In this document: positions 1 through 64,000 of the stretch, in pieces
How positions within the stretch are numbered: the stretch's first letter is position 1
How the letters are laid out: the number at the start of each line of letters is the position of its first letter
From: Candidatus Omnitrophota bacterium
GTDB lineage: Bacteria > Omnitrophota > Gorgyraeia > B26-G9
DNA length: 64,000 nt
Assembly (NCBI GenBank): GCA_043826565.1
Contig: JBDRPX010000015.1
Coordinates: 67,317 to 131,316 of the forward strand
Reading direction: 5' to 3'
Program-made: the position numbers and the translations under genes
Notes under the pieces: generated by a model
What the model was told of the DNA's origin: nothing
The model's input: the letters and a program-made list of their open reading frames with translations, nothing else
Database searches by the model: none

Positions 1-278
1 ATTCAATGGCAAACGGACTTGATCACAACAGAATTGGATTAAGCGTTAGCAATAAAAGCTGTTCAAACATAGTTCTTCGCAATAAGGTAAAAAGAATCCT
101 AAGAGAGGTTTTTCGACTCAACAAAGAGATGTTTGGGCAGGGAAGTGATATTGTTATAGTGCTGAAACAATGTCCAGAAGTTGTTTGTTTTGAATCTATT
201 AGGGAAATCATCTCTACTTGTTTGTGCTCAAAATCACAAACAAACGAACCAAAGCAGGATAAGGCGAAAACAGCATGA
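1..278 (+). CDS. rnpA: Ribonuclease P protein component RnpA (5'-truncated by window edge)
   Basis: ORF 6..278; RIGLSVSNK...[14 protein letters not shown] matches the RnpA core (E. coli RIGLTVAKK...RNRIKRLTRESFRL). About 35 N-terminal aa are expected upstream of the window. Followed by yidD-yidC as in the conserved rpmH-rnpA-yidD-yidC cluster. Confidence 0.7.
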
Positions 279-484
279 AAAAAGCTGTTATTTTTTTTAT
301 TGATATATATCGTAACATATTCTCATCATTAAAAATAAGAACATGCAGGTTCTATCCGACATGCTCTGCTTATACCAAAGAAGCTGTGCAGAAAAAAGGA
401 ACACTAAAGGGGCTTATTCTGGGAATTCGGCGAATTTTAAGATGCCACCCGTTTACTTCCGGGGGTTATGATCCGGTAGAATAG
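275..484 (+). CDS. yidD: Membrane protein insertion efficiency factor YidD
   Basis: 69 aa with [10 protein letters not shown]...LRCHPF.SGGYDPV signature; ATGA overlap with rnpA stop. Confidence 0.8.
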
Positions 485-525
485 GAATATACTCGTAACC
501 GTTTTAAAACAAGTAAGTTGGGACT

Positions 526-2142
526 ATGGGCAAAGATAAAAATTTCTTATTGGCAGTACTTATAACACTGTTCGTGTTGTTCTTCTATCCTAAAATCATG
601 ATGCAGTTTTTTCCTCAGGCTTTTCCTGAGCCAAAACAGCAAACAGAACAACCCCGGGTTTTACAGACAGCAGGGGGGATGCCTGCTCAGGTAATGCCTA
701 AAATACTCACAACATATTCTAAGGAAAAGAGTTATGTTCTTGAGAATGACAGATATGTTGTAACGGTTAACACCCCAAGGGGTGATATTAAAAGCCTGGC
801 TTTAAAAAAATATATAGATCCGAAAACCGGGCAGGCAACGATATTGATGGACACAAATGACGAGCAAAACGGTCTGTTTGATATCGCGGGAGATCTGGCA
901 GGCGCAGAGCTGAAAGATGTGTTGTTAGAAGGTGATAGCCTTGTTTTAAATTATGCGCACCCGCTGAATTTAGAGATAAAAAAGACAATAAATTTAAGTA
1001 ATAATAGTCATGTTTTAGGGCTTGAATTAAAAATTAAAAATAATTCAGCAAAGGATCAGGCTGTTTCATATAAATTAATCGCTGCTTCCGGAATAGAGAT
1101 AGCAGATGGTATTGATAGCCGGTATCGGGAAATCATAACCATCATAGACGAGGGTAAAAGCTATAAAAAAAGTCCCGGCAAGGTAAAAACAGGAGAGATG
1201 GTAGAGGGAAAATTGAAAATAACCGCCCTCAAAACAAGATATTTTGCTTTAGCTCTTGTGCCGTTTAATCAATGTGATTATTCTTATATTAGCGAGCAGC
1301 AGGATGTTTCATTTAAACGTGAAGCTGTGTTGGGGGCCGGGGTAAAGATGCTGGAACTCCCGGCCAATGCAGAAATAGAGCAAACCTTTGCTCTTTATGC
1401 CGGGCCCAATGATTTTGAAGTAATGACAAATGCCGGTTTTGGTATTGACGAGATAAGGGGGAGCGGCTTTTTTGCGGGATTTTCAGATTTTTTGCTGATG
1501 CTGCTGAGATTATTACATAACCTGTTCAGAAATTATGGGGTTGCGGTAATAGCATTATCTATTGTTGTAAATGCGGTTCTTTATCCGCTTACATTTAAAA
1601 GTCTGAAGTCTATGAAAGATATGCAGGCTTTACAGCCGCATGTGGAAAAATTGCGCAATGATCATAAAGATAATCCGGAGAAGCTTAACAAAGAAATAAT
1701 GGAGCTTTATAAGAAGAATAAGGTTAATCCTATGGGCGGGTGTTTACCGATGTTATTTCAAATGCCGGTTTTCTTTTCCTTGTATCGGGTTTTAATGCAG
1801 GCGGTGGATCTCCGGGGAGCAGGATTTCTCTGGATAAAGGACCTTTCCGGGCCGGATGCTTTGTTTGTTTTGGGAAAGTCATTTCCGTTTATCGGTAATA
1901 CCGTCAATCTTTTGCCAGTACTTATGATTGGTGCGTCATTTTTACAGCAGAAAATGACCAATCCCAGCCAAACAAATGAGCAGCAAAAGATGATGGCAAC
2001 AATATTTCCTATTTTCATGGGGGCAATTTTTTATAAATTCCCTTCAGGACTAGTGCTGTATTTTCTTACAAATACAATTTTTTCGCTTGTAATGCAATCA
2101 GTAATGACATCAAAGACAAAGGTTGCGGTTGGGGAGTCTTAA
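526..2142 (+). CDS. yidC: Membrane protein insertase YidC
   Basis: 538 aa; N-terminal TM, periplasmic domain, C-terminal 60-kDa IMP core (LYPLT...MQALQP...GGCLPMLFQMPVFFSLY). Confidence 0.9.
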   Translation: MGKDKNFLLAVLITLFVLFFYPKIMMQFFPQAFPEPKQQTEQPRVLQTAGGMPAQVMPKILTTYSKEKSYVLENDRYVVTVNTPRGDIKSLALKKYIDPKTGQATILMDTNDEQNGLFDIAGDLAGAELKDVLLEGDSLVLNYAHPLNLEIKKTINLSNNSHVLGLELKIKNNSAKDQAVSYKLIAASGIEIADGIDSRYREIITIIDEGKSYKKSPGKVKTGEMVEGKLKITALKTRYFALALVPFNQCDYSYISEQQDVSFKREAVLGAGVKMLELPANAEIEQTFALYAGPNDFEVMTNAGFGIDEIRGSGFFAGFSDFLLMLLRLLHNLFRNYGVAVIALSIVVNAVLYPLTFKSLKSMKDMQALQPHVEKLRNDHKDNPEKLNKEIMELYKKNKVNPMGGCLPMLFQMPVFFSLYRVLMQAVDLRGAGFLWIKDLSGPDALFVLGKSFPFIGNTVNLLPVLMIGASFLQQKMTNPSQTNEQQKMMATIFPIFMGAIFYKFPSGLVLYFLTNTIFSLVMQSVMTSKTKVAVGES

Positions 2143-2348
2143 TGAGCGATACCAATAAGGGAAAAGAAGTAACGCACGCAAAAGAGTTTAAAGGTAAAAC
2201 TATTGAGGAAGCAATAGAAAAAGCCCTGGCGGAGCTAAGCCTTCCCAAAGAAAAAATCAAAATAAGCATTTTAACAGAAGGCCAGCGAGGTTTATTTGGT
2301 ATGAAGGGGGCAAAGCAGGCCAAAATAAGAGTAACAGTCATAGAATAG
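2142..2348 (+). CDS. jag: Jag/KhpB N-terminal-domain-only protein (no KH/R3H domains)
   Basis: 68 aa; TAATG overlap with yidC stop; sequence resembles the Jag_N domain (FKGKTIEEAIEKALAELS...). Position matches jag in the yidC-jag arrangement. Confidence 0.55.
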   Translation: MSDTNKGKEVTHAKEFKGKTIEEAIEKALAELSLPKEKIKISILTEGQRGLFGMKGAKQAKIRVTVIE

Positions 2349-2468
2349 GTCAAAATTCAAAAATTAAAAGTCAAAAATACAATTCAAAACTAAAAAATCG
2401 AATTTCTTAATGTATAATCAAGAAGAGGTGTTGATATATTTGTTAATCTATATGTTTTGGTTATTCTA

Positions 2469-2498
2469 TCATAATTGTTCCACGTGGAACAATTATGA
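2469..2498. promoter_or_regulatory. 30-bp perfect palindrome TCATAATTGTTCCAC|GTGGAACAATTATGA (candidate operator/cruciform) ~95 nt upstream of mnmG
   Basis: Read directly from sequence; arms 2469-2483 and 2484-2498 are exact reverse complements with a CACGTG core. Confidence 0.5.
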
Positions 2499-2592
2499 GA
2501 TAGAAAACAGATGACAGAAATCAGAAAACAGAAAAATAATAGTAGAAAGAGAAAAAAGGTAATACTTTCTCAGTTAAAGATTTTCCTCTCAA

Positions 2593-4443
2593 ATGATCAA
2601 ATTTCCCTATAAATATGACGTGATAGTTGTCGGCGCTGGGCATGCCGGATGTGAGGCTGCCATGGCTTCGGCCAAAATGGGCTGCAAAACACTACTGCTA
2701 ACAATAAACCTGGATACAATTGCCCAAATGTCCTGTAATCCGGCAATCGGCGGTCCGGGAAAAGGACATATTGCCAGAGAAATCGATGCTTTAGGCGGGG
2801 TGATGGCCAGAGCGATTGATGTTGCGGGAATACAGTTTCGGATGTTGAACACTAAAAAAGGGCCGGCAGTATGGGCTCCTCGGGCACAGGCTGATAAACA
2901 TTTATATCACACAATAATGAAGCAGAAAATGGAAAATCAGCCACTGCTGGATATTAAGCAATTACTGGTAACTGACTTATTGATGAAAGGGGAAAAAGTT
3001 CTTGGTGTTAAAACAAGCACAAATCTAGACATATACGGGGAAACAGTTATTATAACAACCGGAACATTTATGAATGGACTTATTCATATTGGAGAAACAA
3101 CAATTCCCGGAGGCAGATTAGGGGAAAGTTCTTCTATTCAGCTTCCGCGGCGTTTGAAAAAACTTGGATTTAGGATGGGAAGGTTAAAAACCGGTACTCC
3201 GGCAAGACTGCATGCAGATACAATAGATTTTTCTTGTTTTACCGCGCAATATGGAGATAAGAAACCCTCCCCATTCTCATATGAGACAAAACAAATAAAA
3301 ACAAAGCAAGTTTTGTGCTATTTGGGCTATACCAACGAGAAAACTCATCAGCTTATAAAGCGTAATTTGCACAGATCACCGCTGTATAGCGGTAAGATAA
3401 CCGGAGTTGGCGTGAGATATTGCCCCTCAATAGAAGATAAAGTAGTAAAATTTGCTCACAAAGACAGGCATCAGATTTTTTTGGAGCCGGAGGGAAGAAC
3501 AACAAAAGAAATTTATGTTAATGGATTATCCAATAGCCTGCCGCAGGATATTCAGATAAAAATCCTTAAAACAATAAAAGGGCTGGAAAATGCGAAAATC
3601 ATGCGATTTGCTTATGGCATAGAATATGATTTTATTGACCCTACAGAAATGCTTCCTACTCTGGAAACTAAATCTATAAAGAATCTTTTTTTAGCTGGAC
3701 AGATTAATGGAACCACCGGGTATGAAGAAGCCGCCTGCCAGGGGTTAGTTGCGGGAATTAATGCGGCTTTGAAAATTAAAAAGAAAAAACCTTTTGTTAT
3801 GGAGAGGTCTCAAAGTTATATTGGCGTTCTAATTGATGATCTGGTTACTAAGGGAACGCAAGAGCCGTATCGATTATTTACTTCCCGGGTTGAACACCGG
3901 CTTGTGCTGCGGCAGGACAATGCGGATTTACGATTAGGAGAGGATGCATATACTTTAGGCTTGATTTCTAAAAAAAGAATTGATACAATAAGAAAAAAGC
4001 AAAAGATTATTTCTCAGACGATAGAAAAATTACACAAGCTTTCAAATGCTAATTCTTTACTGGGAAAAATATTGAAGCGCCCGGAGATGACCTATGAGGG
4101 GCTTAGAAAAATTGATCCAAGATTAGATAAACTTCCGGAAGATGTTGAGGCGCAGGTTGAGATCGAAGTAAAATATGAGGGGTATATTCAAAGGGAAAAA
4201 GCACTCATTAACAAATTGATTAAACTGGAACACAAAAAAATTCCTCAGGATTTTATTTTTGAGTCAGTTGGCGGTATAAAAAAAGAAGCCAAAGAAAAGC
4301 TTGCTAAAATTAAACCGCAGTCAATTGGTCAGGCAATGCGAATTTCCGGCGTAACATCTACAGATATTGCCATGGTTTTATTTCATATAGACAGGCAAGA
4401 TAAAAATAAATCAAAAATCAAAGGTCAAAAGTCAAAAGTGTAA
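2593..4443 (+). CDS. mnmG: tRNA uridine 5-carboxymethylaminomethyl modification enzyme MnmG (GidA)
   Basis: 616 aa; FAD-binding N-terminus [16 protein letters not shown], full-length similarity pattern to GidA. Confidence 0.95.
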
Positions 4444-4552
4444 ATCAAAACCTAAAAATCAAAATATATTCTTTTTGTTTTTGAATTTTAAGTTGTATTT
4501 ATGAGTTTTAACAGTAAACAAGGACAGATTAATAGACAAGAAAAATGGGGGG

Positions 4553-5233
4553 TTGGTTATGGAAGGAAAGAAGAAAAATTTTGTGCGTAAGAATTATTTT
4601 ATTCTTAAAGGGTTTCAGCTGCGTTTTAGCGTTTTAATTTTTATCGCTACAGTAGTGGTCAGTTTAATTGCGGTATGGACCACATATGTTGTTACTTGGA
4701 ATGAAATCTCTTTGCATGTCCAAACAAAACAATTTTCTCAAAAACTAAAAGCGCACTATAGCCAGGAACAGGGATTGGGCGAAAACATCGAATTAGTTAA
4801 TGCTATTTTTGCAGTTGAATTTTCCGGCGTGTTTGACAAAGTTGCAAAAGCCTTAATTCTCCGCTTACTGGCCAGCTCTTTAATTTTGTTTGTATTAAGC
4901 ATTTTTGTTTCGCATAAAATAGCCGGGCCGATTTACCGAATGGAAAATGTTGCTAAGGCAATTCGGGACGGAGATCTTACCAGTGACTTAAGCAGCTTGC
5001 GAGCCGGAGATGAGTTTACCGAATTAGCCCGGCTTATGAATGGTGCTCTTGAGAAGTTGCGCACAGCCATAACAAAGCAAAAACAGATGGCCGAGAGAAT
5101 AAGCGTCCAGGCGAAAAAATTATCCAAGGCTACAAAAAAAGAGGAAATTGAAGACCTGTCTAAAAACGTGGAACTCATTGCAAATACACTAGTTGCAGAA
5201 ATGGAAACATTTAAGGTTAAAAGGAAATCATAA
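4553..5233 (+). CDS. Membrane protein with two TM helices and a HAMP-like domain, no output domain
   Basis: 226 aa; TM 1 near N-terminus, TM 2 ~aa 100-120, followed by HKIAGPIYRMENVAKAIRDGDL (HAMP-like) and a coiled coil; occupies the position where rsmG usually lies. Confidence 0.5.
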   Translation: MVMEGKKKNFVRKNYFILKGFQLRFSVLIFIATVVVSLIAVWTTYVVTWNEISLHVQTKQFSQKLKAHYSQEQGLGENIELVNAIFAVEFSGVFDKVAKALILRLLASSLILFVLSIFVSHKIAGPIYRMENVAKAIRDGDLTSDLSSLRAGDEFTELARLMNGALEKLRTAITKQKQMAERISVQAKKLSKATKKEEIEDLSKNVELIANTLVAEMETFKVKRKS

Positions 5234-5297
5234 AAACTAAAAGACAGAAAAACAATTTTCAACTTTCAATATTCAATATTCAAAATACAGGGAAGTT

Positions 5298-6212
5298 ATG
5301 AGCAAAATTATTGTAATATGTAATCAGAAGGGCGGGGTTGGCAAGACCACCAGCGCGATTAATTTAAGCGCGTATGTTGCGGATAAAGGATTTAAAACCC
5401 TTCTAGTCGATGCTGATCCTCAGGCAAATGCTACCAGCGGTCTTGGGCTGGATAAAAAATCAAAAAATCCCAGTATTTATGACCTGCTGATGGGAATGGC
5501 GGAAGCAGATAATGTTGTGGTCCCCGGCCCCCTGGATAATCTTGATGTTTTTCCGTCTAATGTATCACTTACCGGTGCGGAAATTGAACTTGTGGGTACC
5601 GAAGAACGTGAATATCGCCTGAAAAAAGTTCTGGCAGTAATTCGTGACAAATACGACTTTATTTTTATTGACTGCCCGCCGTCTTTGGGGTTGCTGACAT
5701 TAAACTGTTTGGTTGCCGCGGACAAAGCAATTATTCCTTTGCAATGTGAATATTATTCGTTGGAAGGAATAAGCCAGCTTATGGACACAATAAAACTTGT
5801 AAAAGGCCGGCTAAATCCTCAGCTTAGTGTCGGAGGGATCATTCTGACCATGGCAGATTTTAGGACCCGGCTGACCTCTGATGTAATAAGCGAAGTAAAA
5901 AAAGTTTTTAAAGAAAAAGTTTTTGACACAATTATTCCCCGCAATATTCGTATTAGCGAGGCCCCGGGATTTGGCAAGCCTTTAGTTTTGTATGATCGGT
6001 TTTGCCTGGGAGCAGAAAAATACGAAAAACTTGCGGAAGAATTTATCGCGAGAGAGGGAAAAGCTCCGGCGCAGGATACTCCGGAGAGCCAAGAGGAAAT
6101 TATTGTTATTGAGCACCCGAAAGAAGAAGAGGTGCAGTTGATGGAGGTTTCCGGGCTTGATGTCCCTCAAAACGATGTTAATTTACCCGCCACAAAGATT
6201 GGCGAGGTTTAA
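5298..6212 (+). CDS. parA: Chromosome partitioning ATPase ParA/Soj
   Basis: Deviant Walker A KGGVGKTT, ParA family throughout; acidic C-terminal extension. Confidence 0.9.
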   Translation: MSKIIVICNQKGGVGKTTSAINLSAYVADKGFKTLLVDADPQANATSGLGLDKKSKNPSIYDLLMGMAEADNVVVPGPLDNLDVFPSNVSLTGAEIELVGTEEREYRLKKVLAVIRDKYDFIFIDCPPSLGLLTLNCLVAADKAIIPLQCEYYSLEGISQLMDTIKLVKGRLNPQLSVGGIILTMADFRTRLTSDVISEVKKVFKEKVFDTIIPRNIRISEAPGFGKPLVLYDRFCLGAEKYEKLAEEFIAREGKAPAQDTPESQEEIIVIEHPKEEEVQLMEVSGLDVPQNDVNLPATKIGEV

Positions 6213-6278
6213 TTCGCGCAAATAATTTACATCAAAAAATATCCTGTAAATTATGCGCTCATTAAAGGAGGTTATGTG

Positions 6279-7157
6279 ATGGAGCGACGTGGACTAGGAA
6301 AAGGATTGGAAGCCCTGATATCCCCGGAAGCGGTTATTTTCGAGGAAAGAACATCAGAAAACAGCATTGTTGTTCTTAATCCGGAAAAAATTCAGCCAAA
6401 CCGCTATCAGCCGCGATTCGAATTCAAGGAGGATAAACTAAAAGAACTTATGGATTCAATAAAGGAAAAAGGGCTGGTGCAGCCGGTTATCGTTAGACAA
6501 AATTCCGCGGATGAATATGAACTTATTGCCGGGGAGCGGCGGTTACGCGCGATAAAAGCATTGGGCCGTACAGAAATTCCGGCAGTAATAAAAAATGCAA
6601 CTGATTTAGAGATGCTGGAGTTCTCCTTAATTGAAAATATTCAGCGTGACGATTTAAATCCGATTGAAGAAGCAAAAGCTTACAGCACCATGATCAATGA
6701 TTTTAGTTTTACGCAGGAGCAGATAGCTGCCGCGGTAGGAAAAAACCGGGCGACAGTTGCCAATATGCTGCGGCTTTTGGCATTACCCGAAGCAATACAA
6801 AACTCGGTATTAAAAGAATTAATTACCCTGGGGCATGCGAAGGCAATTTTAAGCCTTCATGAGCAAGCTGACCAATTGGAATTAATGGATAAGATCATTA
6901 CGGAAGGCTATTCGGTTCGCGAAGCTGAACAATATGCTAGTTTAGATGTTGAATTTATCGAATCGGAACAGCAAACAAAAACCAAGCCGGAAAAAGATCA
7001 ATTTATTCGGGACTTAGAGGAGCAAGCCCAGAGACTATTGGGAACCAAGGTTAGTATTCGGCATGGGGCAAAGCGCGGCAAGCTTCAAATAGAATACTAT
7101 TCGCTGGATGATTTAAATAGAATTCTAAAGATAATGGGAAGAGAAGAAAGCTGCTGA
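6279..7157 (+). CDS. parB: Chromosome partitioning protein ParB/Spo0J
   Basis: GLGKGLEALI N-terminus, ParB box GERRLRA, HTH; start set to ATG 6279 (RBS AAAGGAGG 7 nt upstream) rather than GTG 6276. Confidence 0.9.
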   Translation: MERRGLGKGLEALISPEAVIFEERTSENSIVVLNPEKIQPNRYQPRFEFKEDKLKELMDSIKEKGLVQPVIVRQNSADEYELIAGERRLRAIKALGRTEIPAVIKNATDLEMLEFSLIENIQRDDLNPIEEAKAYSTMINDFSFTQEQIAAAVGKNRATVANMLRLLALPEAIQNSVLKELITLGHAKAILSLHEQADQLELMDKIITEGYSVREAEQYASLDVEFIESEQQTKTKPEKDQFIRDLEEQAQRLLGTKVSIRHGAKRGKLQIEYYSLDDLNRILKIMGREESC

Positions 7158-7213
7158 TTTAACGCAACCAAATATATAACAACACGTTATAAGCATAAAG
7201 AGGAAGAATAAAA

Positions 7214-7717
7214 ATGAACAAAAAAACACTAATATTAATTAAGCCGGATGGGCTGGTAAAATCATTAACCGGAAATATTTTAACGCGTTTATCCGAAACA
7301 AAGTTGGAAATAATCGCGGCTAAAATTGTGCATGTTTCCCCGGAACTGGCAAAAGAACATTATAAGCATCTTCAGGATAAACCGTTTTTTAATGAGTTAG
7401 TAAATTATTTGCAGGGAGAATTGCATGCCCGGCACAAGGTATTGGCCATGGTGTATTGGGGTGAAGACGCGATACAAAAAGTCAGACAATTAGCCGGAGC
7501 GACTAATCCTGAAGAAGCTGAGCCGACATCTATTCGCGGAGCTTATGGGCGAATAACCTCCAAAGGAGTTTATGAAAATGTCGTGCATGCTTCAGCGAAT
7601 GAGGAAGAGGCGGAAAGAGAAATAAAACTATGGTTTTTTCCTGATGAGATCCTTTATGACGTTTATCCGTCAAAAAAAGTAGTTTTAGAAAAAGAAACAC
7701 AGCGTGTTTGGGCATAA
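7214..7717 (+). CDS. ndk: Nucleoside diphosphate kinase (long form)
   Basis: 167 aa; KPDG...NVVHAS active-site histidine motif. Confidence 0.85.
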   Translation: MNKKTLILIKPDGLVKSLTGNILTRLSETKLEIIAAKIVHVSPELAKEHYKHLQDKPFFNELVNYLQGELHARHKVLAMVYWGEDAIQKVRQLAGATNPEEAEPTSIRGAYGRITSKGVYENVVHASANEEEAEREIKLWFFPDEILYDVYPSKKVVLEKETQRVWA

Positions 7718-7759
7718 AACAGGGCACGGTTAAAAGTTATCTTTATTGTCAAGGGGAGT

Positions 7760-7923
7760 GAATTCAAAAGTCAAAGGTCAAAACTCAAAAGTGCAAGTTA
7801 AAAGTCAAAAATAATCAAAAAAGATTCCAGAATTTATTATTTTAAACAATATAATTTTATGATAATTAATAAGTTTTGAATTTCGAATTGAATTTTTAAA
7901 TTTTGCCTTTTGATTTTTGACTT
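7760..7923. repeat. Intergenic composite inverted-repeat element (left arm of TCAAAAG-type units, AT-rich spacer, right arm of CTTTTGA-type units)
   Basis: Left arm 7760-7823 gaattcaaaagtcaaaggtcaaaactcaaaagtgcaagttaaaagtcaaaaata; right arm 7874-7923 ttttgaatttcgaattgaatttttaaattttgccttttgatttttgactt; the same architecture recurs at 21881-22064 and 24683-24860. Confidence 0.5.
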
Positions 7924-8012
7924 ATAAAACAGGTTAGGGAGAAAAACTTACGGAGAAATATTGAATTAACTTAGAATTTTGACAATACAATAAAGCCGGG
8001 GAGAAGTATTAT

Positions 8013-8444
8013 ATGAGAAATATATTAAAGAAAAATACGGCGTTTACTTTAGTAGAATTGCTGGTAGTTGTGGTTATTATCGGTGTGCTTGTTTCCATTG
8101 CTATTCCTCACTACATGAATGTAAGGGAAAGAACAGAGAATCAAAAAGCCCGCGCTATTTTATACGAGATATACAAAGCCGAGAAAATGTATCTTTTACA
8201 TGGCGATAATGATGGTAATGGTATTCCGGATTCAGAAGAAGATACCGACCTTGACGGGTTTACCGAGGAGTCTTATACCGCGACTTTAACCGACCTTCAG
8301 GATTTTGTTGATTTTCCCGCGGATGACGGTACTTGGGACTATACAATGAATAGTGCCGATGCGACAACTTTTGAAGCTCAGGCCACACATCAGATTGACG
8401 GAACCAGATTTTTTACGATTAATGAAAGCGGAACGATAAATTAA
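8013..8444 (+). CDS. Type IV pilin-like / pseudopilin protein (prepilin-type N-terminal methylation motif, Ala at -1)
   Basis: MRNILKKNTA|FTLVELLVVVVIIGVL: class III leader plus hydrophobic helix with Glu+5; RBS GGGGAGAAG. Confidence 0.6.
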   Translation: MRNILKKNTAFTLVELLVVVVIIGVLVSIAIPHYMNVRERTENQKARAILYEIYKAEKMYLLHGDNDGNGIPDSEEDTDLDGFTEESYTATLTDLQDFVDFPADDGTWDYTMNSADATTFEAQATHQIDGTRFFTINESGTIN

Positions 8445-8453
8445 CCCCGACTA

Positions 8454-9878
8454 TTATAAGGAAAGCGTTTTAAAGCCGGGAATAAAAATATCTTCATTGT
8501 CTTGTTCGACCTTGGCCCGGATCTTTCCCTGCGGATCAATAAAACAGGAAATCCCTGTGTTCGCCGAACGGATAAACCAGGAATGGTTTTCTACGGCGCG
8601 GAACACACTTGCCGCTAAATGCTGAATTGGTTCTGAGCTTATCCCAAACCAGGCCTCGTTAGTTATGGTTATCAGAATGTCTGCTTTTTGTCGATGAAAT
8701 TTTTTTACTAAACTGGGAAACATGTCTTCAAAGCATACTAAAACAGCAAAGCGGACCAGCTGTCCTTTTTTATTAGGCACTTCAAAAACCGTGTACTTCT
8801 CTCCCGGGGAAAAATCTCCGATACCGGCGTCATACAAAAATCCCAGGATTTTTTCGCAGGGAATATATTCTCCAAAAGGTACCAGATGAATTTTGTCATG
8901 ATATTTAAGCAATTCCCCTTCCGGAGAAAATAGGAAGGCGCTATTATAGTACTTATGCCGCGCTAGATCTTCCCGCGGGCTGCCGACCAGCAGATTTGTT
9001 TTGATCTCTTGCGCCAAGGTTGTAATGTTTTTGTAAAGCTTTGGTTCATCTAAAAGGTAGCCGGGCACAGATGTTTCCGGCCAGACAATTAAATCCGGAT
9101 GGTCTTTAGCCGCTTCGGTAGTTAATTCTGCAAAACGGTTAAGAATACTTTTTGTATAAACAGGGTCCCATTTTTGTTCCTGAGGAATATTCGGCTGAAT
9201 AATGCTTATTTTTAGATCTAAAGCCGGAATAGGCTGCTGCAGGCAGATCGCGCCATAGCCATAAACGACAAAAACAAACAACAGAACAATCCAGAGCGCG
9301 GGATCATGCAAGCAGATACGAAATTTTTTTATAATTAGCTGGCTGATAAGCACATTGACCATAACAATGATAAAACTAATACCCCAAACGCCTAATACAT
9401 TGCTGATCTGGATAAGATAAATATTTTTGAACTGGGAATGCCCCAGCAATGCCCAGCCAAATCCGGTTAAAAGATAACTTCTGGCGTATTCAGCGGCAAT
9501 CCAGGCCAGGGGAATGGTAAATAAACAATATCGCGAATCGGATTTTTTAGTTACTGCTCCAAAAAGAAGAATATAACAACTAAGATAGAGGCAGAGAAGT
9601 GTAAGGCCGATCAAACTGACATTTATAAGCCAGTACAAAGCGCCCATAAAAAAAACAAATCCGAAAATGAAAGAAAGAAGGAGTCTTTTTTTTAATGATA
9701 CATTATTAATGCTCAAAAGAAAAGGAACCAAGCCAAACCAGGCGATAACCCCCAAGTTTAATCTTGAAAACGCCAGGCAAAGCAATGCAGCTGATAACAG
9801 CGGCAGGAGCATTAATTTTTGTAGAGTTTTATTTTTTATTGGAATTACAACTTGTGACTTGTGACTTGTGACTTTCAT
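8454..9878 (-). CDS. lnt: Apolipoprotein N-acyltransferase Lnt
   Basis: Multi-TM N-terminal half plus C-terminal CN-hydrolase domain (WPE...VCFE); start placed at the ATG overlapping the secA stop (TAATG); an alternative start at 9812 is possible. Confidence 0.75.
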   Translation of the reverse strand: MKVTSHKSQVVIPIKNKTLQKLMLLPLLSAALLCLAFSRLNLGVIAWFGLVPFLLSINNVSLKKRLLLSFIFGFVFFMGALYWLINVSLIGLTLLCLYLSCYILLFGAVTKKSDSRYCLFTIPLAWIAAEYARSYLLTGFGWALLGHSQFKNIYLIQISNVLGVWGISFIIVMVNVLISQLIIKKFRICLHDPALWIVLLFVFVVYGYGAICLQQPIPALDLKISIIQPNIPQEQKWDPVYTKSILNRFAELTTEAAKDHPDLIVWPETSVPGYLLDEPKLYKNITTLAQEIKTNLLVGSPREDLARHKYYNSAFLFSPEGELLKYHDKIHLVPFGEYIPCEKILGFLYDAGIGDFSPGEKYTVFEVPNKKGQLVRFAVLVCFEDMFPSLVKKFHRQKADILITITNEAWFGISSEPIQHLAASVFRAVENHSWFIRSANTGISCFIDPQGKIRAKVEQDNEDIFIPGFKTLSL

Positions 9879-12703
9879 TACTTTCCGCAGCATTTTTTGT
9901 GTTTTTTACCGCTTCCACAGGGGCAGGGATCATTCCTGCCGACCTTTTCCTGGCTGCGGGTATAAGTTGTTGCTTTTTGTTCCCGGGAGTCCTGCGGCAG
10001 AGCATGGGGAGTTTGCCCTGGCTGGTTAAAACTGGTTGTCTCCGGGTGTGAATAAGAAACCGGAATACTATCAAAAACTCCGGCAGGTTCTTCACTGGCA
10101 ACGGTTTTAATTTTAAACAGGAATTCCAGAGTTTCTTCTTTTATCCGGGCGATCATCTCCGAGAAAAGGCTATATGCTTCATGCTGGTATTCTACCAGAG
10201 GGTCTTTTTGCCCAAAAGCCCGTAAGCCGATGCCTTCGCGCAACGTATCCATAGCATGCAGATTGTCTTTCCACTGGGTATCTAATATATGCAGGCATAT
10301 GGAACGTTCAAAATCACGGGACATATTCCGGCTCATGGAATTAAGTTTTACTTCATACGCGGTGATTAAAGTGTTGGCTAATGTTTCCTGGATATTCCCG
10401 TCCGCGGGCGCGGTAAACGAAATGCCGAATTTTGAATGGACCCAATCTTCCAGGCCGCTGATGTTCCAATCTCCGGGGTGTACTTTTGGCGGCAGATACT
10501 GCTCGGCCGCGTCTTCGACAATCTCATGGATCAACTCAATAATAAATTCCCGGGCATTGTCCTGCTCTAATATTTTTCGGCGCTGTTCATAAATAATTTC
10601 CCGCTGTTTGTTCATGACATTGTCATATTCAAGAAGCTGTTTGCGGATTTCAAAATTATGGCCTTCTACGCGTTTTTGGGCAATCTCAATGGAACGGGTG
10701 ATCATCAGATGCTCGATCGGCATATCTTCTTCCCATTGTACTAAATCCATAAACTTGGAAATCCTGTCCGAGGCAAATATCCGCATTAAATCATCTTGAA
10801 GCGATAGATAAAAACGGCTGGATCCGGGATCGCCCTGCCGTCCGGAACGGCCGCGCAGCTGATTGTCGATGCGGCGTGATTCATGACGTTCGGTGCCGAT
10901 AATATGCAGTCCGCCAAGAGCAATAACTTTTTCATGCTCATTGAGTGTCTCGTCTTTTACGCTTTGCAGAGCTTGCTCTTTTTGCTCTTTAGTGGCTAAT
11001 TGCGGATCAATGCCTTTTTTGCGCAGGAGTTCACTGGCAAAAAAATCCGCGTTTCCGCCAAGTAAAATATCGGTTCCCCGTCCGGCCATATTAGTGGCAA
11101 TAGTTACATTTCCGAATTTTCCGGATTGAGCAATAATCGTGGCTTCCTGTTCATGATATTTAGCATTAAGCACGCTGTGGGGGATACCTTTTTGTTTTAA
11201 TAGGCGGCCGAGAAGCTCTGATTTTTCTATAGAGATTGTTCCCACTAAAACCGGCCTTCCGACTTGATGCATTTGGCAGATTTCTTCAACAACAGCTTTA
11301 AACTTTTCTTTCTCGGTTTTATAAATAACATCCGGCTGATTATCCCGGGACAACGGCCGGTTTGTCGGGATCACGGTTACGTCAAGTTTATAGATATGCT
11401 GGAATTCCGCTTCTTCGGTTACCGCGGTTCCGGTCATGCCGGCAAGTTTATTATACATGCGAAAGTAATTCTGGAAGGTGATTGTCGCTAAAGTCTGATT
11501 TTCTCTTTCGATTTTTACCCCTTCTTTAGCCTCAACAGCCTGGTGCAATCCGTCGCTCCAGCGGCGTCCCGGCATCAGCCTTCCGGTAAAATCATCAACG
11601 ATAATTACTTTGCCTTCCTTTACTACATAATGAACATCGCGTTTGAAAAGCCGGGAATGAGCTTTTAAGGCCTGGTCGACATGGTGCTTGAGCTCCATTG
11701 TTTCTAAATCGCTGAGGCTGTCCACGCCGAGTATTTTCGCGACCCGAGCTTCGCCTTGCTCGGTAAGATAAGCGGCATGACTTTTTTCATCAACAATAAA
11801 ATCACCGGATTCCTCTTTGGTTTCCTCATTTTTTTCGCCTTCGGTAAGCTTGGGAATTATTCGGTCAATACTGTAATACTTGTCGGTGGAAGCTTCTGTT
11901 GGTCCGGAAATGATCAAAGGAGTTCGTGCTTCATCAATAAGGATACTGTCAACTTCATCAACAATGGCAAAGTTAAGTTCTCTCTGGACCATATCATCTT
12001 TATGCAGGACCATATTGTCCCGTAAATAATCAAAACCAAACTCATTATTGGTCCCGTAGGTAATATCGCTATGGTATGCCTGCCGGCGGGTGAGTGGTTT
12101 TAAGTGCGACATGCGTTCATCACGCGTGGAGTCATCAAGATATGCCGGGTCATATACAACAGAAGCCTCATGGGCAATAGAAGCGCACGTTAAGCCTAGA
12201 AAATGATATATCGGCCCCATCCATCCGCAGTCTCTTTGAGCCAGATAATCGTTTACGGTAATTAAGTGTACCCCTTTTCCGGTTAGCGCGTTAAGATAGA
12301 CCGCCAGAGTTGCCACCAGGGTTTTTCCTTCACCAGTGGTCATTTCCGCGATTTTCCCCTCATGAAGGATAATCCCGCCGAAAAGCTGTACGTCAAAATG
12401 CCGCATAGCTACAGTACGCTTGGACGCCTCCCGGCAAACAGCAAAAGCTTCCGGAAGGATCTCATCTAATGCGGCTTTTTCTATTTTTTTTATTTCTTTT
12501 TCCGGGGCATCTTCCTCAAGGTGCTCTTTGGTGTATTCGCTTATCCGGGCTTTAAATTCTCCGGTTTTATTTTTTAATTGCTCGTCGGAAAGGCCGGAGA
12601 TCTCTGCTTCCAGGGAATTTATTTTTTCAACTAAAGGGCTAAGCCGTTTAAGCTCTTTTTCGTTGTGTGATCCAAAGATCATGTTTTTTATGAATTTTAA
12701 CAT
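9878..12703 (-). CDS. secA: Preprotein translocase ATPase SecA
   Basis: 941 aa; DEAD motor, PPXD, C-terminal zinc finger [14 protein letters not shown]. Confidence 0.97.
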
Positions 12704-12797
12704 AGAAATTTCTCCTTAATGAATTTCTTATTATAAGACATAGCAGGAGAAATGGCAAGAGGATTTATAACGGGGGAATGATCTTTTGCGCCAAGGT

Positions 12798-13202
12798 TTA
12801 ATCCATTCCGTAGTCAGCCAGATAGGTATTCGAAGAGGTAAACACCTCATCCTGATCTAAAAAAATGTTTTGTCCGCTTTCCGCGCCGCTTTGCCGGGCG
12901 GCCTGAAGGCTAAATGTCAGGGCGGCATTGTCAATCGCGGGAATAGTATAGGTCCAATCGTCAGTATTGTGAAAGTTTCCGCCGATCGTTCCTTCGAGAT
13001 CACCTAAATTTTGGGTAAATGCCTGGTTTTCTGTAAACCACTCTAATTGGGCTTTGCGCATATTGTTTAAATCTGATTTTGCCTGTCCCATCTTAGCGCG
13101 TTCAATTGTGCGGGTATAACTGGGGACCGCGACAGTGACTAATATCCCGATGATTACAACGACCATTAATATCTCAATTAGGCTAAACCCCTTTTTATAC
13201 AT
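12798..13202 (-). CDS. Type IV pilin (prepilin with KKG|FSLIEI motif)
   Basis: Start moved to internal ATG (MYKKGFSLIEILMVVVIIGILV) preceded by RBS AGGAG; the upstream 34 codons of the ORF-track call lack an RBS. Confidence 0.75.
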   Translation of the reverse strand: MYKKGFSLIEILMVVVIIGILVTVAVPSYTRTIERAKMGQAKSDLNNMRKAQLEWFTENQAFTQNLGDLEGTIGGNFHNTDDWTYTIPAIDNAALTFSLQAARQSGAESGQNIFLDQDEVFTSSNTYLADYGMD

Positions 13203-13556
13203 GATAATCGCTCCTTTATAATAAATAGATAAAGCAGTAACGTATTGTCTAATATAAGTATACCCTTTTTTTTTAGAAAAAACAAGACTTCTTAGATAAG
13301 GCAAAAAAGGGTCATTCTTAATTAATGTGAACTGTTTTCTATAACTTAATTAGATATAAATTGTTTGGCTGAATTTAAGAATGCCCCTTGATTACACAGA
13401 TTTGTAAGAGATTACAATGATTATTTTTTATTGGTCTATCGGTGTAATCGGGCTTTAATCGCTATAATCAGGTTCTTTCAAGCTCACAAAAAATAAGAAA
13501 GAACCAAAAAATCCAAGATATGTTATAATATCATCCACATAACGGAGATTAAGAGC

Positions 13557-14696
13557 ATGAAAAAGCTTAATATACTGCATATAATAACCAATTTGGAGCT
13601 GGGCGGAGCGCAGAAAAACGCGTTAAAAATAATCACGGCTCTGGAAAATAGCAAATATAATAAATTTTTCATCAGCGCGCCCCGCGGCTTATTATGTGAA
13701 GAAGCCAAAGCCTTAAATGATGTGACGGTTTGTTTTCTTTCCTCTTTAAAAAGATCGATCTCTCCGCTGCACGATATGATCGCCTTGGGTAATATTGCCG
13801 GTTTTATCCGGAGGAATAAAATCGATATTGTGCATACACACAGCTCTAAAGCCGGAATTCTGGGCCGCTGGGCAGCGCATTTATGCGGAGTAAAAACAAT
13901 AATTCACAGTATTCATGGATGGAGTTTTAATGACCATATGCATCCTTTGACCCGGCAATTGTATATATTTTTGGAAAAGATCACCGCCGGAATTACCACC
14001 AGCCTGGTTGCGGTTTCTAAACAAGACATTGAGAAAGGCCTGGATAATAAAGTAGGCAAGCCGGGCCAATACCAGCTCATTCATTATGGAATTGATCTAA
14101 AAACTAATTGCTTCGAGCCGGAAGATACTAAAAAATCTATTTTAGGGTGTGAAATGGATAGCCCGGTTGCGGGGATGATCGCTTGTCTTAAGCCGCAGAA
14201 AAACCCCTTGGATTTTGTCCGCATGGCCGCAATAATCAGTGAAAAATATCCGCAAGTGCGGTTTGTCGAGATCGGAGAAGGTGTTTTGCGCCAACAGATG
14301 CGGGCGATGATTCGGGAAAAAAGCTTAGAAGACAAGGTGAAGCTTTTGGGCTGGCGCAAAGACATTGAAACGATCCTGCCTTTAGTGGATGTGGTTGTGT
14401 TGACGTCTTTGTGGGAGGGCTTACCCATGGTTCTGCTCGAAGCTATGGCTCTGGCCAAGCCGATCGTTGCTTATGATGCCGGCGGGGTAAGTGAGATTCT
14501 TCAGGATCAAATAAATGGCTATCTGATAAAGCAGAAAGATCTCGGTTCTTTGGCGGAAAAAACCGGGTATTTGCTAAATAATAAAACAGCTGCCCGGGCC
14601 ATGGGGCAAAAAGGGAAAGAATTGTTTGAGCATTCGGATTTTAATGTAACAGCAATGATGGCTAAATTTGAAATTCTGTATCAATCAAAAACATAA
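13557..14696 (+). CDS. Glycosyltransferase family 4 (GT1 clan)
   Basis: 379 aa; C-terminal EGLPMVLLEAMALAKPIVAYDAGG retaining-GT motif; RBS GGAG. Confidence 0.85.
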   Translation: MKKLNILHIITNLELGGAQKNALKIITALENSKYNKFFISAPRGLLCEEAKALNDVTVCFLSSLKRSISPLHDMIALGNIAGFIRRNKIDIVHTHSSKAGILGRWAAHLCGVKTIIHSIHGWSFNDHMHPLTRQLYIFLEKITAGITTSLVAVSKQDIEKGLDNKVGKPGQYQLIHYGIDLKTNCFEPEDTKKSILGCEMDSPVAGMIACLKPQKNPLDFVRMAAIISEKYPQVRFVEIGEGVLRQQMRAMIREKSLEDKVKLLGWRKDIETILPLVDVVVLTSLWEGLPMVLLEAMALAKPIVAYDAGGVSEILQDQINGYLIKQKDLGSLAEKTGYLLNNKTAARAMGQKGKELFEHSDFNVTAMMAKFEILYQSKT

Positions 14697-14710
14697 ATCT
14701 GCGAAAAAGG

Positions 14711-15112
14711 CTAATCCGGATATCTCCCGATATCATTGCTCGCATCGTCAAAATATGTTAAGGTTGCTGTTTGATTTAAAGTAATATAATAATTAACAAA
14801 TCTTCCGTTGTTTCTGGTGGCGGTGGCGGTAAAGGTGTCGGTAGTGGCGGAAACAATCGAATATGTCCACTCTCCGTCATTGGCTACGAATGTTGCACAA
14901 GATTGCAGATTAGCAATGGAGTTTGTGTAACTTGAATTTTCAATAGCCCAGACGCCTTCCGCGGAATGAATAATATTAAGCGTTTCTATGGCCTGCGCCC
15001 CAAAACCTTTTTCCTGGGTATTCAGATAGTGAGGGACGGCGATCGCGGCAACTATCCCGATGATAATGACGGTAACCATAAGTTCAACAAGTGTAAACCC
15101 CTTTATGTTCAT
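14711..15112 (-). CDS. Type IV pilin-like protein (MNIKG|FTLVELMV)
   Basis: Start moved to internal ATG preceded by RBS AGGAGA; prepilin leader plus hydrophobic helix with Glu+5. Confidence 0.7.
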   Translation of the reverse strand: MNIKGFTLVELMVTVIIIGIVAAIAVPHYLNTQEKGFGAQAIETLNIIHSAEGVWAIENSSYTNSIANLQSCATFVANDGEWTYSIVSATTDTFTATATRNNGRFVNYYITLNQTATLTYFDDASNDIGRYPD

Positions 15113-15367
15113 AAAAATCTCTCCTGGCACAATCCTCATATAAGAATCGGATTATACCTGATTAAAACGATTATTAATAGATTACAAAGATTAAACCATT
15201 AATCTTCTATAACTAATTCCACAGAAAAAAGATATCTTTCTTTAATCACTGTAATCTCCTCTTTAATCTATGGAATCAAAACATCCTGATCTTTATGGGA
15301 TGTTTTTAAAAATAATAGAAATAAAGTTTTCCCTGCATCAAGTATACCATATGCCGCGATAAAAAGG

Positions 15368-15404
15368 GGTTCTTTTTTTGTTCAATTTGAACAAAAAAAG
15401 AACC
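15368..15404. repeat. Perfect 18-bp-stem hairpin GGTTCTTTTTTTGTTCAA-t-TTGAACAAAAAAAGAACC in a divergent promoter region
   Basis: Arms 15368-15385 and 15387-15404 are exact reverse complements. Confidence 0.6.
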
Positions 15405-15583
15405 TGATTGCATAGATTAAAACACGATTACACAGATTTATTTTCTGTCAAACGAAGACAATCGCTGTAATCTGCTTTTTAATCATTGGAATCAGGGGCA
15501 TTCTGAAATTTTTGTTAACTAAGTTCACTGTAATAACTTATAAACAATCTTTCAGCTTAAATAAGAATGCCCCTAAAAAGGTA

Positions 15584-15612
15584 TTGACAAAAAATTCTTT
15601 GTGGGATATACT
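15584..15612 (+). promoter_or_regulatory. Candidate sigma70 promoter for marR-family gene: -35 TTGACA, 17-nt spacer, -10 TATACT
   Basis: TTGACA 15584-15589; TATACT 15607-15612; ~45 nt upstream of ATG 15659. Confidence 0.4.
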
Positions 15613-15622
15613 TATTAATGTG

Positions 15623-15645
15623 AATAGTTAGCATTGTTAACTATT
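15623..15645. promoter_or_regulatory. Inverted repeat AATAGTTA-n7-TAACTATT overlapping the predicted TSS/5'UTR of the MarR-family gene (candidate autoregulatory operator)
   Basis: 8-bp arms read from sequence; MarR regulators typically bind palindromes in their own promoters. Confidence 0.4.
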
Positions 15646-15658
15646 AAGGAGGTTAATA

Positions 15659-16135
15659 ATGAACAGACCGGATTCGGTTGATGTTTTTGCCCGGGAGCTG
15701 TCGGAGATTTTCCCGCAGGTGATCCGCGGGGTGATGAGCCGGGAAACGCATGCTTTGGCCCGGGGCAAGATTACGGCGCCCCAATATCTGGTGCTGGAAT
15801 TGCTTCATTCACAGGGGCCGTCGAAGATGAGCTGTTTAGCCGAAGAATTCCGGGTAAGCTCTCCGGCAATGAGCGGCTTGGTGGATAGGCTTTTTAAAAT
15901 GAATGTGGTTAAACGGGTCTATGGGGAAAAAGACCGCCGGGTAATCAGAATAGAGCTTACGGCGAAAGGGAAAAAGCTGGCCGAAGAGATCAGCCGGCAA
16001 AAACAAAAAATGATCAAAGAATTTTTCGGGCAGCTAGCGGAAAAAGACCGCCGGGATTATCTGCGTATATTAAAAAAGATCCGGGGATTGTTATTTAAAG
16101 CCGCAAGTCCCAAGCCTCAAGCCGCAAGGAAATAA
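15659..16135 (+). CDS. MarR family transcriptional regulator
   Basis: 158 aa; winged-HTH MarR core (LAEEFRVSSPAMSGLVDRL...RRVIRIELTAKG); RBS AAGGAGG. Confidence 0.85.
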   Translation: MNRPDSVDVFARELSEIFPQVIRGVMSRETHALARGKITAPQYLVLELLHSQGPSKMSCLAEEFRVSSPAMSGLVDRLFKMNVVKRVYGEKDRRVIRIELTAKGKKLAEEISRQKQKMIKEFFGQLAEKDRRDYLRILKKIRGLLFKAASPKPQAARK

Positions 16136-16228
16136 TAAAAACAAAAAACAGAAAAACGGAAAGACAAAAAATCAAAAGAACAGATGTCCAACTTTCAATA
16201 CTCAATATTCATAAACAGGTAATTAATT

Positions 16229-17707
16229 ATGAAAAATTTAAAAACAAGTTTAATTATAATTAGTATTTTGTGCTTTGTGGGGGCGTCTGATGCTGTTGCT
16301 GGTGAGGGGAACCCGCAGAAAAGAATCGCGCTTTCAATAGCTCAGGTAAGTAAGCTTGCCCTGGAAAATAATATTGATATTCAGATCGCGAAATATGACG
16401 CGTATATTAACCGGACCGCGGTTTCTGAGGTCAATTCGATTTTTGATACAGTGCTCAAAGCTTCAGCCGTGCATTCCGATGACCAGAGAAAAAGCGGAAG
16501 TACCTTTTCCGGGACTAAGAATACGGCTAATGATTATTCGCTCGGGATAGAAAAAAAGATTATTAGCGGAACGACCCTCGGAGTTGATTTTGAGGACAGC
16601 CGTTCGTGGACAAATTCTGCTTTTACATCGGTTAATCCGGCGCATGACGCGTCCGTGAGGTTTTCCATCTCTCAGCCTTTAGGCCGGAATTTTCTCGGGC
16701 TTGTTGACCGGGGGAATGTAAAAGTGACAAAACTTGAAGTTGCGAACAGCGACAGTTATGCTTTAGACAGGATAGAACAATCGCTGGCGAGTGTGCAGAG
16801 CGCTTATTGGCAATTGATGTTAAAATACGCGGAACTGGAAATAGAAAAAGATATGCTTAAAAAAGCGCAGGAATTGTACGCGATATTTAAGGAACAGAGT
16901 AAACTGGGATTGGTCGAAGACGCGGAGCTGTTTGCTTCCGGAGCCAATGTTGAAGAGCGCAGGGCCAGTGTGACGGCCGCGCAGAATAATGTTCTGCTGG
17001 CGAATAACGCGCTTTTACTTTTACTGCAGGAGGAAGATTCGGAGATTGTAATTCTCCCGGAAGAAGTTTTTTCTGTTCCGCCGGAACCGCTAGCATTAGA
17101 CCAGAGTTTGCGTATCGCGATCGCGCAGCGGCGTGATTATCAGCAGGCGAATAATGATATTGAAGTAAAAAAAATAAATTTAGACATGAAAAAAAATAAT
17201 CTCTGGCCGCAGATCGATCTGGAAGCTTCGTTTCTGCATAACGGCTTAGAGGTTTCTCAGGAAGATGCCTGGGGAAATACCACGGAAGAAGATAATCCCC
17301 AGCTATACGCCGGGATCACTGTGCGGGTTCCCTTGGAAAATTCTTCCGCTCGGGGAGCGCAGAAAAAAGCGCAAATTGAAAAAGCAAAAGCGTTATTGCA
17401 GTTAAAGAAAGTAGAGCATAAGATCGTTATTGAAGTTAACGACGCGACAAATACTTTAAATAATGCGGCGGAACAGATCGGATTTAAAGAACGCATTGTT
17501 GTTTTGCAGTCGAAAAAACTTGTTTTTGAAGAAAAACGATTTTCCTCCGGAAGGTCTAACAGCGATACTTTGATCCGGTATCAGGAGGATTTGTTAAGAG
17601 CAAAAATTGGATTAGCCGGCGCACGCTGTGCATATAAGCTGGCTTTGATTGATTTGAAACTCGCGCAAAATTCCCTTTTGGATGAATACTGGCAGGGGAA
17701 GCTTTAA
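16229..17707 (+). CDS. Outer membrane efflux protein (TolC/OEP family)
   Basis: 492 aa; signal peptide, two OEP repeats with coiled-coil segments. Confidence 0.8.
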   Translation: MKNLKTSLIIISILCFVGASDAVAGEGNPQKRIALSIAQVSKLALENNIDIQIAKYDAYINRTAVSEVNSIFDTVLKASAVHSDDQRKSGSTFSGTKNTANDYSLGIEKKIISGTTLGVDFEDSRSWTNSAFTSVNPAHDASVRFSISQPLGRNFLGLVDRGNVKVTKLEVANSDSYALDRIEQSLASVQSAYWQLMLKYAELEIEKDMLKKAQELYAIFKEQSKLGLVEDAELFASGANVEERRASVTAAQNNVLLANNALLLLLQEEDSEIVILPEEVFSVPPEPLALDQSLRIAIAQRRDYQQANNDIEVKKINLDMKKNNLWPQIDLEASFLHNGLEVSQEDAWGNTTEEDNPQLYAGITVRVPLENSSARGAQKKAQIEKAKALLQLKKVEHKIVIEVNDATNTLNNAAEQIGFKERIVVLQSKKLVFEEKRFSSGRSNSDTLIRYQEDLLRAKIGLAGARCAYKLALIDLKLAQNSLLDEYWQGKL

Positions 17708-17849
17708 CGGTTACAAGTCACAAGTCGCAAGTCGCAAGTTCCAGGGGAAAAAACTTGTGACCTGTAGCTTGAGACTGCCGGAGAGTAGTAGTAACTAAGA
17801 AAATTATTAGATTTTATTAATGGAATAGGTTTGCATAAAAAGGAATGTT

Positions 17850-20800
17850 ATGAATATTGCTCAATTTTCCGTAAAAAATTCTCTTTTTATTAATCTTGTT
17901 TCGGTGCTGATCCTGATCGTCGGGATTGTTTCGATGTTTACCTTAAACCGGGAAGCGTTTCCGGTTATTGATTTTGGCGAGGCTGCGGTGCAGACTGTTT
18001 ATCCGGGAGCGTCGCCGGAGGATGTGGAAAAATTAGTCACCACTCCGCTGGAAAAAGAATTACAAGAGGTTGACGAGATAGACGAGATACTCTCTATTTC
18101 CCGCGAAGGAATGTCGGTGATTAGTTTAACCATGGATCCGGAGGCCAAGGATATCCAGAAAATTACGGATAATATTCAAAAAGCCGTAGACCGGGTTACC
18201 GATCTTCCGGCCGCGGTAGAAGACCGCCCGGTAGTTATTGAGATAAATAGTAAAATATTCCCGATCGTTAATATCGGCCTGGGCGGGACGCTTAATGAAT
18301 TTGCTTTGCAGGAGCAGGCGGATATATTAAAAGATCAGTTAGAAGATATCCGCGGCGTGGCAAAAATTTCGCGCTCCGGATACCGGGATCAGGAATTTTG
18401 GGTAGAGCCGGATTTGCGTAAAATGCGGAATATGCATGTTTCCATAGAAGAGATCATGGAAGGATTGCGTTCGCGTAATATTACCGTTCCCGGAGGGAAG
18501 CTGAAAACTTCCAGTGAAGAATTTGCGATTAAAACAACCGGTGAATTTACTACCAAAGAAGAGATTGAAGATGTTATTATCCGCGCGAATGATCTCGGCA
18601 ACTGGCTTTTGGTCAAGGATGTGGCGACAGTAAAACATACTTTTGAAGAAGAGCAGGTAATTAATAAAAATCTCGGGAAAAAAGCGATAACCCTGCTGGT
18701 TTATAAAAAGGAAAAAGGCGACGCGATCAATGTTGCCAACGCGGTTTACAAAACACTGGATGAATTTAAAAAGACCGCTCCGGCGGGGTTAACGATTTCT
18801 CCTTTTGATGATATGTCTTATTACATTAAGCGGCGTTTAAATGTCCTGCGGTCAAATGGATTAGTCGGGTTTATTTTTGTTATCTTAATACTTTTTGCGT
18901 TTTTGCACGCGCGGCCGGCATTTTTTACGGCTTTGGGGATTCCGGTGGCGATGTGCGCGACGCTTGGGCTGATGCATGTTTTAGGAGTTACGATCAATCT
19001 CATGACCATGTTCGGCTTAGTTATTGTCTTGGGCATGATCGTTGATGACGGAATTATAATTTCCGAAAATGTATTTCGGTATGTTGAAGAAGGACTTTCG
19101 CCCCGGGAAGCAGCGGTTAAGGGAACAAGTGAAGTTATTGCTCCGGTTGCCGCGACGATCATCACAACCATTGCGGCGTTCCTTCCCCTTATGTATATGA
19201 GCGGAATTATCGGTAAATTTCTTCGGTATATTCCGATGATGGTGATTATCGCGCTGTGCGCTTCGGTTATCGAAGCTTTTATTATTCTCCCGTCACATTT
19301 AGCAGACTTTTTGCGGCCCATAAAAAATCATAATAGCGACCGGGAAATGGAAGAGCAGGATGTTAAGACCATTGTGATCTTTTCCGTTGTTTCCGGAATT
19401 ATCGCGGCAATTCTCGCGGGGTTTGCCAACAGCAGTCCGTTCGGAGTGCTGGCCTTGATCTTATCCGTGGGAGCTTTTTCTGTTTTTGTAAAGAAATACC
19501 CGGTTTTAGAAGCGATGATAAAATTTTATAAAAAAATACTGGAACAAGCGCTGCATTACCGGTATCTGGTTTTCGGAGCGATCGTCATGGCGTTTATCGC
19601 GTGTTTGATGCTGATCGTGTTTGTTCTTCCGAAATCAATGTTTAGCGCTAAAGGGGTGGAAGAATTTCTTGTGCGGGCGGAAGCTCCGGTGGGAACTCCT
19701 TTAGAAAAAACAAATGAAATGATGAAACCGGTTGAGGATTTAGTCGGAGCTGTCGGTGATAAGTATATCCAAAGTTTTGAAACAACGATCGGACAAATAG
19801 AGGCCGGCCGGGGCATGGGCGATCCGAATGCTCAATCCGGCTCTAATGTGGCTCAGTTACATGTGTTTCTTACGCCTATGCAGCAGCGGGATAAAGGGCC
19901 CAAAGAGATTATCGAAGAGTTAAGGCCCGGGCTGGAAAAAATCCCGGGATTTGAAAAGTTATATTTTTATGAATTAAAAGAAGGCCCGCCGGTGGGAAGA
20001 GACCTTGAATTTAATATCCGCGGTGATGATTTTGCGGTTATCCGGGAACTAGCGGGAAAGGTAAAAGAGCATTTAGCCAAAATAGACGGCGTATCGGATA
20101 TCGCGGACAGCTATACTTTAGGAGACCGGGAACTGCATATTGTTGTTAATCGGGAAAAAGCAGCCAAAGCTTATTTAACCGTAGGGCAGATCGCTACAAG
20201 TATCCGGAATGCTTTTGAAGGAGGTATCGCCACAACGATCAAGAAAACAAAAGCTGAAGAAGAGATCAAGGTGCGGGTACGCTTGCCTCAGGCGCAGCGC
20301 GGCACTCAGGAAGTTTTTAATGAGCTTTTGATACCCAACAGCAAAGGCAATCTTGTGCCGCTTAAGACTGTTTCCCAAATACAGACAACACAGTCCGCGC
20401 GGGCAATTAGTCATTTAGACGGCAAAAGATATATTCAGGTCGCGGCCGCGGTTAATAAAAAAAAGATAAATACCCAGAGATTAGTGGAACAAGTGCTTGA
20501 TAAGTTTGCAAGTCTCGCGCAGAATTATCCGGGGTATTCTATCCGTATCGGCGGAGAAGAAAAAGAAAATCAAAAAGCCTTTGCCAGTTTAATGACCGCG
20601 TTTATGATCGCGCTATTGGCGATCTTTATGATTCTGGCGACTTTGTTCAGTTCTTTGATCCAGCCGTTTATTGTGATGATCACCATTCCGTTCGCGCTTA
20701 TTGGCGTGGTTATCGCGCTTTTGATCCATGGGGAACCGTTAAGTATATTATCGTTTATCGGGATTGTCGGCTTAGCCGGGGTTGTGGTAAATGATTCCAT

Positions 20801-21143
20801 TGTTCTGGTGGATTTTATTAATAAGCTTAGACAAAAAGGAGTTTCCCGCCGCAATTCCATTGTCCAGGCGGGAATAGTCAGGTTTAGGCCGGTAATGCTG
20901 ACAACCCTGACAACGGTTGCCGGATTAAGCACGGTGGCATATGGCATCGGCGGATTTGATCCATTTTTACAACCCATGGCCTTGGCGATTTCCTGGGGAT
21001 TGGCGTTTGCGACAATATTAACTCTTGTGGTTATGCCGTGTTTTTACGCGATTATTGATGATATTACCCAGAAAATTGCCTGCCATCCGACCGTCCGGAA
21101 ACTGAATAAAAACGGGCAGGACAGATGTGATGTAGAGGGGTAA
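17850..21143 (+). CDS. RND efflux transporter permease (AcrB/CzcA superfamily)
   Basis: 1097 aa; 12 TM with two large periplasmic loops; N-terminal SLFINLVSVLILIVGIVS typical of the RND family. Confidence 0.95.
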   Translation: MNIAQFSVKNSLFINLVSVLILIVGIVSMFTLNREAFPVIDFGEAAVQTVYPGASPEDVEKLVTTPLEKELQEVDEIDEILSISREGMSVISLTMDPEAKDIQKITDNIQKAVDRVTDLPAAVEDRPVVIEINSKIFPIVNIGLGGTLNEFALQEQADILKDQLEDIRGVAKISRSGYRDQEFWVEPDLRKMRNMHVSIEEIMEGLRSRNITVPGGKLKTSSEEFAIKTTGEFTTKEEIEDVIIRANDLGNWLLVKDVATVKHTFEEEQVINKNLGKKAITLLVYKKEKGDAINVANAVYKTLDEFKKTAPAGLTISPFDDMSYYIKRRLNVLRSNGLVGFIFVILILFAFLHARPAFFTALGIPVAMCATLGLMHVLGVTINLMTMFGLVIVLGMIVDDGIIISENVFRYVEEGLSPREAAVKGTSEVIAPVAATIITTIAAFLPLMYMSGIIGKFLRYIPMMVIIALCASVIEAFIILPSHLADFLRPIKNHNSDREMEEQDVKTIVIFSVVSGIIAAILAGFANSSPFGVLALILSVGAFSVFVKKYPVLEAMIKFYKKILEQALHYRYLVFGAIVMAFIACLMLIVFVLPKSMFSAKGVEEFLVRAEAPVGTPLEKTNEMMKPVEDLVGAVGDKYIQSFETTIGQIEAGRGMGDPNAQSGSNVAQLHVFLTPMQQRDKGPKEIIEELRPGLEKIPGFEKLYFYELKEGPPVGRDLEFNIRGDDFAVIRELAGKVKEHLAKIDGVSDIADSYTLGDRELHIVVNREKAAKAYLTVGQIATSIRNAFEGGIATTIKKTKAEEEIKVRVRLPQAQRGTQEVFNELLIPNSKGNLVPLKTVSQIQTTQSARAISHLDGKRYIQVAAAVNKKKINTQRLVEQVLDKFASLAQNYPGYSIRIGGEEKENQKAFASLMTAFMIALLAIFMILATLFSSLIQPFIVMITIPFALIGVVIALLIHGEPLSILSFIGIVGLAGVVVNDSIVLVDFINKLRQKGVSRRNSIVQAGIVRFRPVMLTTLTTVAGLSTVAYGIGGFDPFLQPMALAISWGLAFATILTLVVMPCFYAIIDDITQKIACHPTVRKLNKNGQDRCDVEG

Positions 21144-21817
21144 TGATGAGAATCTTGGTGGTTGAAGATGAAGAAAAAGTTTTGCGTTTCATCCGCAAAG
21201 GATTTAAAGAACACGGTTTTTGCGTGGATACCGCTACTGAAGGCCGGGAAGGTTTTTTTCTGGCGACCAGCGAGCAGTATGACTGCATTATTTTAGATAT
21301 AATGCTGCCCAATCTCAACGGATATGAAGTGCTTGCGCATATCCGGGGAAAAGGTAAAAAAACACCGGTACTTTTTCTCACGGCAAAAGATACGGTGGAT
21401 GACCGGGTTAAAGGGTTAGAAGCCGGCGCGGATGATTATCTGGTAAAACCATTTGCCTTTTCTGAATTGCTGGCCCGGGTCAGAGCTTTGATGCGCCGGG
21501 GAAGCCCCGGAGAAGTTACTACTTTTAGCGCGGCAGAGTTGACCCTGGATTCCGTAAAACGCCAGGTCAAATGCAAAGGCAAAACACTGGAACTAACGCC
21601 AAAAGAATTTACATTACTGCAATATCTTATGGAACGAAAAGGAGAGGTTGTTACCCGGACCATGCTTTCGGAAAATGTCTGGGGGTATCATTTTGATTCC
21701 ATGACGAATGTCATTGATGTGCATATCACTAATCTGCGTAAAAAAATAGAGGAAACAGGCGCAAAACCGTTAATCCATACTTTGCGCGGGGTCGGCTATG
21801 TGCTAAAAGAAAAATAG
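21143..21817 (+). CDS. OmpR/PhoB-family response regulator (CusR/CopR-like)
   Basis: REC domain (ILVVEDEEK...D at 54) plus winged-helix trans_reg_C (LTPKEFTLLQYLM...RGVGY); TAATG overlap with RND stop. Confidence 0.9.
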   Translation: MMRILVVEDEEKVLRFIRKGFKEHGFCVDTATEGREGFFLATSEQYDCIILDIMLPNLNGYEVLAHIRGKGKKTPVLFLTAKDTVDDRVKGLEAGADDYLVKPFAFSELLARVRALMRRGSPGEVTTFSAAELTLDSVKRQVKCKGKTLELTPKEFTLLQYLMERKGEVVTRTMLSENVWGYHFDSMTNVIDVHITNLRKKIEETGAKPLIHTLRGVGYVLKEK

Positions 21818-22147
21818 AGTCTTTCTTGAAAAATGTGATTACAGACATATTAACATATTATATAGCAAGAAGTTACAGATAATTCAAAAGTTAAAATTCA
21901 AAATTGCAATTAAAAAATCAAAAGTTTAAAGATACAATTGTTGAATATTATTGCGTATAAAATTATTGAAAACAAGAATGCTAAGTGTAAAAATGACATC
22001 AAGAGGAATAACTTTTTAATTTTGCCTTGAATTTTTGACATTTGCCTTTTGAGTTTTGATTTGGCAGCCGGTTATAAAATAAAAACAAAGAAAATATCAC
22101 AAAGTTTGAGAAAGAACCGAAAAATAAAACAAAGCGAGAGATAAATA

Positions 22148-23554
22148 ATGTTGTTTACAAAAACCATCCGGGGTAAGCTGATATTAGGGTATACCGCTGT
22201 TTTGCTGGTTAGCCTGGTGATTGTTTTTGTGTATGTGTATATCCAGTTAAACCGCGCGTTTATTACTACTTCCCGGGAATATATTAAAAAAGAACTCTCC
22301 GCGACCATCCGGCTTTTAAAAGACCGGGAAAACAGTCCTTCAGCTATCGCGAATTTCTTGTCGAAGAAAACTGTTTTGTTTCAAAGCGTTTATAATATTA
22401 ATTACGCGCTTTTTGACGCGGAAGGCCTGATGCTCGCGCGTTCGGAAAATTTTTCCGCGGATCTGCAGGCAGTATCTATGAGCAATGCTGAATCAAATCA
22501 AATAATTTATGAAAAACATATAAAAACACCGCAAGGCCAGAGGATGTTTTTTGCTACCCAGGCTTTTACCGATACCGCGGGAGAAAAATTTTATTTACAG
22601 TTTGGATTAGAAACCCGCGCGCATCCGGAATCGGTAAATATAGTTTTAAAAACACTTTTCCGGACATTACCGGTTATTTTGATTATCGTTATAAGCGGAG
22701 GGTTGTTTTTAACCGGCAAGGTATTGGCGCCGCTGGCTTTGGTGACTAAGGCCGCGAGAGAACTTCCGCTTATGGGCCGGGAAAAACTTCTTCCGCTTTC
22801 CGGTACCGGAGATGAACTAGATCAATTAACCGCAGCGTTTAATAATGTCGTTAAACAGCTGCGCGAAGCTTATCAGAGAATTGTTACTTTTACCGCGGAT
22901 GTTTCGCATGAGCTTCGTTTGCCGATTACCGCGATGAAGGGAGAAGCAGAAGTTGTTTTAGAAAGAGAAAGAAGCTTAAAAGAGTATCAGCGGGTTTTAG
23001 GCAGCAGCATTGAAGATATGGATCGTTTAATGAACATGCTTAAGCGGCTGCTTTCCTTAACCCGCGCGGATAGCGGTATTGATTATCTGGTAAAAGAAGA
23101 AGTGGACTTAAAAGAATTATTAGAAAAGCTTGCTGAGTTCTACTTACCTTTAGCGGAAAATAAAGAGCTTTCTTTATCGGTTTCTTCACCGTCAGATGAG
23201 TGTGTGCTTAACGCTGACCCGCTGAGATTGCAGGAGTTATTTTCCAATCTAATCGAGAACGCGGTAAAGTATACTCCGGGAAAAGGAAAAATCACAATAT
23301 CTATAATAAAAACAGAAAAGCAGCATCAAGTACTGGTTGAAGATACCGGTATCGGTATTGCTCCCGAAGAACAAAAAAAGATTTTTGACCGGTTTTACCG
23401 GGTAGATAAATCCCGTTCCCGGACTGACGGCGGTTCCGGATTGGGCTTAAGTATTGCCAAGATGATCGCTAGCACGCATGATGGAGAAATCTATGTGGAA
23501 AGTTCTTTAAATAAAGGAAGCTGTTTTAAAGTTGTGCTCCCCCGCCGGAATTAA
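22148..23554 (+). CDS. Sensor histidine kinase (2 TM, HAMP, HisKA, HATPase_c)
   Basis: H-box SHELRLP, N/G boxes NLIENAVKYT...GGSGLGLSI. Confidence 0.9.
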   Translation: MLFTKTIRGKLILGYTAVLLVSLVIVFVYVYIQLNRAFITTSREYIKKELSATIRLLKDRENSPSAIANFLSKKTVLFQSVYNINYALFDAEGLMLARSENFSADLQAVSMSNAESNQIIYEKHIKTPQGQRMFFATQAFTDTAGEKFYLQFGLETRAHPESVNIVLKTLFRTLPVILIIVISGGLFLTGKVLAPLALVTKAARELPLMGREKLLPLSGTGDELDQLTAAFNNVVKQLREAYQRIVTFTADVSHELRLPITAMKGEAEVVLERERSLKEYQRVLGSSIEDMDRLMNMLKRLLSLTRADSGIDYLVKEEVDLKELLEKLAEFYLPLAENKELSLSVSSPSDECVLNADPLRLQELFSNLIENAVKYTPGKGKITISIIKTEKQHQVLVEDTGIGIAPEEQKKIFDRFYRVDKSRSRTDGGSGLGLSIAKMIASTHDGEIYVESSLNKGSCFKVVLPRRN

Positions 23555-23628
23555 CCCGCCAGGTTTTTTATTAAGAAATCTTAATCTAATCTTAATCCTC
23601 CTTTAATTATTCATGTGTTATTATTGTT

Positions 23629-23662
23629 TAGTGTCGGGACAGGTTTGTAACCTGTCTGAAAC
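23629..23662 (+). repeat. REP-like element (degenerate head) in the 5'UTR of the moxR-like gene
   Basis: tagtgtcgggacaggtttgtaacctgtctgaaac; stem GGACAGGT/ACCTGTC; same family as 27750 and 28840. Confidence 0.55.
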
Positions 23663-23684
23663 TGTAAACAAAACGGAGGTTGCC

Positions 23685-24677
23685 ATGTCATATGAAGCGA
23701 TTCAGGCATTGAATGAAAAGGTAAAAGCGGAAAGCGAATTTATTTCTCAATTGCGTACAGAGATTCACCGGGTGATTATCGGGCAGGAATATCTGGTGGA
23801 AAGATTGTTGGTCGGTTTGTTGGCGGACGGGCATGTTCTTTTAGAAGGTGTGCCGGGGCTGGCGAAAACTTTAAGCGTTTCCACTTTAGCCAAAGGCATT
23901 GCCGCTTCTTTTAAGCGGATCCAGTTTACGCCGGATCTACTGCCCGCGGATGTTATTGGTACGCAGATCTATAACCCCAAAGACTCCAGTTTTTCCATAA
24001 AAAAAGGGCCGGTATTCGCGAATATTATTTTAGCGGATGAGATCAACCGCGCGCCGGCAAAAGTGCAAAGTGCGCTTTTAGAAGCCATGCAGGAAAGACA
24101 GGTCACTATCGGAGAAGAAACCCTCAAACTTCCGGAACCATTTCTTGTTTTGGCAACGCAAAATCCCATTGAGCAGGAAGGAACATATCCTTTGCCGGAA
24201 GCGCAGGTGGACCGGTTTATGCTCAAGCTGAATATTACCTATCCCAGTAAAAAAGAAGAACAGGAAATTTTGCGCCGGATGGCCCGGGTAAATAAAAATA
24301 TTGATATTAAGCCGGTAGTAAAACCGCAGACGATATTAAAGGCCAGAGAGATCGTGGATCAGATATACTTAGATGAAAAACTTGAAGGTTATATTGTGGA
24401 TTTGGTTATGGCTACGCGGGAGCCGGAAGCGTACAAGTTGGATACCAAACAATATATTGAGTATGGGGCGTCTCCGCGGGCGACAATTAATCTAGCTTTA
24501 GCCGCCAAGGCTTACGCTTTTTTGCAGGGCCGCGGGTATGTTACTCCGCAGGATATTAAAAGCATCGGCATGGATGTATTGCGCCACCGCGTGATCGTCA
24601 CTTATGAAGCGGAAGCGGATAATATAACATCTGAAGATATTGTTAATAAAGTTTTTGATACGGTTGTTGTCCCGTAA
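23685..24677 (+). CDS. MoxR-family AAA+ ATPase
   Basis: Start at ATG 23685 (RBS ACGGAGG); Walker A GVPGLAKT, Walker B ILADEINRA; first gene of the Bat-type operon. Confidence 0.9.
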   Translation: MSYEAIQALNEKVKAESEFISQLRTEIHRVIIGQEYLVERLLVGLLADGHVLLEGVPGLAKTLSVSTLAKGIAASFKRIQFTPDLLPADVIGTQIYNPKDSSFSIKKGPVFANIILADEINRAPAKVQSALLEAMQERQVTIGEETLKLPEPFLVLATQNPIEQEGTYPLPEAQVDRFMLKLNITYPSKKEEQEILRRMARVNKNIDIKPVVKPQTILKAREIVDQIYLDEKLEGYIVDLVMATREPEAYKLDTKQYIEYGASPRATINLALAAKAYAFLQGRGYVTPQDIKSIGMDVLRHRVIVTYEAEADNITSEDIVNKVFDTVVVP

Positions 24678-24682
24678 AAATA

Positions 24683-24860
24683 ATTCAAAACTCAAAGGTC
24701 AAAAATCAAAAATGCAAGTCAAAATTAAAAAATAAAAGATTTTAATGTGTTTTAGAATATATTTGAATGGATTGTGAATAGGGATGTTTTATAAGGCATG
24801 ATATTTTTGACTTTTGAATTGAACTTTTGAGTTTTGCTTTTTGAATTTTGAGTTCAAAAA
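24683..24860. repeat. Intergenic composite inverted-repeat element (TCAAAAG-unit arms)
   Basis: Left arm aattcaaaactcaaaggtcaaaaatcaaaaatgcaagtcaaaattaaaaaataaaag; right arm atttttgacttttgaattgaacttttgagttttgctttttgaattttgagttcaaaaaag. Confidence 0.5.
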
Positions 24861-24871
24861 AGAGGATTACC

Positions 24872-25747
24872 ATGATACCTAAAGAGTTGTTGAAGAAAAT
24901 CAGGCATATTCAGATATATTCCGCGCGCATGGTCAATGATATTCTTGCCGGAGCCTACCATAGCACGTTTAAAGGCCGGGGCATAGAATTTGACACGGTA
25001 AGGGAGTATCAGCCGGGAGATGAGATCCGAACGATCGACTGGAATGTTACCGCGCGCATGGGCCATCCTTTTATAAAGAAATTTGTGGAAGAGCGCGAGT
25101 TAACGGTAATGCTGGTCGTGGATATGAGCGCTTCCGGAGATTTCGGCTCAGGGCCGCGCATGAAAAACGAATTTGCCGCGGAGCTTTGTGCGGTGCTGGC
25201 TTTTTCCGCGATCAAAAATAATGATAAAGTCGGGTTGATCATGTTTACCGATAAAGTGGAAAAATATATCCCGCCGAAAAAAGGTAAGCGCCATGTGCTT
25301 CATGTTATCAGTGAAGTGCTTTCGTTTAAACCAAAAAGCCGGGGCACTAATATTGCGGCAGCTTTGGAATTTTTAAATTCAATTAATAAACGCCGGTCCG
25401 TAACCTTTCTGGTTTCGGACTTTATTTCTCAGGATTATGCCCGGGCTTTACAGATATCCAATAAACGTCATGATATGATTGCGATCGCGATCAAAGATCC
25501 GCGGGAATCGGAATTGCCGGATATCGGGATGATCGAGCTGGAAGACGCGGAAACCGGAGAAGCCCTGACCGTGGATACCGCGGATATTAAAGCGCGTAAA
25601 ACCTTTAATGTTGCCGCGGGCACAGAGGCCGCGCAAAGAGATAAAAAATTTCGCCAGATAGACGTTGATGTTATTCATGTGCAGACGGATAACTCATACT
25701 TAGAGCCGCTGATGAGGTTTTTTAGAGCACGGGAGAAAATGAGATAA
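24872..25747 (+). CDS. DUF58 protein (MoxR-associated, vWA-like)
   Basis: FKGRGIEFDTVREYQPGDEIRTIDWNVTAR signature of DUF58; start chosen at ATG 24872 with RBS AGAGGA. Confidence 0.85.
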   Translation: MIPKELLKKIRHIQIYSARMVNDILAGAYHSTFKGRGIEFDTVREYQPGDEIRTIDWNVTARMGHPFIKKFVEERELTVMLVVDMSASGDFGSGPRMKNEFAAELCAVLAFSAIKNNDKVGLIMFTDKVEKYIPPKKGKRHVLHVISEVLSFKPKSRGTNIAAALEFLNSINKRRSVTFLVSDFISQDYARALQISNKRHDMIAIAIKDPRESELPDIGMIELEDAETGEALTVDTADIKARKTFNVAAGTEAAQRDKKFRQIDVDVIHVQTDNSYLEPLMRFFRAREKMR

Positions 25748-26703
25748 TGAAAAAAGGAATATTTTTTTTATTAGCGGGGGTTCTCAGCTTGGGTATTGCG
25801 GGAAAGGCCATGGCCTTGGAAGGGGAATTGCCGTCTGTCCGGGCTTATGTTGATAAAGCAGAGATTACCATCGGAGAAAAAATCAAGTACACATTAGAAG
25901 TTGATTATAATAAATCAGCTAAAGCGGAATTCCCGATTATTGATGTGGAAATGGGTGGTTTTGCTATTAAAGATTTCGGGCAGGAACCACCGAGGAAAAC
26001 CGGACGAAAAAGTTTACAGGAAAAAAGATGGTATTTACTGGATACTTATACGGTTGGTTCATATGTAATCCCCCAACAGCAAATAAAAATAATCTTAGCC
26101 GATAAACAGATAAAGAAGATCACCGCCCCGGAAGTATTTGTGGAAGTCAAAAGTGTTCTGGGGCAGGAGGGGCAAGCAGAGGGACTGCGGGATATTAAAT
26201 CTCCGGTTAGTGTTGCCGCAGATACAACCCGGCTTATTTTAGTGCTCCTGGGCAGTTTGTTGCTAATTGCGGGAATCATGATTTTTTGGCGGTTTTGTTC
26301 TTTTCGGAGCAGCCGGCCGGTACTCTGGGCGGCTTTGCCGGCGCATGAACAGGCGTTCCGAGAATTAGAACGCATTAATAGTTTAAATCTGCTGAATGAG
26401 GGAAAAATTAAAGAATATTATTATCTGGTATCGAATTGCCTGAGAAGTTATCTGGAGAACCGTTTTGGCTTGCGGGCTCCGGAGCAGACCACCGAAGAAT
26501 TTTTAGCCGAGGTGATCGCGACCGATCAGCTTAAAGGCCGGGATATTAACCGCTTAAAAGAATACTTGCAGCATTGCGATCTGGTAAAGTACGCGAAGTT
26601 TGAGCCGGGCAAATCTGATATTGAAAAATTAATGACGACAACCAGGCAGTTTGTAGAGGAAACAAAATTGGTTGGTAGTCCACAGTCCATAGTTGATGAA
26701 TAA
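25747..26703 (+). CDS. Hypothetical secreted/membrane protein of the Bat operon
   Basis: Signal peptide plus one internal TM (LILVLLGSLLLIAGIMIFW); TAATG overlap with upstream gene. Confidence 0.5.
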   Translation: MKKGIFFLLAGVLSLGIAGKAMALEGELPSVRAYVDKAEITIGEKIKYTLEVDYNKSAKAEFPIIDVEMGGFAIKDFGQEPPRKTGRKSLQEKRWYLLDTYTVGSYVIPQQQIKIILADKQIKKITAPEVFVEVKSVLGQEGQAEGLRDIKSPVSVAADTTRLILVLLGSLLLIAGIMIFWRFCSFRSSRPVLWAALPAHEQAFRELERINSLNLLNEGKIKEYYYLVSNCLRSYLENRFGLRAPEQTTEEFLAEVIATDQLKGRDINRLKEYLQHCDLVKYAKFEPGKSDIEKLMTTTRQFVEETKLVGSPQSIVDE

Positions 26704-26708
26704 TTTTT

Positions 26709-26736
26709 CTTGAGACTTGCGACTTGTGGCTTGAGA
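26709..26736 (+). repeat. Tandem heptamer tract CTTGAGA-CTTGCGA-CTTGTGG-CTTGAGA immediately upstream of batA
   Basis: Read from sequence; same CTTGNGA family as 9851 and 17713. Confidence 0.7.
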
Positions 26737-26752
26737 CTAGAGGTTTTTGATA

Positions 26753-27751
26753 ATGTTTTTTCGTGATTTTCACAATATTATATTGCTGTTTATTTTTGTG
26801 CCGCTGATATTGTTCGTGTATTTTAACCGCAAATCGCACGGGCAGGTGATCTTTTCTTCTTTACGGCATTTAAAGAAAATCCCGGCTTCCCGGACTTTGC
26901 GTTCCCGGCAGATGCTCATGGCCTTGCGTGTTCTGGCGGTTTGCTTTTTAGTTGTCGGATTGATGCGCCCGCAAAAAGGAATTGAAGAAACAAAGATCGA
27001 GACCGAAGGCATTGATATCATCCTGGCAATTGATGTTTCCGGAAGTATGATGGCTGAAGATTTTGTTTTAAACGGAGAAAGAAAAAACCGTTTAGAATCG
27101 GTTAAATATGTGGTGCGTGATTTTATTAAAAAAAGAACCAATGACCGCATCGGACTGGTTGTTTTTAGCGGGCGCGCGTATATGCAGTGCCCGCTGACTT
27201 TAGATTATGGAATATTATTGCAGTTTTTAGATAAAGCGCAGATTGGGATGATCGAAGACGGTACTGCTGTCGGCGACGGGATTGCCACGGCCTTAGCCCG
27301 GATAAAAGATATTCCGGCGAAAAGTAAGGTGGTTATTTTATTGACCGACGGAGTGAATAATGCGGGGAAAGTTGACCCGTTAAATGCCGCGGAACTGGCG
27401 AAAGCGATCAAGGCCAAGGTTTATACTATCGGCGCCGGAACTAAGGGCCGGGTTCCGTTTCCGGCAAAAGACTTATTCGGCAATACGGTTTATCAATGGG
27501 CCGTGATCGATCTGGATGAAGATTCTTTGCGTCAAATCGCTCAGATTGCCGGAGGTAAATATTTCCGGGCCAAAGATACCGAGAGTTTAAAGAAGATTTA
27601 TGAGGAAATTGATAATATGGAAAAGACAAAAATAGAAATAAGTTCTTATACTGAATACAATGAAATGTTTAAACCGTTTGTGTTGGCCGCCCTGGGGTTG
27701 CTGCTGCTGGAGCTTATTTTGCGTTATACAAGGCTGCGCATATTACCATAA
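26753..27751 (+). CDS. batA: vWA-domain protein BatA
   Basis: Two N-terminal TM, vWA MIDAS DVSGSM; start set to ATG 26753 (ORF-track TTG 26747 less likely). Confidence 0.85.
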   Translation: MFFRDFHNIILLFIFVPLILFVYFNRKSHGQVIFSSLRHLKKIPASRTLRSRQMLMALRVLAVCFLVVGLMRPQKGIEETKIETEGIDIILAIDVSGSMMAEDFVLNGERKNRLESVKYVVRDFIKKRTNDRIGLVVFSGRAYMQCPLTLDYGILLQFLDKAQIGMIEDGTAVGDGIATALARIKDIPAKSKVVILLTDGVNNAGKVDPLNAAELAKAIKAKVYTIGAGTKGRVPFPAKDLFGNTVYQWAVIDLDEDSLRQIAQIAGGKYFRAKDTESLKKIYEEIDNMEKTKIEISSYTEYNEMFKPFVLAALGLLLLELILRYTRLRILP

Positions 27752-27784
27752 CCTGTAGGGACAGGTCTGTGACCTGTCCGAAAC
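27750..27784 (+). repeat. REP element (GTAGGG head + palindrome) between batA and batB
   Basis: aacctgtagggacaggtctgtgacctgtccgaaac; stem GGACAGGTC/GACCTGTCC. Confidence 0.7.
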
Positions 27785-27802
27785 AAGAGGATAAAGGAAT
27801 AT

Positions 27803-28834
27803 ATGCGATTTGGGAATTTACAATTTTTATGGATGCTGTTACTTGTTCCGGCGGGTATTTTGTTTTTTTCCTGGGCCTTTAAATCTAAACGCCGGGCTTT
27901 AGAAAAATTCGCGCAAAATGACCGGCTGAAAGTTTTATTACGCCGGGTCAGTTTAAAAAAACAAAAATTAAAAGCTGTTTTTTTTATTTTGGGAATTTTG
28001 TTTGTAGTTCTTTCCTTGATTGAGCCGAAATGGGGATATCAATGGGAACAGGTAAATCGCCGCGGACTGGATATTGTTATTGCTTTGGATGTTTCCAAAA
28101 GCATGCTGGCCGAAGATATTAAGCCTAACCGGCTGGAAGCGGCAAAAAGAGAAATAAAAAGCCTGATCAATATTTTACAGGGGGACCGTGTCGGGATTGT
28201 GGCTTTTGCGGGGAGCTCGTTTTTGCATTGTCCGTTAACCCTTGATTACGGTACCGCGAAATTATTTGTCGATTATCTGGATATTAACGCGATCCCGTTC
28301 GGCGGCACAGATATCGGCGGAGCAATACGTCAGGCAGTGCGCGCTTTTGAAGGCCATGAGAAGAAACACCGGGTATTGATCCTGATTACCGACGGAGAAG
28401 ATCATCAGGAAGATGTTATGGACGCGGTGGAATTAGCCAAGCAGAATGGCGTGGTTATTTTCCCCATTGGTGTCGGCCGTCAGGAAGGCGCGCCGATCCC
28501 GGTGGTTGACGGACAGGGCCGCAGCGGATTTGTCAAAGATAGCGAAGGTAAAGTGGTTTTATCAAAACTTGATTCGGTCTTACTGCAAAAGATCGCGCTG
28601 ATCGCCGGCGGTAAAAAAGGAAGTATCGGCGCGGGAAGTTTTCCTCTGGAGGAGATTTATGAGCAGGAAGTTTCTAAGATGGAAAAGAAAGAACTGCAGT
28701 CTTCCCGGCAGAAGCGTTATGAGAATAGGTTCCAGTATCCGTTAATGATCGCCTTATTAATGTTTGTTGCCGAAGCAGTGCTAAGTGAAAGAAAAAATAA
28801 GGGTGTAGGGGCGGACCTCCGTGTCCGCCCGTGA
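27803..28834 (+). CDS. batB: vWA-domain protein BatB
   Basis: TM, vWA MIDAS DVSKSM; the last ~10 codons (GVGADLRVRP) are encoded by a REP element. Confidence 0.85.
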   Translation: MRFGNLQFLWMLLLVPAGILFFSWAFKSKRRALEKFAQNDRLKVLLRRVSLKKQKLKAVFFILGILFVVLSLIEPKWGYQWEQVNRRGLDIVIALDVSKSMLAEDIKPNRLEAAKREIKSLINILQGDRVGIVAFAGSSFLHCPLTLDYGTAKLFVDYLDINAIPFGGTDIGGAIRQAVRAFEGHEKKHRVLILITDGEDHQEDVMDAVELAKQNGVVIFPIGVGRQEGAPIPVVDGQGRSGFVKDSEGKVVLSKLDSVLLQKIALIAGGKKGSIGAGSFPLEEIYEQEVSKMEKKELQSSRQKRYENRFQYPLMIALLMFVAEAVLSERKNKGVGADLRVRP

Positions 28835-28835
28835 C
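28804..28835 (+). repeat. REP element (GTAGGGG head, stem GGCGGAC/GTCCGCC) forming the 3' end of batB
   Basis: tgtaggggcggacctccgtgtccgcccgtgac. Confidence 0.7.
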
Positions 28836-28839
28836 AAAA

Positions 28840-28874
28840 AACCTGTAGGGACAGGTTTGTAACCTGTCCGAAAT
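28840..28874 (+). repeat. REP element in the batB-batC intergenic region / batC 5'UTR
   Basis: aacctgtagggacaggtttgtaacctgtccgaaat. Confidence 0.7.
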
Positions 28875-28884
28875 AAGGTAGATC

Positions 28885-29634
28885 ATGAAAATATTAATTT
28901 TTATTACAGTAATTTTGCTTTGCACTGCGAATGTTGCTTTTTGCGGGCTGGCGCGAAATGTAAAACAAGGTAATCAGGCCTATGATAAAGGTAACTATGA
29001 CCAGGCCTTGATAAAATACAATGACGCGCAGATCGACGACCCGCAAAGCCCGGAAGTGTTTTATAATATGGGCAATGTTTTTTACCGCCAGAAAAAATAT
29101 AAAGAAGCAATTGACGCGTTTGAAAAATCAACGGAAAAAGCAGAGGTAGGGCTTCAGGCTAAAGCATTGTATAATATAGGTAATTCTTTTTTTAATCAGG
29201 GGCAGCTGCGGCAGGCTTTAGAGAGTTATAAGCAGTCCTTAGAGCGAAACCCGGATGATCTGGATACAAAATATAATATTGAATATACGGAAAAGAAAAT
29301 AAAAGAAATGCTTTCGCAGTCTCAACAGACCCAGCAGCAGGCGGAAAAAGACCGGCAGCAGCAACAGCAAGATCAACAACAGAGCCAAGGTCAACAGCAG
29401 GAACAACAGGAACAGAAGCAAGCTCCACAGCAGCAAGTGCAAACTGCGCAAGATCAGCCGTCAGCGCAGGATCAGCAAGCTCAATCCGCGGAAAAAAAGA
29501 ATGAAGAAGAATTAACTAAAGAAGAAGCGGATAGGTTTCTTTCTGCTTTTGGGCAGGACCAGAAAAATCTTCTTCCTCCGCAGCCGGAACAGAAACAAAA
29601 AGGTATGAATAATAATGTGGAAAAGGACTGGTAA
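28885..29634 (+). CDS. batC: TPR-repeat protein BatC with Q-rich low-complexity tail
   Basis: Signal/TM, 3 TPRs, then a QQQ..EQ tract. Confidence 0.75.
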   Translation: MKILIFITVILLCTANVAFCGLARNVKQGNQAYDKGNYDQALIKYNDAQIDDPQSPEVFYNMGNVFYRQKKYKEAIDAFEKSTEKAEVGLQAKALYNIGNSFFNQGQLRQALESYKQSLERNPDDLDTKYNIEYTEKKIKEMLSQSQQTQQQAEKDRQQQQQDQQQSQGQQQEQQEQKQAPQQQVQTAQDQPSAQDQQAQSAEKKNEEELTKEEADRFLSAFGQDQKNLLPPQPEQKQKGMNNNVEKDW

Positions 29635-31519
29635 GAGTTTACTTTTAACCGCGATTTTTTGTTTCGCGGCAGTTTCGGTTTTTGCCGCGGAGCCGGAGGT
29701 ATCTTTTTCCGTAAACCAGAGAGAAATATTGCTCGGAGACAGCTTTGTCTTATCTATTACCGTGAAAAATGTCTCCAATCCTCAAACTCCGGAATTACCG
29801 GAGATACCCGGGTTTGATACGCATTTTCAGGGAACCCGGCGCCAGGGATTTTCCAGTTATACGGTTATTATTAACGGCAAAGTCCAACAGCAGAATTCCG
29901 GCGGCGGTTATGACTTTGCTTTTGAATTAACACCGAGAAATACCGGCACATTTACCATTCCGTCGTTTACCGTTACTGCCGGAGGAAAGAGTTTTGCCAG
30001 TAATCCGTTTGAGGTAAGAGTATTCGCGCAAACGGAAAAAAGTGATGATGTTTTTATTGAAGTAAGCGCGGATAAAAACAAGGTCTATCTGGGGGAAAAA
30101 ATTGTCCTGACATTTAAGTGGTATTATAATAAAAATATTCAGGATTACCGGATCAATGTTCCCTGGCTGGACGGTTTGAAAAATTTTCTTATTGCTGATC
30201 CGGAATTCGATCAGAATCTTCGCTATGAAAGAATTGTGGTTAACGGGGATCAGCAGGTGATCGTTACCAAAGGCCGGGAGTTTTATGAAGGCCAGCCGTA
30301 TACAATAATGACTTTTCAGAAAATACTCACCCCCATATCCGTGGGTACATACAGCCTGGAACCGTCTTTTATTAAATGCGATGTGGTTACCGGATATCAG
30401 CAGCGTTCGGGAAAAGGCACCTTGTTTGAAGATCTTTTTGACGCGGACATGGATAATTTTTTCAGTTTCGGCAGGAAAGCGGTTACGCAGCCGCTGGCCG
30501 CGCGGTCTGCTCCCATTGCCATCCAAGTAAGCGAGGTTCCGGAACTAAACCGGCCGGCTAATTATAATGACGCGGTCGGAGAGTTTGATTTTAAAGTTAA
30601 TGTTAATCCCATTAATTTAAAGGCCGGAGACCCGATCACCCTAACCATGAAAGTTTCCGGAACCGGTAATATCGAGCAGTTAACTCTTCCGGAAATCCCG
30701 GACCTGGAAAACTTTAAAAGCTATGAACCGGAAAGCCGGGTAAATGTAGCGCCCAAGGGCGGTGAAGTTTTCGGCGAAAAAATATTCGAGAAAGTACTGG
30801 TGCCGAAAAGAGAAGGCAGTTATACCATTCCGGCAATTGCCTTTACTTTTTTTCATCCCCGTCAGATGAATTATAAGACGATCACGCAGGGGCCGTTTGT
30901 GGTGCAGGTAGCTAAGGGAGAAAAAGAGCGGGAAGTGCAGGTGGTCGCGCTCACTCCGGAAAGTTTTGTACAGGAGAATAAGCAGGAGTTAAAGATCTTA
31001 AAGAAAGACATCCGCTATATTAAAACCACCTTAGGTAAAGTTGTAAAAAACAGACAGCAAATATATGAAAACCCTTTAATCTGGGTATTGCTTTATCTTG
31101 TGCCCGGATTTATCCTGGGAATAATGGTTTTTTGGCAGAAACAAAGAGATAGATTGCAAACTGATACGGGATTCGCGCGTAAACACCGGGCCATGCAAAA
31201 TACAAAAAAATTATTTACAGATGCCGATGCCGCGCTTAAAGCCAAAGAGGTTAAGCGTTTTTACGACGCGCTTTCCCGTTTGCTTAACGGATATCTCGCG
31301 GATAAACTCAATCTTCCTTTAGGAAGCATGAACGCGGAGATCATCCCGGAGCTTAAGAAAAGCGGTTTGATCGAGAAGCACGTTCAGCAATTAACTGAGC
31401 TTTATCAGACCTTTGAAATGGTTTTGTTTTCTTCGGTTAAAATAGAATTCGATAAGATGAAACAGGATTATGCGCAGGTAAAGGCGATCATCGGAATTTT
31501 GGAGAAGATATTAAGATGA
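29615..31519 (+). CDS. batD: BatD-family protein
   Basis: 634 aa; signal peptide, large extracytoplasmic beta-rich region, one TM near aa 500; positional and compositional match to BatD. Confidence 0.75.
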   Translation: MWKRTGKSLLLTAIFCFAAVSVFAAEPEVSFSVNQREILLGDSFVLSITVKNVSNPQTPELPEIPGFDTHFQGTRRQGFSSYTVIINGKVQQQNSGGGYDFAFELTPRNTGTFTIPSFTVTAGGKSFASNPFEVRVFAQTEKSDDVFIEVSADKNKVYLGEKIVLTFKWYYNKNIQDYRINVPWLDGLKNFLIADPEFDQNLRYERIVVNGDQQVIVTKGREFYEGQPYTIMTFQKILTPISVGTYSLEPSFIKCDVVTGYQQRSGKGTLFEDLFDADMDNFFSFGRKAVTQPLAARSAPIAIQVSEVPELNRPANYNDAVGEFDFKVNVNPINLKAGDPITLTMKVSGTGNIEQLTLPEIPDLENFKSYEPESRVNVAPKGGEVFGEKIFEKVLVPKREGSYTIPAIAFTFFHPRQMNYKTITQGPFVVQVAKGEKEREVQVVALTPESFVQENKQELKILKKDIRYIKTTLGKVVKNRQQIYENPLIWVLLYLVPGFILGIMVFWQKQRDRLQTDTGFARKHRAMQNTKKLFTDADAALKAKEVKRFYDALSRLLNGYLADKLNLPLGSMNAEIIPELKKSGLIEKHVQQLTELYQTFEMVLFSSVKIEFDKMKQDYAQVKAIIGILEKILR

Positions 31520-32268
31520 AAAAATTTATTCTGACATTTTTAATATTAAGCTGTTTTTGCGTAAACGCGTTCGCGGTTTCTGTTGATGAATTGTTTTTTG
31601 AGGCAAACAAGCAATATGCCGACGGTAATTACGCCAAAGCAATTATCCTATATAAAAGTATCCTTTCTCAGGGCACCCAAAGCGGAAATCTTTATTATAA
31701 TCTGGGCAATACCTATTTTAAATTAGGGGATCGGGGGAAAGCGGTTTTAAATTATGAGCGGGCAAAAAGGATAATCTCTCACGATGAAGATCTATTCGCC
31801 AATGATTTGTTTGCCCGGTCTTTGCTGGATATTCAACAGCCCAAAGATGTGTCGCTTTGGTATGAAAAAGCTTATATTGCCATAAGGGATGTTTTTTCCG
31901 CTAAAGTCTGGTTTGTTTTCGCGGCAGTTGTGTTTTTATTGCTCTGTATTATTATCGGTATTTCTATATTTTATGCTCCGTTTCGCAAAAACGCGCAGAA
32001 ACTGAGTGTTTGTTTGGGGCTGCTCTGGATCGGATGTTTTGGGTTTTTTATCCAGCAAAACCAGCTGCAGGTCAAGCAGTTATGGGGAATTGTTATTGTG
32101 CCCAAGGCGGAGGTGCGTTACAGCCCGTCCTATTCCGGAGCGGTGGCTTTTGAGCTGACCGAAGGCATGCGTGCCCAGGTACTTAGAAAAGACGGGGACT
32201 GGAAGCAGATACGTTTAAACCGCACCACCAGCGGCTGGATCGAAGCCGAAGCTGTTGAGGAAATATAA
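31516..32268 (+). CDS. batE: TPR + SH3b protein BatE
   Basis: Signal peptide, TPRs, TM, C-terminal SH3b-like (DWKQIRLNRTTSGWIEAEAV); ATGA overlap with batD. Confidence 0.75.
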   Translation: MKKFILTFLILSCFCVNAFAVSVDELFFEANKQYADGNYAKAIILYKSILSQGTQSGNLYYNLGNTYFKLGDRGKAVLNYERAKRIISHDEDLFANDLFARSLLDIQQPKDVSLWYEKAYIAIRDVFSAKVWFVFAAVVFLLLCIIIGISIFYAPFRKNAQKLSVCLGLLWIGCFGFFIQQNQLQVKQLWGIVIVPKAEVRYSPSYSGAVAFELTEGMRAQVLRKDGDWKQIRLNRTTSGWIEAEAVEEI

Positions 32269-32411
32269 TATCATATCATAGTCATCAAATATACTACCTC
32301 CCGATATTCCATTGCCAATTATGTTTTATTTCTGATATACTATTGTTAAAATTAAAACAAAGATATTAATTGTTATATGAGAAAAATAATGAAATATGAT
32401 ATAATTTCCCC

Positions 32412-33851
32412 ATGCCACAAATTGATACAGAATTAATATCAAAGTTATTAAATGCTAAAGAATCGCAACTTTTTGAATGCAAGCAAATCAAAAAGAAGCC
32501 TAGTGAAGTATTGCCTACAATCTGTGCCTTCGCAAATACTGATGGGGGGATATTCATTTATGGCCTAGGTGACCCCGGGAAAATACCTCAAAAAGAAAGA
32601 ATTGTTGGGACATCGGAACACCCCGATAATGTAGGGGAACTACTTAAACTAATAGCAAGCGAATTTGAGCCACCCATACCAAACATAAAAACATTCTATT
32701 TAGATGTGATCAACTGTAAAGGAGAAAATGATCAAGTTCTTATGATCTCTGTTGATCCGTCAAGGGATGTTCATTCAATACGCACAGGAAAAACTTTCAT
32801 AAGAAGAGGCACTAGGAATGACCTTTTAACGCATAAGCAATCGTTACAATTGCAATACGAAAAAGGCACGATAACCTTTGAGTCAGAAATATGCAAAGAT
32901 ATTTCTCCCGATGAGTTTGATCAAGCAATGTTCAAGGGGTTTCTTGAATATAATGATAGCAAAGAAAAAGATATATTAAAATTTTTATCGAAAAATGGGT
33001 TGGCGAGAAGAAAGGATGATAAATTTTACCTTACGAATGCAGCAATATTGCTTTTTGGAGAAAATCCTTCTGTTCTTTTAAAGAGAAAAGTTGGAATTAA
33101 AATAATCCATTACTTGGGAATAAGACGAGTAGCTTCAGGAAACCCTAATTTCGTTCGTCCACCATTTACAATAGAGGGCCCGGCATTAATATTGATCAAA
33201 AAGACCTTTAAATATATCAGCGAAAACGCAGCACCTGTTCAATTAAAAGGTGCAACTTTTCAAAGACTAAAAATTCCCCTCTATGTTATACAAGAAGCTA
33301 TAACAAATGCTATCATACATAGAGATTATAGCATTCAAAATGACATACAAATCAGAATTTTTGATGACCGCATAGAAATTGAAAGCCCAGGATGGTTTCC
33401 AGGCTTAGTCACTCCAGAATCTATTTTGCAAGAAAGATTTGCTCGCAATCCAATGATTGAACGAACTCTTAGAAAAATGCCGGAACCCCCCAACCTTGAT
33501 ATTGGAGAAGGCGTGAAACGTATGTTTGCCGAAATGAAGAAAAAAGATTTATATGCTCCTGTTTATCTACCGAAAGAATACTCTCCTCATAGTGTTTCAC
33601 TTATATTGTTCAATGAAGAACGTACTACCTTTTGGGATATGGTCTCAAATTATTTAGAGCAAAATGGAACCATACGTAACGAGCAATTCCGTCATATTTC
33701 TGGATTGGGACGATCTGAAGCATCTGAAATGTTAAAAAAATGGGTTAGCAAAGGACTCTTAGAAAAAAAAGGCACTAGCAGAAAAAGTACATTTTATCAA
33801 AAACCCGGATTCAAACCCAAAAAAGAGAGTTTATTAGAGAATGTCTCCTAA
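32412..33851 (+). CDS. AlbA_2 (Schlafen-like divergent AAA) + HATPase_c_4 domain protein, putative nucleic-acid-binding regulator
   Basis: N-terminal ESQLFECKQ...ICAFANTDGGIFIYGL (AlbA_2) and IQEAITNAIIHRDYSIQNDIQIRIFDDRIEIESPG (HATPase_c_4); AT-rich codon usage relative to neighbours. Confidence 0.7.
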   Translation: MPQIDTELISKLLNAKESQLFECKQIKKKPSEVLPTICAFANTDGGIFIYGLGDPGKIPQKERIVGTSEHPDNVGELLKLIASEFEPPIPNIKTFYLDVINCKGENDQVLMISVDPSRDVHSIRTGKTFIRRGTRNDLLTHKQSLQLQYEKGTITFESEICKDISPDEFDQAMFKGFLEYNDSKEKDILKFLSKNGLARRKDDKFYLTNAAILLFGENPSVLLKRKVGIKIIHYLGIRRVASGNPNFVRPPFTIEGPALILIKKTFKYISENAAPVQLKGATFQRLKIPLYVIQEAITNAIIHRDYSIQNDIQIRIFDDRIEIESPGWFPGLVTPESILQERFARNPMIERTLRKMPEPPNLDIGEGVKRMFAEMKKKDLYAPVYLPKEYSPHSVSLILFNEERTTFWDMVSNYLEQNGTIRNEQFRHISGLGRSEASEMLKKWVSKGLLEKKGTSRKSTFYQKPGFKPKKESLLENVS

Positions 33852-34269
33852 TAAATATCCACGAAACAAAAATATTGATGTAACACATTCGTATTGTTTG
33901 ACTTACTGGTTGAGATGTTTTATTTTTATTAGAATTGACATCTAGTTAGCTGGTGGACGCGCGCAAATGGAGTTTACCCAGTAGGTGTTTATGGGTGGTA
34001 TGTACAATTAATGAAAGAATATAAAACCAGAAAATTAAACCGATTGAAAGAATATGATTATTCGCAAGCAGGATATTATTATGTAACGATATGCGTCTAT
34101 GTTCGTGAATGCCTGTTTGGAAATATAATTAATAATAATATGGAATTGAACAATGCCGGCGAAATGATGGGTAAAATATTGCAAAAATTGCCGGAATATT
34201 ATCCAAACATAGACATTGATCAACAGATTGTAATGCCAAATCATATTCATGCGATAATTATAATCAAAG

Positions 34270-34305
34270 AACCTGTAGGGGACGACCTCTGTGTCGTCCC
34301 GGGAC
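34270..34305 (+). repeat. REP element (forward) inside RAYT ORF
   Basis: aacctgtaggggacgacctctgtgtcgtcccgggac; stem GGGACGAC/GTCGTCCC. Confidence 0.7.
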
Positions 34306-34390
34306 AAAATCAAAAACATGATCAAACAATAAACCAAAATGATTTAACAGCCGAAGGACAGGTGTATGGTAACGGACAGACACAAGATAA

Positions 34391-34419
34391 AGGGCGGATA
34401 CGGAGATCCGCCCCTACAG
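34391..34419 (-). repeat. REP element (inverted orientation) inside RAYT ORF
   Basis: gggcggatacggagatccgcccctacagg is the reverse complement of cctgtaggggcggatctccgtatccgccc, near-identical to the REP at 28804. Confidence 0.7.
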
Positions 34420-34682
34420 GACGTTTATCATTGTCAAATATAATTCAACGATTTAAAATGATAACAACAAAACGTTATATTGATGGCGTAAAAAATTATC
34501 ATTGGCAAACATTTGATAAACATTTATGGCAACGTTCATTTTATGACCATATAATCCGCACAAATGATTCTTTAAACAATATGCGCGAATATATTGTTAA
34601 TAATCCCTCAACATGGGATAATGATGAACATAATATTAATAATTTTTTTATAGAGGACAATTATTGTAAAATAATATAAACC

Positions 34683-35150
34683 ATGAAATTTGAAATAAAT
34701 CAAATCGGCATAATTCATTCACCCTACAAAACCAAAGATGAATGCCCGATCCAGGGTTCAGTTAAGCCCGAAGGAAGAGGGCAAATTGAAATATTCCCGG
34801 AATACGAACCAGCCTTAGAAACAATCGAAACATTTTCGCATATTATCCTGTTTTACATTTTTGACCAGGCCGGAGAAATAAAATTATCCCGGCCGACATT
34901 CTTAGATGATGTTCCCCACGGAGTATTCGCTTCCCGTCATCCCTGCCGGCCGAATAGTATCGGCATGTCTATTGTCAAATTAGAAAAAAGAAATAAAAAT
35001 ATTCTGGAAGTAAGCGAAATAGATGTTTTGGATAATACTCCGCTTATTGATATAAAACCGTATCTGCCTAAATTTGATCATCGGGAAAATGCCAATAACG
35101 GCTGGGCCGAAACAAAAGAATTACGCGAAAAACCAAAGGGCCGGGAATGA
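34683..35150 (+). CDS. trmO: tRNA (t6A37) methyltransferase TrmO/TsaA (YaeB family)
   Basis: GIIHSPYKTK...GVFASRHPCRPNSIGMSIVKL...LDNTPLIDIKPY matches the TsaA-like fold signature. Confidence 0.85.
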   Translation: MKFEINQIGIIHSPYKTKDECPIQGSVKPEGRGQIEIFPEYEPALETIETFSHIILFYIFDQAGEIKLSRPTFLDDVPHGVFASRHPCRPNSIGMSIVKLEKRNKNILEVSEIDVLDNTPLIDIKPYLPKFDHRENANNGWAETKELREKPKGRE

Positions 35151-35190
35151 AGGCCTACAACAAATGTTATGAGAGGAATAGAAAAAAACA

Positions 35191-35493
35191 ATGAAAAAAA
35201 ACTGCTGGGAATTCAAGAAATGCGGAAGAGAACCGGGAGGAGAAAATGCCGGTAAGCTGGGGGTTTGTCCGGCGGCTGTTTGCCTGAAAGCAAATAAAAT
35301 TCATAACGGGAAAAATGGGGGCAGATGCTGTTGGTCAATAGTGGGAACACTCTGCGGAGGGAAAATTCAAGGCACGTTTGTGAAAAAATACCAAAGCTGC
35401 ATGGAATGCGTTTTTTTTGCATTAGTTACTCAGGAAGAAGATGATATATTAACAAGTTTAGAAATAAATAAAAAAATTAAAAACACAGAATAA
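35191..35493 (+). CDS. Small Cys/Trp-rich protein (two-CW-domain-like)
   Basis: 100 aa; MKKNCWEFKKCGREPGG...GVCPA...GGRCCWSIVGTLCGG...SCMEC; 11 Cys; remembered similarity to 'two-CW domain' proteins, not verified. Confidence 0.5.
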   Translation: MKKNCWEFKKCGREPGGENAGKLGVCPAAVCLKANKIHNGKNGGRCCWSIVGTLCGGKIQGTFVKKYQSCMECVFFALVTQEEDDILTSLEINKKIKNTE

Positions 35494-35514
35494 AGATTCA
35501 GAAAGGAGCGGAGT

Positions 35515-35904
35515 ATGTTAAAAAAGACAAATGTTTTAATGCCAAGCATTGCGGTATTGATTGTGCTGTGCTGCTGTGTGGCCGGCTGCGGGAAAAGAGT
35601 TATGCTCGGAGGCGGCGGGTATAATCATAATTTCGCGCGTTACGGCGAATATAATCTGGTAAGTAAAAACAGTGATCTGTACATGGACAGAGTTAACGGC
35701 AAAGACAGCCGGAGGCTGACCTTTTCTCCGAAAGTCAAAGAAGATTTCGCGTTTGTCCTCGGTAATACAGGGTATGTAGTATATTCGGTGATTGAAGATA
35801 TCAGCAAACCAAAAAAATATTATATCCAAAATATGGATACAAGTTATAAAACCAGGAAAAAGATCACGGAACAGGAATTTAATAAATATTTGCGGGAACG
35901 TTAA
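35515..35904 (+). CDS. Hypothetical lipoprotein
   Basis: Signal peptide with lipobox-like LCCCVAGCG; RBS AAAGGAGCGGAG. Confidence 0.5.
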   Translation: MLKKTNVLMPSIAVLIVLCCCVAGCGKRVMLGGGGYNHNFARYGEYNLVSKNSDLYMDRVNGKDSRRLTFSPKVKEDFAFVLGNTGYVVYSVIEDISKPKKYYIQNMDTSYKTRKKITEQEFNKYLRER

Positions 35905-35924
35905 ACAAGGGGACGGATGTTTGT

Positions 35925-36809
35925 ATGGAAGGCGTAGTCAGTATTACCAGCCCGCAATATCCGGATTTGCTTAAAACTATTCCTGATCCGCCGAAAAAAC
36001 TTTATTATAAAGGGAATTGGGATGAGAGTATTTTTTCCCAATGCCTGGGAGTTGTCGGCGCCCGGCGAATGACAAGTTACGGCAAACAAATAACTGATTT
36101 ACTGGTTTGCGAATTAGCCGCGGCCGGCATAACCATTGTGTCCGGATTTATGTACGGCATTGACGCAACCGCGCATCAGGCCGCGCTTGATGGCGGAGGC
36201 CGGACCATTGCCTGCATGCCCTGCGGGATCAATGTTATTCATCCGGCATATCAGAAAAATTTATATCAGGATATCTTAAAAAATAACGGATTGATTATTT
36301 CCGAATATGAAGGTGATTTTCCGCCGGCGCTGTGGACTTATCCCCGCAGAAATAGAATTGTCGCGGGATTATCTGTTGCGACAATGGTGGTGGAAGCCGG
36401 AGAAAAAAGCGGATCATTAATAACCGCTAAATTAGCGCGCAAATATAACCGGAAACTTTTTGCGGTTCCGGGAATGCTGACCAGCGCTGTTTCCCAGGGA
36501 ACCCTGTGTTTGATCAAAGAGGGCGCGGAAGCCGTATCCTCGGCTAACGATGTTTTAAGTTATTACGGACGGGAAACATCAGGAACAAAAGAAGCAGATT
36601 CTTTGTGGGGTAATTTAAGCCCAATGCAGAAACGTATCTTAACCGAACTTAAGCGTGAGCCTATGGGGATAGATATTCTGTCCTATGCCCTGAAGATGAC
36701 AATCGCGGAATTAGGGACAGAACTTTCCCTGATGCAGCTGCAAGGTTTAATTGTGGAAGAAGCAGGTAAATATTGTCCTAATAATGAGAGGCGGATAAAT
36801 GTTAGTTAA
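35925..36809 (+). CDS. dprA: DNA processing protein DprA (Smf)
   Basis: Rossmann-like DprA core GVVGARRMTSYG...SGFMYGIDATAHQAAL... Confidence 0.9.
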   Translation: MEGVVSITSPQYPDLLKTIPDPPKKLYYKGNWDESIFSQCLGVVGARRMTSYGKQITDLLVCELAAAGITIVSGFMYGIDATAHQAALDGGGRTIACMPCGINVIHPAYQKNLYQDILKNNGLIISEYEGDFPPALWTYPRRNRIVAGLSVATMVVEAGEKSGSLITAKLARKYNRKLFAVPGMLTSAVSQGTLCLIKEGAEAVSSANDVLSYYGRETSGTKEADSLWGNLSPMQKRILTELKREPMGIDILSYALKMTIAELGTELSLMQLQGLIVEEAGKYCPNNERRINVS

Positions 36810-38325
36810 AGTTTGTTCAGTATCAAGTTCCGGACTTAAAACAATCGGGATCGATGTCGAAGTTAATATTGCCTCGCGCGGCTTACCCACACTTGAGATC
36901 GTGGGATTGCCGAGTAAGGCGGTGGCGGAAAGTAAAGAGCGGGTAAAAACAGCGATAATAAATTCTCAGCTGGAATTTCCGCAGCGTAAGATCATTATTA
37001 ATCTGGCTCCGGCAGATGTTCCTAAAGAAGGCTCTTGTTATGATCTGCCGATTGCCATGGGAATTTTAAGTTCGGAGCTGGGTTTTGACCTGCCGGAAAA
37101 AAGCCTTTTTTTCGGAGAGCTTTCTCTGGACGGTACTTTGCGGCACACAAAAGGAGCTTTGCTTTTGGCCTTATTTGCCAAAGAAAAAAATTTTAAAAAT
37201 ATCTTTGTGCCGAAAGCGTCGGCAAATGAAGCGGCAATTGTTAGAGGAGTAAATGTTTATCCGGTAGAAAATTTAAATCAGCTGATCGATCATTGCTTAG
37301 TCCAAACAGAAATAATCCCGGCTGAATATAGAGAATCCTCTGCGGATGAAATTTTCGTGGAATTTAATATGGCGGAAGTCTTAGGGCAGGAGCAGGCGAA
37401 AAGAGCTTTGGAAATCTCCGCGGCCGGAGGCCATAATTTTCTCATGGTCGGCAGTCCGGGAGCGGGAAAGACAATGCTGGCGCGGGCTTTGCCGGGAATA
37501 TTGCCGCCTTTATCGGAAAAAGAATCTTTAGAGGTAACCAAGATTTTTTCCATATCCGGGATGATCCCGCCGGAAGGTTCTTTAGTCAAGATCCGGCCGT
37601 TCCGCGCGCCGCATCATACGGTTTCCCAGATCGGCCTTACCGGAGGAGGAACAAAACCTCAGCCCGGAGAAATAAGCCTGGCGCACCGGGGTGTATTGTT
37701 TCTGGATGAGTTTAATGAATTTCCCCGGAGTGTGCTGGAAGCTTTGCGTCAGCCCATGGAAGACGGCAGTCTGACGATTTCCCGCAGCCGTCAGCGCGTA
37801 AAATATCCGGCGCAGTTTATTCTGGCAGCTTCGGCAAATCCCTGTCCCTGCGGATATTTAAATCATCCGAAAAGGGCTTGTAATTGTACCCCCAGAGAAA
37901 TAGAAAAATACCGCAACCGGGTTTCCGGACCGATCCTCGACCGCATTGATTTGCATATTGAAGTGCCGGTAGTGGATTTGGAACAACTGGCGCAGTTTGT
38001 TCCGCCGAAAAAAGCGCAGGCAACCTCTGCTCAGATCCGGCAGAGGGTTATCCGTGCCCGGGAAATCCAGCAGAAGCGTTTTAGCGAAGAGGGAATTCAC
38101 ACAAACGCGGAAATGAAAAACCGGCATATTACAAAATATTGCGCTTTATCCAAACCGGTAAAACAATTACTGGTTCAAGCCGGGAAAAAATTTCATCTTT
38201 CCGCCCGCGCTTATTATAAAATGATAAAAGTCGCCCGGACCATTGCTGATTTAGAAGGTACTTTAGAAATCACGATCGCGCATATGGCGGAAGCTTTGCA
38301 ATACCGCCTGAGAATTAAGGCCTGA
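36799..38325 (+). CDS. comM: Mg-chelatase-like AAA+ ATPase ComM/YifB
   Basis: N-terminal Lon-protease-like domain, Walker A GSPGAGKT, C-terminal ChlI domain. Confidence 0.9.
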   Translation: MLVKVCSVSSSGLKTIGIDVEVNIASRGLPTLEIVGLPSKAVAESKERVKTAIINSQLEFPQRKIIINLAPADVPKEGSCYDLPIAMGILSSELGFDLPEKSLFFGELSLDGTLRHTKGALLLALFAKEKNFKNIFVPKASANEAAIVRGVNVYPVENLNQLIDHCLVQTEIIPAEYRESSADEIFVEFNMAEVLGQEQAKRALEISAAGGHNFLMVGSPGAGKTMLARALPGILPPLSEKESLEVTKIFSISGMIPPEGSLVKIRPFRAPHHTVSQIGLTGGGTKPQPGEISLAHRGVLFLDEFNEFPRSVLEALRQPMEDGSLTISRSRQRVKYPAQFILAASANPCPCGYLNHPKRACNCTPREIEKYRNRVSGPILDRIDLHIEVPVVDLEQLAQFVPPKKAQATSAQIRQRVIRAREIQQKRFSEEGIHTNAEMKNRHITKYCALSKPVKQLLVQAGKKFHLSARAYYKMIKVARTIADLEGTLEITIAHMAEALQYRLRIKA

Positions 38326-38330
38326 TCCGG

Positions 38331-38690
38331 ATGAAAGACAATAATTTAACAGTCGGCCGGCGCGGAGAAAGTATCGCCCGGGAATATTTAGAAGCTAAAG
38401 GATATATTATCCTGGAACATAATTTCCGCAATAAGTATTCTGAGATCGATTTGATCGCGAAGCAAAAAGATATTTTAGTTTTTATCGAGGTAAGAACTAA
38501 GACCAGCGAGCGGTTCGGTACTCCGGAAGAATCCATCAATAAAAATAAAATTAAACGGCTTATCCGCAGTGCCCAGGCGTATACCGCGTATAAAAGATAT
38601 CAAGATCAATCCCGGATCGACGCGGTGTGTGTTGTGCTGGGAGAGGATGGCCACCCCGAGCGCATTAATCATTATGAATCGATCACATAA
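38331..38690 (+). CDS. yraN: YraN-family (UPF0102) endonuclease
   Basis: GRRGESIAREYLEAKGY...EIDLIAK...VFIEVRTK. Confidence 0.8.
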   Translation: MKDNNLTVGRRGESIAREYLEAKGYIILEHNFRNKYSEIDLIAKQKDILVFIEVRTKTSERFGTPEESINKNKIKRLIRSAQAYTAYKRYQDQSRIDAVCVVLGEDGHPERINHYESIT

Positions 38691-38729
38691 CTCTCCAAAC
38701 AGAAATCAGCCGATACCGTGATTAAATGT

Positions 38730-38758
38730 TTGAACCTGTCGGCATCTTTTAGTATAAT
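38730..38758 (+). promoter_or_regulatory. Candidate sigma70 promoter: -35 TTGAAC, 17-nt spacer, -10 TATAAT, upstream of the exeA-like/secretin locus
   Basis: TTGAAC 38730-38735; TATAAT 38753-38758. Confidence 0.4.
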
Positions 38759-38804
38759 ATAGAATAACCAGACATGTATACATAAAGGAAAGATTTTTTC
38801 AAGG

Positions 38805-39626
38805 ATGAGCTACTATACCGTACTAGGACTAGATAAAGAACCTTTTTCTTCCAGCCCGGACCCGGGATTCTTTTATGAATCTCCGGAGCACCATGCCGCG
38901 CTTATACGTTTAATGATTGGTATCCGCTTAAAACGGGGCTTGAGCTTAATGCTGGGTGACGTGGGTACCGGAAAAACTACATTATCCCGAAAACTTTTTC
39001 GAATATTAAAACAGCGCGAAGACATTGAATTTCATATGATCCTTGACCCTACCGATGACACGGAAGAACTTTTTTTAGATTCACTGGTCCGGACTTTTAA
39101 GATCACAATATCGGTAGAGAATCCTTCGGTCCTTGATTTCAAGGAAGCTTTAAAAAATTATTTATTTCGCGTGGGAGTGGAAGAAAAAAAAACCGTAGTC
39201 CTGCTTATTGATGAAGCGCAAAAACTTAATAGTATCTCTCTGGAAATTCTCCGCGTGCTTTTAAATTATGAGACCAATGAATATAAGCTTTTGCAATTGA
39301 TCGTCATGGGACAGCTGGAACTGCTGCCGCGGGTCCGGGAGATGAAAAATCTCTGGGACCGGATCAGTTTAAAATATGTATTAAATCCGCTTGATGAGCA
39401 GGAAACAAAAGAAATGATCGAATTTCGGCTGCAGCAGGCCGGGTATACAACCGGCCCCAGCTTTTTTACCGAGGAGGCGGTTGCGGAGATATATAATTAT
39501 ACTCAAGGTTATCCCCGCAGGATCGCGATGATTTGCCATAATTCGCTTCAGGAATTGGTGATGAAGAGTAAGCCGGTGGTGGATGCGAATATTATCCGGG
39601 AATTAATTGCCAGGGAAGTAACGTAA
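38805..39626 (+). CDS. ExeA/GspA/MshM-family AAA ATPase
   Basis: Walker A GDVGTGKTTL, Walker B LLIDEAQ; COG3267-like architecture. Confidence 0.8.
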   Translation: MSYYTVLGLDKEPFSSSPDPGFFYESPEHHAALIRLMIGIRLKRGLSLMLGDVGTGKTTLSRKLFRILKQREDIEFHMILDPTDDTEELFLDSLVRTFKITISVENPSVLDFKEALKNYLFRVGVEEKKTVVLLIDEAQKLNSISLEILRVLLNYETNEYKLLQLIVMGQLELLPRVREMKNLWDRISLKYVLNPLDEQETKEMIEFRLQQAGYTTGPSFFTEEAVAEIYNYTQGYPRRIAMICHNSLQELVMKSKPVVDANIIRELIAREVT

Positions 39627-39756
39627 CTAGTTCGTAGCTCATAGCTGATGGCTCATGGGAAAGACAGAAACTGGAAATCAATAATTAAAAAGTAAAAAGC
39701 AAAAGATCAAGAATGCACATTTAAAAATAGGAATATTTATTTATTGTGGTGTATGG

Positions 39757-39791
39757 CTTATAACTTATAACCTGTAACCTGTAACTTATTA
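39757..39791 (+). repeat. Tandem heptamer tract CTTATAA x2, CCTGTAA x2, CTTATTA immediately upstream of gene 39805
   Basis: Read from sequence; followed by tgtagg (GTAG head). Confidence 0.7.
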
Positions 39792-39804
39792 TGTAGGATT
39801 AATT

Positions 39805-40458
39805 ATGCCCCCGGATAAACTGACGCCCGAAGATAAATTACTGAATATTATTGAAGGGCCTTTGTCCGCGAAAGGGAACAGGTTTAACGCGAATAAGTCC
39901 GGCAGCGCGGCCTTAAAAAAAATGCGGTTTGGAGCGCTGTCTTTTTGGAAAGAAAAAAAATTTTTAAAAATTATTACTTTACAAAATCTTAACCGGGTGG
40001 TGGTCGTAACCGGAATATTTTTAGCGGGGTTTTTGCTGTTTGATTATCAGTATCAAAGAATTGATATGACAAACCGTCTGCTGACTGTAAAGCCGTCTCA
40101 GGAGCAGATAGACCGCTGGCTGAAACTTAAGCCTTCGCTGAAGATCTCGATCAAGGAAAGCCTTGAGGAAGCGCAGCGCCACAATATTTTTGCGCTGACC
40201 GCGTCAGGTTCCGGCACAAGTACCGGTAAGGTAAAAGAAGATGCCTGGGTTGCGGAAGCAACAGAGGCTGTTAATCAGTTAACTTTAGTGGGAGTTTTGT
40301 GGGAAACCGGTGCTCCGCAGGTAATGATCGAAGAAACTAAAAAAGGTAAAACGCATTTTTTAAGCGCCGGAGACGCGGTTGATATATTCAAAATTAAAAC
40401 GATAAACGAAAACAGTGTTGTTTTGGAAAAAAACGACAGAGAATGGGTATTAAGGTGA
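39805..40458 (+). CDS. Single-TM protein with C-terminal beta-domain, possibly GspC/PilP-like secretin-interacting protein
   Basis: 217 aa; TM at aa 65-85; C-terminal LVGVLWETGAPQVMIEE...GDAVDIFKIKTINENSVVLEKNDREWVL resembles the PilP/GspC HR fold pattern; lies between the ExeA-like gene and the secretin. Confidence 0.45.
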   Translation: MPPDKLTPEDKLLNIIEGPLSAKGNRFNANKSGSAALKKMRFGALSFWKEKKFLKIITLQNLNRVVVVTGIFLAGFLLFDYQYQRIDMTNRLLTVKPSQEQIDRWLKLKPSLKISIKESLEEAQRHNIFALTASGSGTSTGKVKEDAWVAEATEAVNQLTLVGVLWETGAPQVMIEETKKGKTHFLSAGDAVDIFKIKTINENSVVLEKNDREWVLR

Positions 40459-40462
40459 AAGA

Positions 40463-42217
40463 ATGCGATTATTGCTAAAGAGATTATTCAGGAGTATCGG
40501 AACAATAGTGCTGATTGGGTTATTGTTTTATCCGGGAATAGCCAGCTCTCAAGAAGATCCTGTTGATGAATTTTTACCGGAAGAAGCAGTTGGGGAAATT
40601 AATGAGTCTTTGCCGGAAGATGCGGCAATCAGCGAACAGGAAATTTTGGAAAACCTGACCATGGGCATAAAAAATAACGCAAACTCGATATCTTTGGATT
40701 TAAAAGGGATGAATGTTGTGGAATTACTGAGGATGCTGGCTTTAAAAACCGGGCTGACGATTGTTCCCAGCAAGGGGGTTAGCGGCCGGATCAATATATT
40801 TTTAAACAATGTAAGTTTTCAGGAAGCGCTGGATATAATTTTAGTTACCCAGAATTTAGCCAGTGAAAGAAAAGGCGATGTTATTTATATTACTACCGCG
40901 GCAGAGTATAAGCGTTTGTACGGGAAAGATTATGTTGAAAACCGGGAGCACAAAAATATAAAACTGCAATTTGCCGACCCGGCAAATGTCTTTGCGGTGT
41001 TGAGCCAGTTGAAATCGGAGATCGGTAAAGTTATTGTGGATAAGGCTTCGGGAATGGTTATTCTGATTGATATCCCGGAAAAACTCGAGGTTATGGAAAG
41101 CGCGGTAAAGAAACTTGAGACCCCTTTGGAAATGGCGGTGTTTGAGCTTAATTATGCCAAGCCGGAAGAAATAAAAGCCGGGCTGAATGAGATCATTACT
41201 CCGGGAACAGGGAAAATAATTTTTGACGAAAGAAGTTCCCAAGTGATCGTTTATGACCTTCCGGAAAAAATGGATAAGATCGAAAGAATCGTAAAAAGTT
41301 TAGACGCGGAGGAGAAAGAGGTATTTATTGAAGCGGATATAGTGCAGGTAACCTTAAGTGACCGGTATCAAAAAGGCATAGACTGGGAAATGATCTCCGG
41401 AGGAAATAATGATTTAGTCAGCGCTTTTCCCCTAACGCCCACGCCGGCAAACTTAGGTAAGATAAGTATCGGAACATTGGCCGGAGATGATTATACGGCA
41501 GTGCTGGAATTGCTCAGGACCCAGGGAGATATAAAAATACTTTCTAATCCTAAACTCGCGGTGGTAAATAATCAGGAAGCCAGAATTTTGGTCGGAACAC
41601 GGGATGCTTATGTTACTCAGACTTTAAGCCAGGCCGAATCAACAACGGTTACTTCGGAAAATATTGAATTTATCGATGTCGGAGTAAAATTAAATGTTGT
41701 TCCGAAAATCAATAATGACGGGTTTATTACCATGACTATTAAGCCGGAAGTCAGCAATGTCGCTGAAACAATCACGACTTCACTTGGCAGCCGTATTCCG
41801 ATTGTGGAAACATCGGAAGTGGAAACGGTAGTGAAAGTAAAAGATAATACTATGATCATGATCGCGGGTTTACGTAAAGACGAAAAAAGAGATCAAAGGG
41901 AAGGTGTCCCCGGCCTGGAAAAATTACCGTTTTTGGGCGGCCTTTTCCGCTCACGGGATCAAAGCACCCGGCAGACAGAAATCATAGTCTTTATTACCCC
42001 GCATATTATTACCGGAGCGGAAGCCTCCCCGGAAGGTTATAAAAGAGAATTTATGGGGAATAAACAAAATGTTACTGAAGCTAAAGAACCAAGCGGCGAT
42101 ATATTCTTAGAAGAATTAGGCCTGGTTAATTCTTTGCCGGAAGATGAAGGCGGGGAAGAAGATATTATGGAAAATGATGATTTTGATTTTGAAGACCAAT
42201 TAAAAGGAATTAAGTAA
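40463..42217 (+). CDS. Secretin (PilQ/GspD/MshL family)
   Basis: Signal peptide, N0-like domain, C-terminal secretin domain (ILSNPKLAVVNNQEARILVG...GVPGLEKLPFLGGLFR). Confidence 0.85.
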   Translation: MRLLLKRLFRSIGTIVLIGLLFYPGIASSQEDPVDEFLPEEAVGEINESLPEDAAISEQEILENLTMGIKNNANSISLDLKGMNVVELLRMLALKTGLTIVPSKGVSGRINIFLNNVSFQEALDIILVTQNLASERKGDVIYITTAAEYKRLYGKDYVENREHKNIKLQFADPANVFAVLSQLKSEIGKVIVDKASGMVILIDIPEKLEVMESAVKKLETPLEMAVFELNYAKPEEIKAGLNEIITPGTGKIIFDERSSQVIVYDLPEKMDKIERIVKSLDAEEKEVFIEADIVQVTLSDRYQKGIDWEMISGGNNDLVSAFPLTPTPANLGKISIGTLAGDDYTAVLELLRTQGDIKILSNPKLAVVNNQEARILVGTRDAYVTQTLSQAESTTVTSENIEFIDVGVKLNVVPKINNDGFITMTIKPEVSNVAETITTSLGSRIPIVETSEVETVVKVKDNTMIMIAGLRKDEKRDQREGVPGLEKLPFLGGLFRSRDQSTRQTEIIVFITPHIITGAEASPEGYKREFMGNKQNVTEAKEPSGDIFLEELGLVNSLPEDEGGEEDIMENDDFDFEDQLKGIK

Positions 42218-42295
42218 AATAAAAACAGAAGATAGAGAATTGAAAATAGAAAATAGTAAAAAATTTTAAATATTTTTTAACCGAAAGGGTGTTTC

Positions 42296-44275
42296 ATGGC
42301 CAAACAAAGAGCGAAGTGTTTTTCATGGATATTGATTTTTTTCAGTATGTGTGTTTTTTTGCGCGCGCAGAAGGCTCTGGCGACTGATTATTCGAATATT
42401 CTGGAACAATACCGGGAAACAATCAAAGCGCAGGAAACAGATATAGAAAAGCTGGAAGAGAAGACTGCGTTGCTGCGCAAGGCTTGCCTCTTACTGAAAA
42501 ACAGCAATGAGATCAATGAAGCCAGAATAAAAGAGCTTGAGGATCAAAGTGAAGAACTGGCCATGGTGTCAAAATTAACCGAACTTTCAAAAAAGCAAAG
42601 GGAAAAGATCACTGACCAGGAAAAAGAAATAAATAAACTCAAAGAACAGCTAAAAGAAGAGCAGGCAAAAAGCCAAACCGCCGGTTCACAAGCTGCGGCA
42701 AAAAAGCAGGAAGAAATAAACAAACTCAAGGAACAGTTAAAAGAAGAACAGGCAAAAAGCCAGGCTGCCGGCGCGCAAGCTGCCGGGAAAATGGAAAAAG
42801 AAATCGACAGGCTAAAAGATGAAAATGCTAAGGTTGTAAAAGAAAATGCCGCATTGCATGGTTCTCTATCCGGCTTAAAATCTTCGGAAATGACGGGAGA
42901 AGACAGACGCAGAAAAACTGAAGATGAGATGATTAACCTTAAAAAGAAAAATGAACTGCTGATTGATTCTTATGAAATGCTTAAAAAGCGCAATGATTTT
43001 AACGAAGAAAGATTAAAAGCATTTGAAGATAGAAGCACCGAATCCCGAATGCTCGGACAGTTAAAGACTAAACTAAGCGAGCAGAGAGACGAGATCGAAA
43101 AAAAAGATGAGCTGATCAGGTCCTTGAAAAAGCAAAGCGAAATGCTTACGGATAAGAACTATTTGATCCGTCAGGAAAAACAATTTTCACTGGAGGCGGA
43201 CCAGAAAAGGATGGAAGAAAAAATCCAGTCGCTGGAGAATTCGATTGATGAGCTAAAAAAAGAAAACTCCGATCTGGCCCGGGAAAACAAAAAAATCCTC
43301 CTGGCTAAGCTTTCCCAGGATGAGTTACAGGAAGAAAGCGGATATTTAAAGGAAGAGGTTGAACGTTTAAAAAAGAAAAACACAGAATTAAGCAGTTCCG
43401 CTTCTTTGGGGAGCGAGACATCCGATGATTTAAAAGATAAACTTCAGTCGCTGGAGAATAAAGCTGATTCTTTAGAGGCAAGTGAGACGCGTCTGACCAA
43501 GGAAAACGCGATGCTGCGCGTTTCTCTCGAAGCGATGGAAGAAGCGGCCCGGACAAAAGTCGATACAATGTCGGAAGATGAAAGAATAAAATCGGTTATT
43601 GAGGCTAATGAACGGCTGGCGAAACTTACCGACAGCCAGTGGCAAATAATTTCTGAGCGTGAGAAAATTGTGACCGCACTTAAAGAAAGCACCCAAAAGC
43701 TGGAGGCGGCTATTGCTAAGATGAAAAGCGAAAACGCGGATACCGTTATCGGCTTAAAGAAAGATATCGCAATTTTAAAACAGGAAAAGCTGATTTTAAA
43801 TGATTCCTGCGAGCTGCTTGAGCAGAAGACAAAATTAAGTGAAGAAAAAGCGCAGTTATGGGAAGGCAAAGCCGCTAGTTTGGGGCTGGTGGAGCCGGAA
43901 GAAGCGCAAGCCGAAGATGATAAGTCCGGGCGTAATTTTTCCGGTAAGTCCAATTCCGGGAAAAAAGAAAAACCCGCGGAAAAGAAAATAAGTACCGATG
44001 AAATTGTCCGCTTGGAAAAAGAATCAGCCCTGGCGCATAAAAAATTAGGAGCAATTTATACGCAGCAAAAACTTTATAAAGAAGCGATTGATGCCTATCA
44101 AAAATCTATATCATATGATACAAGCGACGCCGCGATATATTATCAGCTGGGGCTTTTATGCGCGCAGTTAAAAAACAAACCGGAAGCAATAACCAATTTT
44201 AAAAAGTACCTAACCTTAAAGCCTAAAGCCAAGAACAGGAAAAGGGTTGAGGAACTGATAAAGATGCTGCAATGA
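42296..44275 (+). CDS. Coiled-coil protein with C-terminal TPR repeats (MshN-like?) containing an internal 28-aa tandem duplication
   Basis: 659 aa; signal/TM, ~550 aa heptad-rich K/E region, C-terminal TPRs (AIDAYQKSISYD...). Confidence 0.6.
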   Translation: MAKQRAKCFSWILIFFSMCVFLRAQKALATDYSNILEQYRETIKAQETDIEKLEEKTALLRKACLLLKNSNEINEARIKELEDQSEELAMVSKLTELSKKQREKITDQEKEINKLKEQLKEEQAKSQTAGSQAAAKKQEEINKLKEQLKEEQAKSQAAGAQAAGKMEKEIDRLKDENAKVVKENAALHGSLSGLKSSEMTGEDRRRKTEDEMINLKKKNELLIDSYEMLKKRNDFNEERLKAFEDRSTESRMLGQLKTKLSEQRDEIEKKDELIRSLKKQSEMLTDKNYLIRQEKQFSLEADQKRMEEKIQSLENSIDELKKENSDLARENKKILLAKLSQDELQEESGYLKEEVERLKKKNTELSSSASLGSETSDDLKDKLQSLENKADSLEASETRLTKENAMLRVSLEAMEEAARTKVDTMSEDERIKSVIEANERLAKLTDSQWQIISEREKIVTALKESTQKLEAAIAKMKSENADTVIGLKKDIAILKQEKLILNDSCELLEQKTKLSEEKAQLWEGKAASLGLVEPEEAQAEDDKSGRNFSGKSNSGKKEKPAEKKISTDEIVRLEKESALAHKKLGAIYTQQKLYKEAIDAYQKSISYDTSDAAIYYQLGLLCAQLKNKPEAITNFKKYLTLKPKAKNRKRVEELIKMLQ

Positions 44276-44985
44276 AGAAAATGCTTGTCTGGGGTCTTAT
44301 GATATCAATCATGGGAGCGCTTGCCGGAGTGAGCGTTTTTTTGTTCTTAAAGGTAAAGTCCCTGAGAGTTAAACTCGAGCAGAATCAGCATGTCTGCGAA
44401 CGGCTTTCCCAAGATATAAATGATTCGCGCAAAGAAAAAGAGGAAATTATTAACAAAAGTGAACAGCTTAATTCCGAAGTTGTTTCCTCTTTGGGCTTAA
44501 GCAATAAACTCCGGCAGGAGAATAAGGAATTAAAAAAGGAATTAGAACCGATAAAAAAGGATTTAGAGGAAAAAGAACAGCTGTTAAAAAAATTAAAGCA
44601 GGATATTATAATTGCCCAGGAAAAAACTCAGGCAAAAGAAGCTCAAACTGAAAAATTCAAGGCAGAGAGTGTTAAGCTAAAAGAAAAAATTGTGTTTTTA
44701 GAGAAAAGTATCCAAAGGGAAAAAGTGGATTTTTATTATAATCTGGGGGTAGCCTATACCAAGGCGAAGATGTATGAGCAGGCGATAAAAGTATATGAAC
44801 AGTCGCTGGACTTAGACGCGGAAAACCCGGAAGCTAATTATAATTTAGGCTTAATATATCAGAATATTAAAAAAGATACGCAAACAGCAGTAGCTTATTA
44901 TCAGCGTTATCTGGAGTTAATTCCGGATGGCGAAGAAGCGCAGGAAATTGAAGAGTTAATTATGGAATTGACCGGCAGGTTTTAA
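44272..44985 (+). CDS. Coiled-coil + TPR membrane protein
   Basis: 237 aa; N-terminal TM, coiled coil, C-terminal TPRs; ATGA overlap. Confidence 0.6.
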   Translation: MKKMLVWGLMISIMGALAGVSVFLFLKVKSLRVKLEQNQHVCERLSQDINDSRKEKEEIINKSEQLNSEVVSSLGLSNKLRQENKELKKELEPIKKDLEEKEQLLKKLKQDIIIAQEKTQAKEAQTEKFKAESVKLKEKIVFLEKSIQREKVDFYYNLGVAYTKAKMYEQAIKVYEQSLDLDAENPEANYNLGLIYQNIKKDTQTAVAYYQRYLELIPDGEEAQEIEELIMELTGRF

Positions 44986-45024
44986 AAGACATCCTATAAA
45001 GATCAGGATGTCTAGGGGTTAAAC

Positions 45025-45315
45025 TTGAGAAAGCGAACTATTATTATCAAATATGCGATCCTTGTCCTGATCATGGCATTGATACTTTTAGCCGCGTTGA
45101 ATATTCTGGCAAGCCGGTCGATCAGTCAAATAGCTCCGATAAAAGAGCTTGAATTCCAGAGCCAAAGCAAATTAGGGGGGCTGGAAGTTTCCGAAGAACT
45201 GGGTGAAAAATATAAACAGGATACACAGGCTTATGAAGCCTTAGCTGTAGAATTAAAAAAAAGTGTTTTGAAGATGAGAGAATTGCAAAAAACAATAAAT
45301 CCGGAACTTTTGTGA
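45025..45315 (+). CDS. Small hypothetical membrane protein (TTG start)
   Basis: 96 aa with one TM plus coiled coil; start codon uncertain. Confidence 0.3.
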   Translation: MRKRTIIIKYAILVLIMALILLAALNILASRSISQIAPIKELEFQSQSKLGGLEVSEELGEKYKQDTQAYEALAVELKKSVLKMRELQKTINPELL

Positions 45316-45350
45316 TAACAAACAGTTGCGGTTTACAGTGCCACGCACTA

Positions 45351-45379
45351 TTGCGAGCCTTTATATAGTATGGTATACT
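45351..45379 (+). promoter_or_regulatory. Candidate promoter: -35 TTGCGA, 17-nt spacer, TGg-TATACT extended -10
   Basis: TTGCGA 45351-45356; TG 45371-45372; TATACT 45374-45379; would give a ~235-nt leader before ATG 45624. Confidence 0.4.
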
Positions 45380-45575
45380 TTTAGTAGAGGAAATAGTAGG
45401 TGTGTTAAAGGCAAACTCAGCGGAAGCTGAGGACGCAAAGCCGTGCGTCCTGGAGATATTATCGGGATTGGCAGGTTACAAACAGTCAAAAGATATATCT
45501 CAGGCATTGTTTGCCTGGGATTTTTTTTTGAAAGGAAGTCAAAGTGCCACGCACCCGCCCGTCGGAGACGGGCGA

Positions 45576-45610
45576 ATGACAAATGACAAATGACAAATGA
45601 CAAATGACAA
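45576..45610 (+). repeat. Perfect tandem heptamer (ATGACAA)x5 abutting the RBS of gene 45624
   Basis: Five exact copies 45576-45610, followed by atAGGGGGttaatATG. Confidence 0.95.
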
Positions 45611-45623
45611 ATAGGGGGTTAAT

Positions 45624-46571
45624 ATGCCAAGGATGCCAAGAGTGAATGTTGAAGGAGCATTATACTATATCACTTCCCGCGGAGACCGTAATCAGGAAAT
45701 ATTTAAAGATAAGGAAGATTACGCTACTTATATTGAATTATTAAAAAAATATAAAAAGCATCATGGTTTTAAATTATTCTCCTACATTCTGCTTCCGTCA
45801 CACCTCCATCTTTTAATAGAACTTTCGGCAAATTTAACAATTTCCCAGATCATGCACGACCTGAACTCTTCTTATATTAAATACTTTAATAAAAAATATG
45901 AACGCACCGGGCATTTATTTACCGAACGTTACCGCTGTGTATTAATAGAAAAAGACCCTTGGCTTAAGGCCGTTACCGCGCATATGCATTTAAATCCTGT
46001 CCGGGTAAACGCGGCAGAATCCTGGAAAGAATATTCTTTAGGCAGTGCCAAAGCTTATTTGGGGGCAAAAGACACAGAACTTGACCTGACCGAAGAGATC
46101 AAAGAGGTAAATACTCAGCTTAAAGGAGTAAAATACGAAGACTTTTTGGCCAGCCTTAACAAAGAAGAAATAAAGACATTAAAGACAAGTTTTGCCCGAA
46201 AGCTTATTGTCGGGTCCCGGGAATTTAAGAATAAAATAGAAGAAAAAGTCGAAGAGACTAAGACTCAGGAGCCCGAAGAACAGAGTGACCAGGAGAATAA
46301 ATTTATTTTCAGCGGAAGTGTCGCAGTGGTGGTTCTCCTTATTATTGTGGGATTTTTAATTAAAGGGCATTTTGATTTGAAGGAAAAATATAATTTGACT
46401 ACTCATAGAAAAAAAATAGAAATGGAACGCCGGATCCGGGAAGAAAAAGAACTGGTGACTAAGAATTTAAAAGAAAAATATGCCGCGGATGAAGTTTCGT
46501 TTGAAGCCATGCAAAAAAGGCTGGAGATTGAAAAGAAAAAAATAAAAGAACTGGAAAAGAAAATTAACTAG
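45624..46571 (+). CDS. HUH/Y1 transposase-like domain (IS200/RAYT-like) fused to a TM helix and K/E-rich coiled-coil C-terminal region
   Basis: N-terminal ~130 aa with HUH motif PSHLHLLIE and Tyr motif TERYRCVLIE; TM FIFSGSVAVVVLLIIVGFLI; C-terminal KIEMERRIREEKE... coiled coil. Confidence 0.6.
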   Translation: MPRMPRVNVEGALYYITSRGDRNQEIFKDKEDYATYIELLKKYKKHHGFKLFSYILLPSHLHLLIELSANLTISQIMHDLNSSYIKYFNKKYERTGHLFTERYRCVLIEKDPWLKAVTAHMHLNPVRVNAAESWKEYSLGSAKAYLGAKDTELDLTEEIKEVNTQLKGVKYEDFLASLNKEEIKTLKTSFARKLIVGSREFKNKIEEKVEETKTQEPEEQSDQENKFIFSGSVAVVVLLIIVGFLIKGHFDLKEKYNLTTHRKKIEMERRIREEKELVTKNLKEKYAADEVSFEAMQKRLEIEKKKIKELEKKIN

Positions 46572-46632
46572 TGCGCATCGGCTGATGCGTAACCGATTAG
46601 TGTGTATGATTGCCAAAAGGGGAGAGAGCAAA

Positions 46633-49600
46633 ATGAAGATGATGATTAAAAAAACAATTGGTGTGCTACTGGTAGTATTGCTTGTGGTTTTCGGCTTAGC
46701 CAAAGCAGGATATCTGCAGGAAGCCGGTACCTTTCTGCAGGATTCCTGGAATTCGGGCACGAGTTCGACTGTGGCGGTGCATCCGGGCAATCAAAGTAAT
46801 TGGTCGCGCTATACTTCCCGGGACTCAAATATCCTTACTGCCGGAGGGTCAATTTATTTAGCGCCGAATACATTTACGGTGACCGATACCTCGGATACGG
46901 ATTTTGCAAAAGGCACATTAAATAATGTAATTATCAGCGGAACCGGTAATGGTTCTCAGCTGGAACTGACCTCCAGCGTTACGGACCCGTTTGCTTCTCA
47001 ATTAGGTGAATGGTTAAATTTGCCGTCTATACCCGCTCCGGGATTATTTTCTACCTATACCAAAATGGGCAATTATATTTATTGTTTGTTTGGCTCCGGG
47101 GACGGAAAACAGTTCGGCCGCTTTAATCTTACCAGTAAAACCTGGGAATTTTTAACGCCGATTCCGGTGGCGGTAGCGGTTGGGGCAACAATCACTAACG
47201 ACGGAGAATATATTTATGCTTTGCGCGGTTCCGGTTCAAGAGACGCGTATTTTTATCTGCCTCCGGAAGGGCCTGATCCGGACCCGGCAAATACTTTATT
47301 TTCTGTAGCTTCTCCGGCTCCCGGAGAATGGAAGCAATTTCCATCTCTAACTTCCGGGGTTAATTATGGATCTAATATTGTGCGTACCGGCGGTACGCTA
47401 AGCAGTAAGTCCGGAGCTTTATACGCGATGTGCGGATCCGGATCAACAACATTTGTTAAATATGATCCGAATATCGGCGGCGGAGTATGGATGGGCAGAA
47501 GTTCCACACCGGCTACGATCGGAGAAGGCGGAGCATTAGCCTACAAGCCCGGAAGTAATTTTATATACGCGGCCCGGGGATCCCAGACAGATACATTCTG
47601 GAGATATAATATCAGCGCAAATACTTGGGATACCAGCCTTGCGGCAGTTCCTGATCTAGATCCTTCAAATACAACGACAAATATAAATGTTAGATTTTGG
47701 CAGGGTTCGGACCTGTGGTATCCGGGATCAGGTGATTATGTTTATGCCGCGGGTATGTATGATGAATATGACAGCAGTACGGTTTACCGGCGTCAAAACC
47801 GAAGCTTTTTTAAATACGGGCCGTTAAGCGGCGCGGCAACCTGGACCAGATTACCGGATGTTCCGTCATATCTTGGCGCGTATAAATTTATTATTTATGA
47901 TCCGGATGCCGGCGGCCCGACAGAAGGTGATGAACTGCAGTATTTTTCCGGGAAAAATTATACCCGGCCGTGGCGGTTTGATAATGTGAATGAAAAATGG
48001 ATAACCTTATCACAGGCACCGTATGACGCGCCTTATGGTATTAATATTTGCTATCCGGGAACCGGAGATTTTCTTTATTATATTCCGGCAGACGGTAATT
48101 ATGATTTTTACCGCTATTCAATTTCCGGAAATTCCTGGGAAAGGCTTAAAAATCTTCCTTCCGGCCCCAGATACGCGGGTACACGTTTATGTTATTTAAA
48201 CGGATATATTTATTGTTTAAAAGGATATACCTCCGGGTCTTTTTATCGTTATGCCATAGCGCAAACCCCGGGGGCAGACAATTGGGACTATTTAGCTAAT
48301 TATCCGTATACTGACTTAGAATACGGGTCCAGTATTATCGGAGTGCAGATTGCCGGCCAGGATTATATTTACGGGTTAAGAGGGAATGAATATGGTAATT
48401 TTTATCGCTATAATGTTAGCACAGATACCTGGGCAGACACAATGGCCACAATGCCGGATCAGCCGGATGGAAGTTATTTAATATTTCCGAATTATGCGGA
48501 GCCCAACGGATACAAATATATTTACGCGGCGCGCGGCCAGTACAGCAATGACATGTATAAATACGGGCCCATAGAAGAAGATGAAAATTTAACCGATGAT
48601 ATTGACGGAGATTTCCAGACTAAAGGCCGCTGGACCCAGGTTACGGATACGCCCAGTTATTTTCGTTTTTGTGAGAATTACGGAGCTTGTTTGTCTTATC
48701 AGGGAAGCGGGCCGTATATTTACGCGTTTACCGGAGATAATGATGATATTGGGTACGCGTTTAGGTTTGCCCGCTATAATATGGATACTGATGCCTGGGA
48801 TGACCTTGATTCTACTCCCATGAATCAGACTTATTTTGATTGTACCTCAACAAGTGATGCTATCTTCGCGGTGGGTTATTATGGCTATGGCAATTTCTGG
48901 AAATATGATTTGGCTACCCAGCAATGGAATGAGCCGGTTATTGATCAATACCGCAATGAGTTGGGGACTACGGTAGTTGATAGTAATAATAATATTTATC
49001 TGGTATACGGCGGCCGGGACGGGTACCATTATTCACATTTCTGGAAGTTTGATCCGAATCAAAACCGGTGGACGGATATTATTCGCGCGCCGTTTGTTTT
49101 AGCGGCGGGAGTTAAAGCAGAATATCTAACAAGTACAAATTCTATCTATGTTACCGAGGGCCGCGGATCAACGACATTATACAAATATAATGTCGGGACA
49201 AAGGTCTGGAGTGAATGCGCGGAATCTCCGATACGGTTTTGGCGCGGCGCGCAGTTAGCCGCGGATGATGCGAACAATATTATTTATGCTATGCCGGGCT
49301 GGGATATTAGAAATTTTTATGTATATGATGCCGCGGATTACTGGAATCAGCTGGAAAATCCGCCGAAAGCTCATGAAGATATGATCGAAGGCATGGAAGT
49401 AGCAAATGGAAAAGTTTATTTGCTTAGCGGTGATGACGAAGCAGAGTTTTATGAATACTCCCCTTTGCCGACAAATACCTGGCTGCCGAAAACAAAGGTC
49501 GGAGACCCGACTGGTGATGGGTCGGTTTTTGAAACTACCAGCCATGGCGGAGGATTGTTTTATCCGGGCTCCGGAGATTTGATGTATTGTATTACCCGGT

Positions 49601-52600
49601 CCAGCAATAAAGTGCTTTTTACATATTCTCTATCTACGGACCGGTGGAATCAGCTTGCCGAACTGCCGATCGACCCGTATGACCGCCCGACATCAATAGT
49701 GGCCGCGGGAAAACCATGGTTTTTTATCTTTAATTATCGCTGGGATGATTATCTGATGCGCTATCATGTGGCGGAGAATATTTATGACCTGCCGTCTTTT
49801 TTACCCGCGGAAATCAATGAGGATTGCGCTTTAGCCGGGTATAAAGGATATATTTATTATCTAAACAGAGATACGTTTTACAGATATAATGCCCAGCTTA
49901 ATCTTTGGTCGGAGTTGCTGGCTCCGCCGATAACATTTGATGAAACTGATACAACAATGCGGATTGTTGAGTTCGAAGGGCAGCCGTACGCGTATGTTAC
50001 CGGAGGTAATAACCGAAATGGATTTTACCGTTATAGTATTACCAGCAATACCTGGCAGGAATTACCTTCTCCGCCGGCGAATTTTGAAGTGGGAACTTCC
50101 ATGACGCAAAAAGGAAATTATTTATATATACTGCGGGGAGAGTCAAATGCGTTTTGGGAATACAATCTGGTAAATAATACCTGGGCTTTGGCAACAGATA
50201 CGCCGCAATATGTGTATTATGGCGGGCAGGTTGTGTATCCGGGCAGCGGGGATTATGTTTATGTTATGACCGGAAATCATACGGCAAATCTTTACCGGTA
50301 CAATACCGTGGCCAAAAATTGGACCGCGCGGACTCCGGCTCCGGTACCTATGCATAATGCGCATTCAGAATTGATCTATCCCGGTTTTGGCGATTATTTA
50401 TTTGTCCTGCAGGGAGCCTCATATAATACTGATCAAGGTTCATATGTATTTATGCGGTATAAAATGTCTGATCCGGGCGGGGATACCTGGGAAGAACTTA
50501 CGCCGTCGTCTTTTGCGGTTAGGCATCCGGGAACTTTGATCTGGGGGGACGGAGAATATTTTTATGGTATAGAAGGCCGGGGGAACAAGCTGGCCAGATA
50601 TTATTCTTACTGTTTCGGCGACTATACTTCGGGAGTAAAAGAGATCGGCAATCACAGCGGATGGGGCGATGTCAGCTGGATTTTTAACAGTGTGCAGTCG
50701 GCAGCAATTGCTTTTCGCAGCGGGGATACTTTGGATCTATCCGATGCGGATGTCTGGTCTAATGTGGCCGATGTTACTAATGGCCAGGACTTAAGTAATT
50801 CCGCGGCTTGCGCGAATACGGATAAATATATCCAGTATAAGATTACTTTTTCCACGGATGAATTAGCGGAGAGCCCGGCCATTGAACAAATGCAGTTTGA
50901 ATGGGAAAAATATCCGATTTCTCAGACTTTGACCTCCTCTATTTACGATACTACCTTTCTTACCAACAGAATCCTTGATCTTTCCTGGCAGGAAACTCTG
51001 CCCCTGGGAACGGACGCGCGTTTTCAGATGCGCACTTCCGCGGATAATAATACCTGGTCCAGCTGGATGGGAATTGCCGCGGCGCAGGTTTTAACTAATG
51101 ACCTCTCTGATGAGGATGATTATGCCAGATCAAGTAAGATCCAAATAGCTTCCGGGATAGCAAAACTGTTTAAAGAATTAGCTGATTTTAAATATATGCA
51201 GACGATTACAGTGGATAATCTGGGCGGCCCTTTAGAGACCAATAAATTAGTAAATGTGGTGATCCCCAAGACAAATACCCATTTTTGGAATAATGTCAGA
51301 GATGACGGATATGATGTTCGTTTTTATGACGGAACCCAGAAATATGAATATAAACTGATTGATTTTGACCGGGCAAATAAAACCGGAGCGTTCTTAGTTC
51401 AGATCCCGTCTCTGCCCGCGGATGATGAGCTGTCAATATATATGCTTTATGACAGTCCTTCCGCGGATACAGAAAGCAATGAGGCTTTGCGTATTGATGT
51501 AAGAGAATCTGATCTGGCCGCGAGATGGAATTTTGATCAGACTATTGGAAATACTGTCCCGGATTCCTCCGGCAATAATAATAACGGATATTTTATGAGC
51601 AGTCCGTTATGGACCACCGAAGGAAAATTCGGCGGAGCTTTAAGCTGTGACGGCCTTGATGATTATGTAACAGTTCCGAGCACCTCGTCTTTACAGCTTA
51701 CCGGAGATATGACCTTGGGTATCTGGGTGTATCCGGAAAATGTCGGCACTAACTGGTATATGCAGACAATCCATAAAAGATATTGGGGAGAATTTTCCTT
51801 TGGTATTTACCGGGCCGGAAGTTTAGGCTATCTTCAGGGGTATGGTACGAGTTCTTATAATTCCTGGTCGCTTTCCAATTATAATAAAGTTCAAAATAAT
51901 AAATGGCATCATCTGGTTGTGGTCCGAGACGGCACAACCAAGCAGATCACTTCCTATATTAACGGAGTACAGCAGCGTTCCTATAATTATGCCAGCGGCT
52001 ATCAGCCGGTAACCTCATATGATCCGGTAATGATCATGCGCGGATATACCGGGTATGAAATTAAAGGAAAAGTAGACCATACAACAATTCATAATGTTCC
52101 GCTTACGGCCGCGGAAGTTGAACAGCTCTACTTAGGGTATGATCTAAGCAACCCGGAAGATTTGTCGATAAATGAAAGTTCCGCTACCTGTGTAAATCTC
52201 GCGGGATGGTTATATAAAGTTCCGATTACGGTTACGAATAATTCCGCCAGCATCGTAAATAATTCGATTATAACCATAAATGCCGAACAATGGCATGAAT
52301 TCTGGCAGCATGTAAACAGCGACGGCAGTGATGTGCGGGCAGTTGATTCTGATGATACTACCCTGCTTACTTATTATCTGCAGGAATTTGATTCCGCGGC
52401 AAAGACCGGCAGGATCAATGTAGAGATTCCTACGATCCCCGCGTCTTCAAGCAAGACGATCTATTTGTATTACGGTAATAGCGGGGCCAGTAATATTGGA
52501 AACAGTTCTCTAAACTTAGAATGGGATGTGGGTACGTATCCTGATTTTAGCGGATGGTCACGTCCTTCAACCTGGAACACAAACACCGGCATATACATGA

Positions 52601-55600
52601 TGGGCGGATACGCGCGTTTAGGCTTGAGCGCGGACACGCAAAAGACAGTAATCAATCTTCCGGCCGGAACCTATGAAATTGAATTCAATTATTATTATAT
52701 TGATTCCTGGGATTCAGAATACGGCCAGTTATATTGGAACGGTACCAGGATTTGGAATGTATCCAGCAGTACGATCCCGTCCGGGCCTGATGTCGGCGGA
52801 TACAGTACTTACGGCGACCGCGTGGACCATCCGGCGTTTAAGGTTACGGTTGTTCATCCCGGAGGGAACGCGGTTTTACGTTTTGCTTCCACGACAAATG
52901 AAAGCACGGTTAATGAAAGTTTTGGTGTGAATAATATTATTATCCGCACATTACAGTCCTCAACATTGGAAGTTACTCCGCCGTATGTAACGGAAAATAA
53001 TATTTATGATACCGGAACTTATTACACGGACAATCCGGTTGTTCAGCCGATATTGGGTGTTTTTTATGAAGGTAATATATCAAATTTCCAGGCGGTTACT
53101 ACAGAGCCGTCAAATACGGATATCGGGTTCCAGGTTTCGGCGGACGGGTATAACTGGTATTGGTATTCAACCGGTGATTGGCGAAAAACAGAACTGGGAT
53201 ATCTTAATACAAACAGCGCGGCCCAGATAAATTCTAACCTGGTGAATTTTCAGTCAAAATTCCCGGCTGGTGATTTTTATTACCGGGCATTTTTAAATTC
53301 TAGCGGTACGAATACCCCGGAACTCAATGAGGTGAGAATTACTTTAACCAGTCCGCCGAGTTATTATTTTGACGCGGCGGCCGGAGAGGCTGTAAATACG
53401 ATCAATGAAGATTGTCTGGATGACCGGTATATTCAATACCGGACAACTTTGTATTCCTACGGAGAAAGTACGCCGGTTATTGACAGTGTCAGTATTGATT
53501 ATATTAAATCAGAAGTAAATGTAACCTCCCCTAACGGCGGTGAGGAATGGCCGGTTGCTTCGGCTCAAACAATCACCTGGACTTCCGCGGGTGTTGATGA
53601 CGCGGCTTCGCATGTGAAGATAGAATATTCATCAAATAACGGAACCAGCTGGAATACGATAATTGGTTCCACGGCAAATGACGGCAGTTATCCCTGGACT
53701 GTGGAAAATTCCGCTTCTCCTAATTGTTTAGTCCGGATCACTTCTGTGGAATTTCCCACGGTTATTGATCAGTCTGACGCGGTATTTCAGATCATGGGCC
53801 TTATTCTTACCGCGCCCAATGGCGGCCAAGTATGGGAAGTAAACCGGATCCATACGATTACCTGGACATCTTCAGGTACGGTCAGTAATGAATTAACTAT
53901 TGAATATTCTACGAATAATGGCACCAGCTGGGCCGGAACTTTGGCAACTCAGCGGCCGAATACCGGTACTACTAATTGCCAGATGCCGAATGTTAATTCT
54001 GATGCGGTTCGGATCCGGATATTTGACTCCCTTAATACTAATGTTATTGATGTTTCCGACGCGGTTATGTCCATTGTTCCGGCACCGGTGATCACCATAA
54101 ATACTCCGAACGGCGCAGAGCAATGGATCGTGGGCGATACTTATACCATAGATTGGCAAACCAATTCCCGCCAGTTCTCGGCGAATGTAATATTGGAATA
54201 TTCCAAAGATAATTTCAGTACAACTGTTCCCATTATTACTAAGAGTATTGGAACTGCGGCCGGCCCAAACAATAATGATGACATTTCCGGAAGCCATGAC
54301 TGGGTAGTTCCGGAAGATATATCCACGACAGTAAAGATAAGAATAAGGGAAGAAAGTATTCCTCCGGCACGGGATACGCAGAGTATTATCTGGGATATGT
54401 CGGATAATAATTTTTCGCTTATTTTCCCGTATATTACGATAAGTTCACCGCAGGAAGAGGTTACCTGGGTTTCCGGAGATGCTCATGATATTACCTGGAC
54501 ATTCTTTGGAACAGTAAGCAATGATCTGCTCCTTGAATATACAACTGACGGGTCTAATTTCACGACTATTGACGATAACCAAGCTAATGACGGATTATAT
54601 TCCTGGACTGTTCCGGATGAAGATTCAGCTACGGTGCAGGTAAGAATTACGGATAATGCCTGGAATCAGGTTACGGGGATTTCTCCGGTATTTACAATTA
54701 TTCCCTATCCGGTGCTTAAAGTTTTATATCCGAACGGCGGTGAAGTATTGGCGATTGGAGCTACTTATGAACTTCGCTGGACTTCTTTTGGCCAGAAATT
54801 AGCCTCCGGCGGCGCGGATTATTTTAATATTGATATCTGGTATTCCGCGAATAATGGAACTACCTGGGCTGTTGTCAGTTTAGGCCAGGCTAATGACGGG
54901 TCTTTGAACTGGCAGACGGCTGATGCCGAAACCACGGAGGCTTTAGTCAAAGTTGAAGATAGTAATGACCTGCTGATTGTGGATACTTCGGATGCTGTTT
55001 TTGAAATCACAAATCCGGTTCTGACAATTACTTCTCCGAACGGCGCGGAAGGGTGGTACGCAACCGGTACGTATGATATAACCTGGGATTCTTTGGGAGC
55101 GGTCAGCAATAATCTGTTATTAGAGTATTCAACTAATGCCGGTGTTTCCTGGACAACGATTGCCGGCAGCCAGAATAATGATCATGTTTATTCCTGGACG
55201 GTTGCCGATGTTATTTCTGATCAGGTCAAAATAAAAATTACCGATAGCAATCGTCCTTTGGTTTGGGATGATTCTGATGCTAATTTCAGTATTCTTGCTC
55301 CGACAATTACAGTTACCGTACCAAATGGCGGAGAAGAATGGATTATCGGAACAAGCCATGGTATAGAATGGGCCACACAAGGCGGAGATGTTAACGCGGT
55401 TAAAGATAATCTGACGATCCAATATTCATCTAACGGAGGAGGGTCTTGGAATGATCTATGGACCGGCTTGGCAAATTCCGGAAGTCAGGCGTGGGAAATT
55501 CCGGATGATTTGTCCGATAACTGTCTGATCAGGATTTTTGACGCGTTCCGTCCGGCTACCATAGACCAGTCTGACGCGATGTTCGCGATTAAGATTCCGT

Positions 55601-58600
55601 ATGTGGATATTATTGCGCCGAACGGCGGAGAAAGCTGGCCGATCGGAACAACTCAGAGTATAAACTGGGGGTCTTTGGGAACAGTCAGCAATAATCTGGT
55701 TATTGAATATTCTAAAGATAATTTTGTCAGCAACATTAATACAATTTCTACTTTTGAAGCAAATGACGGTTTATATGAATGGCTGTCTGTAGCGGATGAT
55801 TATTCGGTAACAGTTAAAATCAGGATCACTGACGCGGATAATCCGTCAATTACCGATACCTCAGAAACAGCGTTTACGATCGCGTATCCGTTAATTACGG
55901 TTACGGTGCCGAATGGCGGAGAAATATGGACCGTCGGTGATACGGAAAATATTACCTGGACTAACACCGGAAGCGTGGGCAATGATCTGAAGATCGAATA
56001 CTCTAAAGACAATTTTAACGCGGATACGAACATGATTATTGTTTCCACGGCAAACACCGGCAGTTACAGCTGGCCGTCAATCCCTAATGATGTTTCCGCT
56101 TCGGTAAGGGTACGGATTACGGATAATACCCGTCCGGTAGTTTGGGACAGATCTAACGGGAATTTTACGATTTTGCCGATTCCGGCAATTACGATTACCG
56201 CGCCCAATGGCGGAGAAATATGGCGTTATGGAACAACCCAGAGTATTACCTGGGAAGATAATGGCGGGTTGATTTCCAATAATCTGACCATAACATATTC
56301 TACGGATAATGGAACTACCTACACCGGAAGTATTATTACCGGAGCGGCAAATATCGGTTCCTACAGCTGGAACATTCCGGATGATGTACATCCGCAATGT
56401 TTTCTTAGGATCCAGGATGCGCAAAGGCCGTCGACAAATGACATTTCCGATGCGTCATTTATCATTGCTGATCCGCGGATCACCATAACTTCACCTAATG
56501 GCGGAGAAGTCTGGGCGGTTGCTGATCAGGCGCCGATAACCTGGACTACCGAAGGCACGATCAGTAATAATCTGATCCTGCAGTATTCCGGTAACGGAGG
56601 ATCCAGTTATACGCAGGTTGCTTCCGGAATAAGTAATACCGGAGCATATACCTGGACAGTTCCGGATGATGTTACGACTAATGCTTTATTTGAAATAACT
56701 GACGGAAACCGGCCGGTAAGCAAGGATATTTCGAATGCGGTATTCCGGATCATTGCTATGCCGCTAATTGATATTACAACTCCGGACGGCGGCGAAGAAT
56801 TTGTTCTGGGAGATACCTCATCTATTACCTGGACATGGTTAGGTTTATCTATTTCAAATAATTTATTGATTGATTATTCCGGAGACGGATTTGCTACGCG
56901 CAGAGTAATTGCTTCCGTGGAAGCAAATGACGGTTTGTATACCTGGGCGATCCCGGATGACGCGCTTACCGGCTCGACACTTAAGATGAGGATCACTGAC
57001 GGTAATCGTACGGAAATAACTAATCAGTCCGGCGGATATTTTAGAATTCGCGGTGGTTTTACAATCCTTTCACCTAACGGCGGTGAAAACTGGGTAGCTA
57101 AATCGGATCATTCAGTTACCTGGCAGACAAAAGGAACTATTTCTAGGGTAAAACTTGAATACAGTACGGATAACGGATTGAACTGGTCTATGGTCGCTTC
57201 GAATGTGTCTAATGCCGGAGCCTACACCTGGATATTACCGGATGCGCAGTCTGTGCAGGCAAGAATCCGGATTTCCGATGTGGATGATCCAACTGTAAAT
57301 GACCAGAATGATGCGACGTTTAATATTGTTTATGCTTCGGTTGTGTTTAATGTTTTGGACTATGATACGTTGCAGCATTTGCAGGATATAAATACGAATG
57401 AGCCGTATACCGGATGGAATGATTCCGGAGTTAATTCTCCGATTAGCCGGATGCAGCAGTACCCCTATGGCAACTATACGACATTTTTCTCTAAAACCAA
57501 CTACATTGATAATAGTGTTAGCTGGGTAGCGCCAAAATCCGGGACCGATACGTATGTTATCAATACCTATCTGGAAAACTCCGCGTCCGCGCAGGTTACA
57601 TGGGAAGCGGTATTGACCTACAGTTTTAGCCCGGCCACGGATTCCTTAAGCGGTGTCGGTTCTTTGCAGAGAAAAGGAAAACTTGTCGGAACTAATGAAT
57701 TAGAACGCGTGGATATGGGGCCGGCAGTATTGACTATTTATGAACCGAATTCCACGGTGATTAGGAATCTAGTTTCCGCTAATGCTCCCGGAGATAATGG
57801 TATGTATAACTTGATGCTTACTAATACTGATTTTGAATCCGGACAAGTATATCCGGCAACTTTGACAATTACTTATAGATCAAGAGAATATACTTCCAGT
57901 GCCAGTATTGATGTTGGTTCGGAGATTCTGCAGTATGAGTTCTTTACCCAGACAGCTACTCAATTGGCCGCTTCTGTGGCGCAGATTGAAACAGCAGTCG
58001 GGGCGGGGACTCAAGCGACAATTAACAAGCTGGATGAAACCAGAGCATCTTTAGAAAATAAAGTTGACAGTTCCGCGGCAACTGTAATCGGGGTAGTAAC
58101 AGATACCAAAACAGAGCTTACGGCTAATCTTTCTTCAACCCGGGAAAGCTTAGAAGGTACCTTGGCGGCTACCAGCGAAGATTTGCAGACTACTATGAAA
58201 TCAAACATTCTCAACCGTGAGAAATCGGTCAAGGGCGGAGCTGATCTGATGATCCGATATAGAACATATTCCGGCTTAATTCCCAAGATCGATGTTTATG
58301 ATACTCAGAATGTCCAGAGAATTGATAAAGGACTTATGACTGAGATGGGCACAACCGGTATTTATGAATACAAGGTCAAGTTCTATAACAGTTGGGGGCA
58401 GGGAGATTGTACAATTGTTTGTTCGGAAGAGACCAAGGGGACTTTAGACGCATTGACAATTACGATTGTTAGGTCTACAGTAGATGATATAGCCGGACAG
58501 ACTTCGGCGATCTTAGGTTCAACCTCAGGATTAAGTGATATTGGCCAGGTGGTGGATATCTTAGGTAATCAGATCGGCCTGATTGAAGCATCATTCTCCA

Positions 58601-58890
58601 GGATCGGTAAAGAGATTGTTTCGGAGGCTCAGGGCGGCTCGAAGAGGGACAAGGAACTGGAAGTTATTTATAATCAGCTGAGCAGTATGGGAGCGCAGCT
58701 GAAAGATCTGGGACAGCTGGAATCTGTCGGCTTAGGCGGAAAAGCCGGAGTTGCGGAAGAAAAGAAGAAGGATATAGTATATCTTAAAAACAAAACTCAG
58801 GAAATGAAGGCAATGCTTGAGTTGAATAATAAGATGATCGAAAACATCAGCGCGAAACCCGTCACTCAAGTATGGTATGAATTTAAATAA
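46633..58890 (+). CDS. Giant (4,085 aa) multi-domain surface protein: Kelch-like beta-propellers, 2x DUF2341-like, LamG-like, 13 tandem ~97-aa repeats, C-terminal coiled-coil-like region
   Basis: Start at ATG 46633 (RBS GGAGAGAG); N-terminal signal/TM; uninterrupted 12.3-kb ORF; domain motifs read from the translation. Confidence 0.85.
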   Translation: MKMMIKKTIGVLLVVLLVVFGLAKAGYLQEAGTFLQDSWNSGTSSTVAVHPGNQSNWSRYTSRDSNILTAGGSIYLAPNTFTVTDTSDTDFAKGTLNNVIISGTGNGSQLELTSSVTDPFASQLGEWLNLPSIPAPGLFSTYTKMGNYIYCLFGSGDGKQFGRFNLTSKTWEFLTPIPVAVAVGATITNDGEYIYALRGSGSRDAYFYLPPEGPDPDPANTLFSVASPAPGEWKQFPSLTSGVNYGSNIVRTGGTLSSKSGALYAMCGSGSTTFVKYDPNIGGGVWMGRSSTPATIGEGGALAYKPGSNFIYAARGSQTDTFWRYNISANTWDTSLAAVPDLDPSNTTTNINVRFWQGSDLWYPGSGDYVYAAGMYDEYDSSTVYRRQNRSFFKYGPLSGAATWTRLPDVPSYLGAYKFIIYDPDAGGPTEGDELQYFSGKNYTRPWRFDNVNEKWITLSQAPYDAPYGINICYPGTGDFLYYIPADGNYDFYRYSISGNSWERLKNLPSGPRYAGTRLCYLNGYIYCLKGYTSGSFYRYAIAQTPGADNWDYLANYPYTDLEYGSSIIGVQIAGQDYIYGLRGNEYGNFYRYNVSTDTWADTMATMPDQPDGSYLIFPNYAEPNGYKYIYAARGQYSNDMYKYGPIEEDENLTDDIDGDFQTKGRWTQVTDTPSYFRFCENYGACLSYQGSGPYIYAFTGDNDDIGYAFRFARYNMDTDAWDDLDSTPMNQTYFDCTSTSDAIFAVGYYGYGNFWKYDLATQQWNEPVIDQYRNELGTTVVDSNNNIYLVYGGRDGYHYSHFWKFDPNQNRWTDIIRAPFVLAAGVKAEYLTSTNSIYVTEGRGSTTLYKYNVGTKVWSECAESPIRFWRGAQLAADDANNIIYAMPGWDIRNFYVYDAADYWNQLENPPKAHEDMIEGMEVANGKVYLLSGDDEAEFYEYSPLPTNTWLPKTKVGDPTGDGSVFETTSHGGGLFYPGSGDLMYCITRSSNKVLFTYSLSTDRWNQLAELPIDPYDRPTSIVAAGKPWFFIFNYRWDDYLMRYHVAENIYDLPSFLPAEINEDCALAGYKGYIYYLNRDTFYRYNAQLNLWSELLAPPITFDETDTTMRIVEFEGQPYAYVTGGNNRNGFYRYSITSNTWQELPSPPANFEVGTSMTQKGNYLYILRGESNAFWEYNLVNNTWALATDTPQYVYYGGQVVYPGSGDYVYVMTGNHTANLYRYNTVAKNWTARTPAPVPMHNAHSELIYPGFGDYLFVLQGASYNTDQGSYVFMRYKMSDPGGDTWEELTPSSFAVRHPGTLIWGDGEYFYGIEGRGNKLARYYSYCFGDYTSGVKEIGNHSGWGDVSWIFNSVQSAAIAFRSGDTLDLSDADVWSNVADVTNGQDLSNSAACANTDKYIQYKITFSTDELAESPAIEQMQFEWEKYPISQTLTSSIYDTTFLTNRILDLSWQETLPLGTDARFQMRTSADNNTWSSWMGIAAAQVLTNDLSDEDDYARSSKIQIASGIAKLFKELADFKYMQTITVDNLGGPLETNKLVNVVIPKTNTHFWNNVRDDGYDVRFYDGTQKYEYKLIDFDRANKTGAFLVQIPSLPADDELSIYMLYDSPSADTESNEALRIDVRESDLAARWNFDQTIGNTVPDSSGNNNNGYFMSSPLWTTEGKFGGALSCDGLDDYVTVPSTSSLQLTGDMTLGIWVYPENVGTNWYMQTIHKRYWGEFSFGIYRAGSLGYLQGYGTSSYNSWSLSNYNKVQNNKWHHLVVVRDGTTKQITSYINGVQQRSYNYASGYQPVTSYDPVMIMRGYTGYEIKGKVDHTTIHNVPLTAAEVEQLYLGYDLSNPEDLSINESSATCVNLAGWLYKVPITVTNNSASIVNNSIITINAEQWHEFWQHVNSDGSDVRAVDSDDTTLLTYYLQEFDSAAKTGRINVEIPTIPASSSKTIYLYYGNSGASNIGNSSLNLEWDVGTYPDFSGWSRPSTWNTNTGIYMMGGYARLGLSADTQKTVINLPAGTYEIEFNYYYIDSWDSEYGQLYWNGTRIWNVSSSTIPSGPDVGGYSTYGDRVDHPAFKVTVVHPGGNAVLRFASTTNESTVNESFGVNNIIIRTLQSSTLEVTPPYVTENNIYDTGTYYTDNPVVQPILGVFYEGNISNFQAVTTEPSNTDIGFQVSADGYNWYWYSTGDWRKTELGYLNTNSAAQINSNLVNFQSKFPAGDFYYRAFLNSSGTNTPELNEVRITLTSPPSYYFDAAAGEAVNTINEDCLDDRYIQYRTTLYSYGESTPVIDSVSIDYIKSEVNVTSPNGGEEWPVASAQTITWTSAGVDDAASHVKIEYSSNNGTSWNTIIGSTANDGSYPWTVENSASPNCLVRITSVEFPTVIDQSDAVFQIMGLILTAPNGGQVWEVNRIHTITWTSSGTVSNELTIEYSTNNGTSWAGTLATQRPNTGTTNCQMPNVNSDAVRIRIFDSLNTNVIDVSDAVMSIVPAPVITINTPNGAEQWIVGDTYTIDWQTNSRQFSANVILEYSKDNFSTTVPIITKSIGTAAGPNNNDDISGSHDWVVPEDISTTVKIRIREESIPPARDTQSIIWDMSDNNFSLIFPYITISSPQEEVTWVSGDAHDITWTFFGTVSNDLLLEYTTDGSNFTTIDDNQANDGLYSWTVPDEDSATVQVRITDNAWNQVTGISPVFTIIPYPVLKVLYPNGGEVLAIGATYELRWTSFGQKLASGGADYFNIDIWYSANNGTTWAVVSLGQANDGSLNWQTADAETTEALVKVEDSNDLLIVDTSDAVFEITNPVLTITSPNGAEGWYATGTYDITWDSLGAVSNNLLLEYSTNAGVSWTTIAGSQNNDHVYSWTVADVISDQVKIKITDSNRPLVWDDSDANFSILAPTITVTVPNGGEEWIIGTSHGIEWATQGGDVNAVKDNLTIQYSSNGGGSWNDLWTGLANSGSQAWEIPDDLSDNCLIRIFDAFRPATIDQSDAMFAIKIPYVDIIAPNGGESWPIGTTQSINWGSLGTVSNNLVIEYSKDNFVSNINTISTFEANDGLYEWLSVADDYSVTVKIRITDADNPSITDTSETAFTIAYPLITVTVPNGGEIWTVGDTENITWTNTGSVGNDLKIEYSKDNFNADTNMIIVSTANTGSYSWPSIPNDVSASVRVRITDNTRPVVWDRSNGNFTILPIPAITITAPNGGEIWRYGTTQSITWEDNGGLISNNLTITYSTDNGTTYTGSIITGAANIGSYSWNIPDDVHPQCFLRIQDAQRPSTNDISDASFIIADPRITITSPNGGEVWAVADQAPITWTTEGTISNNLILQYSGNGGSSYTQVASGISNTGAYTWTVPDDVTTNALFEITDGNRPVSKDISNAVFRIIAMPLIDITTPDGGEEFVLGDTSSITWTWLGLSISNNLLIDYSGDGFATRRVIASVEANDGLYTWAIPDDALTGSTLKMRITDGNRTEITNQSGGYFRIRGGFTILSPNGGENWVAKSDHSVTWQTKGTISRVKLEYSTDNGLNWSMVASNVSNAGAYTWILPDAQSVQARIRISDVDDPTVNDQNDATFNIVYASVVFNVLDYDTLQHLQDINTNEPYTGWNDSGVNSPISRMQQYPYGNYTTFFSKTNYIDNSVSWVAPKSGTDTYVINTYLENSASAQVTWEAVLTYSFSPATDSLSGVGSLQRKGKLVGTNELERVDMGPAVLTIYEPNSTVIRNLVSANAPGDNGMYNLMLTNTDFESGQVYPATLTITYRSREYTSSASIDVGSEILQYEFFTQTATQLAASVAQIETAVGAGTQATINKLDETRASLENKVDSSAATVIGVVTDTKTELTANLSSTRESLEGTLAATSEDLQTTMKSNILNREKSVKGGADLMIRYRTYSGLIPKIDVYDTQNVQRIDKGLMTEMGTTGIYEYKVKFYNSWGQGDCTIVCSEETKGTLDALTITIVRSTVDDIAGQTSAILGSTSGLSDIGQVVDILGNQIGLIEASFSRIGKEIVSEAQGGSKRDKELEVIYNQLSSMGAQLKDLGQLESVGLGGKAGVAEEKKKDIVYLKNKTQEMKAMLELNNKMIENISAKPVTQVWYEFK
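53515..57340 (+). repeat. 13 intragenic tandem repeats (~290 nt / ~97 aa each) with consensus I[TD][IV]TSPNGGE.W..G....ITW...G..S..L.I.YS.D.G......I.......G.Y.W..P
   Basis: Repeat starts near 53515, 53800, 54090, 54430, 54715, 55020, 55300, 55600, 55890, 56180, 56470, 56765 and 57055. Confidence 0.85.
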
Positions 58891-59042
58891 GTAAAGAACT
58901 GACGGGGTTGGTACGAATTTAAGTAAACGAAGAATGGGGCGAATATGTTCAGGCTGCCGGGGTAAAGGAATACCCCCAGACCTGAACAGCAAATCGCAGA
59001 AAAGACACAAACCTCAAGTTACAAGTTAAAAAAAGATAAAAA

Positions 59043-59070
59043 CGTAGGGGCGCCGCTTGTCTGCGCCCGA
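59043..59070 (+). repeat. REP-like element (GTAGGGG head, stem GGGCGC/GCGCCC) downstream of the giant gene
   Basis: cgtaggggcgccgcttgtctgcgcccga. Confidence 0.55.
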
Positions 59071-59103
59071 TATAAAAATCAAAAAGATAAAACATTATAC
59101 AAT

Positions 59104-59138
59104 TAACATTTAACAATTAACAATTAATATTTAACATT
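59104..59138 (+). repeat. Tandem AT-rich heptamers (TAACATT TAACAAT TAACAAT TAATATT TAACATT) abutting the RBS of gene 59161
   Basis: Read from sequence; followed by tctatatAGGGAGGGaaaccATG. Confidence 0.85.
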
Positions 59139-59160
59139 TATCTATATAGGGAGGGAAACC

Positions 59161-59979
59161 ATGGAGCGGATTAAAGGATTAAGAGCCGGGATATTTATTG
59201 TTCTGTTCTTCTGTTGTGTGATCTTTATTTTTGCCCAGGAAGCGCAAGCGAATATTACCCTAAAAGTTCTTGGCGTAAACCCATCCAAAACACAGACCCA
59301 GATAGTTACCTTAAAAGCATATTTACCCAAAGAAGTCACTCCGATAGATGTGATGGATAAGGGGGATCTGTCCATGACTTACGACACTCAGCAGGGAGCG
59401 TATTTTGTATTTGGTGAGTATGAACTTAAGCCGGAAGAATCAGTAGAGCGGGAAGTGGTTATTAAAGATATCTGGATTGTTCCGGATGCGGAGATTGATA
59501 ATTTGCGTTCGGAAATTGATAAAACCATAGAGTTGATCCAAAATACGGAGTTTGAAGACCGGGCTAATTTTTTAAAAGACAGCATTGAATCAAAATTAGA
59601 CCGGATCATCAATAAGCAAAAAGCCTCCGCAGCTAATCCGCAATCGCATATTTCCGAATATCGGGATAATCTGGATCTTTTAGATGCCGCGAAACAGGAT
59701 CTTATGCTGGCGAGAAGTTTTCTTACCCAGGCAAAACGATTGCCTTCAATAACTATTTGGAAGCTGTTCTTTTTTATAGTCGGATTTCTGGCTGTTTTAG
59801 CCGGTAGTCTTTATTTTATCTGGGCAAATCAGGCTAAGGCAATGAAGGAGAATGCTCAGCAAACGGAAACATCCGCGAAAACGAATGAAGATGACGGACT
59901 TACTCCGGAACAGCATACCGCAGCAGAAGCAAAAGAAGTTAGTGCCGAAGATATTGAAGACCTCATGAAAAACGAATAA
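59161..59979 (+). CDS. Hypothetical secreted protein with C-terminal TM anchor
   Basis: Signal peptide, coiled-coil middle, TM IWKLFFFIVGFLAVLAGSLYFIW near the C-terminus; RBS GGGAGGG. Confidence 0.55.
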   Translation: MERIKGLRAGIFIVLFFCCVIFIFAQEAQANITLKVLGVNPSKTQTQIVTLKAYLPKEVTPIDVMDKGDLSMTYDTQQGAYFVFGEYELKPEESVEREVVIKDIWIVPDAEIDNLRSEIDKTIELIQNTEFEDRANFLKDSIESKLDRIINKQKASAANPQSHISEYRDNLDLLDAAKQDLMLARSFLTQAKRLPSITIWKLFFFIVGFLAVLAGSLYFIWANQAKAMKENAQQTETSAKTNEDDGLTPEQHTAAEAKEVSAEDIEDLMKNE

Positions 59980-60038
59980 TGTGTGTTTTGGCTAAAAATG
60001 TGATATATTAATTCAATAACAAAGAAAGATATAATGCT

Positions 60039-60932
60039 ATGCCTGAAGAGAAATTAAAATTTCTGATTGTTGAAGACAACTTAGCTGACCGGGAAAAAAT
60101 AGCCTCAATGGTGCAGAGTTTTGGGTCTAAATGCGCTTTTGCTTCTAAATCCCGGGAGATCGCGGAGATTCTTAAAAAAGAAGAATACGCGCTGGTTTTG
60201 ACGGCATTGACTTTACCTGACGGAAACGCGGTAAATGTTACCAGGCAGGCTTTGGAGATATATCCGTCAATAAGTGTTATTGTCATGACCTCTTATTATT
60301 ATATTGAGGAAGCGATCCGGGCCATGGCCATCGGTGCGTACGGGTATATAACCAAACCTTTTAACCGGGTAGAGGTGGAAGTTGTCCTGGCCCGGGCCAT
60401 AGAAAGATATTATATTTTAGCCGGCGAAGATAGAAAAAAACACTATATGCAGCTTTCGGTTAAAGACGGCCTTACCGGGATTTATAACCGCAGATTCCTA
60501 GACCTTCATCTAAATCATAAAATAGACAGCCTGAAAAACGAGATAACCAAAAAGTTTTCCGTAATGATGGTTGATATTGATGATTTTAAGAAATTCAATG
60601 ATACTCAGGGACATCAGGCCGGAGATAAATTGTTGTGCGGGGTAACTGATATATTTAAAGATTCTTTGCGATTTTCTACAAATGACGTTATTTGCCGCTA
60701 TGGCGGAGAAGAGTTTTGCCTTGTTCTGGATAAAGCTGATAAAAAATCGGCGGCCTTAATCGCGGAAAGAGTAAGAGAAGTAGCGGAATTTTCTTTGCCG
60801 GTAACGCTGAGTATCGGGCTGGCTACTTATCCGGAAGACGGCATGAATAAAGAAAAATTGATCGCCAGCGCGGACAAGGCTTTATATAAAGCCAAAAATA
60901 CCGGTAAAAACAAGGTTGTCCTAAGCGCGTAA
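60039..60932 (+). CDS. Response regulator with REC + GGDEF (diguanylate cyclase) domains
   Basis: REC (LIVEDN...D), GGDEF with intact RYGGEEF active site. Confidence 0.9.
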   Translation: MPEEKLKFLIVEDNLADREKIASMVQSFGSKCAFASKSREIAEILKKEEYALVLTALTLPDGNAVNVTRQALEIYPSISVIVMTSYYYIEEAIRAMAIGAYGYITKPFNRVEVEVVLARAIERYYILAGEDRKKHYMQLSVKDGLTGIYNRRFLDLHLNHKIDSLKNEITKKFSVMMVDIDDFKKFNDTQGHQAGDKLLCGVTDIFKDSLRFSTNDVICRYGGEEFCLVLDKADKKSAALIAERVREVAEFSLPVTLSIGLATYPEDGMNKEKLIASADKALYKAKNTGKNKVVLSA

Positions 60933-61020
60933 TCTTAAGGCGCTGCCTCTGCGGAACACTACCCTAACAACTTATTTTGTCTTTACTTACCATCGAAAGA
61001 ATAATATAATAAAAAATCAT

Positions 61021-61248
61021 ATGAGAGTTTCTGTTGTAGATGTAAAAGAAATCATTTTTGAGGATGATGTCGAGAGTGTTATCCTGCCCGGAAGGGACGG
61101 GGAACTCGGGGTTCTTGATTTGCACGAAGCATTTCTTTATCGGCTGAAAAAAGGGGTGTTAAAGATAAATAATTCTTTAAGTTTGCCGGTGGAAGACGGA
61201 GTTGCCAAAATGCAAAACAATAGACTTGTTATTTTAGTCGAACGCTAA
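61021..61248 (+). CDS. atpC: F-type ATP synthase epsilon subunit, short form (N-terminal beta-sandwich only)
   Basis: GRDGELGVLDLHEAFLYRLKKGVLKI aligns with E. coli epsilon [26 protein letters not shown]; only 75 aa. Confidence 0.6.
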   Translation: MRVSVVDVKEIIFEDDVESVILPGRDGELGVLDLHEAFLYRLKKGVLKINNSLSLPVEDGVAKMQNNRLVILVER

Positions 61249-61356
61249 ACTTAAAAAACTGATAATTGATAATTGAAAGTCGAATGTTGGACTGTTTTTA
61301 AATAGTTTTTCCAACTCTCAATTTTCAGTTGTCAATGTTCAATCGGTTTGAAAATT

Positions 61357-61566
61357 ATGCAGAATATTACAGTTATATTATTAATGTTATTAAGTACTTT
61401 GGGGCCGGCATTAGTAATTGCGATGGTCGGCCGCGGCGCGGTAAGGGCTGTGGCCAGGAATCCCGGGGCTTCTCCGAAAATTCTCTTAGCCATGATTACG
61501 GCTTTTATTTTCGCGGAAGCAATTGCGGTGCTGGCATTACTGGTGGTCTATAATTTATTTAAATAA
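61357..61566 (+). CDS. atpE: F-type ATP synthase subunit c
   Basis: Two-TM hairpin with AMVGRGAVRAVARNPGA loop and conserved carboxylate E in helix 2 (IFAEAIAV); ATG 61357 preferred over TTG 61348. Confidence 0.8.
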   Translation: MQNITVILLMLLSTLGPALVIAMVGRGAVRAVARNPGASPKILLAMITAFIFAEAIAVLALLVVYNLFK

Positions 61567-61659
61567 TTGAAAGTAGAAAGTAGATAATTGATGGTTGAGA
61601 TTTGTAAAAATGGTTGTTTTCCAATATTCAATACTCAATTTTCAATATTCTAACAGAAT

Positions 61660-62409
61660 ATGATTATTCAGCTTATTATATTTCAAATCCTTACTTTTGC
61701 CGCGATCGTGCTGTTTTTGCGGTTCTTTTTCTCGCGCAATGTCAATGCCGCGCTAAGACGCTTAAAGGAATTGCAGAATGAAAACCAGCTTATTGAAGCT
61801 AAGCTTAAAGCAATGCTTGAACAGGCGGAAAAAGAAACAGCGGAAAAATTAGAAAAAGCAAAAGCAGAGGCGAAAAAAATTACGGATGAAGCCGTAACCA
61901 TGGGCAAGATATTACAGCGGAACCAGGAAGATAAAGGTAAGATCGAAGCTGATAATATGATTAATGACGCAAAAGAAAAGGTAAAAAAACTTCACAGTGA
62001 ATTAATGTTAAGAATAAACGCGTTTGCCTTAAAATACGCGGTGGAAGTTATTAAGTATACGATTAGTAAGAGGGTAACAGACAGAGTTCATTATGAGCTT
62101 ATCAATGATGTTATTGAGGAGATCAGTAAGGTTGACAAGGAAAAATTTTCCATAAAGACCAATAAGGTGGAAATTATTACTAATATCGCGTTGACCGATG
62201 AGGAGCTTGGCAGATTAAGGGTAGTATTGTTCTCTAAGTTAGAGAACAATGTGGAAATAGATCAAAAGATCGATCCGGCGATGCTGGGAGGGATGATCCT
62301 CAGGATCGGAGCTTTTGTTATTAACGGAACCCTGGAAAATAAGTTAGAAAAAGTTGCCCAAATGTTTGAAAGGGATAAAAAGCTTATCGAAATAGAACAG
62401 CAATTATAA
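61660..62409 (+). CDS. atpF: F-type ATP synthase b/delta fusion subunit
   Basis: N-terminal TM plus b-type coiled coil; C-terminal half matches the delta/OSCP C-terminus (IDPAMLGGMILRIGAFVINGTLENKLEKV). Confidence 0.7.
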   Translation: MIIQLIIFQILTFAAIVLFLRFFFSRNVNAALRRLKELQNENQLIEAKLKAMLEQAEKETAEKLEKAKAEAKKITDEAVTMGKILQRNQEDKGKIEADNMINDAKEKVKKLHSELMLRINAFALKYAVEVIKYTISKRVTDRVHYELINDVIEEISKVDKEKFSIKTNKVEIITNIALTDEELGRLRVVLFSKLENNVEIDQKIDPAMLGGMILRIGAFVINGTLENKLEKVAQMFERDKKLIEIEQQL

Positions 62410-62440
62410 TGCCTAATGCAATGAATTCATGGAAGGAAAA

Positions 62441-63913
62441 ATGTCGGAACATTCTATTATTCCTACATTAGAAATCAGGGAAGTCGGCAAGATCACGGAA
62501 ATTACTCAAGGGATTGTAAAGGCACAAGGCCTGCCCTCTTGTTTATACGGGCAGTTAGTTGAATTTGAAGGCGGCACCAAAGGTGTCGTCCTGGGATTTA
62601 ACCCCGAAGAAGTACTTATTATTGTTCTGGGCGATGCCAGCAAGATGAGAGTCGGAGATTATCTTAAGAGCGCTAGTGAACTTCTGTCTGTCCCGGTCGC
62701 CAAGGAGCTCTTAGGGCGAGTAGTTGATTGTTTGACCCTGCCTATTGACGGAAAAGGAGAAATTATCGCGGCAAACCAGTATCCGGTATTTAGCCAGGCC
62801 CCGGGAATTATGGACCGCGATCCGATCAATGAACAGATGGCCACAGGAATAAAAATCATTGATATGACCATTCCTATCGGTAAAGGCCAAAGGCAGTTGA
62901 TTGTTGGTGACCGGCAGACCGGCCGTTCCAGTATTGCCATAGACGCGATCATTAATCAAAGCAGTAAAGAGGTTGTTTGCGTGTATTGTTTTATCGGAGG
63001 TTCGCAATCGACTTTTGATAAGATGATCCATACTTTGGTGGAGAAAGACGCGATGCACGCGGTTATTGCGGTTTGTGCCTCAGCGGCGAGTTCTCCGGCA
63101 GAGCAGTTTATTTGTCCGTATACCGCCGCATCTATCGGCGAGTATTTTATGCATCAGGGCCGGGATGTCCTGGTTGTATTTGATGATTTAACAAAACATG
63201 CCTGGGCGTATCGCCAGATCTCTCTTTTGCTTGAGCGTTCTCCGGGAAGAGAGGCTTACCCGGGAGATATTTTCTTTATTCATTCCCAATTGCTCGAACG
63301 CGCGGCGCGTTTAAAATCAGAACTTGGCGGAGGAACAATGAGTTTTCTGCCGATCGTGGAAACCCTCCAGGGCGATATTACCGGGTTTATTCCGTCTAAT
63401 CTTGTTTCTATTACTGACGGACAGATATTTTTAAATACTAATTTATTCCGCGAAGGATTTAAGCCGGCTATTGATGTCGGGCTTTCTGTTTCGCGTTTAG
63501 GTTCTAAGGTGCAATGTCCGGCTTTGCGCAAATTAAGCGGAGGTATCCGGTTGGGATATTTGCAATACCGGGAAATGTTAAGGTTGATGCGGTTAAGGAC
63601 CGGACTTTCCGAAGAAGCGCAGCAGATCATCAGCCGCGGCCGCGTATTAGAAGAACTGTTTATCCAGGATAATTACAATCCGCTTTCTCTGACCGAGGAA
63701 GTGGTGTTGTTCTACGCTTATAAAAGAAGGATATTGGAAGCCTTGACCCCGGAAGGTGTCGGAAGATTTAAAAGAGATATATCCTATTTTTTAAATGCCG
63801 GATATCCGGAGCTTATTGAAATGATCGAAAAAGAACAGGATTTGACCGAGGCGGTTAAAATGGGGCTGGATCAGGCTTTGGTAGAATACTTTAAGCAGAT
63901 AAAGACAAAATAA
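62441..63913 (+). CDS. atpA: F-type ATP synthase alpha subunit (Walker A Lys replaced by Arg)
   Basis: Alpha-type GDRQTG P-loop but reading GDRQTGRSS; alpha-specific downstream motifs; start at ATG 62441 (RBS GGAAGGA). Confidence 0.85.
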   Translation: MSEHSIIPTLEIREVGKITEITQGIVKAQGLPSCLYGQLVEFEGGTKGVVLGFNPEEVLIIVLGDASKMRVGDYLKSASELLSVPVAKELLGRVVDCLTLPIDGKGEIIAANQYPVFSQAPGIMDRDPINEQMATGIKIIDMTIPIGKGQRQLIVGDRQTGRSSIAIDAIINQSSKEVVCVYCFIGGSQSTFDKMIHTLVEKDAMHAVIAVCASAASSPAEQFICPYTAASIGEYFMHQGRDVLVVFDDLTKHAWAYRQISLLLERSPGREAYPGDIFFIHSQLLERAARLKSELGGGTMSFLPIVETLQGDITGFIPSNLVSITDGQIFLNTNLFREGFKPAIDVGLSVSRLGSKVQCPALRKLSGGIRLGYLQYREMLRLMRLRTGLSEEAQQIISRGRVLEELFIQDNYNPLSLTEEVVLFYAYKRRILEALTPEGVGRFKRDISYFLNAGYPELIEMIEKEQDLTEAVKMGLDQALVEYFKQIKTK

Positions 63914-64000
63914 AGAAGACAAAAAATGAGAATTGAAAAATGAGAATTGAAAGTAGAAAAAAGAAAGCAGATAATCAGTAATTATTAATATCCAATTTTC

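Follow-up and report, generated by a model that had tools for sequence, protein, structure and literature searches.

The window, a stretch of 64 kb from the MAG of an uncultured Omnitrophota bacterium, lies just right of dnaA/rnpA and contains a Bat operon with moxR, batA, batB and batC. A gene encoding a RAYT transposase lies 5 kb downstream of the repeats hosted by the operon. By scanning the window for GT[AG]G sequences followed by a hairpin, seven REP hairpins have been identified (Table 1); shuffled sequences gave 2.35 hits on average, and these were weaker. Four repeats reside in the Bat operon, two in the RAYT gene, and one, E7, is intergenic. Six of the seven fall at 23.6-34.4 kb. An eighth copy, the sister of E7, was detected across the origin, on the minus strand of the gyrA-gyrB spacer (L076 3189-3213), within the 9.5 kb adjoining the left edge of the window. 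Abundance is a classical criterion for REPs; copy numbers here refer to the 64-kb window and the 9.5 kb on its left (L076), which are a part of the MAG. A further GTAG-tagged hairpin, at 47305-47328, was rejected as a chance occurrence: it falls within the 4101-aa ORF, has an unrelated, A+T-richer stem, and about 2.35 such hits are found in shuffled DNA.

Table 1. Repeats and genes of the window. Stems, loops and flanks are separated by hyphens; the sequence of E6 is that of the minus strand.
Feature	Position	Strand	Sequence	Location or basis
E1, decayed type-A REP	23631-23661	+	GTGTCGG-GACAGGTT-tgt-AACCTGTC-TGAAA	histidine kinase gene-moxR spacer, 130 nt
batA (VWA and BatA N-terminal domain)	26747-27751	+		stop adjoins E2
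E2, type-A REP	27750-27784	+	AACCT-GTAG-GGACAGGTC-tgt-GACCTGTCC-GAAAC	batA-batB spacer
batB (VWA), 343 aa	27803-28834	+		final 9-10 codons and stop from E3
E3, type-B REP	28803-28834	+	TGTAGG-GGCGGAC-ctccgt-GTCCGCC-CGTGA	3' end of batB
E4, type-A REP	28840-28873	+	AACCT-GTAG-GGACAGGTT-tgt-AACCTGTCC-GAAA	batB-batC spacer
batC (TPR)	28885-29634	+		downstream of E4
RAYT/TnpA_REP, Y1 HUH family, 222 aa	34011-34679	+		Pfam, NCBIfam, profile search
E5, REP within the RAYT ORF	34270-34305	+	AACCT-GTAG-GGGACGAC-ctctgt-GTCGTCCC-GGGACA	GTAG and hairpin
E6, inverted REP within the RAYT ORF	34392-34420	-	CCT-GTAG-GGGCGGAT-ctccgt-ATCCGCCC	GTAG and hairpin
E7, intergenic REP	59044-59069	+	GTAG-GGGCGCCG-cttgt-CTGCGCCC-G	downstream of the 4101-aa ORF

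The repeats share an architecture in which a 5' (C)CT-GTAG-G head is followed by a perfect, G+C-rich hairpin of 8-9 bp and a C(G) foot. Stems are perfect in E1-E6 (8-9 bp, with loops of 3-6 nt), and one C.T mismatch is present in E7. The GTAG head is conserved in six of the seven copies of the window; in E1 it is mutated to GTCG, the outer pair is G.T, and the foot is CT, not CC. The type-A hairpin GGACAGGTYTGTRACCTGTCC is found exact at 27759-27779 and 28849-28869, and with one mismatch at 23637-23657; no match was found in 100 dinucleotide-preserving shuffles. The type-B hairpin GGGCGGACctccgtGTCCGCCC spans positions 28809-28830. Stems vary while the architecture stays constant: the differences among E3, E5 and E6, as well as those between E7 and its sister, are compensatory double changes, and a single compensatory base-pair change separates E6 from E3. 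The initial annotation had described the four elements of the Bat operon, and all of them are present. Yet, E1 lacks the left ACCTGT arm assigned to it (its head reads GTGTCGG), and three copies of the same architecture, E5, E6 and E7, had been overlooked. The location at 20-45 nt upstream of start codons also needs correction: hairpins end 27, 23 and 15 nt ahead of the moxR, batB and batC ATGs, and the elements start 54, 53 and 45 nt ahead of them.

GTAG REPs are palindromes of 20-40 nt carrying a 5' GTAG tag, and several families may occur in one genome (Di Nocera et al. 2013, PMC3733652; Nunvar et al. 2010, PMC2817692). The repeats described here resemble them in many respects. GTAG REPs are found mostly just 3' of ORFs, between co-directional genes, and in part within ORFs or at ORF ends (PMC3733652, PMC2817692); similarly, E1, E2, E4, E7 and the copy of L076 lie between genes, E3 overlaps the end of batB, E5 and E6 reside in the RAYT gene. 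A RAYT gene is nearby, and the presence of the repeats varies among relatives. In contrast to the inverted dimers more common among GTAG REPs, copies here are singletons or, as E3 and E4, direct tandems in identical orientation, and they come from the MAG of an uncultured member of Omnitrophota. E5 and E6 form an inverted pair with heads pointing outward, as in REPINs or 'double foot' elements (Bertels and Rainey 2011, PMC3116915), but their stems differ, so that a single long hairpin cannot be formed, and none of the repeats of the Bat operon belongs to an inverted doublet. In the Group 3 REPtron of Stenotrophomonas maltophilia, the REP consists of a stem of 8 perfectly paired bp, a loop of 3 nt and a 5' GTAG, and cleavage occurs at a CT next to the REP (Corneloup et al. 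2021, PMC8266576). Type-A repeats similarly have a perfect 9-bp stem, a 3-nt loop, and CT directly 5' of GTAG, though stem sequence and RAYT group are different. The match of the CCT-GTAG head to the CT cleavage site and the GTAG guide experimentally defined for TnpA_REP (PMC8266576) supports the REP nature of the elements.

The product of the RAYT gene was recognized by Pfam Y1_Tnp (PF01797; 35.5 bits, cut-off 23). NCBIfam NF047646, 'REP-associated tyrosine transposase', was the top-ranked model, with 55.7 bits, or 67.3 bits upon removal of an insert, against a curated cut-off of 80, and homologues of the protein carry the name RayT from JGI. The HUH motif is H78-I-H80 (MPNHIHAII), and the catalytic tyrosine, invariant in the profile alignment A1, is Y194 (REYIVNNP). 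Both line up with motifs of the E. coli TnpA_REP (4ER8), which was retrieved with the family profile A1 at E = 5.5e-5, while a single-sequence search of the PDB with the insert-free protein gave no match. The 4ER8 counterparts of the two motifs are HMH and Y115, as numbered by counting along the E. coli sequence. The insert, about 49 residues long and in frame, is made of the two inverted repeats E5 and E6, which span residues ~88-136 of 222, between H80 and Y194. E5 is translated into PVGDDLCVVPG, in the same frame relative to GTAG as the repeat found at the end of BatB, and E6 is read on the plus strand as GRIRRSAPTG. A VGA...APT insert frame is present in 23 of 25 aligned RAYT homologues. 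In homologues from different phyla, the variable insert is bounded by VGA (encoded by GTAGGGGC) and APT (encoded by GCCCCTAC), and genuine hairpins are found in the DNA.

Repeats inserted between HUH and tyrosine are a hallmark shared with TnpA_REP subclass 2.4, whose insert is highly variable in length and sequence, and whose members are scattered over many phyla (Quentin et al. 2018, PMC6006769). High abundance of the subclass has been reported for Cyanobacteria and Bacteroidetes, but not for Omnitrophota (PMC6006769), and the correspondence seen here is one of architecture. Unlike members of the subclass, the RAYT gene of the window is not flanked by intact REPs, and its REPtron arrangement is incomplete: intact GT[AG]G hairpins are missing from the flanks of the gene, where only a possible decayed half-copy (34649-34669) was found. 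A type-A REP directly adjoins the RAYT gene in five other Omnitrophota loci (L007, L015, L042, L051 and L060; L015 and L042 are RAYT homologues with flanking REPs present). In several Omnitrophota, where the full RAYT ORF is visible, the flanking type-A repeat provides the final codons and the stop of the gene (..VGTGL*). The association indicates that type A is a cognate REP of a REPtron.

Six related Bat operons were compared to that of the window. In L070 the batA-batB spacer reads ccgTAG/aagaggat, in the window ccaTAA/CCTGTAGGG...CCGAAAC/aagaggat. E2 hence corresponds to a 33-nt insert lacking target duplication, as expected under Y1 transposition. The E2 site is empty in five operons (L070, L071, L073, L074 and L077), and E4 is absent in L070, L071 and L077. 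Type-A repeats are missing from all six operons; type-B repeats are missing from five, including L077, whose BatB is the most similar (79%), and L070 is the sole carrier. In operons lacking type B, a gap of 1 nt separates batB from batC, or the two genes overlap. The type-B copy of L070 has head and stem identical to those of the window, but different loop and flanks. Considering that type B is absent from 5/6 and type A from 6/6 operons, it is less likely that the Bat operon would need REPs. Taken together, the REP label given to the repeats in the initial annotation is sustained by the presence of a cognate RAYT gene, by the head GTAG, by stems that changed in a compensatory manner, and by sites found empty in relatives. 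The elements very probably are GTAG-tagged REPs, likely mobilised by the RAYT described above, those of the Bat operon being insertions.

One of the insertions altered a protein. BatB ends with ..KG-VGADLRVRP*, where E3, once translated, supplies the nine terminal residues, VGADLRVRP, and the stop. The statement that a palindrome codes for the C-terminus (GVGADLRVRP) and the stop codon (TGA, 28832-28834) of BatB was hence correct, and the last ten or so residues of the protein come from read-through into a REP. None of 119 BatB homologues has a VGA tail, and the closest ones end with ..SERKRK and ..SERKNRYR. Beyond ..SERK, BatB tails are 0-20 residues long and lack conservation, and passive read-through is therefore sufficient to account for the tail encoded by the REP. 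To call this sequence exapted, as originally done, is too strong; the tail is presumably neutral. In L070 the orthologous type-B copy sits past the batB stop codon. The type-B copy at the 3' end of batB would be older, and shared with one relative; in the genome of the window the batB frame has no stop ahead of E3 any more, translation continuing through the hairpin to a TGA located one base past it. Tails of other relatives (..AEVRP, ..EEVAV and ..AEVPA) were considered as additional REP-encoded ends, and discarded: the corresponding DNA contains the batC Shine-Dalgarno sequence (GGAGGTG) and an ATGA stop/start overlap, and no hairpin. Rickettsia palindromic elements (RPE) and other REPs inserted in frame are similarly translated within host proteins which are not destroyed (PMC3733652), but the BatB case is a C-terminal read-through of 9-10 residues, not an internal insertion, and no sign of a peptide function is apparent.

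On mRNA, each element would fold into one very stable hairpin (MFE from -15 to -19 kcal/mol). Type-A elements had been viewed in the initial annotation as RNA switches or processing sites, in which a helix formed by ACCUGU and ACAGGU (loop AGGG) would alternate with a helix formed by GGACAGGU and ACCUGUCC (loop YUGUR), governing the use of the downstream start. Complementarity supporting the alternative helix exists in E2 and E4; the 5' helix would emerge first during transcription, and could transiently form. In addition, in the MFE structure of E4, ACCU in the head can pair weakly with AGGU in the batC Shine-Dalgarno sequence. However, the 9-bp hairpins have MFE values of -16.8 and -18.3 kcal/mol, against -7.0 for the ACCUGU/ACAGGU helix. 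Folds in which the alternative is enforced are, at best, 5.6-6.0 kcal/mol less stable, and pair probabilities are ~0.9999 for the main helix, and round to 0 for the other. As E1 lacks the ACCTGT arm, the alternative helix is possible only in two of the three type-A elements. The head AACCTGTAGGG also precedes the unrelated stem GGGACGAC of E5 (34270), to which it is unable to pair. In other genomes the type-A hairpin was found 74 times; ACCTGT is present in three of these copies, GT[AG]G in 56. The supposed arm is the conserved REP head, and CT and GTAG already have a role at the DNA level, as cleavage site and guide. It is thus very improbable that type-A repeats work as two-state switches.

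Even slimmer is the chance that the hairpins are intrinsic terminators of the Bat operon, or protein-binding operators, and never moved. The hairpins are indeed perfect, G+C-rich palindromes found between genes. In contrast, the plus strand of E1-E4 lacks T-runs (the tails are GAAAC, GTGACAAAA and GAAAT), and a terminator scan reported none of the four; moreover, the same hairpin recurs in unrelated contexts across many phyla, in or beside RAYT genes, and is absent from orthologous operons. The only terminator-like repeat detected by the scan was E6 on the minus strand, inside the RAYT ORF.

REPs may also be mobile in origin, and have been co-opted in the Bat operon as RNA elements. The hairpins would shield upstream mRNA from 3'-5' decay and, lying no more than ~15 nt from the batA and batB stops, could hinder terminating ribosomes, and thereby adjust the BatA:BatB:BatC ratio. 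The first bases of E2 overlap or abut the batA stop TAA (27749-27751); the hairpins of E2 and E4 start 7 nt past the batA stop and 14 nt past the batB stop, respectively, and E3 ends 1 nt ahead of the batB stop. All four copies are sense-oriented, RNA stability is high, and the type-B head and stem are unchanged in L070 although loop and flanks diverged. A stop-proximal REP effect, consisting in translation attenuation, has reportedly been observed in E. coli by Liang, Rudd and Deutscher in 2015, and the E. coli REP/BIME sequences are said, since the work of Higgins and Newbury in the 1980s, to be mRNA stabilisers. The latter also are stable hairpins found inside polycistronic transcripts, within ~15 nt of upstream stops; in the Bat operon, unlike in E. 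coli, the function is a possibility suggested by position and folding, and the elements are missing from most orthologous operons. The E. coli studies figure as references 29 and 30 in PMC6006769. The general enrichment of GTAG REPs just 3' of ORFs, between co-directional genes (PMC3733652), fits with co-option as well. However, type A is missing from 6/6 and type B from 5/6 related operons, L077 included, and the repeats lack a U-tract and match no Rfam family. A scan of both strands of the 22000-36000 region at E <= 1 returned only a chance rli40 match, located elsewhere. Sense orientation, in turn, would be expected to the same extent from the preference of Y1 transposition for one replication strand. 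Positive GC skew extends over the whole window, and GTAG is found in all six extragenic copies on the strand serving as lagging-strand template; the copy located between gyrA and gyrB, to the left of the origin, is on the minus strand. The bias is confounded by the neighbouring genes, which are all co-directional with replication. On the whole, co-option is a rather unlikely explanation, though less so than a switch or a terminator.

The interpretation favored here, that the repeats are mobile GTAG REPs, may be outlined as follows. A REP would be a non-autonomous DNA element of ~33 nt, including the 5' CT cleavage dinucleotide, the GTAG guide and a perfect hairpin, and would spread most likely on single-stranded DNA, such as the lagging-strand template, through a Y1 HUH RAYT of the subclass 2.4 type. 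The Bat-operon copies would have inserted in the short spacers between genes, and both type-A copies would be specific to this lineage. Effects on mRNA decay, or on termination and re-initiation of translation, if any, would be a by-product, and the tail of BatB would be passive as well.

The exact 21-nt type-A stem-loop GGGACAGGTnTGTnACCTGTC was searched in GTDB representative genomes, a set which does not include the source genome, and 74 copies were found in 69 loci, against a rough chance expectation of ~4. The copies are distributed among Omnitrophota, Planctomycetota, Verrucomicrobiota, Chloroflexota, Gammaproteobacteria, CPR, KSB1 and others.

The analysis provides a record of a subclass-2.4 REP/RAYT system from Omnitrophota, including clear-cut filled and empty sites and a read-through event. 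It is also of use for annotation: the BatB tail can be flagged as REP-derived, not functional, and recurrent 'junk' peptide motifs in metagenome proteins (VGA..., ...APT, VGTGL*) are translated REPs. As for regulatory mechanisms, nothing new is revealed. The REP type is known, and the identity of the type-A hairpin across phyla is the only aspect perhaps meriting a dedicated study. We regard it as possible, though somewhat doubtful, that type A is a REP 'species' which is not lineage-specific; as a still weaker addition to this reading, the copies in the Bat operon may have acquired, by co-option, a role in adjusting the ratios of the subunits. If type A indeed is not confined to lineages, subclass-2.4 REP/RAYT modules may spread horizontally between phyla, or recognition by RAYTs may leave hardly a nucleotide of the hairpin free to vary. 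Each of these options would depart from the prevailing view of REPIN-RAYT pairs as host-specific and vertically inherited.

The window hosts seven REP copies (E1 to E7), retrieved by a perfect-stem scan and by a scan for GT[AG]G plus hairpin. All have one architecture, in which N-CT-GTAG-G is followed by an 8-9 bp stem, a 3-6 nt loop, the matching stem strand and C(G). Three of them add to those of the initial annotation, and an eighth copy separates gyrA from gyrB on the left side of the window, where 9.5 kb (L076) were covered. The hairpin of type A elements (E1, E2 and E4), GGACAGGTYTGTRACCTGTCC, is exact at 27759-27779 and 28849-28869, carries one mismatch at 23637-23657, and found no match in any of 100 dinucleotide-preserving shuffles. 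These three elements had been described as sharing an ACCTGT core; the hairpin is present in all three, but near 23631 the head is GTGTCGG, and the left arm ACCTGT is missing. The type B sequence GGGCGGACctccgtGTCCGCCC, at the 3' end of batB (28809-28830), has a relative with two mismatches on the minus strand at 34392-34413. Stems differ by compensatory double changes only (GGCGGAC/GTCCGCC in E3 versus GGCGGAT/ATCCGCC in E6 and GGACGAC/GTCGTCC in E5; GGCGCCG/CTGCGCC in E7 versus GGCGGCG/CTCCGCC in the L076 copy), thus the hairpin has been kept, not its sequence.

Features of the window, and type A REPs at the 3' end of RAYT genes in other genomes (L-numbered loci)
Feature	Position	Remarks
E1	23631	type A, decayed
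MoxR-type AAA	23685-24677	
DUF58	24848-25747	
LB_053-like	25747-26703	
BatA	26747-27751	
E2	27750	type A
BatB	27803-28834	
E3	28803	type B
E4	28840	type A
BatC	28885-29634	TPR
BatD	29615-31519	
BatE-like	31516-32268	TPR + SH3
Schlafen AlbA_2 + HATPase_c_4 protein	32412-33851	putative DNA-binding regulator or ATPase, between Bat operon and RAYT gene
RAYT ORF	34011-34679	222 aa
E5	34270	plus strand, inside RAYT ORF
E6	34392-34420	minus strand, inside RAYT ORF
trmO	34683-35150	starts 4 nt past RAYT stop
Cysteine-rich 100-aa protein	35191-35493	downstream of trmO; NCBIfam 'two-CW domain-containing protein', 102.5 bits
Single 4101-aa ORF	46585-58890	signal-anchor-like N-terminus, many repeated beta-rich modules, coiled C-terminal region
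E7	59044	intergenic, in 270-nt A+T-rich spacer after the 4101-aa ORF
L007 REP	2514-2534	RAYT ORF just upstream
L015 REP	3933-3953	RAYT ORF just upstream
L042 REP	3547-3567	RAYT ORF just upstream
L060 REP	4504-4524	RAYT ORF just upstream

The identity of the Bat operon was confirmed by Pfam and NCBIfam, and filled and empty sites emerge by comparison with related operons (L070 to L075 and L077). The batA-batB spacer reads ccgTAG followed by aagaggatgttATG in L070, and ccaTAA followed by CCTGTAGGGACAGGTCTGTGACCTGTCCGAAAC and aagaggat...ATG in the window; relative to L070, E2 is a clean 33-nt insert, with no target duplication. This REP is absent also from L071, L073, L074 and L077, and E4 was found, among the Bat operons compared, in the window only. 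At the batB-batC junction L070 carries the type B REP as the window does, but past the stop (...cgaaaaTAAttgtatTGTAGGGGCGGACcgatgcGTCCGCCCgagaca); the two copies share head, stem and 3' flank exactly, and differ in the loop. In L077, in which BatB is 79% identical, there is no REP at this junction, and batB TGA and batC ATG are 1 nt apart; the two genes overlap or abut in L071, L072, L074 and L075. Palindromes unrelated to the window REPs are found in the batA-batB spacer of L072 (a long imperfect hairpin at 2417-2500, cagccatcagctg...cagctgatggctg) and after batB in L073 (CACCCGAATgaATTCGGGTG and CACCCCAATtcATTGGGGTG, 3509-3580); Bat spacer junctions would seem to gain hairpin elements repeatedly. 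Between histidine kinase and moxR relatives host a ~300-aa BatD-like gene (L070 3942-4850; L071 3860-4771), the window only a 130-nt spacer (23555-23684) holding E1, which points to a possible loss of this gene beside a REP. A rotamase gene follows DUF58 in L070, and is absent from the window.

In the window batB translation misses the TAA of AAAAATAAGGG, which is not in its frame, and passes through the REP to a TGA. The final codons, GTA GGG GCG GAC CTC CGT GTC CGC CCG TGA, are E3 itself, and the ORF ends in ...SERKNKGVGADLRVRP; the initial annotation was thus correct in assigning the C-terminus and stop of BatB to a REP. Past the conserved ..AEAxLSERK, tails of 119 BatB homologues range from 0 to 20 unconserved residues, and the VGA tail occurs in none of them. 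With respect to GTAG, the BatB tail (VGADLRVRP) and the RAYT insert (VGDDLCVVP) are read in one common frame. The tail encoded by the REP is therefore real, but nothing points beyond passive read-through, and the further claim of exaptation as coding sequence is unproven.

E5 and E6 reside within the gene of a REP-associated tyrosine transposase (RAYT). The ORF has a Pfam Y1_Tnp match above threshold; the top NCBIfam model, 'REP-associated tyrosine transposase', scores 55.7 bits, or 67.3 without the insert, the curated cut-off being 80 bits. A profile from 25 homologues matches E. coli TnpA_REP (4ER8, E = 5.5e-5), to which the HUH motif (MPNHIHAII) and the catalytic tyrosine (REYIVNNP, Y194) are aligned. 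Homologues number 735 in many phyla, and several are called RayT by their own source. A variable insert lies right after HUH in nearly all those aligned, edged by VGA (GTAGGGGC, coding strand) and APT (GCCCCTAC, inverted head), and the corresponding hairpins were seen in the DNA of L007, L015, L042, L051 and L060. The REP-framed insert of the window RAYT is the 'unique feature' of TnpA_Y1 subclass 2.4 (Quentin et al. 2018, PMC6006769). GTAG architecture, a RAYT gene with inserted REPs, and filled versus empty sites concur in supporting the original designation of the elements as REPs. The 3' end of the RAYT ORF (34649-34669, TATAGAGGACAATTATTGTAA) aligns with CTGTAGGGACAGGTTTGTAA of the 3' REP of homologues, the 3' arm being absent. 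This has the look of a half-REP in decay, thus the gene may have lost its flanking REP.

In GTDB representative genomes the type A hairpin GGGACAGGTnTGTnACCTGTC recurs in 74 copies at 69 loci of many phyla, the rough chance expectation being ~4 (19 fixed bases, 596 Gb, both strands), and GT[AG]G precedes 56 of the 74. Five of the loci, from Omnitrophota or Planctomycetia, have a RAYT homologue whose end coincides with the element. In the four with a complete ORF in view (L007, L015, L042, L060) the REP supplies the last five codons and stop (...NINIPVGTGL*, GTA GGG ACA GGT TTG TAA, with TAA in the loop), a case parallel to the BatB tail; the conserved flank is ATAATATAAATATACCTGTAGGGACAGGTTTGTAACCTGTCCTTTATAAAATAAT. 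In L051 the same REP comes right after a truncated RAYT match. Judging from sequence context, type A is a RAYT-linked REP too. Its cross-phylum identity is unusual for REPs. Eight phyla or more share the exact 21-nt stem-loop, which is found at 5 loci of the isolate Brevifollis gellanilyticus and at 7 of a Gammaproteobacteria MAG. Covariation is seen in the loop-closing pairs (tCTGTGa vs tTTGTAa).

Two mutually exclusive hairpins had been proposed as a potential RNA switch or processing site; folding does not support a switch. The ViennaRNA minimum free energy is -16.8 kcal/mol for 27745-27790 and -18.3 kcal/mol for 28835-28880, versus -11.2 and -12.3 kcal/mol for the best structures with the alternative helix enforced; in both segments the pair probability is about 0.9999 for the main helix, and rounds to 0 for the alternative one. 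The ACCUGU/ACAGGU helix alone reaches -7.0 kcal/mol. ACCTGT is missing in E1, and present in only 3 of the 74 type A copies elsewhere. This 'left arm' consists of CT plus the GT(AG) of the head AACCTGTAGGG, which is also found before E5, whose stem (GGGACGAC) cannot pair with it. Experiments have mapped TnpA_REP cleavage to the CT beside the REP, and GTAG serves as guide and recognition motif (Corneloup et al. 2021, PMC8266576); the complementarity is therefore best read as a side effect of a signal acting on DNA rather than as an RNA switch.

Bat-operon REPs are sense-oriented parts of what is probably a polycistronic mRNA, and follow stop codons at 7 and 14 nt; they are not terminator-like in a terminator scan, and match no Rfam family. 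E. coli REPs so placed are said, from work by Newbury and Higgins and, in 2015, by Liang and colleagues, to be able to lend stability to the mRNA upstream, or to hinder ribosomes at termination. Orientation and position would fit an analogous effect on mRNA stability or translation termination here, which is however unlikely, and weakened by the lack of REPs in most orthologous Bat operons.

The distribution of GTAG among strands may bear on mobility. The window starts ~0.5 kb right of the dnaA-dnaN / rnpA-yidD-yidC region, the presumed replication origin, and GC skew is positive over all 64 kb. Minus-strand gyrA, gyrB, dciA, dnaN and dnaA are followed by plus-strand rpmH-like, rnpA, yidD, yidC and jag (L076 1-9475 plus window 1-2142). 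GTAG is on the plus strand in all five extragenic or gene-end copies of the window, and on the minus strand in the copy between gyrA and gyrB, which is on the other, left side of the origin. The GTAG strand is in each case, on both sides of the presumed origin, the lagging-strand template, where Y1 transposases meet single-stranded hairpins (PMC6006769). All neighbouring genes have this strand as their sense strand too, and replication-strand and sense-strand explanations are therefore confounded. In the model proposed, the window RAYT would mobilise these REPs, and movement would occur via single-stranded DNA at the replication fork.

The system is a textbook GTAG-REP / RAYT one, of the published subclass 2.4 type. 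The host, a Candidatus Omnitrophota MAG, is new; filled and empty sites stand out neatly, and in one case translation has run into a REP. The sole less expected point is the near-identity of the type A hairpin across many phyla.

Follow-up and report, generated by a model that had tools for sequence, protein, structure and literature searches.

The locus described here raises the question of why a transposase gene should carry, in frame and between its conserved motifs, two copies of the REP element that serves as substrate of such an enzyme. The preliminary description of the same 64,000 nucleotides from Candidatus Omnitrophota (the window, i.e. the whole stretch that was analysed) regarded a REP pair within its cognate gene as unusual and suggested self-targeting or a recent insertion that inactivates or regulates the enzyme as possible origins. 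We come to a different reading, to which we assign a probability of about 0.6. The ORF would be an intact RAYT (REP-associated tyrosine transposase, TnpA_REP) of subclass 2.4, which corresponds to RAYT Group 4 (Bertels et al. 2017, PMC5581495), and its internal REPs would be tolerated, self-renewing passengers in a permissive loop. The assignment to subclass 2.4 is made by shared features and not by the profiles of the authors who defined it. Coordinates of all features are given in Table 1.

Judged by sequence and predicted fold, the ORF is an intact RAYT-type HUH/Y1 enzyme, with its activity only predicted. The product matches Pfam Y1_Tnp (PF01797) with 35.5 bits (E = 1.2e-8) at a cut-off of 23. 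This alignment covers the C-terminal half of the protein only, which is caused by the insert splitting the domain. The top NCBIfam match is REP_Tyr_transpos (NF047646), which scores 55.7 bits in two stretches and stays under its 80-bit cut-off, followed by transpos_IS200 with 25.4 bits. A protein from a Candidatus Omnitrophota MAG that is annotated as 'transposase' (P0001) is 100% identical. The AlphaFold model (pTM 0.74, core pLDDT >90) has a four-stranded sheet with flanking helices, an RRM-like HUH fold, and Foldseek matches it to TnpA of ISDra2, IS608 and IS200 (IS200/IS605) and to 4ER8 with E values of ~2e-5 to 1e-4.

The E. coli enzyme TnpA_REP uses H59 and H61 as metal ligands, Y115 as catalytic residue and N119 as a further metal ligand. 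In our homologue alignment (A1), H78 and H80 are almost invariant and Y194 and N198 are invariant, Y194 being located in the sequence REYIVNNP. The preliminary description had identified the gene as a RAYT, which is borne out by the Y1_Tnp match and by the alignment of HUH motif and tyrosine to 4ER8. It had assigned the catalytic tyrosine to the motif WQRSFYDHIIR, and this assignment has to be revised. In the profile alignment, W173, Q174, Y178, D179, H180 and R183 of this motif align to W94/Q95/W99/E100/H101/R104, which are listed as the GTAG-binding residues of E. coli TnpA_REP in Fig. S11 of PMC6006769; the catalytic tyrosine is predicted to be Y194. The GTAG-binding set differs from E. coli by two conservative substitutions, W to Y and E to D. 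Following these alignments, the catalytic and the GTAG-binding residues are all there.

Table 1. Features of the RAYT locus and REP units in the 64-kb window. Positions refer to the window; E. coli TnpA_REP is represented by PDB 4ER8.
Feature	Position	Strand	Description
RAYT / TnpA_REP gene, intact	34011-34679	+	222 aa ORF; identified with Pfam, NCBIfam, AlphaFold, Foldseek
HUH motif H78-I79-H80	34242-34250	+	strand spanning residues 78-85; aligns to PEHMH of 4ER8
Forward intragenic REP	34275-34300	+	GTAG GGGACGAC ctctgt GTCGTCCC; foot and 8-bp stem, loop CTCTGT
A-rich spacer between REP units	34301-34391 (91 nt)	+	encodes G98-K127; no predicted structure
Reverse intragenic REP	34392-34417	-	GTAG GGGCGGAT ctccgt ATCCGCCC on minus strand; foot and 8-bp hairpin
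WQRSFYDHIIR (W173-R183)	34527-34559	+	predicted GTAG-guide binding motif; aligns to IWQPRFWEHAIR of 4ER8
Catalytic Tyr Y194 and metal ligand N198 (predicted)	34590-34604	+	Y-I-V-N-N in last helix; aligns to Y115/N119 of 4ER8
Extragenic REP, second stem class	27755-27779	+	fold -9.3 kcal/mol, z -4.43
Extragenic REP, class of the reverse intragenic unit	28805-28830	+	GTAGGGGCGGACctccgtGTCCGCCC; fold -9.9 kcal/mol, z -3.99
Extragenic REP, second stem class	28845-28869	+	GTAGGGACAGGTttgtaACCTGTCC; fold -9.0 kcal/mol, z -4.74
Weaker REP-like unit	59044-59069	+	GTAG GGGCGC ... GCGCCC, 6-bp stem; fold z -1.5

Both internal units are translated in frame, the forward unit as VGDDLCVVP (V89-P97) and the reverse unit as GRIRRSAPT (G128-T136), and they form an inverted pair with feet outward. 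As ssDNA, the forward unit folds with -8.6 kcal/mol (z -2.84) and the reverse unit with -9.2 kcal/mol (z -4.52). When the 157-nt doublet is folded as a whole, feet and stems pair with -23.5 kcal/mol (z -3.98) and the spacer is left unpaired. The arms of the doublet are 76% complementary and its stems differ. As pairing is confined to feet and stems and leaves out the 91-nt spacer, we did not class the doublet as a REPIN. Within the spacer, at about 34352-34391, there are two direct GGACAG half-arms that look like leftovers of older reverse units. In the AlphaFold model, residues ~88-137 lie between strand 78-85 and helix 141-163, with pLDDT of 43-47 and no secondary structure. The ~49 aa encoded by the REP region (V89-G137) are thus predicted to form a disordered loop at the protein surface, which links the HUH strand to helix αC and lies outside the catalytic core. 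Inverted order and preserved frame had been described before. The earlier statement of a low-complexity addition of ~45 aa is confirmed for an unstructured loop between the catalytic motifs and corrected in size, and the gap between the units, previously counted as 85 nt, is 91 nt.

The GTAG tetranucleotide 5' of each palindrome had been named as the RAYT recognition feature. The bare heptamer GTAGGGG shows no enrichment in the window, with 5 copies versus 4.1 expected. With the foot alone carrying no signal, we scanned both strands of the 64 kb for a GTAG foot combined with a hairpin. Seven such units are found, two of them in the RAYT ORF. Three stem classes are distinguished, GGGACGAC, GGGCGGA[CT] and GGACAGGT; the forward-unit stem GGGACGAC is present only once in the 64 kb. 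Outside the RAYT gene, units are located just downstream of ORFs at 27755, 28805 and 28845, and so is the weaker one at 59044, whose membership in the family is uncertain due to its low fold z-score. The unit at 27755 begins 4 nt past the stop codon of a BatA-like ORF, the unit at 28805 overlaps with the final codons of a BatB-like ORF (Pfam VWA) and the unit at 28845 is arranged as a direct tandem with it.

The reverse intragenic unit and the unit at 28805 share 24 of 26 nt, and the two differences are one compensatory pair. Both internal units and the 28805 unit read GTAG followed by GGG...CCC, with three G-C pairs at the base of the stem. On this sequence evidence, both internal units are genuine REPs and belong to one family with the extragenic copies, in line with the first description, and the 64 kb surveyed contain what qualifies as a dispersed GTAG-footed REP family of this genome. 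The doublet itself has no second copy in the window, where the extragenic units are singles or one direct tandem. The RAYT gene is not flanked by REPs: 33852-34010 contains no foot-plus-hairpin unit, and the next gene starts at 34683, 3 nt past the stop codon. Flanking REP arrays are found in homologues such as L003 and L005.

To place this gene within its family, we compared 81 genes, the window gene and 80 further loci ranked by tblastn, which together represent more than 15 phyla. The relatives retrieved include genes from Nostoc, Anabaena, Bacteroidota and Chloroflexota with the same features. Foot-plus-hairpin units occur between the HUH and WQR motifs in 68 of the 81 genes and in more than 15 phyla, a single unit is found in 24 genes and 13 genes have none. 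The HUH-WQR interval contains 6.40 units per kb, compared with 0.62 elsewhere in the ORF and 0.265 in the flanks. This 24-fold enrichment over the flanks across 81 genes places the internal REP pair far beyond chance. When sites are chosen by the foot only, perfect stems of at least 7 bp are present at 55 of the 79 sites in forward orientation and at 44 of the 77 in reverse orientation, compared to 143 of 2644 sites in the flanks. Double-foot forms of the REP occur as well, for example in L020, L053 and L067. A REP pair in the cognate gene is therefore not unusual, given the 68 homologous genes and its published description for subclass 2.4 in the available text of PMC6006769.

The linker between the HUH and WQR motifs has a median length of 60 aa in genes with no unit, 68.5 aa with one unit and 84.5 aa with two or more. 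The distance is 97 aa in the window gene and 46 to 121 aa in the homologues. Spacers of equal length without palindromes would have marked the region as native, but the linkers of REP-free homologues are short. As further REP copies are present in the window, neither of the two refutations named in the preliminary description applies.

The family-wide comparison also indicates what is conserved. Forward feet are read as GTA-GGG in 59 genes and as xGT-AGG in 8, and the reading that places TAG in frame occurs once only, together with a GTGG foot. Reverse feet are read as xCT-ACx in 30 genes, as CTA-Cxx in 21 and as xxC-TAC in one. With REP units read in different frames in different genes, it is the DNA that is conserved and not the peptide. 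Paired stem positions show mirrored base frequencies across the homologues. In 24 of 38 loci, an extragenic unit located within ±10 kb has the same first 14 nt as an intragenic one; between loci, this holds for 2.7%. All 81 genes are open across the REP region, and the lack of frameshifted alleles is weaker evidence than it appears, as ranking by tblastn favours intact genes.

We conclude from these sequence comparisons that REP occupancy of the loop is family-wide and probably ancient, with stems that turn over in step with the REP population of each genome. The loop of subclass 2.4 between the HUH strand (β3) and αC is filled, as DNA, by the genome's own GTAG-footed hairpins, typically with a forward unit right after β3 and an inverted unit right before αC, feet outward. 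In the reading that we prefer, because the enzyme needs REPs as substrate, it would keep remodelling or replacing existing REPs including those in its own gene, and the cluster would renew itself. Selection on the enzyme would purge frameshifts, changes that disturb the core and any variant in which the TAG of the foot is read in frame. The internal REPs would then not be a disabling insertion, and a dedicated regulatory device would not be required. Such a passive view does not readily explain the preference for feet-outward order inside the gene. Neither does it readily explain the occupancy in many phyla despite the deletion bias of bacteria.

The strongest alternative is one that we consider unlikely on balance. 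The internal doublet could be a selected functional part, either as a linked seed or master copy, which guarantees that transposase and substrate are inherited or transferred together, or as an autoregulatory site. Autoregulation could operate on ssDNA hairpins that are bound or cleaved by the enzyme, or on mRNA hairpins that limit translation or stability. The occupied site with its near-perfect stems in so many phyla argues in this direction. So does the order of the units: the usual arrangement in homologues is a forward unit followed by a reverse unit, as in the window, and adjacent intragenic pairs are feet-outward in 30 cases and feet-inward or tandem in 10, compared to 19 and 61 for extragenic pairs (Fisher p = 1e-7). 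In four loci (L002, L004, L007 and L012) the same heterodimeric doublet is also found extragenically. The frequent identity of intragenic with nearby extragenic units would fit a seed, but a 'sink' model predicts this identity equally. The genes next to the closest homologues are unrelated from locus to locus, and the available text of PMC6006769 counts subclass 2.4 among the most phylogenetically scattered, which is consistent with horizontal transfer. On the other hand, the genes without units and those with one unit make the doublet dispensable, L052 and L064 have the reverse, feet-inward order, and the extragenic REPs of the window are not copies of the doublet. For subclass 2.4 in general, a selected DNA-level component that acts as seed or master copy of the REP family and travels with the transposase gene, vertically or horizontally, or as self-recognition site that lets the enzyme sense its own gene or limit it, is a tentative proposal to which we give slightly less credit still. 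If true, it would explain why perfect and locally matching hairpins are found in the same loop in more than 15 phyla and in any frame.

The original proposal, in which a RAYT gene that had been free of REPs recently received a REP pair by self-targeting and was thereby inactivated or put under new regulation, is very improbable. The units are indeed GC-rich islands of ~50-55% GC in a gene of ~30% GC, and the half-arm remnants in the spacer suggest turnover. The near-identity of the reverse unit to the copy 5.6 kb away means that the present units could be young replacements. However, the homologues closest to the window gene when read as DNA (L081, L082 and L083), which are only 58-60% identical, carry the feet at the same codon positions as the window gene, with the forward foot at offsets of 264 nt in L081 and L083 and 261 nt in L082. 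The sequence flanking the foot is conserved in all three, and their stems differ by compensated changes. The arrangement is the norm of the family, and frame, catalytic residues and fold are all intact. No orthologous empty site for comparison is present among these three homologues, and within the 81 genes REP-free members are found only among distant homologues, with no REP-free close relative. The readings as a first-time and as an inactivating insertion are already contradicted by these data. We also compared the bases 5' of the feet. The window gene reads CCT/GTAG, with the CT dinucleotide that is the cleavage site of E. coli TnpA_REP, but across the 81 genes the two bases are pyrimidine-rich and not a conserved CT, and they give no basis for arguing that excision is precise.

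Least credible of all is a native peptide VGA...APT with a role in the enzyme, with the palindromes as its by-product or the REPs born from it: VGA and xAPT are the commonest translations and T136 is nearly invariant in alignment A1, but frame usage already contradicts this reading at the sequence level, since the same DNA motif is translated in two or three frames (APT, PLQ/PLH/PLR, PY), stem changes are compensated while the peptide is free to change, the region has pLDDT <50, 13 genes lack it and identical units exist outside genes.

For annotation, 34011-34679 should be entered as an intact subclass 2.4 / Group 4 RAYT rather than as a disrupted transposase, and the low-complexity middle of the protein should be understood as REP DNA translated in frame. 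Peptides such as VGAxxxxxP, GxxxGxAPT and GEHxGSPLQ are signatures of translated REPs and can mislead domain searches and the calling of gene ends. The tail of the BatB-like ORF at 28805 is one example of a translated REP peptide. As the subclass embeds the DNA substrate of the transposase in its own gene, it offers a natural system for studying REP-RAYT co-evolution, and it is also suited to the question of whether REPs move between genomes inside the gene. In the literature after 2018, we found no functional study of intragenic REPs.

Several known systems share parts of this arrangement. In-frame GTAG palindromes, often as dimers, have been described in unrelated genes by Di Nocera et al. 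(2013, PMC3733652), where they lengthen the protein by 20-30 aa and presumably lie in loops that tolerate them. Those insertions are scattered and lineage-specific in genes such as uvrA and recB, whereas here the cognate transposase is occupied at a family-wide site. REPINs (Bertels & Rainey 2011, PMC3116915) likewise consist of two inverted REPs and a short spacer, and some homologous loci repeat the doublet extragenically. In contrast to the window doublet, with its partly complementary arms, non-palindromic spacer and single occurrence in the window, REPINs belong by definition to Group 2 and 3 RAYTs and lie outside genes.

The E. coli TnpA_REP (RayT, YafM; PDB 4ER8, Messing et al. 2012, PMC3479197) shares the HUH/Y1 fold with the window protein, as well as the HUH motif, the tyrosine followed by asparagine four residues on, the W-Q...[WY]-[ED]-H..R motif and cognate REPs with a 5' GTAG foot. 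Sequence identity is ~17%. In the E. coli enzyme the β3-αC loop is short, in contrast to the long insert here, and there is an inhibitory C-terminal extension (E161). Its ligand H123 is replaced by an invariant W202 in the window protein. The stems of the E. coli REPs are bulged. These REPs form BIMEs and are located on the flanks of the gene, with none inside it.

The closest match is subclass 2.4 of TnpA_REP, for which the available text of Quentin et al. (2018, BMC Genomics 19:475, PMC6006769) gives REPs inside the coding sequence as the defining peculiarity. Shared with the window gene are an insertion between β3 (HUH) and αC that varies in length and sequence and contains short repeats, the REPs in frame within the tnpA_REP coding sequence, the 5' GT[AG]G foot together with a stem base of three G-C pairs, the lack of a conserved C-terminal extension, and a scattered distribution including Cyanobacteria and Bacteroidota. 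In that text the insert is modelled as an extension at the periphery, and the units are regarded as insertions. Differences are the host, a Candidatus Omnitrophota MAG that it does not name, and the lack of flanking REPs at the window copy. The feet-outward order, the use of multiple frames, the placement of the feet at identical positions in homologues that have diverged and the match to neighbouring extragenic units were measured here and are not reported in the part of PMC6006769 that is available. With its typical layout, the present case is an Omnitrophota addition to a known kind of RAYT, real but ordinary.

The window RAYT (TnpA_REP) gene is intact, and two cognate REPs encode its β3-αC loop. 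Its 222-aa product is 100% identical to a protein labelled 'transposase' from a Candidatus Omnitrophota MAG and matches Pfam Y1_Tnp at 35.5 bits, above the curated cut-off of 23 bits; REP_Tyr_transpos is the top NCBIfam match, yet at 55.7 bits it stays under the cut-off of 80 bits. Alignment to E. coli TnpA_REP (structure 4ER8) predicts Y194 within REYIVNNP as the catalytic tyrosine and N198 as metal ligand. The segment WQRSFYDHIIR, taken for the Tyr motif in the preliminary description, aligns with the GTAG-binding residues of the E. coli enzyme. The protein retains HUH, Y194, N198 and the GTAG-binding motif, and nothing in the sequence or the predicted structure suggests inactivation. The AlphaFold model, built with the homologue alignment A1, has a core of pLDDT 94-98 with HUH on strand 78-85 followed by helix 141-163. 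The residues between them (~88-137) are modelled without secondary structure at pLDDT 43-47, which bears out the proposed location of the insertion in a loop between the motifs. Foldseek matches are to IS200/IS605 TnpA structures and to 4ER8.

A TrmO-like tRNA methyltransferase gene (Pfam TrmO_N, 7.6e-39) begins 3 nt past the RAYT stop codon (34679-34683), so that RAYT may be co-transcribed with a housekeeping gene. Two genes downstream of RAYT lies a 100-aa Cys-rich ORF (CWEFKKCGRE...CPAAVC...CCWS...CGG...CMEC) for which no Pfam match was found. One 318-aa homologous protein, P0095 (40% identity across 91% of the query), has PF02021, PF01939 and PF08378 as its precomputed Pfam annotations in place of Y1_Tnp; a gene fusion or a wrong gene call may be the reason.

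The two palindromes inside the ORF are real and were correctly spotted. Both are in frame, translated as VGDDLCVVP and GRIRRSAPT, and the spacer separating them measures 91 nt instead of the 85 nt first given. Each unit consists of a GTAG foot followed immediately by a perfect 8-bp G+C-rich stem with a 6-nt loop, forming a GC-rich island in a gene of ~30% GC overall. Folding as single-stranded DNA yields -8.6 kcal/mol (z -2.8) for the forward and -9.2 kcal/mol (z -4.5) for the reverse unit. The GGACAG half-arms in the spacer resemble the reverse unit (distal arm) of the homologous loci L081 and L082 and the window's second REP class (27755, 28845), and are probably leftovers of older REP units.

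Features of the window around the RAYT gene and its REP units
Feature	Position	Strand	Description
RAYT gene	34011-34679	+	two internal REP units
Forward REP unit	34275-34300	+	GTAG GGGACGAC ctctgt GTCGTCCC
Spacer half-arms	34352-34391		two direct GGACAG half-arms (GGACAGGT..., GGACAGAC...), directly upstream of reverse REP
Reverse REP unit	34392-34417	-	GTAG GGGCGGAT ctccgt ATCCGCCC
TrmO-like gene	34683-35150		tRNA methyltransferase
Cys-rich ORF	35191-35493	+	100 aa
VWA (BatB-like) ORF	27803-28834		tail at 28805-28834
Extragenic REP-like units	27755, 28805, 28845; weaker 59044		each directly 3' of an ORF

The extragenic unit at 28805 is identical to the reverse internal unit at 24 of 26 nt, the sole difference being one compensated base pair. 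It overlaps the final codons of the VWA ORF, whose REP-encoded tail 'GVGADLRVRP*' is a further example of a REP translated as protein; the real end of this gene may lie upstream.

The layout had been regarded as unusual. GTDB species genomes supplied 80 homologous loci, which we scanned together with the window (81 genes; Bacteroidota, Cyanobacteria, Chloroflexota, Nitrospirota, Latescibacterota, Thermodesulfobacteriota, Planctomycetota, Saccharibacteria, Gammaproteobacteria and others) for foot-plus-hairpin units. In 68 of the 81 genes one or more units fall between the HUH and WQR motifs; the other 13 are without any. The reading frame is open through the REP region in all 81. Unit density per kb is 6.40 in the HUH-WQR interval, 0.62 in the remaining ORF and 0.265 in the flanks (~1.16 Mb). 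The commonest layout is that of the window, in which the forward unit follows closely on the HUH strand, most often 30 nt past the PNH Pro codon, and the reverse unit precedes the next helix by a short distance, most often 93 nt ahead of WQR. Of adjacent pairs within genes, 30 are feet-outward and 10 feet-inward or tandem, as opposed to 19 and 61 of the extragenic pairs (Fisher p = 1e-7); a further 12 cases are single 'double-foot' palindromes. Exceptions are L052 (~6298-6362) and L064 (~10261-10327), two loci of a divergent clade (WQERYHDH / WQSRYHDH) with the internal pair reversed, feet-inward. Median linker length grows from 60 to 68.5 and 84.5 aa with 0, 1 and at least 2 units, the shortest REP-free linkers being 46-53 aa. 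Eight of the homologous genes (L003, L004, L006, L011, L017, L035, L041, L046) contain linker arrays of tandem half-REP-derived peptides, such as GPCAVPK x4, GQPREINN x3, GQPHPI x4, QQPLGE x5 and GEHDKNTT x4, invariably lying inward of a complete unit; this suggests recurrent slippage or cleavage-rejoining at hairpins.

The internal units evolve in concert with neighbouring REPs. In 24 of the 38 loci having both kinds, an intragenic unit shares its first 14 nt with an extragenic unit within ±10 kb, against 2.7% between different loci, and in several loci the identical heterodimeric doublet is also extragenic. Some homologues are bordered by REP arrays: eight identical direct tandem REPs of mostly 37-nt period adjoin the RAYT gene upstream in L003 (9487-9966), and six identical direct tandem REPs of mostly 62-nt period, closed by one inverted unit, adjoin it downstream in L005 (10590-10974).

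We favour, with a probability of about 0.6, the reading that the internal REPs are a self-renewing passenger in a permissive loop. The enzyme would act on REP hairpins in single-stranded DNA, so that a REP, having once entered the only permissive loop of the RAYT gene, would be repeatedly remodelled, duplicated or replaced, with which the tandem half-unit arrays agree. Selection on the enzyme would retain only in-frame, TAG-free outcomes. The main rival, which we consider rather unlikely, is that selection maintains the doublet itself, either to provide a linked seed copy or for autoregulation; the strong bias towards feet-outward order and the persistence of the site despite deletion bias speak for it, and the 13 genes without any unit speak against it.

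Across the family, REPs have long occupied this site. Homologues L081-L083, the three closest of those whose DNA was inspected (58-60% identity), lie in unrelated gene neighbourhoods. Their forward foot starts at offsets of 264, 264 and 261 nt in the gene (window, 264), and the reverse foot adjoins a conserved 'TTATCATT' flank common to all four. The stems vary by compensated changes (window GGGGACGAC/GTCGTCCC versus L082 GGGGCCGAC/GTCGGCCC, loop identical). Fixed feet, compensated stem changes and spacer half-arms therefore indicate a site long occupied by occupants that turn over. A recent inactivating insertion, as had been suggested, is highly improbable, being contradicted by the matching foot offsets and by the retained catalytic residues and core. 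A clean REP-free allele was not found among close relatives in the databases searched; the REP-free genes are all distant homologues (e.g. L039 from Anabaena, L077, L078).

The conserved entity at the site is DNA, not peptide. Nearly all of 44 aligned homologues show 'VGAxxxxxP ... GxxxGxAPT' at the equivalent place. The forward foot is read GTA-GGG in 59 genes and xGT-AGG in 8, the reverse foot xCT-ACx (…APT) in 30, CTA-Cxx (…PLQ/PLH/PLR) in 21 and xxC-TAC in 1; the frame reading TAG occurs a single time, with a GTGG foot. With sites picked by foot alone, hairpin not required, perfect stems of 7 bp or more are found at 55/79 forward sites, 44/77 reverse sites and 143/2644 flank feet. In the class with 8-bp stem and 6-nt loop, paired positions have mirrored base frequencies (e.g. 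A21/G18/C2 versus T21/C18/G2), and the loop retains the pattern C[CT]N[TC]GT, which fits both window units. That the segment is a native peptide motif of the protein is scarcely credible and contradicted by the data.

In-frame intragenic REPs were reported for other genes by Di Nocera et al. 2013 (PMC3733652); no functional work on intragenic REPs later than 2018 was found in the literature. For RAYT subclass 2.4, Quentin et al. 2018 (PMC6006769) describe an insert that varies in length through short repeats and is modelled as a peripheral extension. REPs of the subclass carry a GT[AG]G foot on a stem whose base has three G-C pairs, or are of 'double foot' form. The subclass corresponds to RAYT Group 4 of Bertels et al. 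2017 (PMC5581495) and is plentiful in Cyanobacteria and Bacteroidota but scattered elsewhere. Our quantitative additions concern the bias in unit order, frame usage, the constancy of foot positions alongside compensated stem changes, and the matching of internal units to extragenic ones nearby; they sharpen the question of function for internal REPs. The window gene shows all testable subclass 2.4 features; it fails two looser criteria for RAYTs, as it scores under the NCBIfam cut-off and has no REPs at its flanks. Internal REPs in the RAYT gene are thus the published hallmark of this subclass, and the window gene is a new Omnitrophota member.

Follow-up and report, generated by a model that had tools for sequence, protein, structure and literature searches.

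A predicted c-di-GMP-I riboswitch and conserved operator-like boxes in the leader of a giant-gene operon of Candidatus Omnitrophota

What is the function of the leader that precedes a transposase-like gene and its giant neighbour in a Candidatus Omnitrophota genome? The leader lies within a stretch of 64,000 nucleotides (the window), and its features and the two genes are on the forward strand. A sequence-only reading had described a promoter, four hairpins, a heptamer tract and a 12-nt direct repeat, and had taken the leader for a cis-regulatory RNA or a protein-binding region and not for random spacer. All of these features were located in the sequence, and both halves of the proposal were supported, the first by a riboswitch with its terminator and the second by a conserved, phased box. 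We consider the probability to be about 80% that the leader controls the operon that follows, as a composite region with a c-di-GMP riboswitch and operator-like boxes. The riboswitch is a further case of an already known RNA switch class, and the box is previously undescribed. Folding of the 238-nt leader gave a z-score of −4.9, and equally good folds were obtained in none of 200 shuffles.

The RNA element was recognized by an Rfam scan, one of the checks proposed with the sequence-only reading. Positions 45400–45484 scored 60.3 bits with RF01051, whose gathering score is 35; the E-value for the 64-kb window is 2.6e-9, and the match covers the full model (1–87). Judged by sequence, this segment is a canonical c-di-GMP-I (GEMM-I) riboswitch aptamer, and binding of c-di-GMP is predicted. 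Its two arms, P1a (45411–45436) and P1b (45439–45477), form standard pairs throughout, and its P1 is weak and irregular. The first of the four hairpins, CTCAGC-GGAA-GCTGAG, is P1a and is real, though it lies at 45416–45431, one base to the right of the position first given; it is the sole aptamer helix among the four, the second arm P1b having been overlooked. The GNRA loop on P1a is GGAA in the window (45422–45425) and GAAA, GCAA, GUAA, GGAA or GAGA in orthologues. G20, A47 and C92 (Vc2 numbering), which we take from crystal structures to be the ligand-contact nucleotides, correspond to G45410, A45437 and C45479. These columns are invariant in an alignment of 24 sequences and nearly invariant in 72, the exception being a U at C92 in L035, the closest relative (77% protein identity).

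Across the 24 orthologues, 98% of the cells in the aptamer helices are paired, and compensatory changes are seen in 12 of 19 pairs. The observed values were reached in none of 500 shuffles, and sliding the 3′ partner by 1–3 columns reduced the paired cells to 29–42%. Two riboswitch classes with the same overall fold were considered and rejected. The c-di-GMP-I-GGC variant (RF03167) scored 57.2 bits, below its gathering score of 59, and at the position that defines the variant, A47, the window and all orthologues have A, not the G of the GGC variant. Aptamers selective for c-GAMP (GEMM-Ib) typically have A at position 20, and the G found there rules out this specificity. A second or degenerate aptamer near the downstream box and the G+C-rich hairpin was also rejected, since our own covariance model gave a single match in the window. 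A small RNA gene, tRNA or tmRNA found no support, ARAGORN returning nothing and Rfam no further family above threshold in the window. Two open reading frames that overlap the riboswitch, 45402–45593 (forward) and 45361–45603 (reverse), are without conservation.

Of 26 Omnitrophota genome loci, 24 have the module 5′ of the orthologue of the Y1-transposase-like membrane-protein gene; counted with our own covariance model, 69 of 80 metagenome loci have it as well. The Rfam scan matched the aptamer in 23 loci; L016 has it too, with a large insertion. In L030 the aptamer is lost, and the promoter, terminator and box are kept. Conservation of the hairpins in orthologous leaders had been named as decisive, and a covariance check in homologous loci gave a divided answer. 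The core device of riboswitch and terminator is kept, with covariation, whereas the fourth hairpin and the heptamer tract are missing even from L035.

Upstream of the aptamer, a consensus scan recovered the promoter of the sequence-only reading, a sigma-70-type TTGCGA-17-TGgTATACT with an extended −10 at 45351–45379, from which transcription would start near 45386. Of 75 non-redundant leaders, 67 have a promoter of the type TTGACA-16..18-TGnTATACT at 15–30 nt 5′ of the aptamer, each scoring at least 10 out of 13. Two other promoters were sought and rejected. The box does not make a sigma-54 promoter (TGGCAC-N5-TTGC), the GG/GC elements and spacing misfitting on both strands when compared by eye, and no further sigma-70 promoter is present 3′ of the terminator, where a −10 element at usable distance is absent.

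Downstream of the aptamer, the third hairpin, CAGGCA/TGCCTG, is present as described, but it forms only the upper part of a 9-bp stem (45498–45520, −14 kcal/mol), and the T9 run that follows at 45521–45529 had been missed. Hairpin and T-run form an intrinsic terminator, the expression platform, at 45497–45529. The hairpin is followed directly by T7–T9 in all 25 leaders examined. Aptamer and terminator do not overlap; the linker between them is 14 nt long in the window and 5–32 nt long in 75 of 75 leaders.

The second hairpin, AGGACGCA/TGCGTCCT (45430–45451), can indeed form, but it competes with the aptamer fold, being mutually exclusive with outer P1a and with P1b. It is an alternative pairing of the predicted ligand-free fold, seen in the unconstrained minimum free energy (MFE) structure and in co-transcriptional snapshots after synthesis of the terminator 5′ arm. 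In addition, the aptamer core AGGCAAAC (45409–45416) is complementary in 8 of 8 bases to GTTTGCCT (45509–45516) in the terminator loop and 3′ arm, and GGAGATAT (45452–45459) pairs with ATATCTC (45494–45500); the two pairings together make up a predicted antiterminator. The core:terminator pairing covaries between clades (GGCAAAC:GUUUGCC versus GGUAAAC:GUUUACC), and against shuffled arms the complementarity is only weakly significant per single locus. The competing folds of the window are nearly isoenergetic, at −44.6 to −45.6 kcal/mol for the alternative and −43.4 kcal/mol for aptamer plus terminator.

Since the aptamer and the terminator can coexist, the defining layout of the Cd1 riboswitch (PMC9262584), the leader is probably a Cd1-type transcriptional OFF switch, in which transcription stops at high c-di-GMP. 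The first ∼100 nt of RNA made from the extended −10 promoter would fold into the aptamer. In the absence of ligand, both arms of the terminator would be bound by aptamer strands, namely the core (GGCAAAC) and distal P1b, and the resulting antiterminator would permit read-through. With c-di-GMP bound, the core and P1b strands would be held in the aptamer, so that the terminator could form and transcription would halt. Cd1, which lies 5′ of flgB in Clostridioides difficile, is an OFF switch of RF01051 in a 5′ leader, with the same P1a and GNRA loop, P1b and G20/A47/C92. There too, aptamer and intrinsic terminator can form together, and the rival of the terminator is an antiterminator built with strands of the aptamer (PMC9262584), as is predicted for the window. 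It is also paired with a cis-acting DNA element in its leader, which in Cd1 is an invertible segment; its counterpart here is a pair of short boxes, phased and operator-like, that keep a fixed distance of 20 bp from the terminator. The window riboswitch further differs in its phylum, Omnitrophota, in its unusually weak P1 and in its target genes, which are not flagellar genes but those for a RAYT-like membrane protein and a giant Kelch/LamG protein.

The 12-nt direct repeat AGTGCCACGCAC was confirmed at 45337–45348 (box 1) and 45543–45554 (box 2). The two boxes are exact copies, each with an inverted-repeat core GTGCCACGCAC (45338–45348 and 45544–45554). Only these two copies occur in the 64 kb, even with two mismatches allowed, and box-type sites are nearly absent from the rest of the window. 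By our own arithmetic, ∼0.003 exact 12-mer repeats are expected by chance within ∼330 nt, and the repeat is conserved in other genomes. There the consensus is GTRCC-N-SGYAC, an 11-bp inverted repeat, whose variants retain the inverted symmetry (GTGCC.GGCAC, GTACCACGTAC, ATGCCACGCAT); within a genome, one sequence variant is common to both copies. The window core is short, a 4+4 inverted repeat only (GTGC-cac-GCAC).

The positions of the boxes are constrained. Box 1 ends 2 bp 5′ of the −35 hexamer, and a box of the same type just 5′ of the −35 is found in L001–L004, L006, L007, L009, L012, L020–L027 and L035, as well as in many metagenome loci. The centre of box 2 (45549) is 20 bp past the last T of the terminator, and in 76 of 83 non-redundant leaders the centre of the first downstream box is 18–22 bp (mode 20) past the end of the T-run. 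The other copy is next to the −35, or else downstream at a distance that is a multiple of ∼10.5 bp, and in many lineages both boxes are 3′ of the terminator. Box-to-box spacings of 20/21, 31–33, 42, 53/54 and 62–64 bp were found, with a Rayleigh R of 0.93 at a 10.5-bp period (phase 6 degrees, n = 24 dissimilar leaders); phasing was not obvious in the distance between upstream and downstream boxes (186–283 bp). The ∼10.5-bp phasing suggests a DNA operator, and we infer from the sequences that the boxes are candidate operators, to which a dimeric DNA-binding protein would bind. Once bound, the protein could loop out the promoter, or could influence termination by obstructing RNA polymerase at the U-tract. 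A BldD-type box (TNAC-N5-GTNA) was considered and rejected, as the window box is mismatched.

The arrangement resembles the gal OE/OI, lac O1/O3 and ara O2/I1 loops, in which there are likewise two identical, short, inverted-repeat sites, one by the −35 and the other in the transcribed leader ∼200 bp away, and in which close sites are separated by integral helical turns. The window half-sites are short by comparison, and the binding protein is only a candidate. We know of no gal, lac or ara system whose downstream site has a fixed position relative to the end of a riboswitch terminator, as it has in window-type leaders. A phased box at a fixed distance from a terminator provides a cheap, well-defined case for studying cooperation between a DNA-bound factor and a riboswitch.

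The fixed distance of the box also bears on the polarity of the switch. The leader could instead be an ON switch, or the terminator could be constitutive and read through with the help of a factor recruited by the box, a DNA-loaded antiterminator with a logic comparable to lambda Q or RfaH at ops sites. Without ligand, the MFE structure keeps the terminator in 47 of 75 leaders, so that read-through would need a kinetic, transient antiterminator or another factor, and the invariant 20 bp ties the box to the termination point. L030 retains the unit of terminator plus box without an aptamer, and the regulated genes are very long, processive antitermination being typical of such genes. We nevertheless consider this explanation unlikely. 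The terminator has no overlap with the aptamer, and ligand binding cannot therefore directly prevent its formation. No NusG paralogue, other antiterminator gene or classical regulator was found in the annotated neighbourhood scanned. Finally, multiple phased boxes, and boxes 5′ of the promoter, are more readily explained by an operator than by a single loading site.

It is also possible, though quite improbable, that the box acts in RNA, where it might form a small hairpin, mark a processing site, open a leader peptide or be bound by a translational repressor, which would have a further, similar target at the gene's start codon. The downstream copy is present in the read-through RNA, and some variants, such as GTGTCAGGCAC and GTGCCAGGTAA, owe their symmetry to G–T (G–U) combinations. 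In several loci a box falls on the start of a coding sequence (ATGCCACGCAT reading M-P-R-I), and in the window GTG-CCA-CGC... starts an 11-codon frame preceded by AGGAAG. This frame, however, is without conservation, and an RNA stem in the window would have just 4 bp. Moreover, one copy lies 5′ of the −35 and is hence untranscribed in the window and in ∼40 other leaders, and the spacing tracks the 10.5-bp helical repeat of DNA, which is meaningless for RNA.

The operon that the leader would control begins with the ribosome-binding site AGGGGG (45613–45618) and the ATG at 45624 (together 45613–45626), a start that is conserved as MPRMPR in homologues. The first gene (45624–46571) encodes a protein of 315 aa that matches Pfam Y1_Tnp (E = 1.9e-11). 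An N-terminal RAYT/Y1-transposase-like domain is followed by a transmembrane helix and a long C-terminal helix, and the AlphaFold2 model has a mean pLDDT of 85.6. A phmmer search of the PDB with this protein gave no match; a PDB relative was reached by profile search, and the best fold match is 4ER8_A, a RAYT–REP hairpin complex (TM 0.73). At the site of the catalytic tyrosine, the consensus of the family has a Y that corresponds to Y115 of 4ER8, and the window protein has His (TAHMHLNP). Across this protein and several clades the residue is His, Cys or Phe, and in others the HUH motif is degenerate. The gene annotated as a transposase beside the giant gene encodes a conserved, probably non-catalytic membrane protein and is not a mobile element.

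With such a neighbour, the repeats might be thought to be the ends or the target duplication of a mobile or excisable promoter–riboswitch cassette, moved by the adjacent protein as a DNA-rearrangement switch on top of the riboswitch (compare the flagellar switch beside Cd1), and indeed direct repeats flank promoter, aptamer and terminator, relatives of the RAYT/IS200 fold of the next gene bind and cut DNA hairpins, and L030 misses exactly the aptamer segment while keeping terminator and box; this is very improbable, however, because the cassette has the same syntenic position phylum-wide and occurs only once in the window, the paired boxes 3′ of the terminator in many lineages bracket nothing, the catalytic residues are replaced or degenerate, and the deletion end-points in L030 must differ from the boxes since the promoter is kept.

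If the boxes are operators, the question is which protein binds them. The genes scanned near the locus contain no conserved DNA-binding regulator besides the RAYT-like protein, which is the leading, unproven candidate for box binding. The DNA known to be bound by RAYT and IS200 proteins is the single-stranded hairpin and not the duplex operator. This, and the predicted membrane anchor of the candidate, count against an operator role. The specific proposal that the box is an autoregulatory operator of this non-catalytic, membrane-tethered, domesticated Y1-transposase protein, which together with the c-di-GMP-bound RNA would decide termination, is a tentative one that we think doubtful on balance. 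Under autoregulation, the box would lie one RNA polymerase footprint (20 bp) past the terminator, and the bound protein might act as a roadblock or contact the polymerase at the U-tract. Were this true, the protein would represent a new class of transposase-derived transcription factor, and riboswitch and DNA operator would be coupled in a new manner.

The resemblance to REP/RAYT systems (TnpA-REP, PDB 4ER8) is limited to a RAYT fold with a short palindrome, the box, beside its gene. The box is present in two copies in the 64 kb rather than in many dispersed ones, its stem of 4–7 bp is shorter than REP stems, and it lacks a 5′ tetranucleotide of the GTAG type. The window protein differs from RAYTs in having a transmembrane helix and a coiled coil and in lacking the catalytic tyrosine. 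With two box copies, a short stem and a His at the Tyr115 equivalent, a position variable across the family, membership of a REP/RAYT system was rejected.

The second gene of the operon (46585–58890) encodes a secreted protein of 4101 aa with Kelch, LamG, DUF2341 and Ig-like domains. Its conserved N-terminal region is also found 3′ of the Y1-like gene in L001, L004 and L023. Omnitrophota are uncultured, possibly predatory nanobacteria with giant genes beside secretion and pilus loci. The published descriptions of their giant-gene loci that we searched mention pilZ and GGDEF genes and do not mention a riboswitch. With a c-di-GMP riboswitch directly 5′ of the operon throughout the phylum, these loci are predicted to be off at high c-di-GMP. 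A GGDEF cyclase of the response-regulator type is encoded at 60039–60932 in the same window. Together with the pilZ genes carried by published Omnitrophota giant-gene loci (10.1101/2023.11.21.568195), this places the leader in a c-di-GMP context.

The remaining part of the leader, between box 2 and the ribosome-binding site, is occupied by the fourth hairpin and the heptamer tract. The G+C-rich hairpin CGCCCGTC-gga-GACGGGCG is present at 45556–45574, as had been described, but stands outside the conserved device, being absent from L035 and every other leader. It was considered as a REP-like repeat and rejected, since it is unique in the 64 kb and absent from L035. The heptamer tract, (AATGACA)x5.4 at 45575–45612 with copies that are 100% identical, is likewise real and likewise not part of the device. 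Since both elements are missing from the closest relative, they are lineage-specific filler, and in the proposed mechanism they would be a non-conserved spacer. The heptamer tract is one example of a genome-wide habit; arrays of heptamers with various units occupy ∼19 other intergenic spacers of the window.

The leader lies in the spacer between a 96-codon and a 315-codon ORF (45316-45623), the latter being followed by a 4101-codon ORF. All the elements that the sequence-only reading had listed are present: a promoter-like TTGCGA-17-TGgTATACT (45351-45379, by sequence scan), four inverted repeats (hairpins 1-4), a heptamer array and two exact copies of the 12-mer AGTGCCACGCAC, starting at 45337 (box 1) and 45543 (box 2). 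The 238-nt leader folds much better than its own shuffles (z = −4.9). When the entire window was compared with Rfam, a single family exceeded threshold: the c-di-GMP-I riboswitch (RF01051), at 45400-45483 on the plus strand, scoring 60.3 bits (gathering score 35, E = 2.6e-9). The c-di-GMP-I-GGC variant model gave 57.2 bits in a permissive scan, below its threshold of 59. Read off the alignment, the ligand-contact positions are G45410 (G20), A45437 (A47) and C45479 (C92), in what we take to be the numbering of the solved Vc2 structures. The GGC variant is modelled with G in place of A47, and c-GAMP-selective relatives have A at position 20. Since the leader has A and G, respectively, its sequence assigns the aptamer to the canonical type, with c-di-GMP as the predicted ligand. 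The core belongs to a known riboswitch class, of which it is an ordinary representative with a good score. With this core and a conserved box, the finding is real and its generic interpretation, a cis-regulatory RNA or protein-binding leader, was right.

Hairpin 1 sits at 45416-45431, one base from its original placement. It is structured RNA as supposed, being helix P1a with the GNRA loop GGAA, but the second aptamer arm, P1b (45439-45477, standard pairs throughout), had gone unrecognised. Hairpin 2 (AGGACGCA/TGCGTCCT) takes its two strands from P1a (3′ side) and P1b (5′ side) and so cannot coexist with the aptamer. The 17-nt stretches 45445-45461 (distal P1b) and 45620-45636 (ribosome-binding site/start codon) are 76% complementary, which may be chance or a translational layer.

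The 315-aa product has a Pfam Y1_Tnp domain, and an identical protein is present in a Candidatus Omnitrophota MAG. The ∼90 homologues (identity 35-77%) are nearly all from Omnitrophota or PVC metagenomes. A family-profile scan of the genome collection gave 34 loci. In 23 of them, Rfam places a c-di-GMP-I aptamer 100-250 nt upstream of the gene (437 nt in locus L006) and in its orientation. One further locus, L016, has an aptamer (4580-4775) split by a ∼110-nt insertion in the P1a region; this aptamer was missed by Rfam, and our own covariance model, derived from the first 24 aptamers, matched just its 3′ half. The L016 terminator and two boxes are intact. The aptamer is missing only from L018 and L030 among the 26 Omnitrophota-type loci with upstream DNA, and was not found in the four proteobacterial loci of the 34. 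The metagenome collection added 80 loci, of which 69 match our model; those without a match are mostly contigs ending within ∼150 nt of the gene, four of which still show terminator and boxes. Across the 24 aptamers, standard pairs occupy 98% of cells and 12 of 19 pairs have changes on both sides, values reached by none of 500 shuffles; sliding the 3′ partners by 1-3 columns reduced pairing to 29-42%. In 67 of 75 non-redundant leaders a TTGACA-16..18-TGnTATACT promoter can be recognised, and a hairpin abuts T7-T9 in all 25 leaders checked.

Conservation in orthologous leaders, the check originally proposed, holds for hairpins 1 and 3 and fails for hairpin 4. In the closest relative, L035 (77% protein identity), both boxes and the promoter are retained, as are the terminator, with compensatory changes, and an aptamer that is almost the same. 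Hairpin 4, a G+C hairpin (45556-45574) that is unique in the window, and the heptamer tract are both missing there, their place being taken by ∼20 nt of unrelated sequence. Within the L035 aptamer (4081-4170), which otherwise hardly differs, the C92 ligand-contact position has U for C (GGTTATGAGC versus GGTTACAAAC); decay, an error or a variant of specificity could each account for this.

The heptamer tract itself, a perfect (AATGACA)x5.4 array at 45575-45612, is one of many. Arrays of many different units, including TCAAAAN, TTTTGAC, ACTTGTG, ACAAGTC, CAATATT and CTTGAGA, occur in some 19 further spacers between genes of the window, and the tract is therefore a genome-wide habit, not part of the riboswitch/box device. 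Tandem arrays of this kind, with 3-8 copies each, take up most intergenic spacers and usually lie just 5′ of the next gene (2350-2399, 2502-2535, 4408-4464, 5253-5283, 7764-7810, 7901-7923, 9850-9874, 17713-17739, 21881-21923, 22033-22059, 24685-24713, 24805-24851, 26709-26742, 39637-39658, 39757-39789, 42216-42260, 59091-59140 and 61622-61650), and resemble cyanobacterial STRR heptamers. L035 has one array of this kind, at 3911-3945.

Hairpin 3 is real, but forms the upper part of a 9-bp stem (45498-45520, −14 kcal/mol) with nine T directly 3′ of it (45521-45529), together assigned as an intrinsic terminator. Because this begins 14 nt beyond the aptamer end, the two can coexist. The aptamer segment AGGCAAAC (45409-45416) is complementary to the terminator segment GTTTGCCT (45509-45516) at 8/8 bases, and GGAGATAT (45452-45459) to ATATCTC (45494-45500) of the terminator arm. 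An alternative fold combining these pairings with hairpin 2 has nearest-neighbour energies of −44.6 to −45.6 kcal/mol, against −43.4 kcal/mol for aptamer plus terminator. Co-transcriptional folding snapshots favour the aptamer-like structure at 45484 and the alternative one after the terminator 5′ arm has been made. In Cd1, the Clostridioides difficile c-di-GMP OFF riboswitch, the terminator can likewise form alongside the aptamer, the two being in competition with an antiterminator, and termination is favoured when c-di-GMP binds (PMC9262584). The window leader has this layout, with non-overlapping aptamer and terminator set against a predicted antiterminator, and by analogy we infer an OFF switch. 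In 47 of 75 related leaders the terminator is kept at the thermodynamic optimum even without ligand, so that read-through would need another factor or a kinetic antiterminator, as proposed for Cd1. Between clades, the aptamer core and its complement in the terminator covary (GGCAAAC with GUUUGCC, GGUAAAC with GUUUACC).

The box was the unexpected part of the leader: a phased, operator-like element locked to a terminator adds interest, and we could not match it to any described element. Its form, GTRCC-N-SGYAC, occurs in almost every leader, often lengthened to a 17-bp palindrome, AAAGTRC-N3-GYACTTT. Elsewhere in the window and in the flanks of the loci it is all but missing, and a search of the window that allowed up to two mismatches found no copies of AGTGCCACGCAC other than these two. 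The box after the terminator is centred 18-22 bp past the last T in 76 of 83 non-redundant leaders, and exactly 20 bp past it in 49 of these and in the window, whereas the aptamer-terminator linker and the distance from box to start codon vary several-fold. A second box lies either just 5′ of the −35, as in the window, or 3′ of the first, at centre-to-centre distances of 20/21, 31-33, 42, 53/54 or 62-64 bp, corresponding to between two and six B-DNA turns; among 24 dissimilar leaders, the Rayleigh statistic is highest for a 10.5-bp period (R = 0.93, phase 6 degrees). Variants are concerted, with the same one in both copies of a genome (GTGCCACGCAC, ATGCCACGCAT, GTACCACGTAC or GTGCC[A/T]GGCAC), and keep the inverted symmetry. 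In some loci, though not in the window, the second box coincides with the gene's first codons (ATGCCACGCAT = M-P-R-I). Three features favour a putative duplex-DNA operator for a dimeric protein over an RNA element: the helical phasing, the concerted variation and the presence of one copy outside the transcript. RNA polymerase reaches roughly 20 bp downstream of its active site, and a protein bound at this distance would meet polymerase sitting on the U-tract, which suggests, as a hypothesis, a roadblock or termination coupling.

The terminator-box unit outlives the riboswitch. L030 (2080-2230) has lost the aptamer and kept promoter, terminator, box and gene, and the loss is recent, since its near relative L042 (1-127) retains the aptamer 3′ end. 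L082 (100-364) has the same promoter, terminator and boxes, with a different structured, G+C-rich sequence of ∼150 nt between them; its leader RNA gave no match to our aptamer model, and either the aptamer may have diverged or the sensor may have been replaced. A Y1-like sub-family (L018, 2250-2700; L106, 1-434) has, in place of the riboswitch, a divergently transcribed small ORF that resembles, by eye, an XRE-type HTH protein; a box-like sequence lies at the start codons only.

The AlphaFold2 model of the 315-aa protein is confident (mean pLDDT 85.6). The best fold match of the N-terminal ∼160 residues is E. coli RAYT bound to a REP hairpin (4ER8_A, TM 0.73), followed by IS200/IS608/ISDra2 transposases; past a helical middle region come a hydrophobic helix (FIFSGSVAVVVLLIIVGFLI) and a long C-terminal helix. 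In a profile alignment, the consensus Tyr of the family (A-Y-I-H-L-N-P) aligns with Tyr115 of 4ER8, which we take to be the RAYT nucleophile. The window protein (residues 118-125, TAHMHLNP) has His there and other clades Cys or Phe; the HUH motif varies as well, at its first His, and is degenerate in some clades. An active transposase is thus not expected. The replaced Tyr, variable HUH, fold and hydrophobic helix suggest a conserved, single-copy protein, probably non-catalytic and membrane-anchored, with a nucleic-acid-binding fold. The family looks domesticated, and this re-reading of a 'transposase' as a domesticated membrane protein adds interest. As the sole nucleic-acid-binding protein always accompanying the box, it is the leading candidate for the box-binding factor. 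A second, shorter Y1_Tnp ORF (222 aa, 34011-34679), 11 kb upstream, has no adjoining box or riboswitch.

Upstream of the leader are a secretin, TPR proteins and a small membrane protein, in the same order in distant loci. The 4101-aa downstream protein has Kelch, LamG, DUF2341 and Ig-like domains, and its conserved N-terminal region follows the Y1-like gene in L001, L004 and L035-type loci and three small exported proteins in L023-type loci. Omnitrophota giant genes have been described as lying between a conserved type II secretion-like locus, on their upstream side, and downstream pilZ genes (10.1101/2023.11.21.568195); neither that description nor a 2026 preprint on complete Omnitrophota genomes mentions a riboswitch, and a full-text search for Omnitrophota and riboswitch gave incidental co-occurrence only. 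The phylum-wide association of the riboswitch with the giant-gene operon raises its interest somewhat. A response-regulator GGDEF diguanylate cyclase (60039-60932), 1.1 kb 3′ of the giant gene, could supply ligand locally. Elsewhere in the window there is a MoxR-DUF58-BatA/VWA-VWA-TPR-BatD cluster of the aerotolerance-operon type (23613-32268), with a two-component system ahead of it (21143-23554), and a 659-aa coiled-coil/TPR ORF upstream of the leader contains an 87-nt tandem repeat (42618-42804, 2.1 copies, 80% identity).
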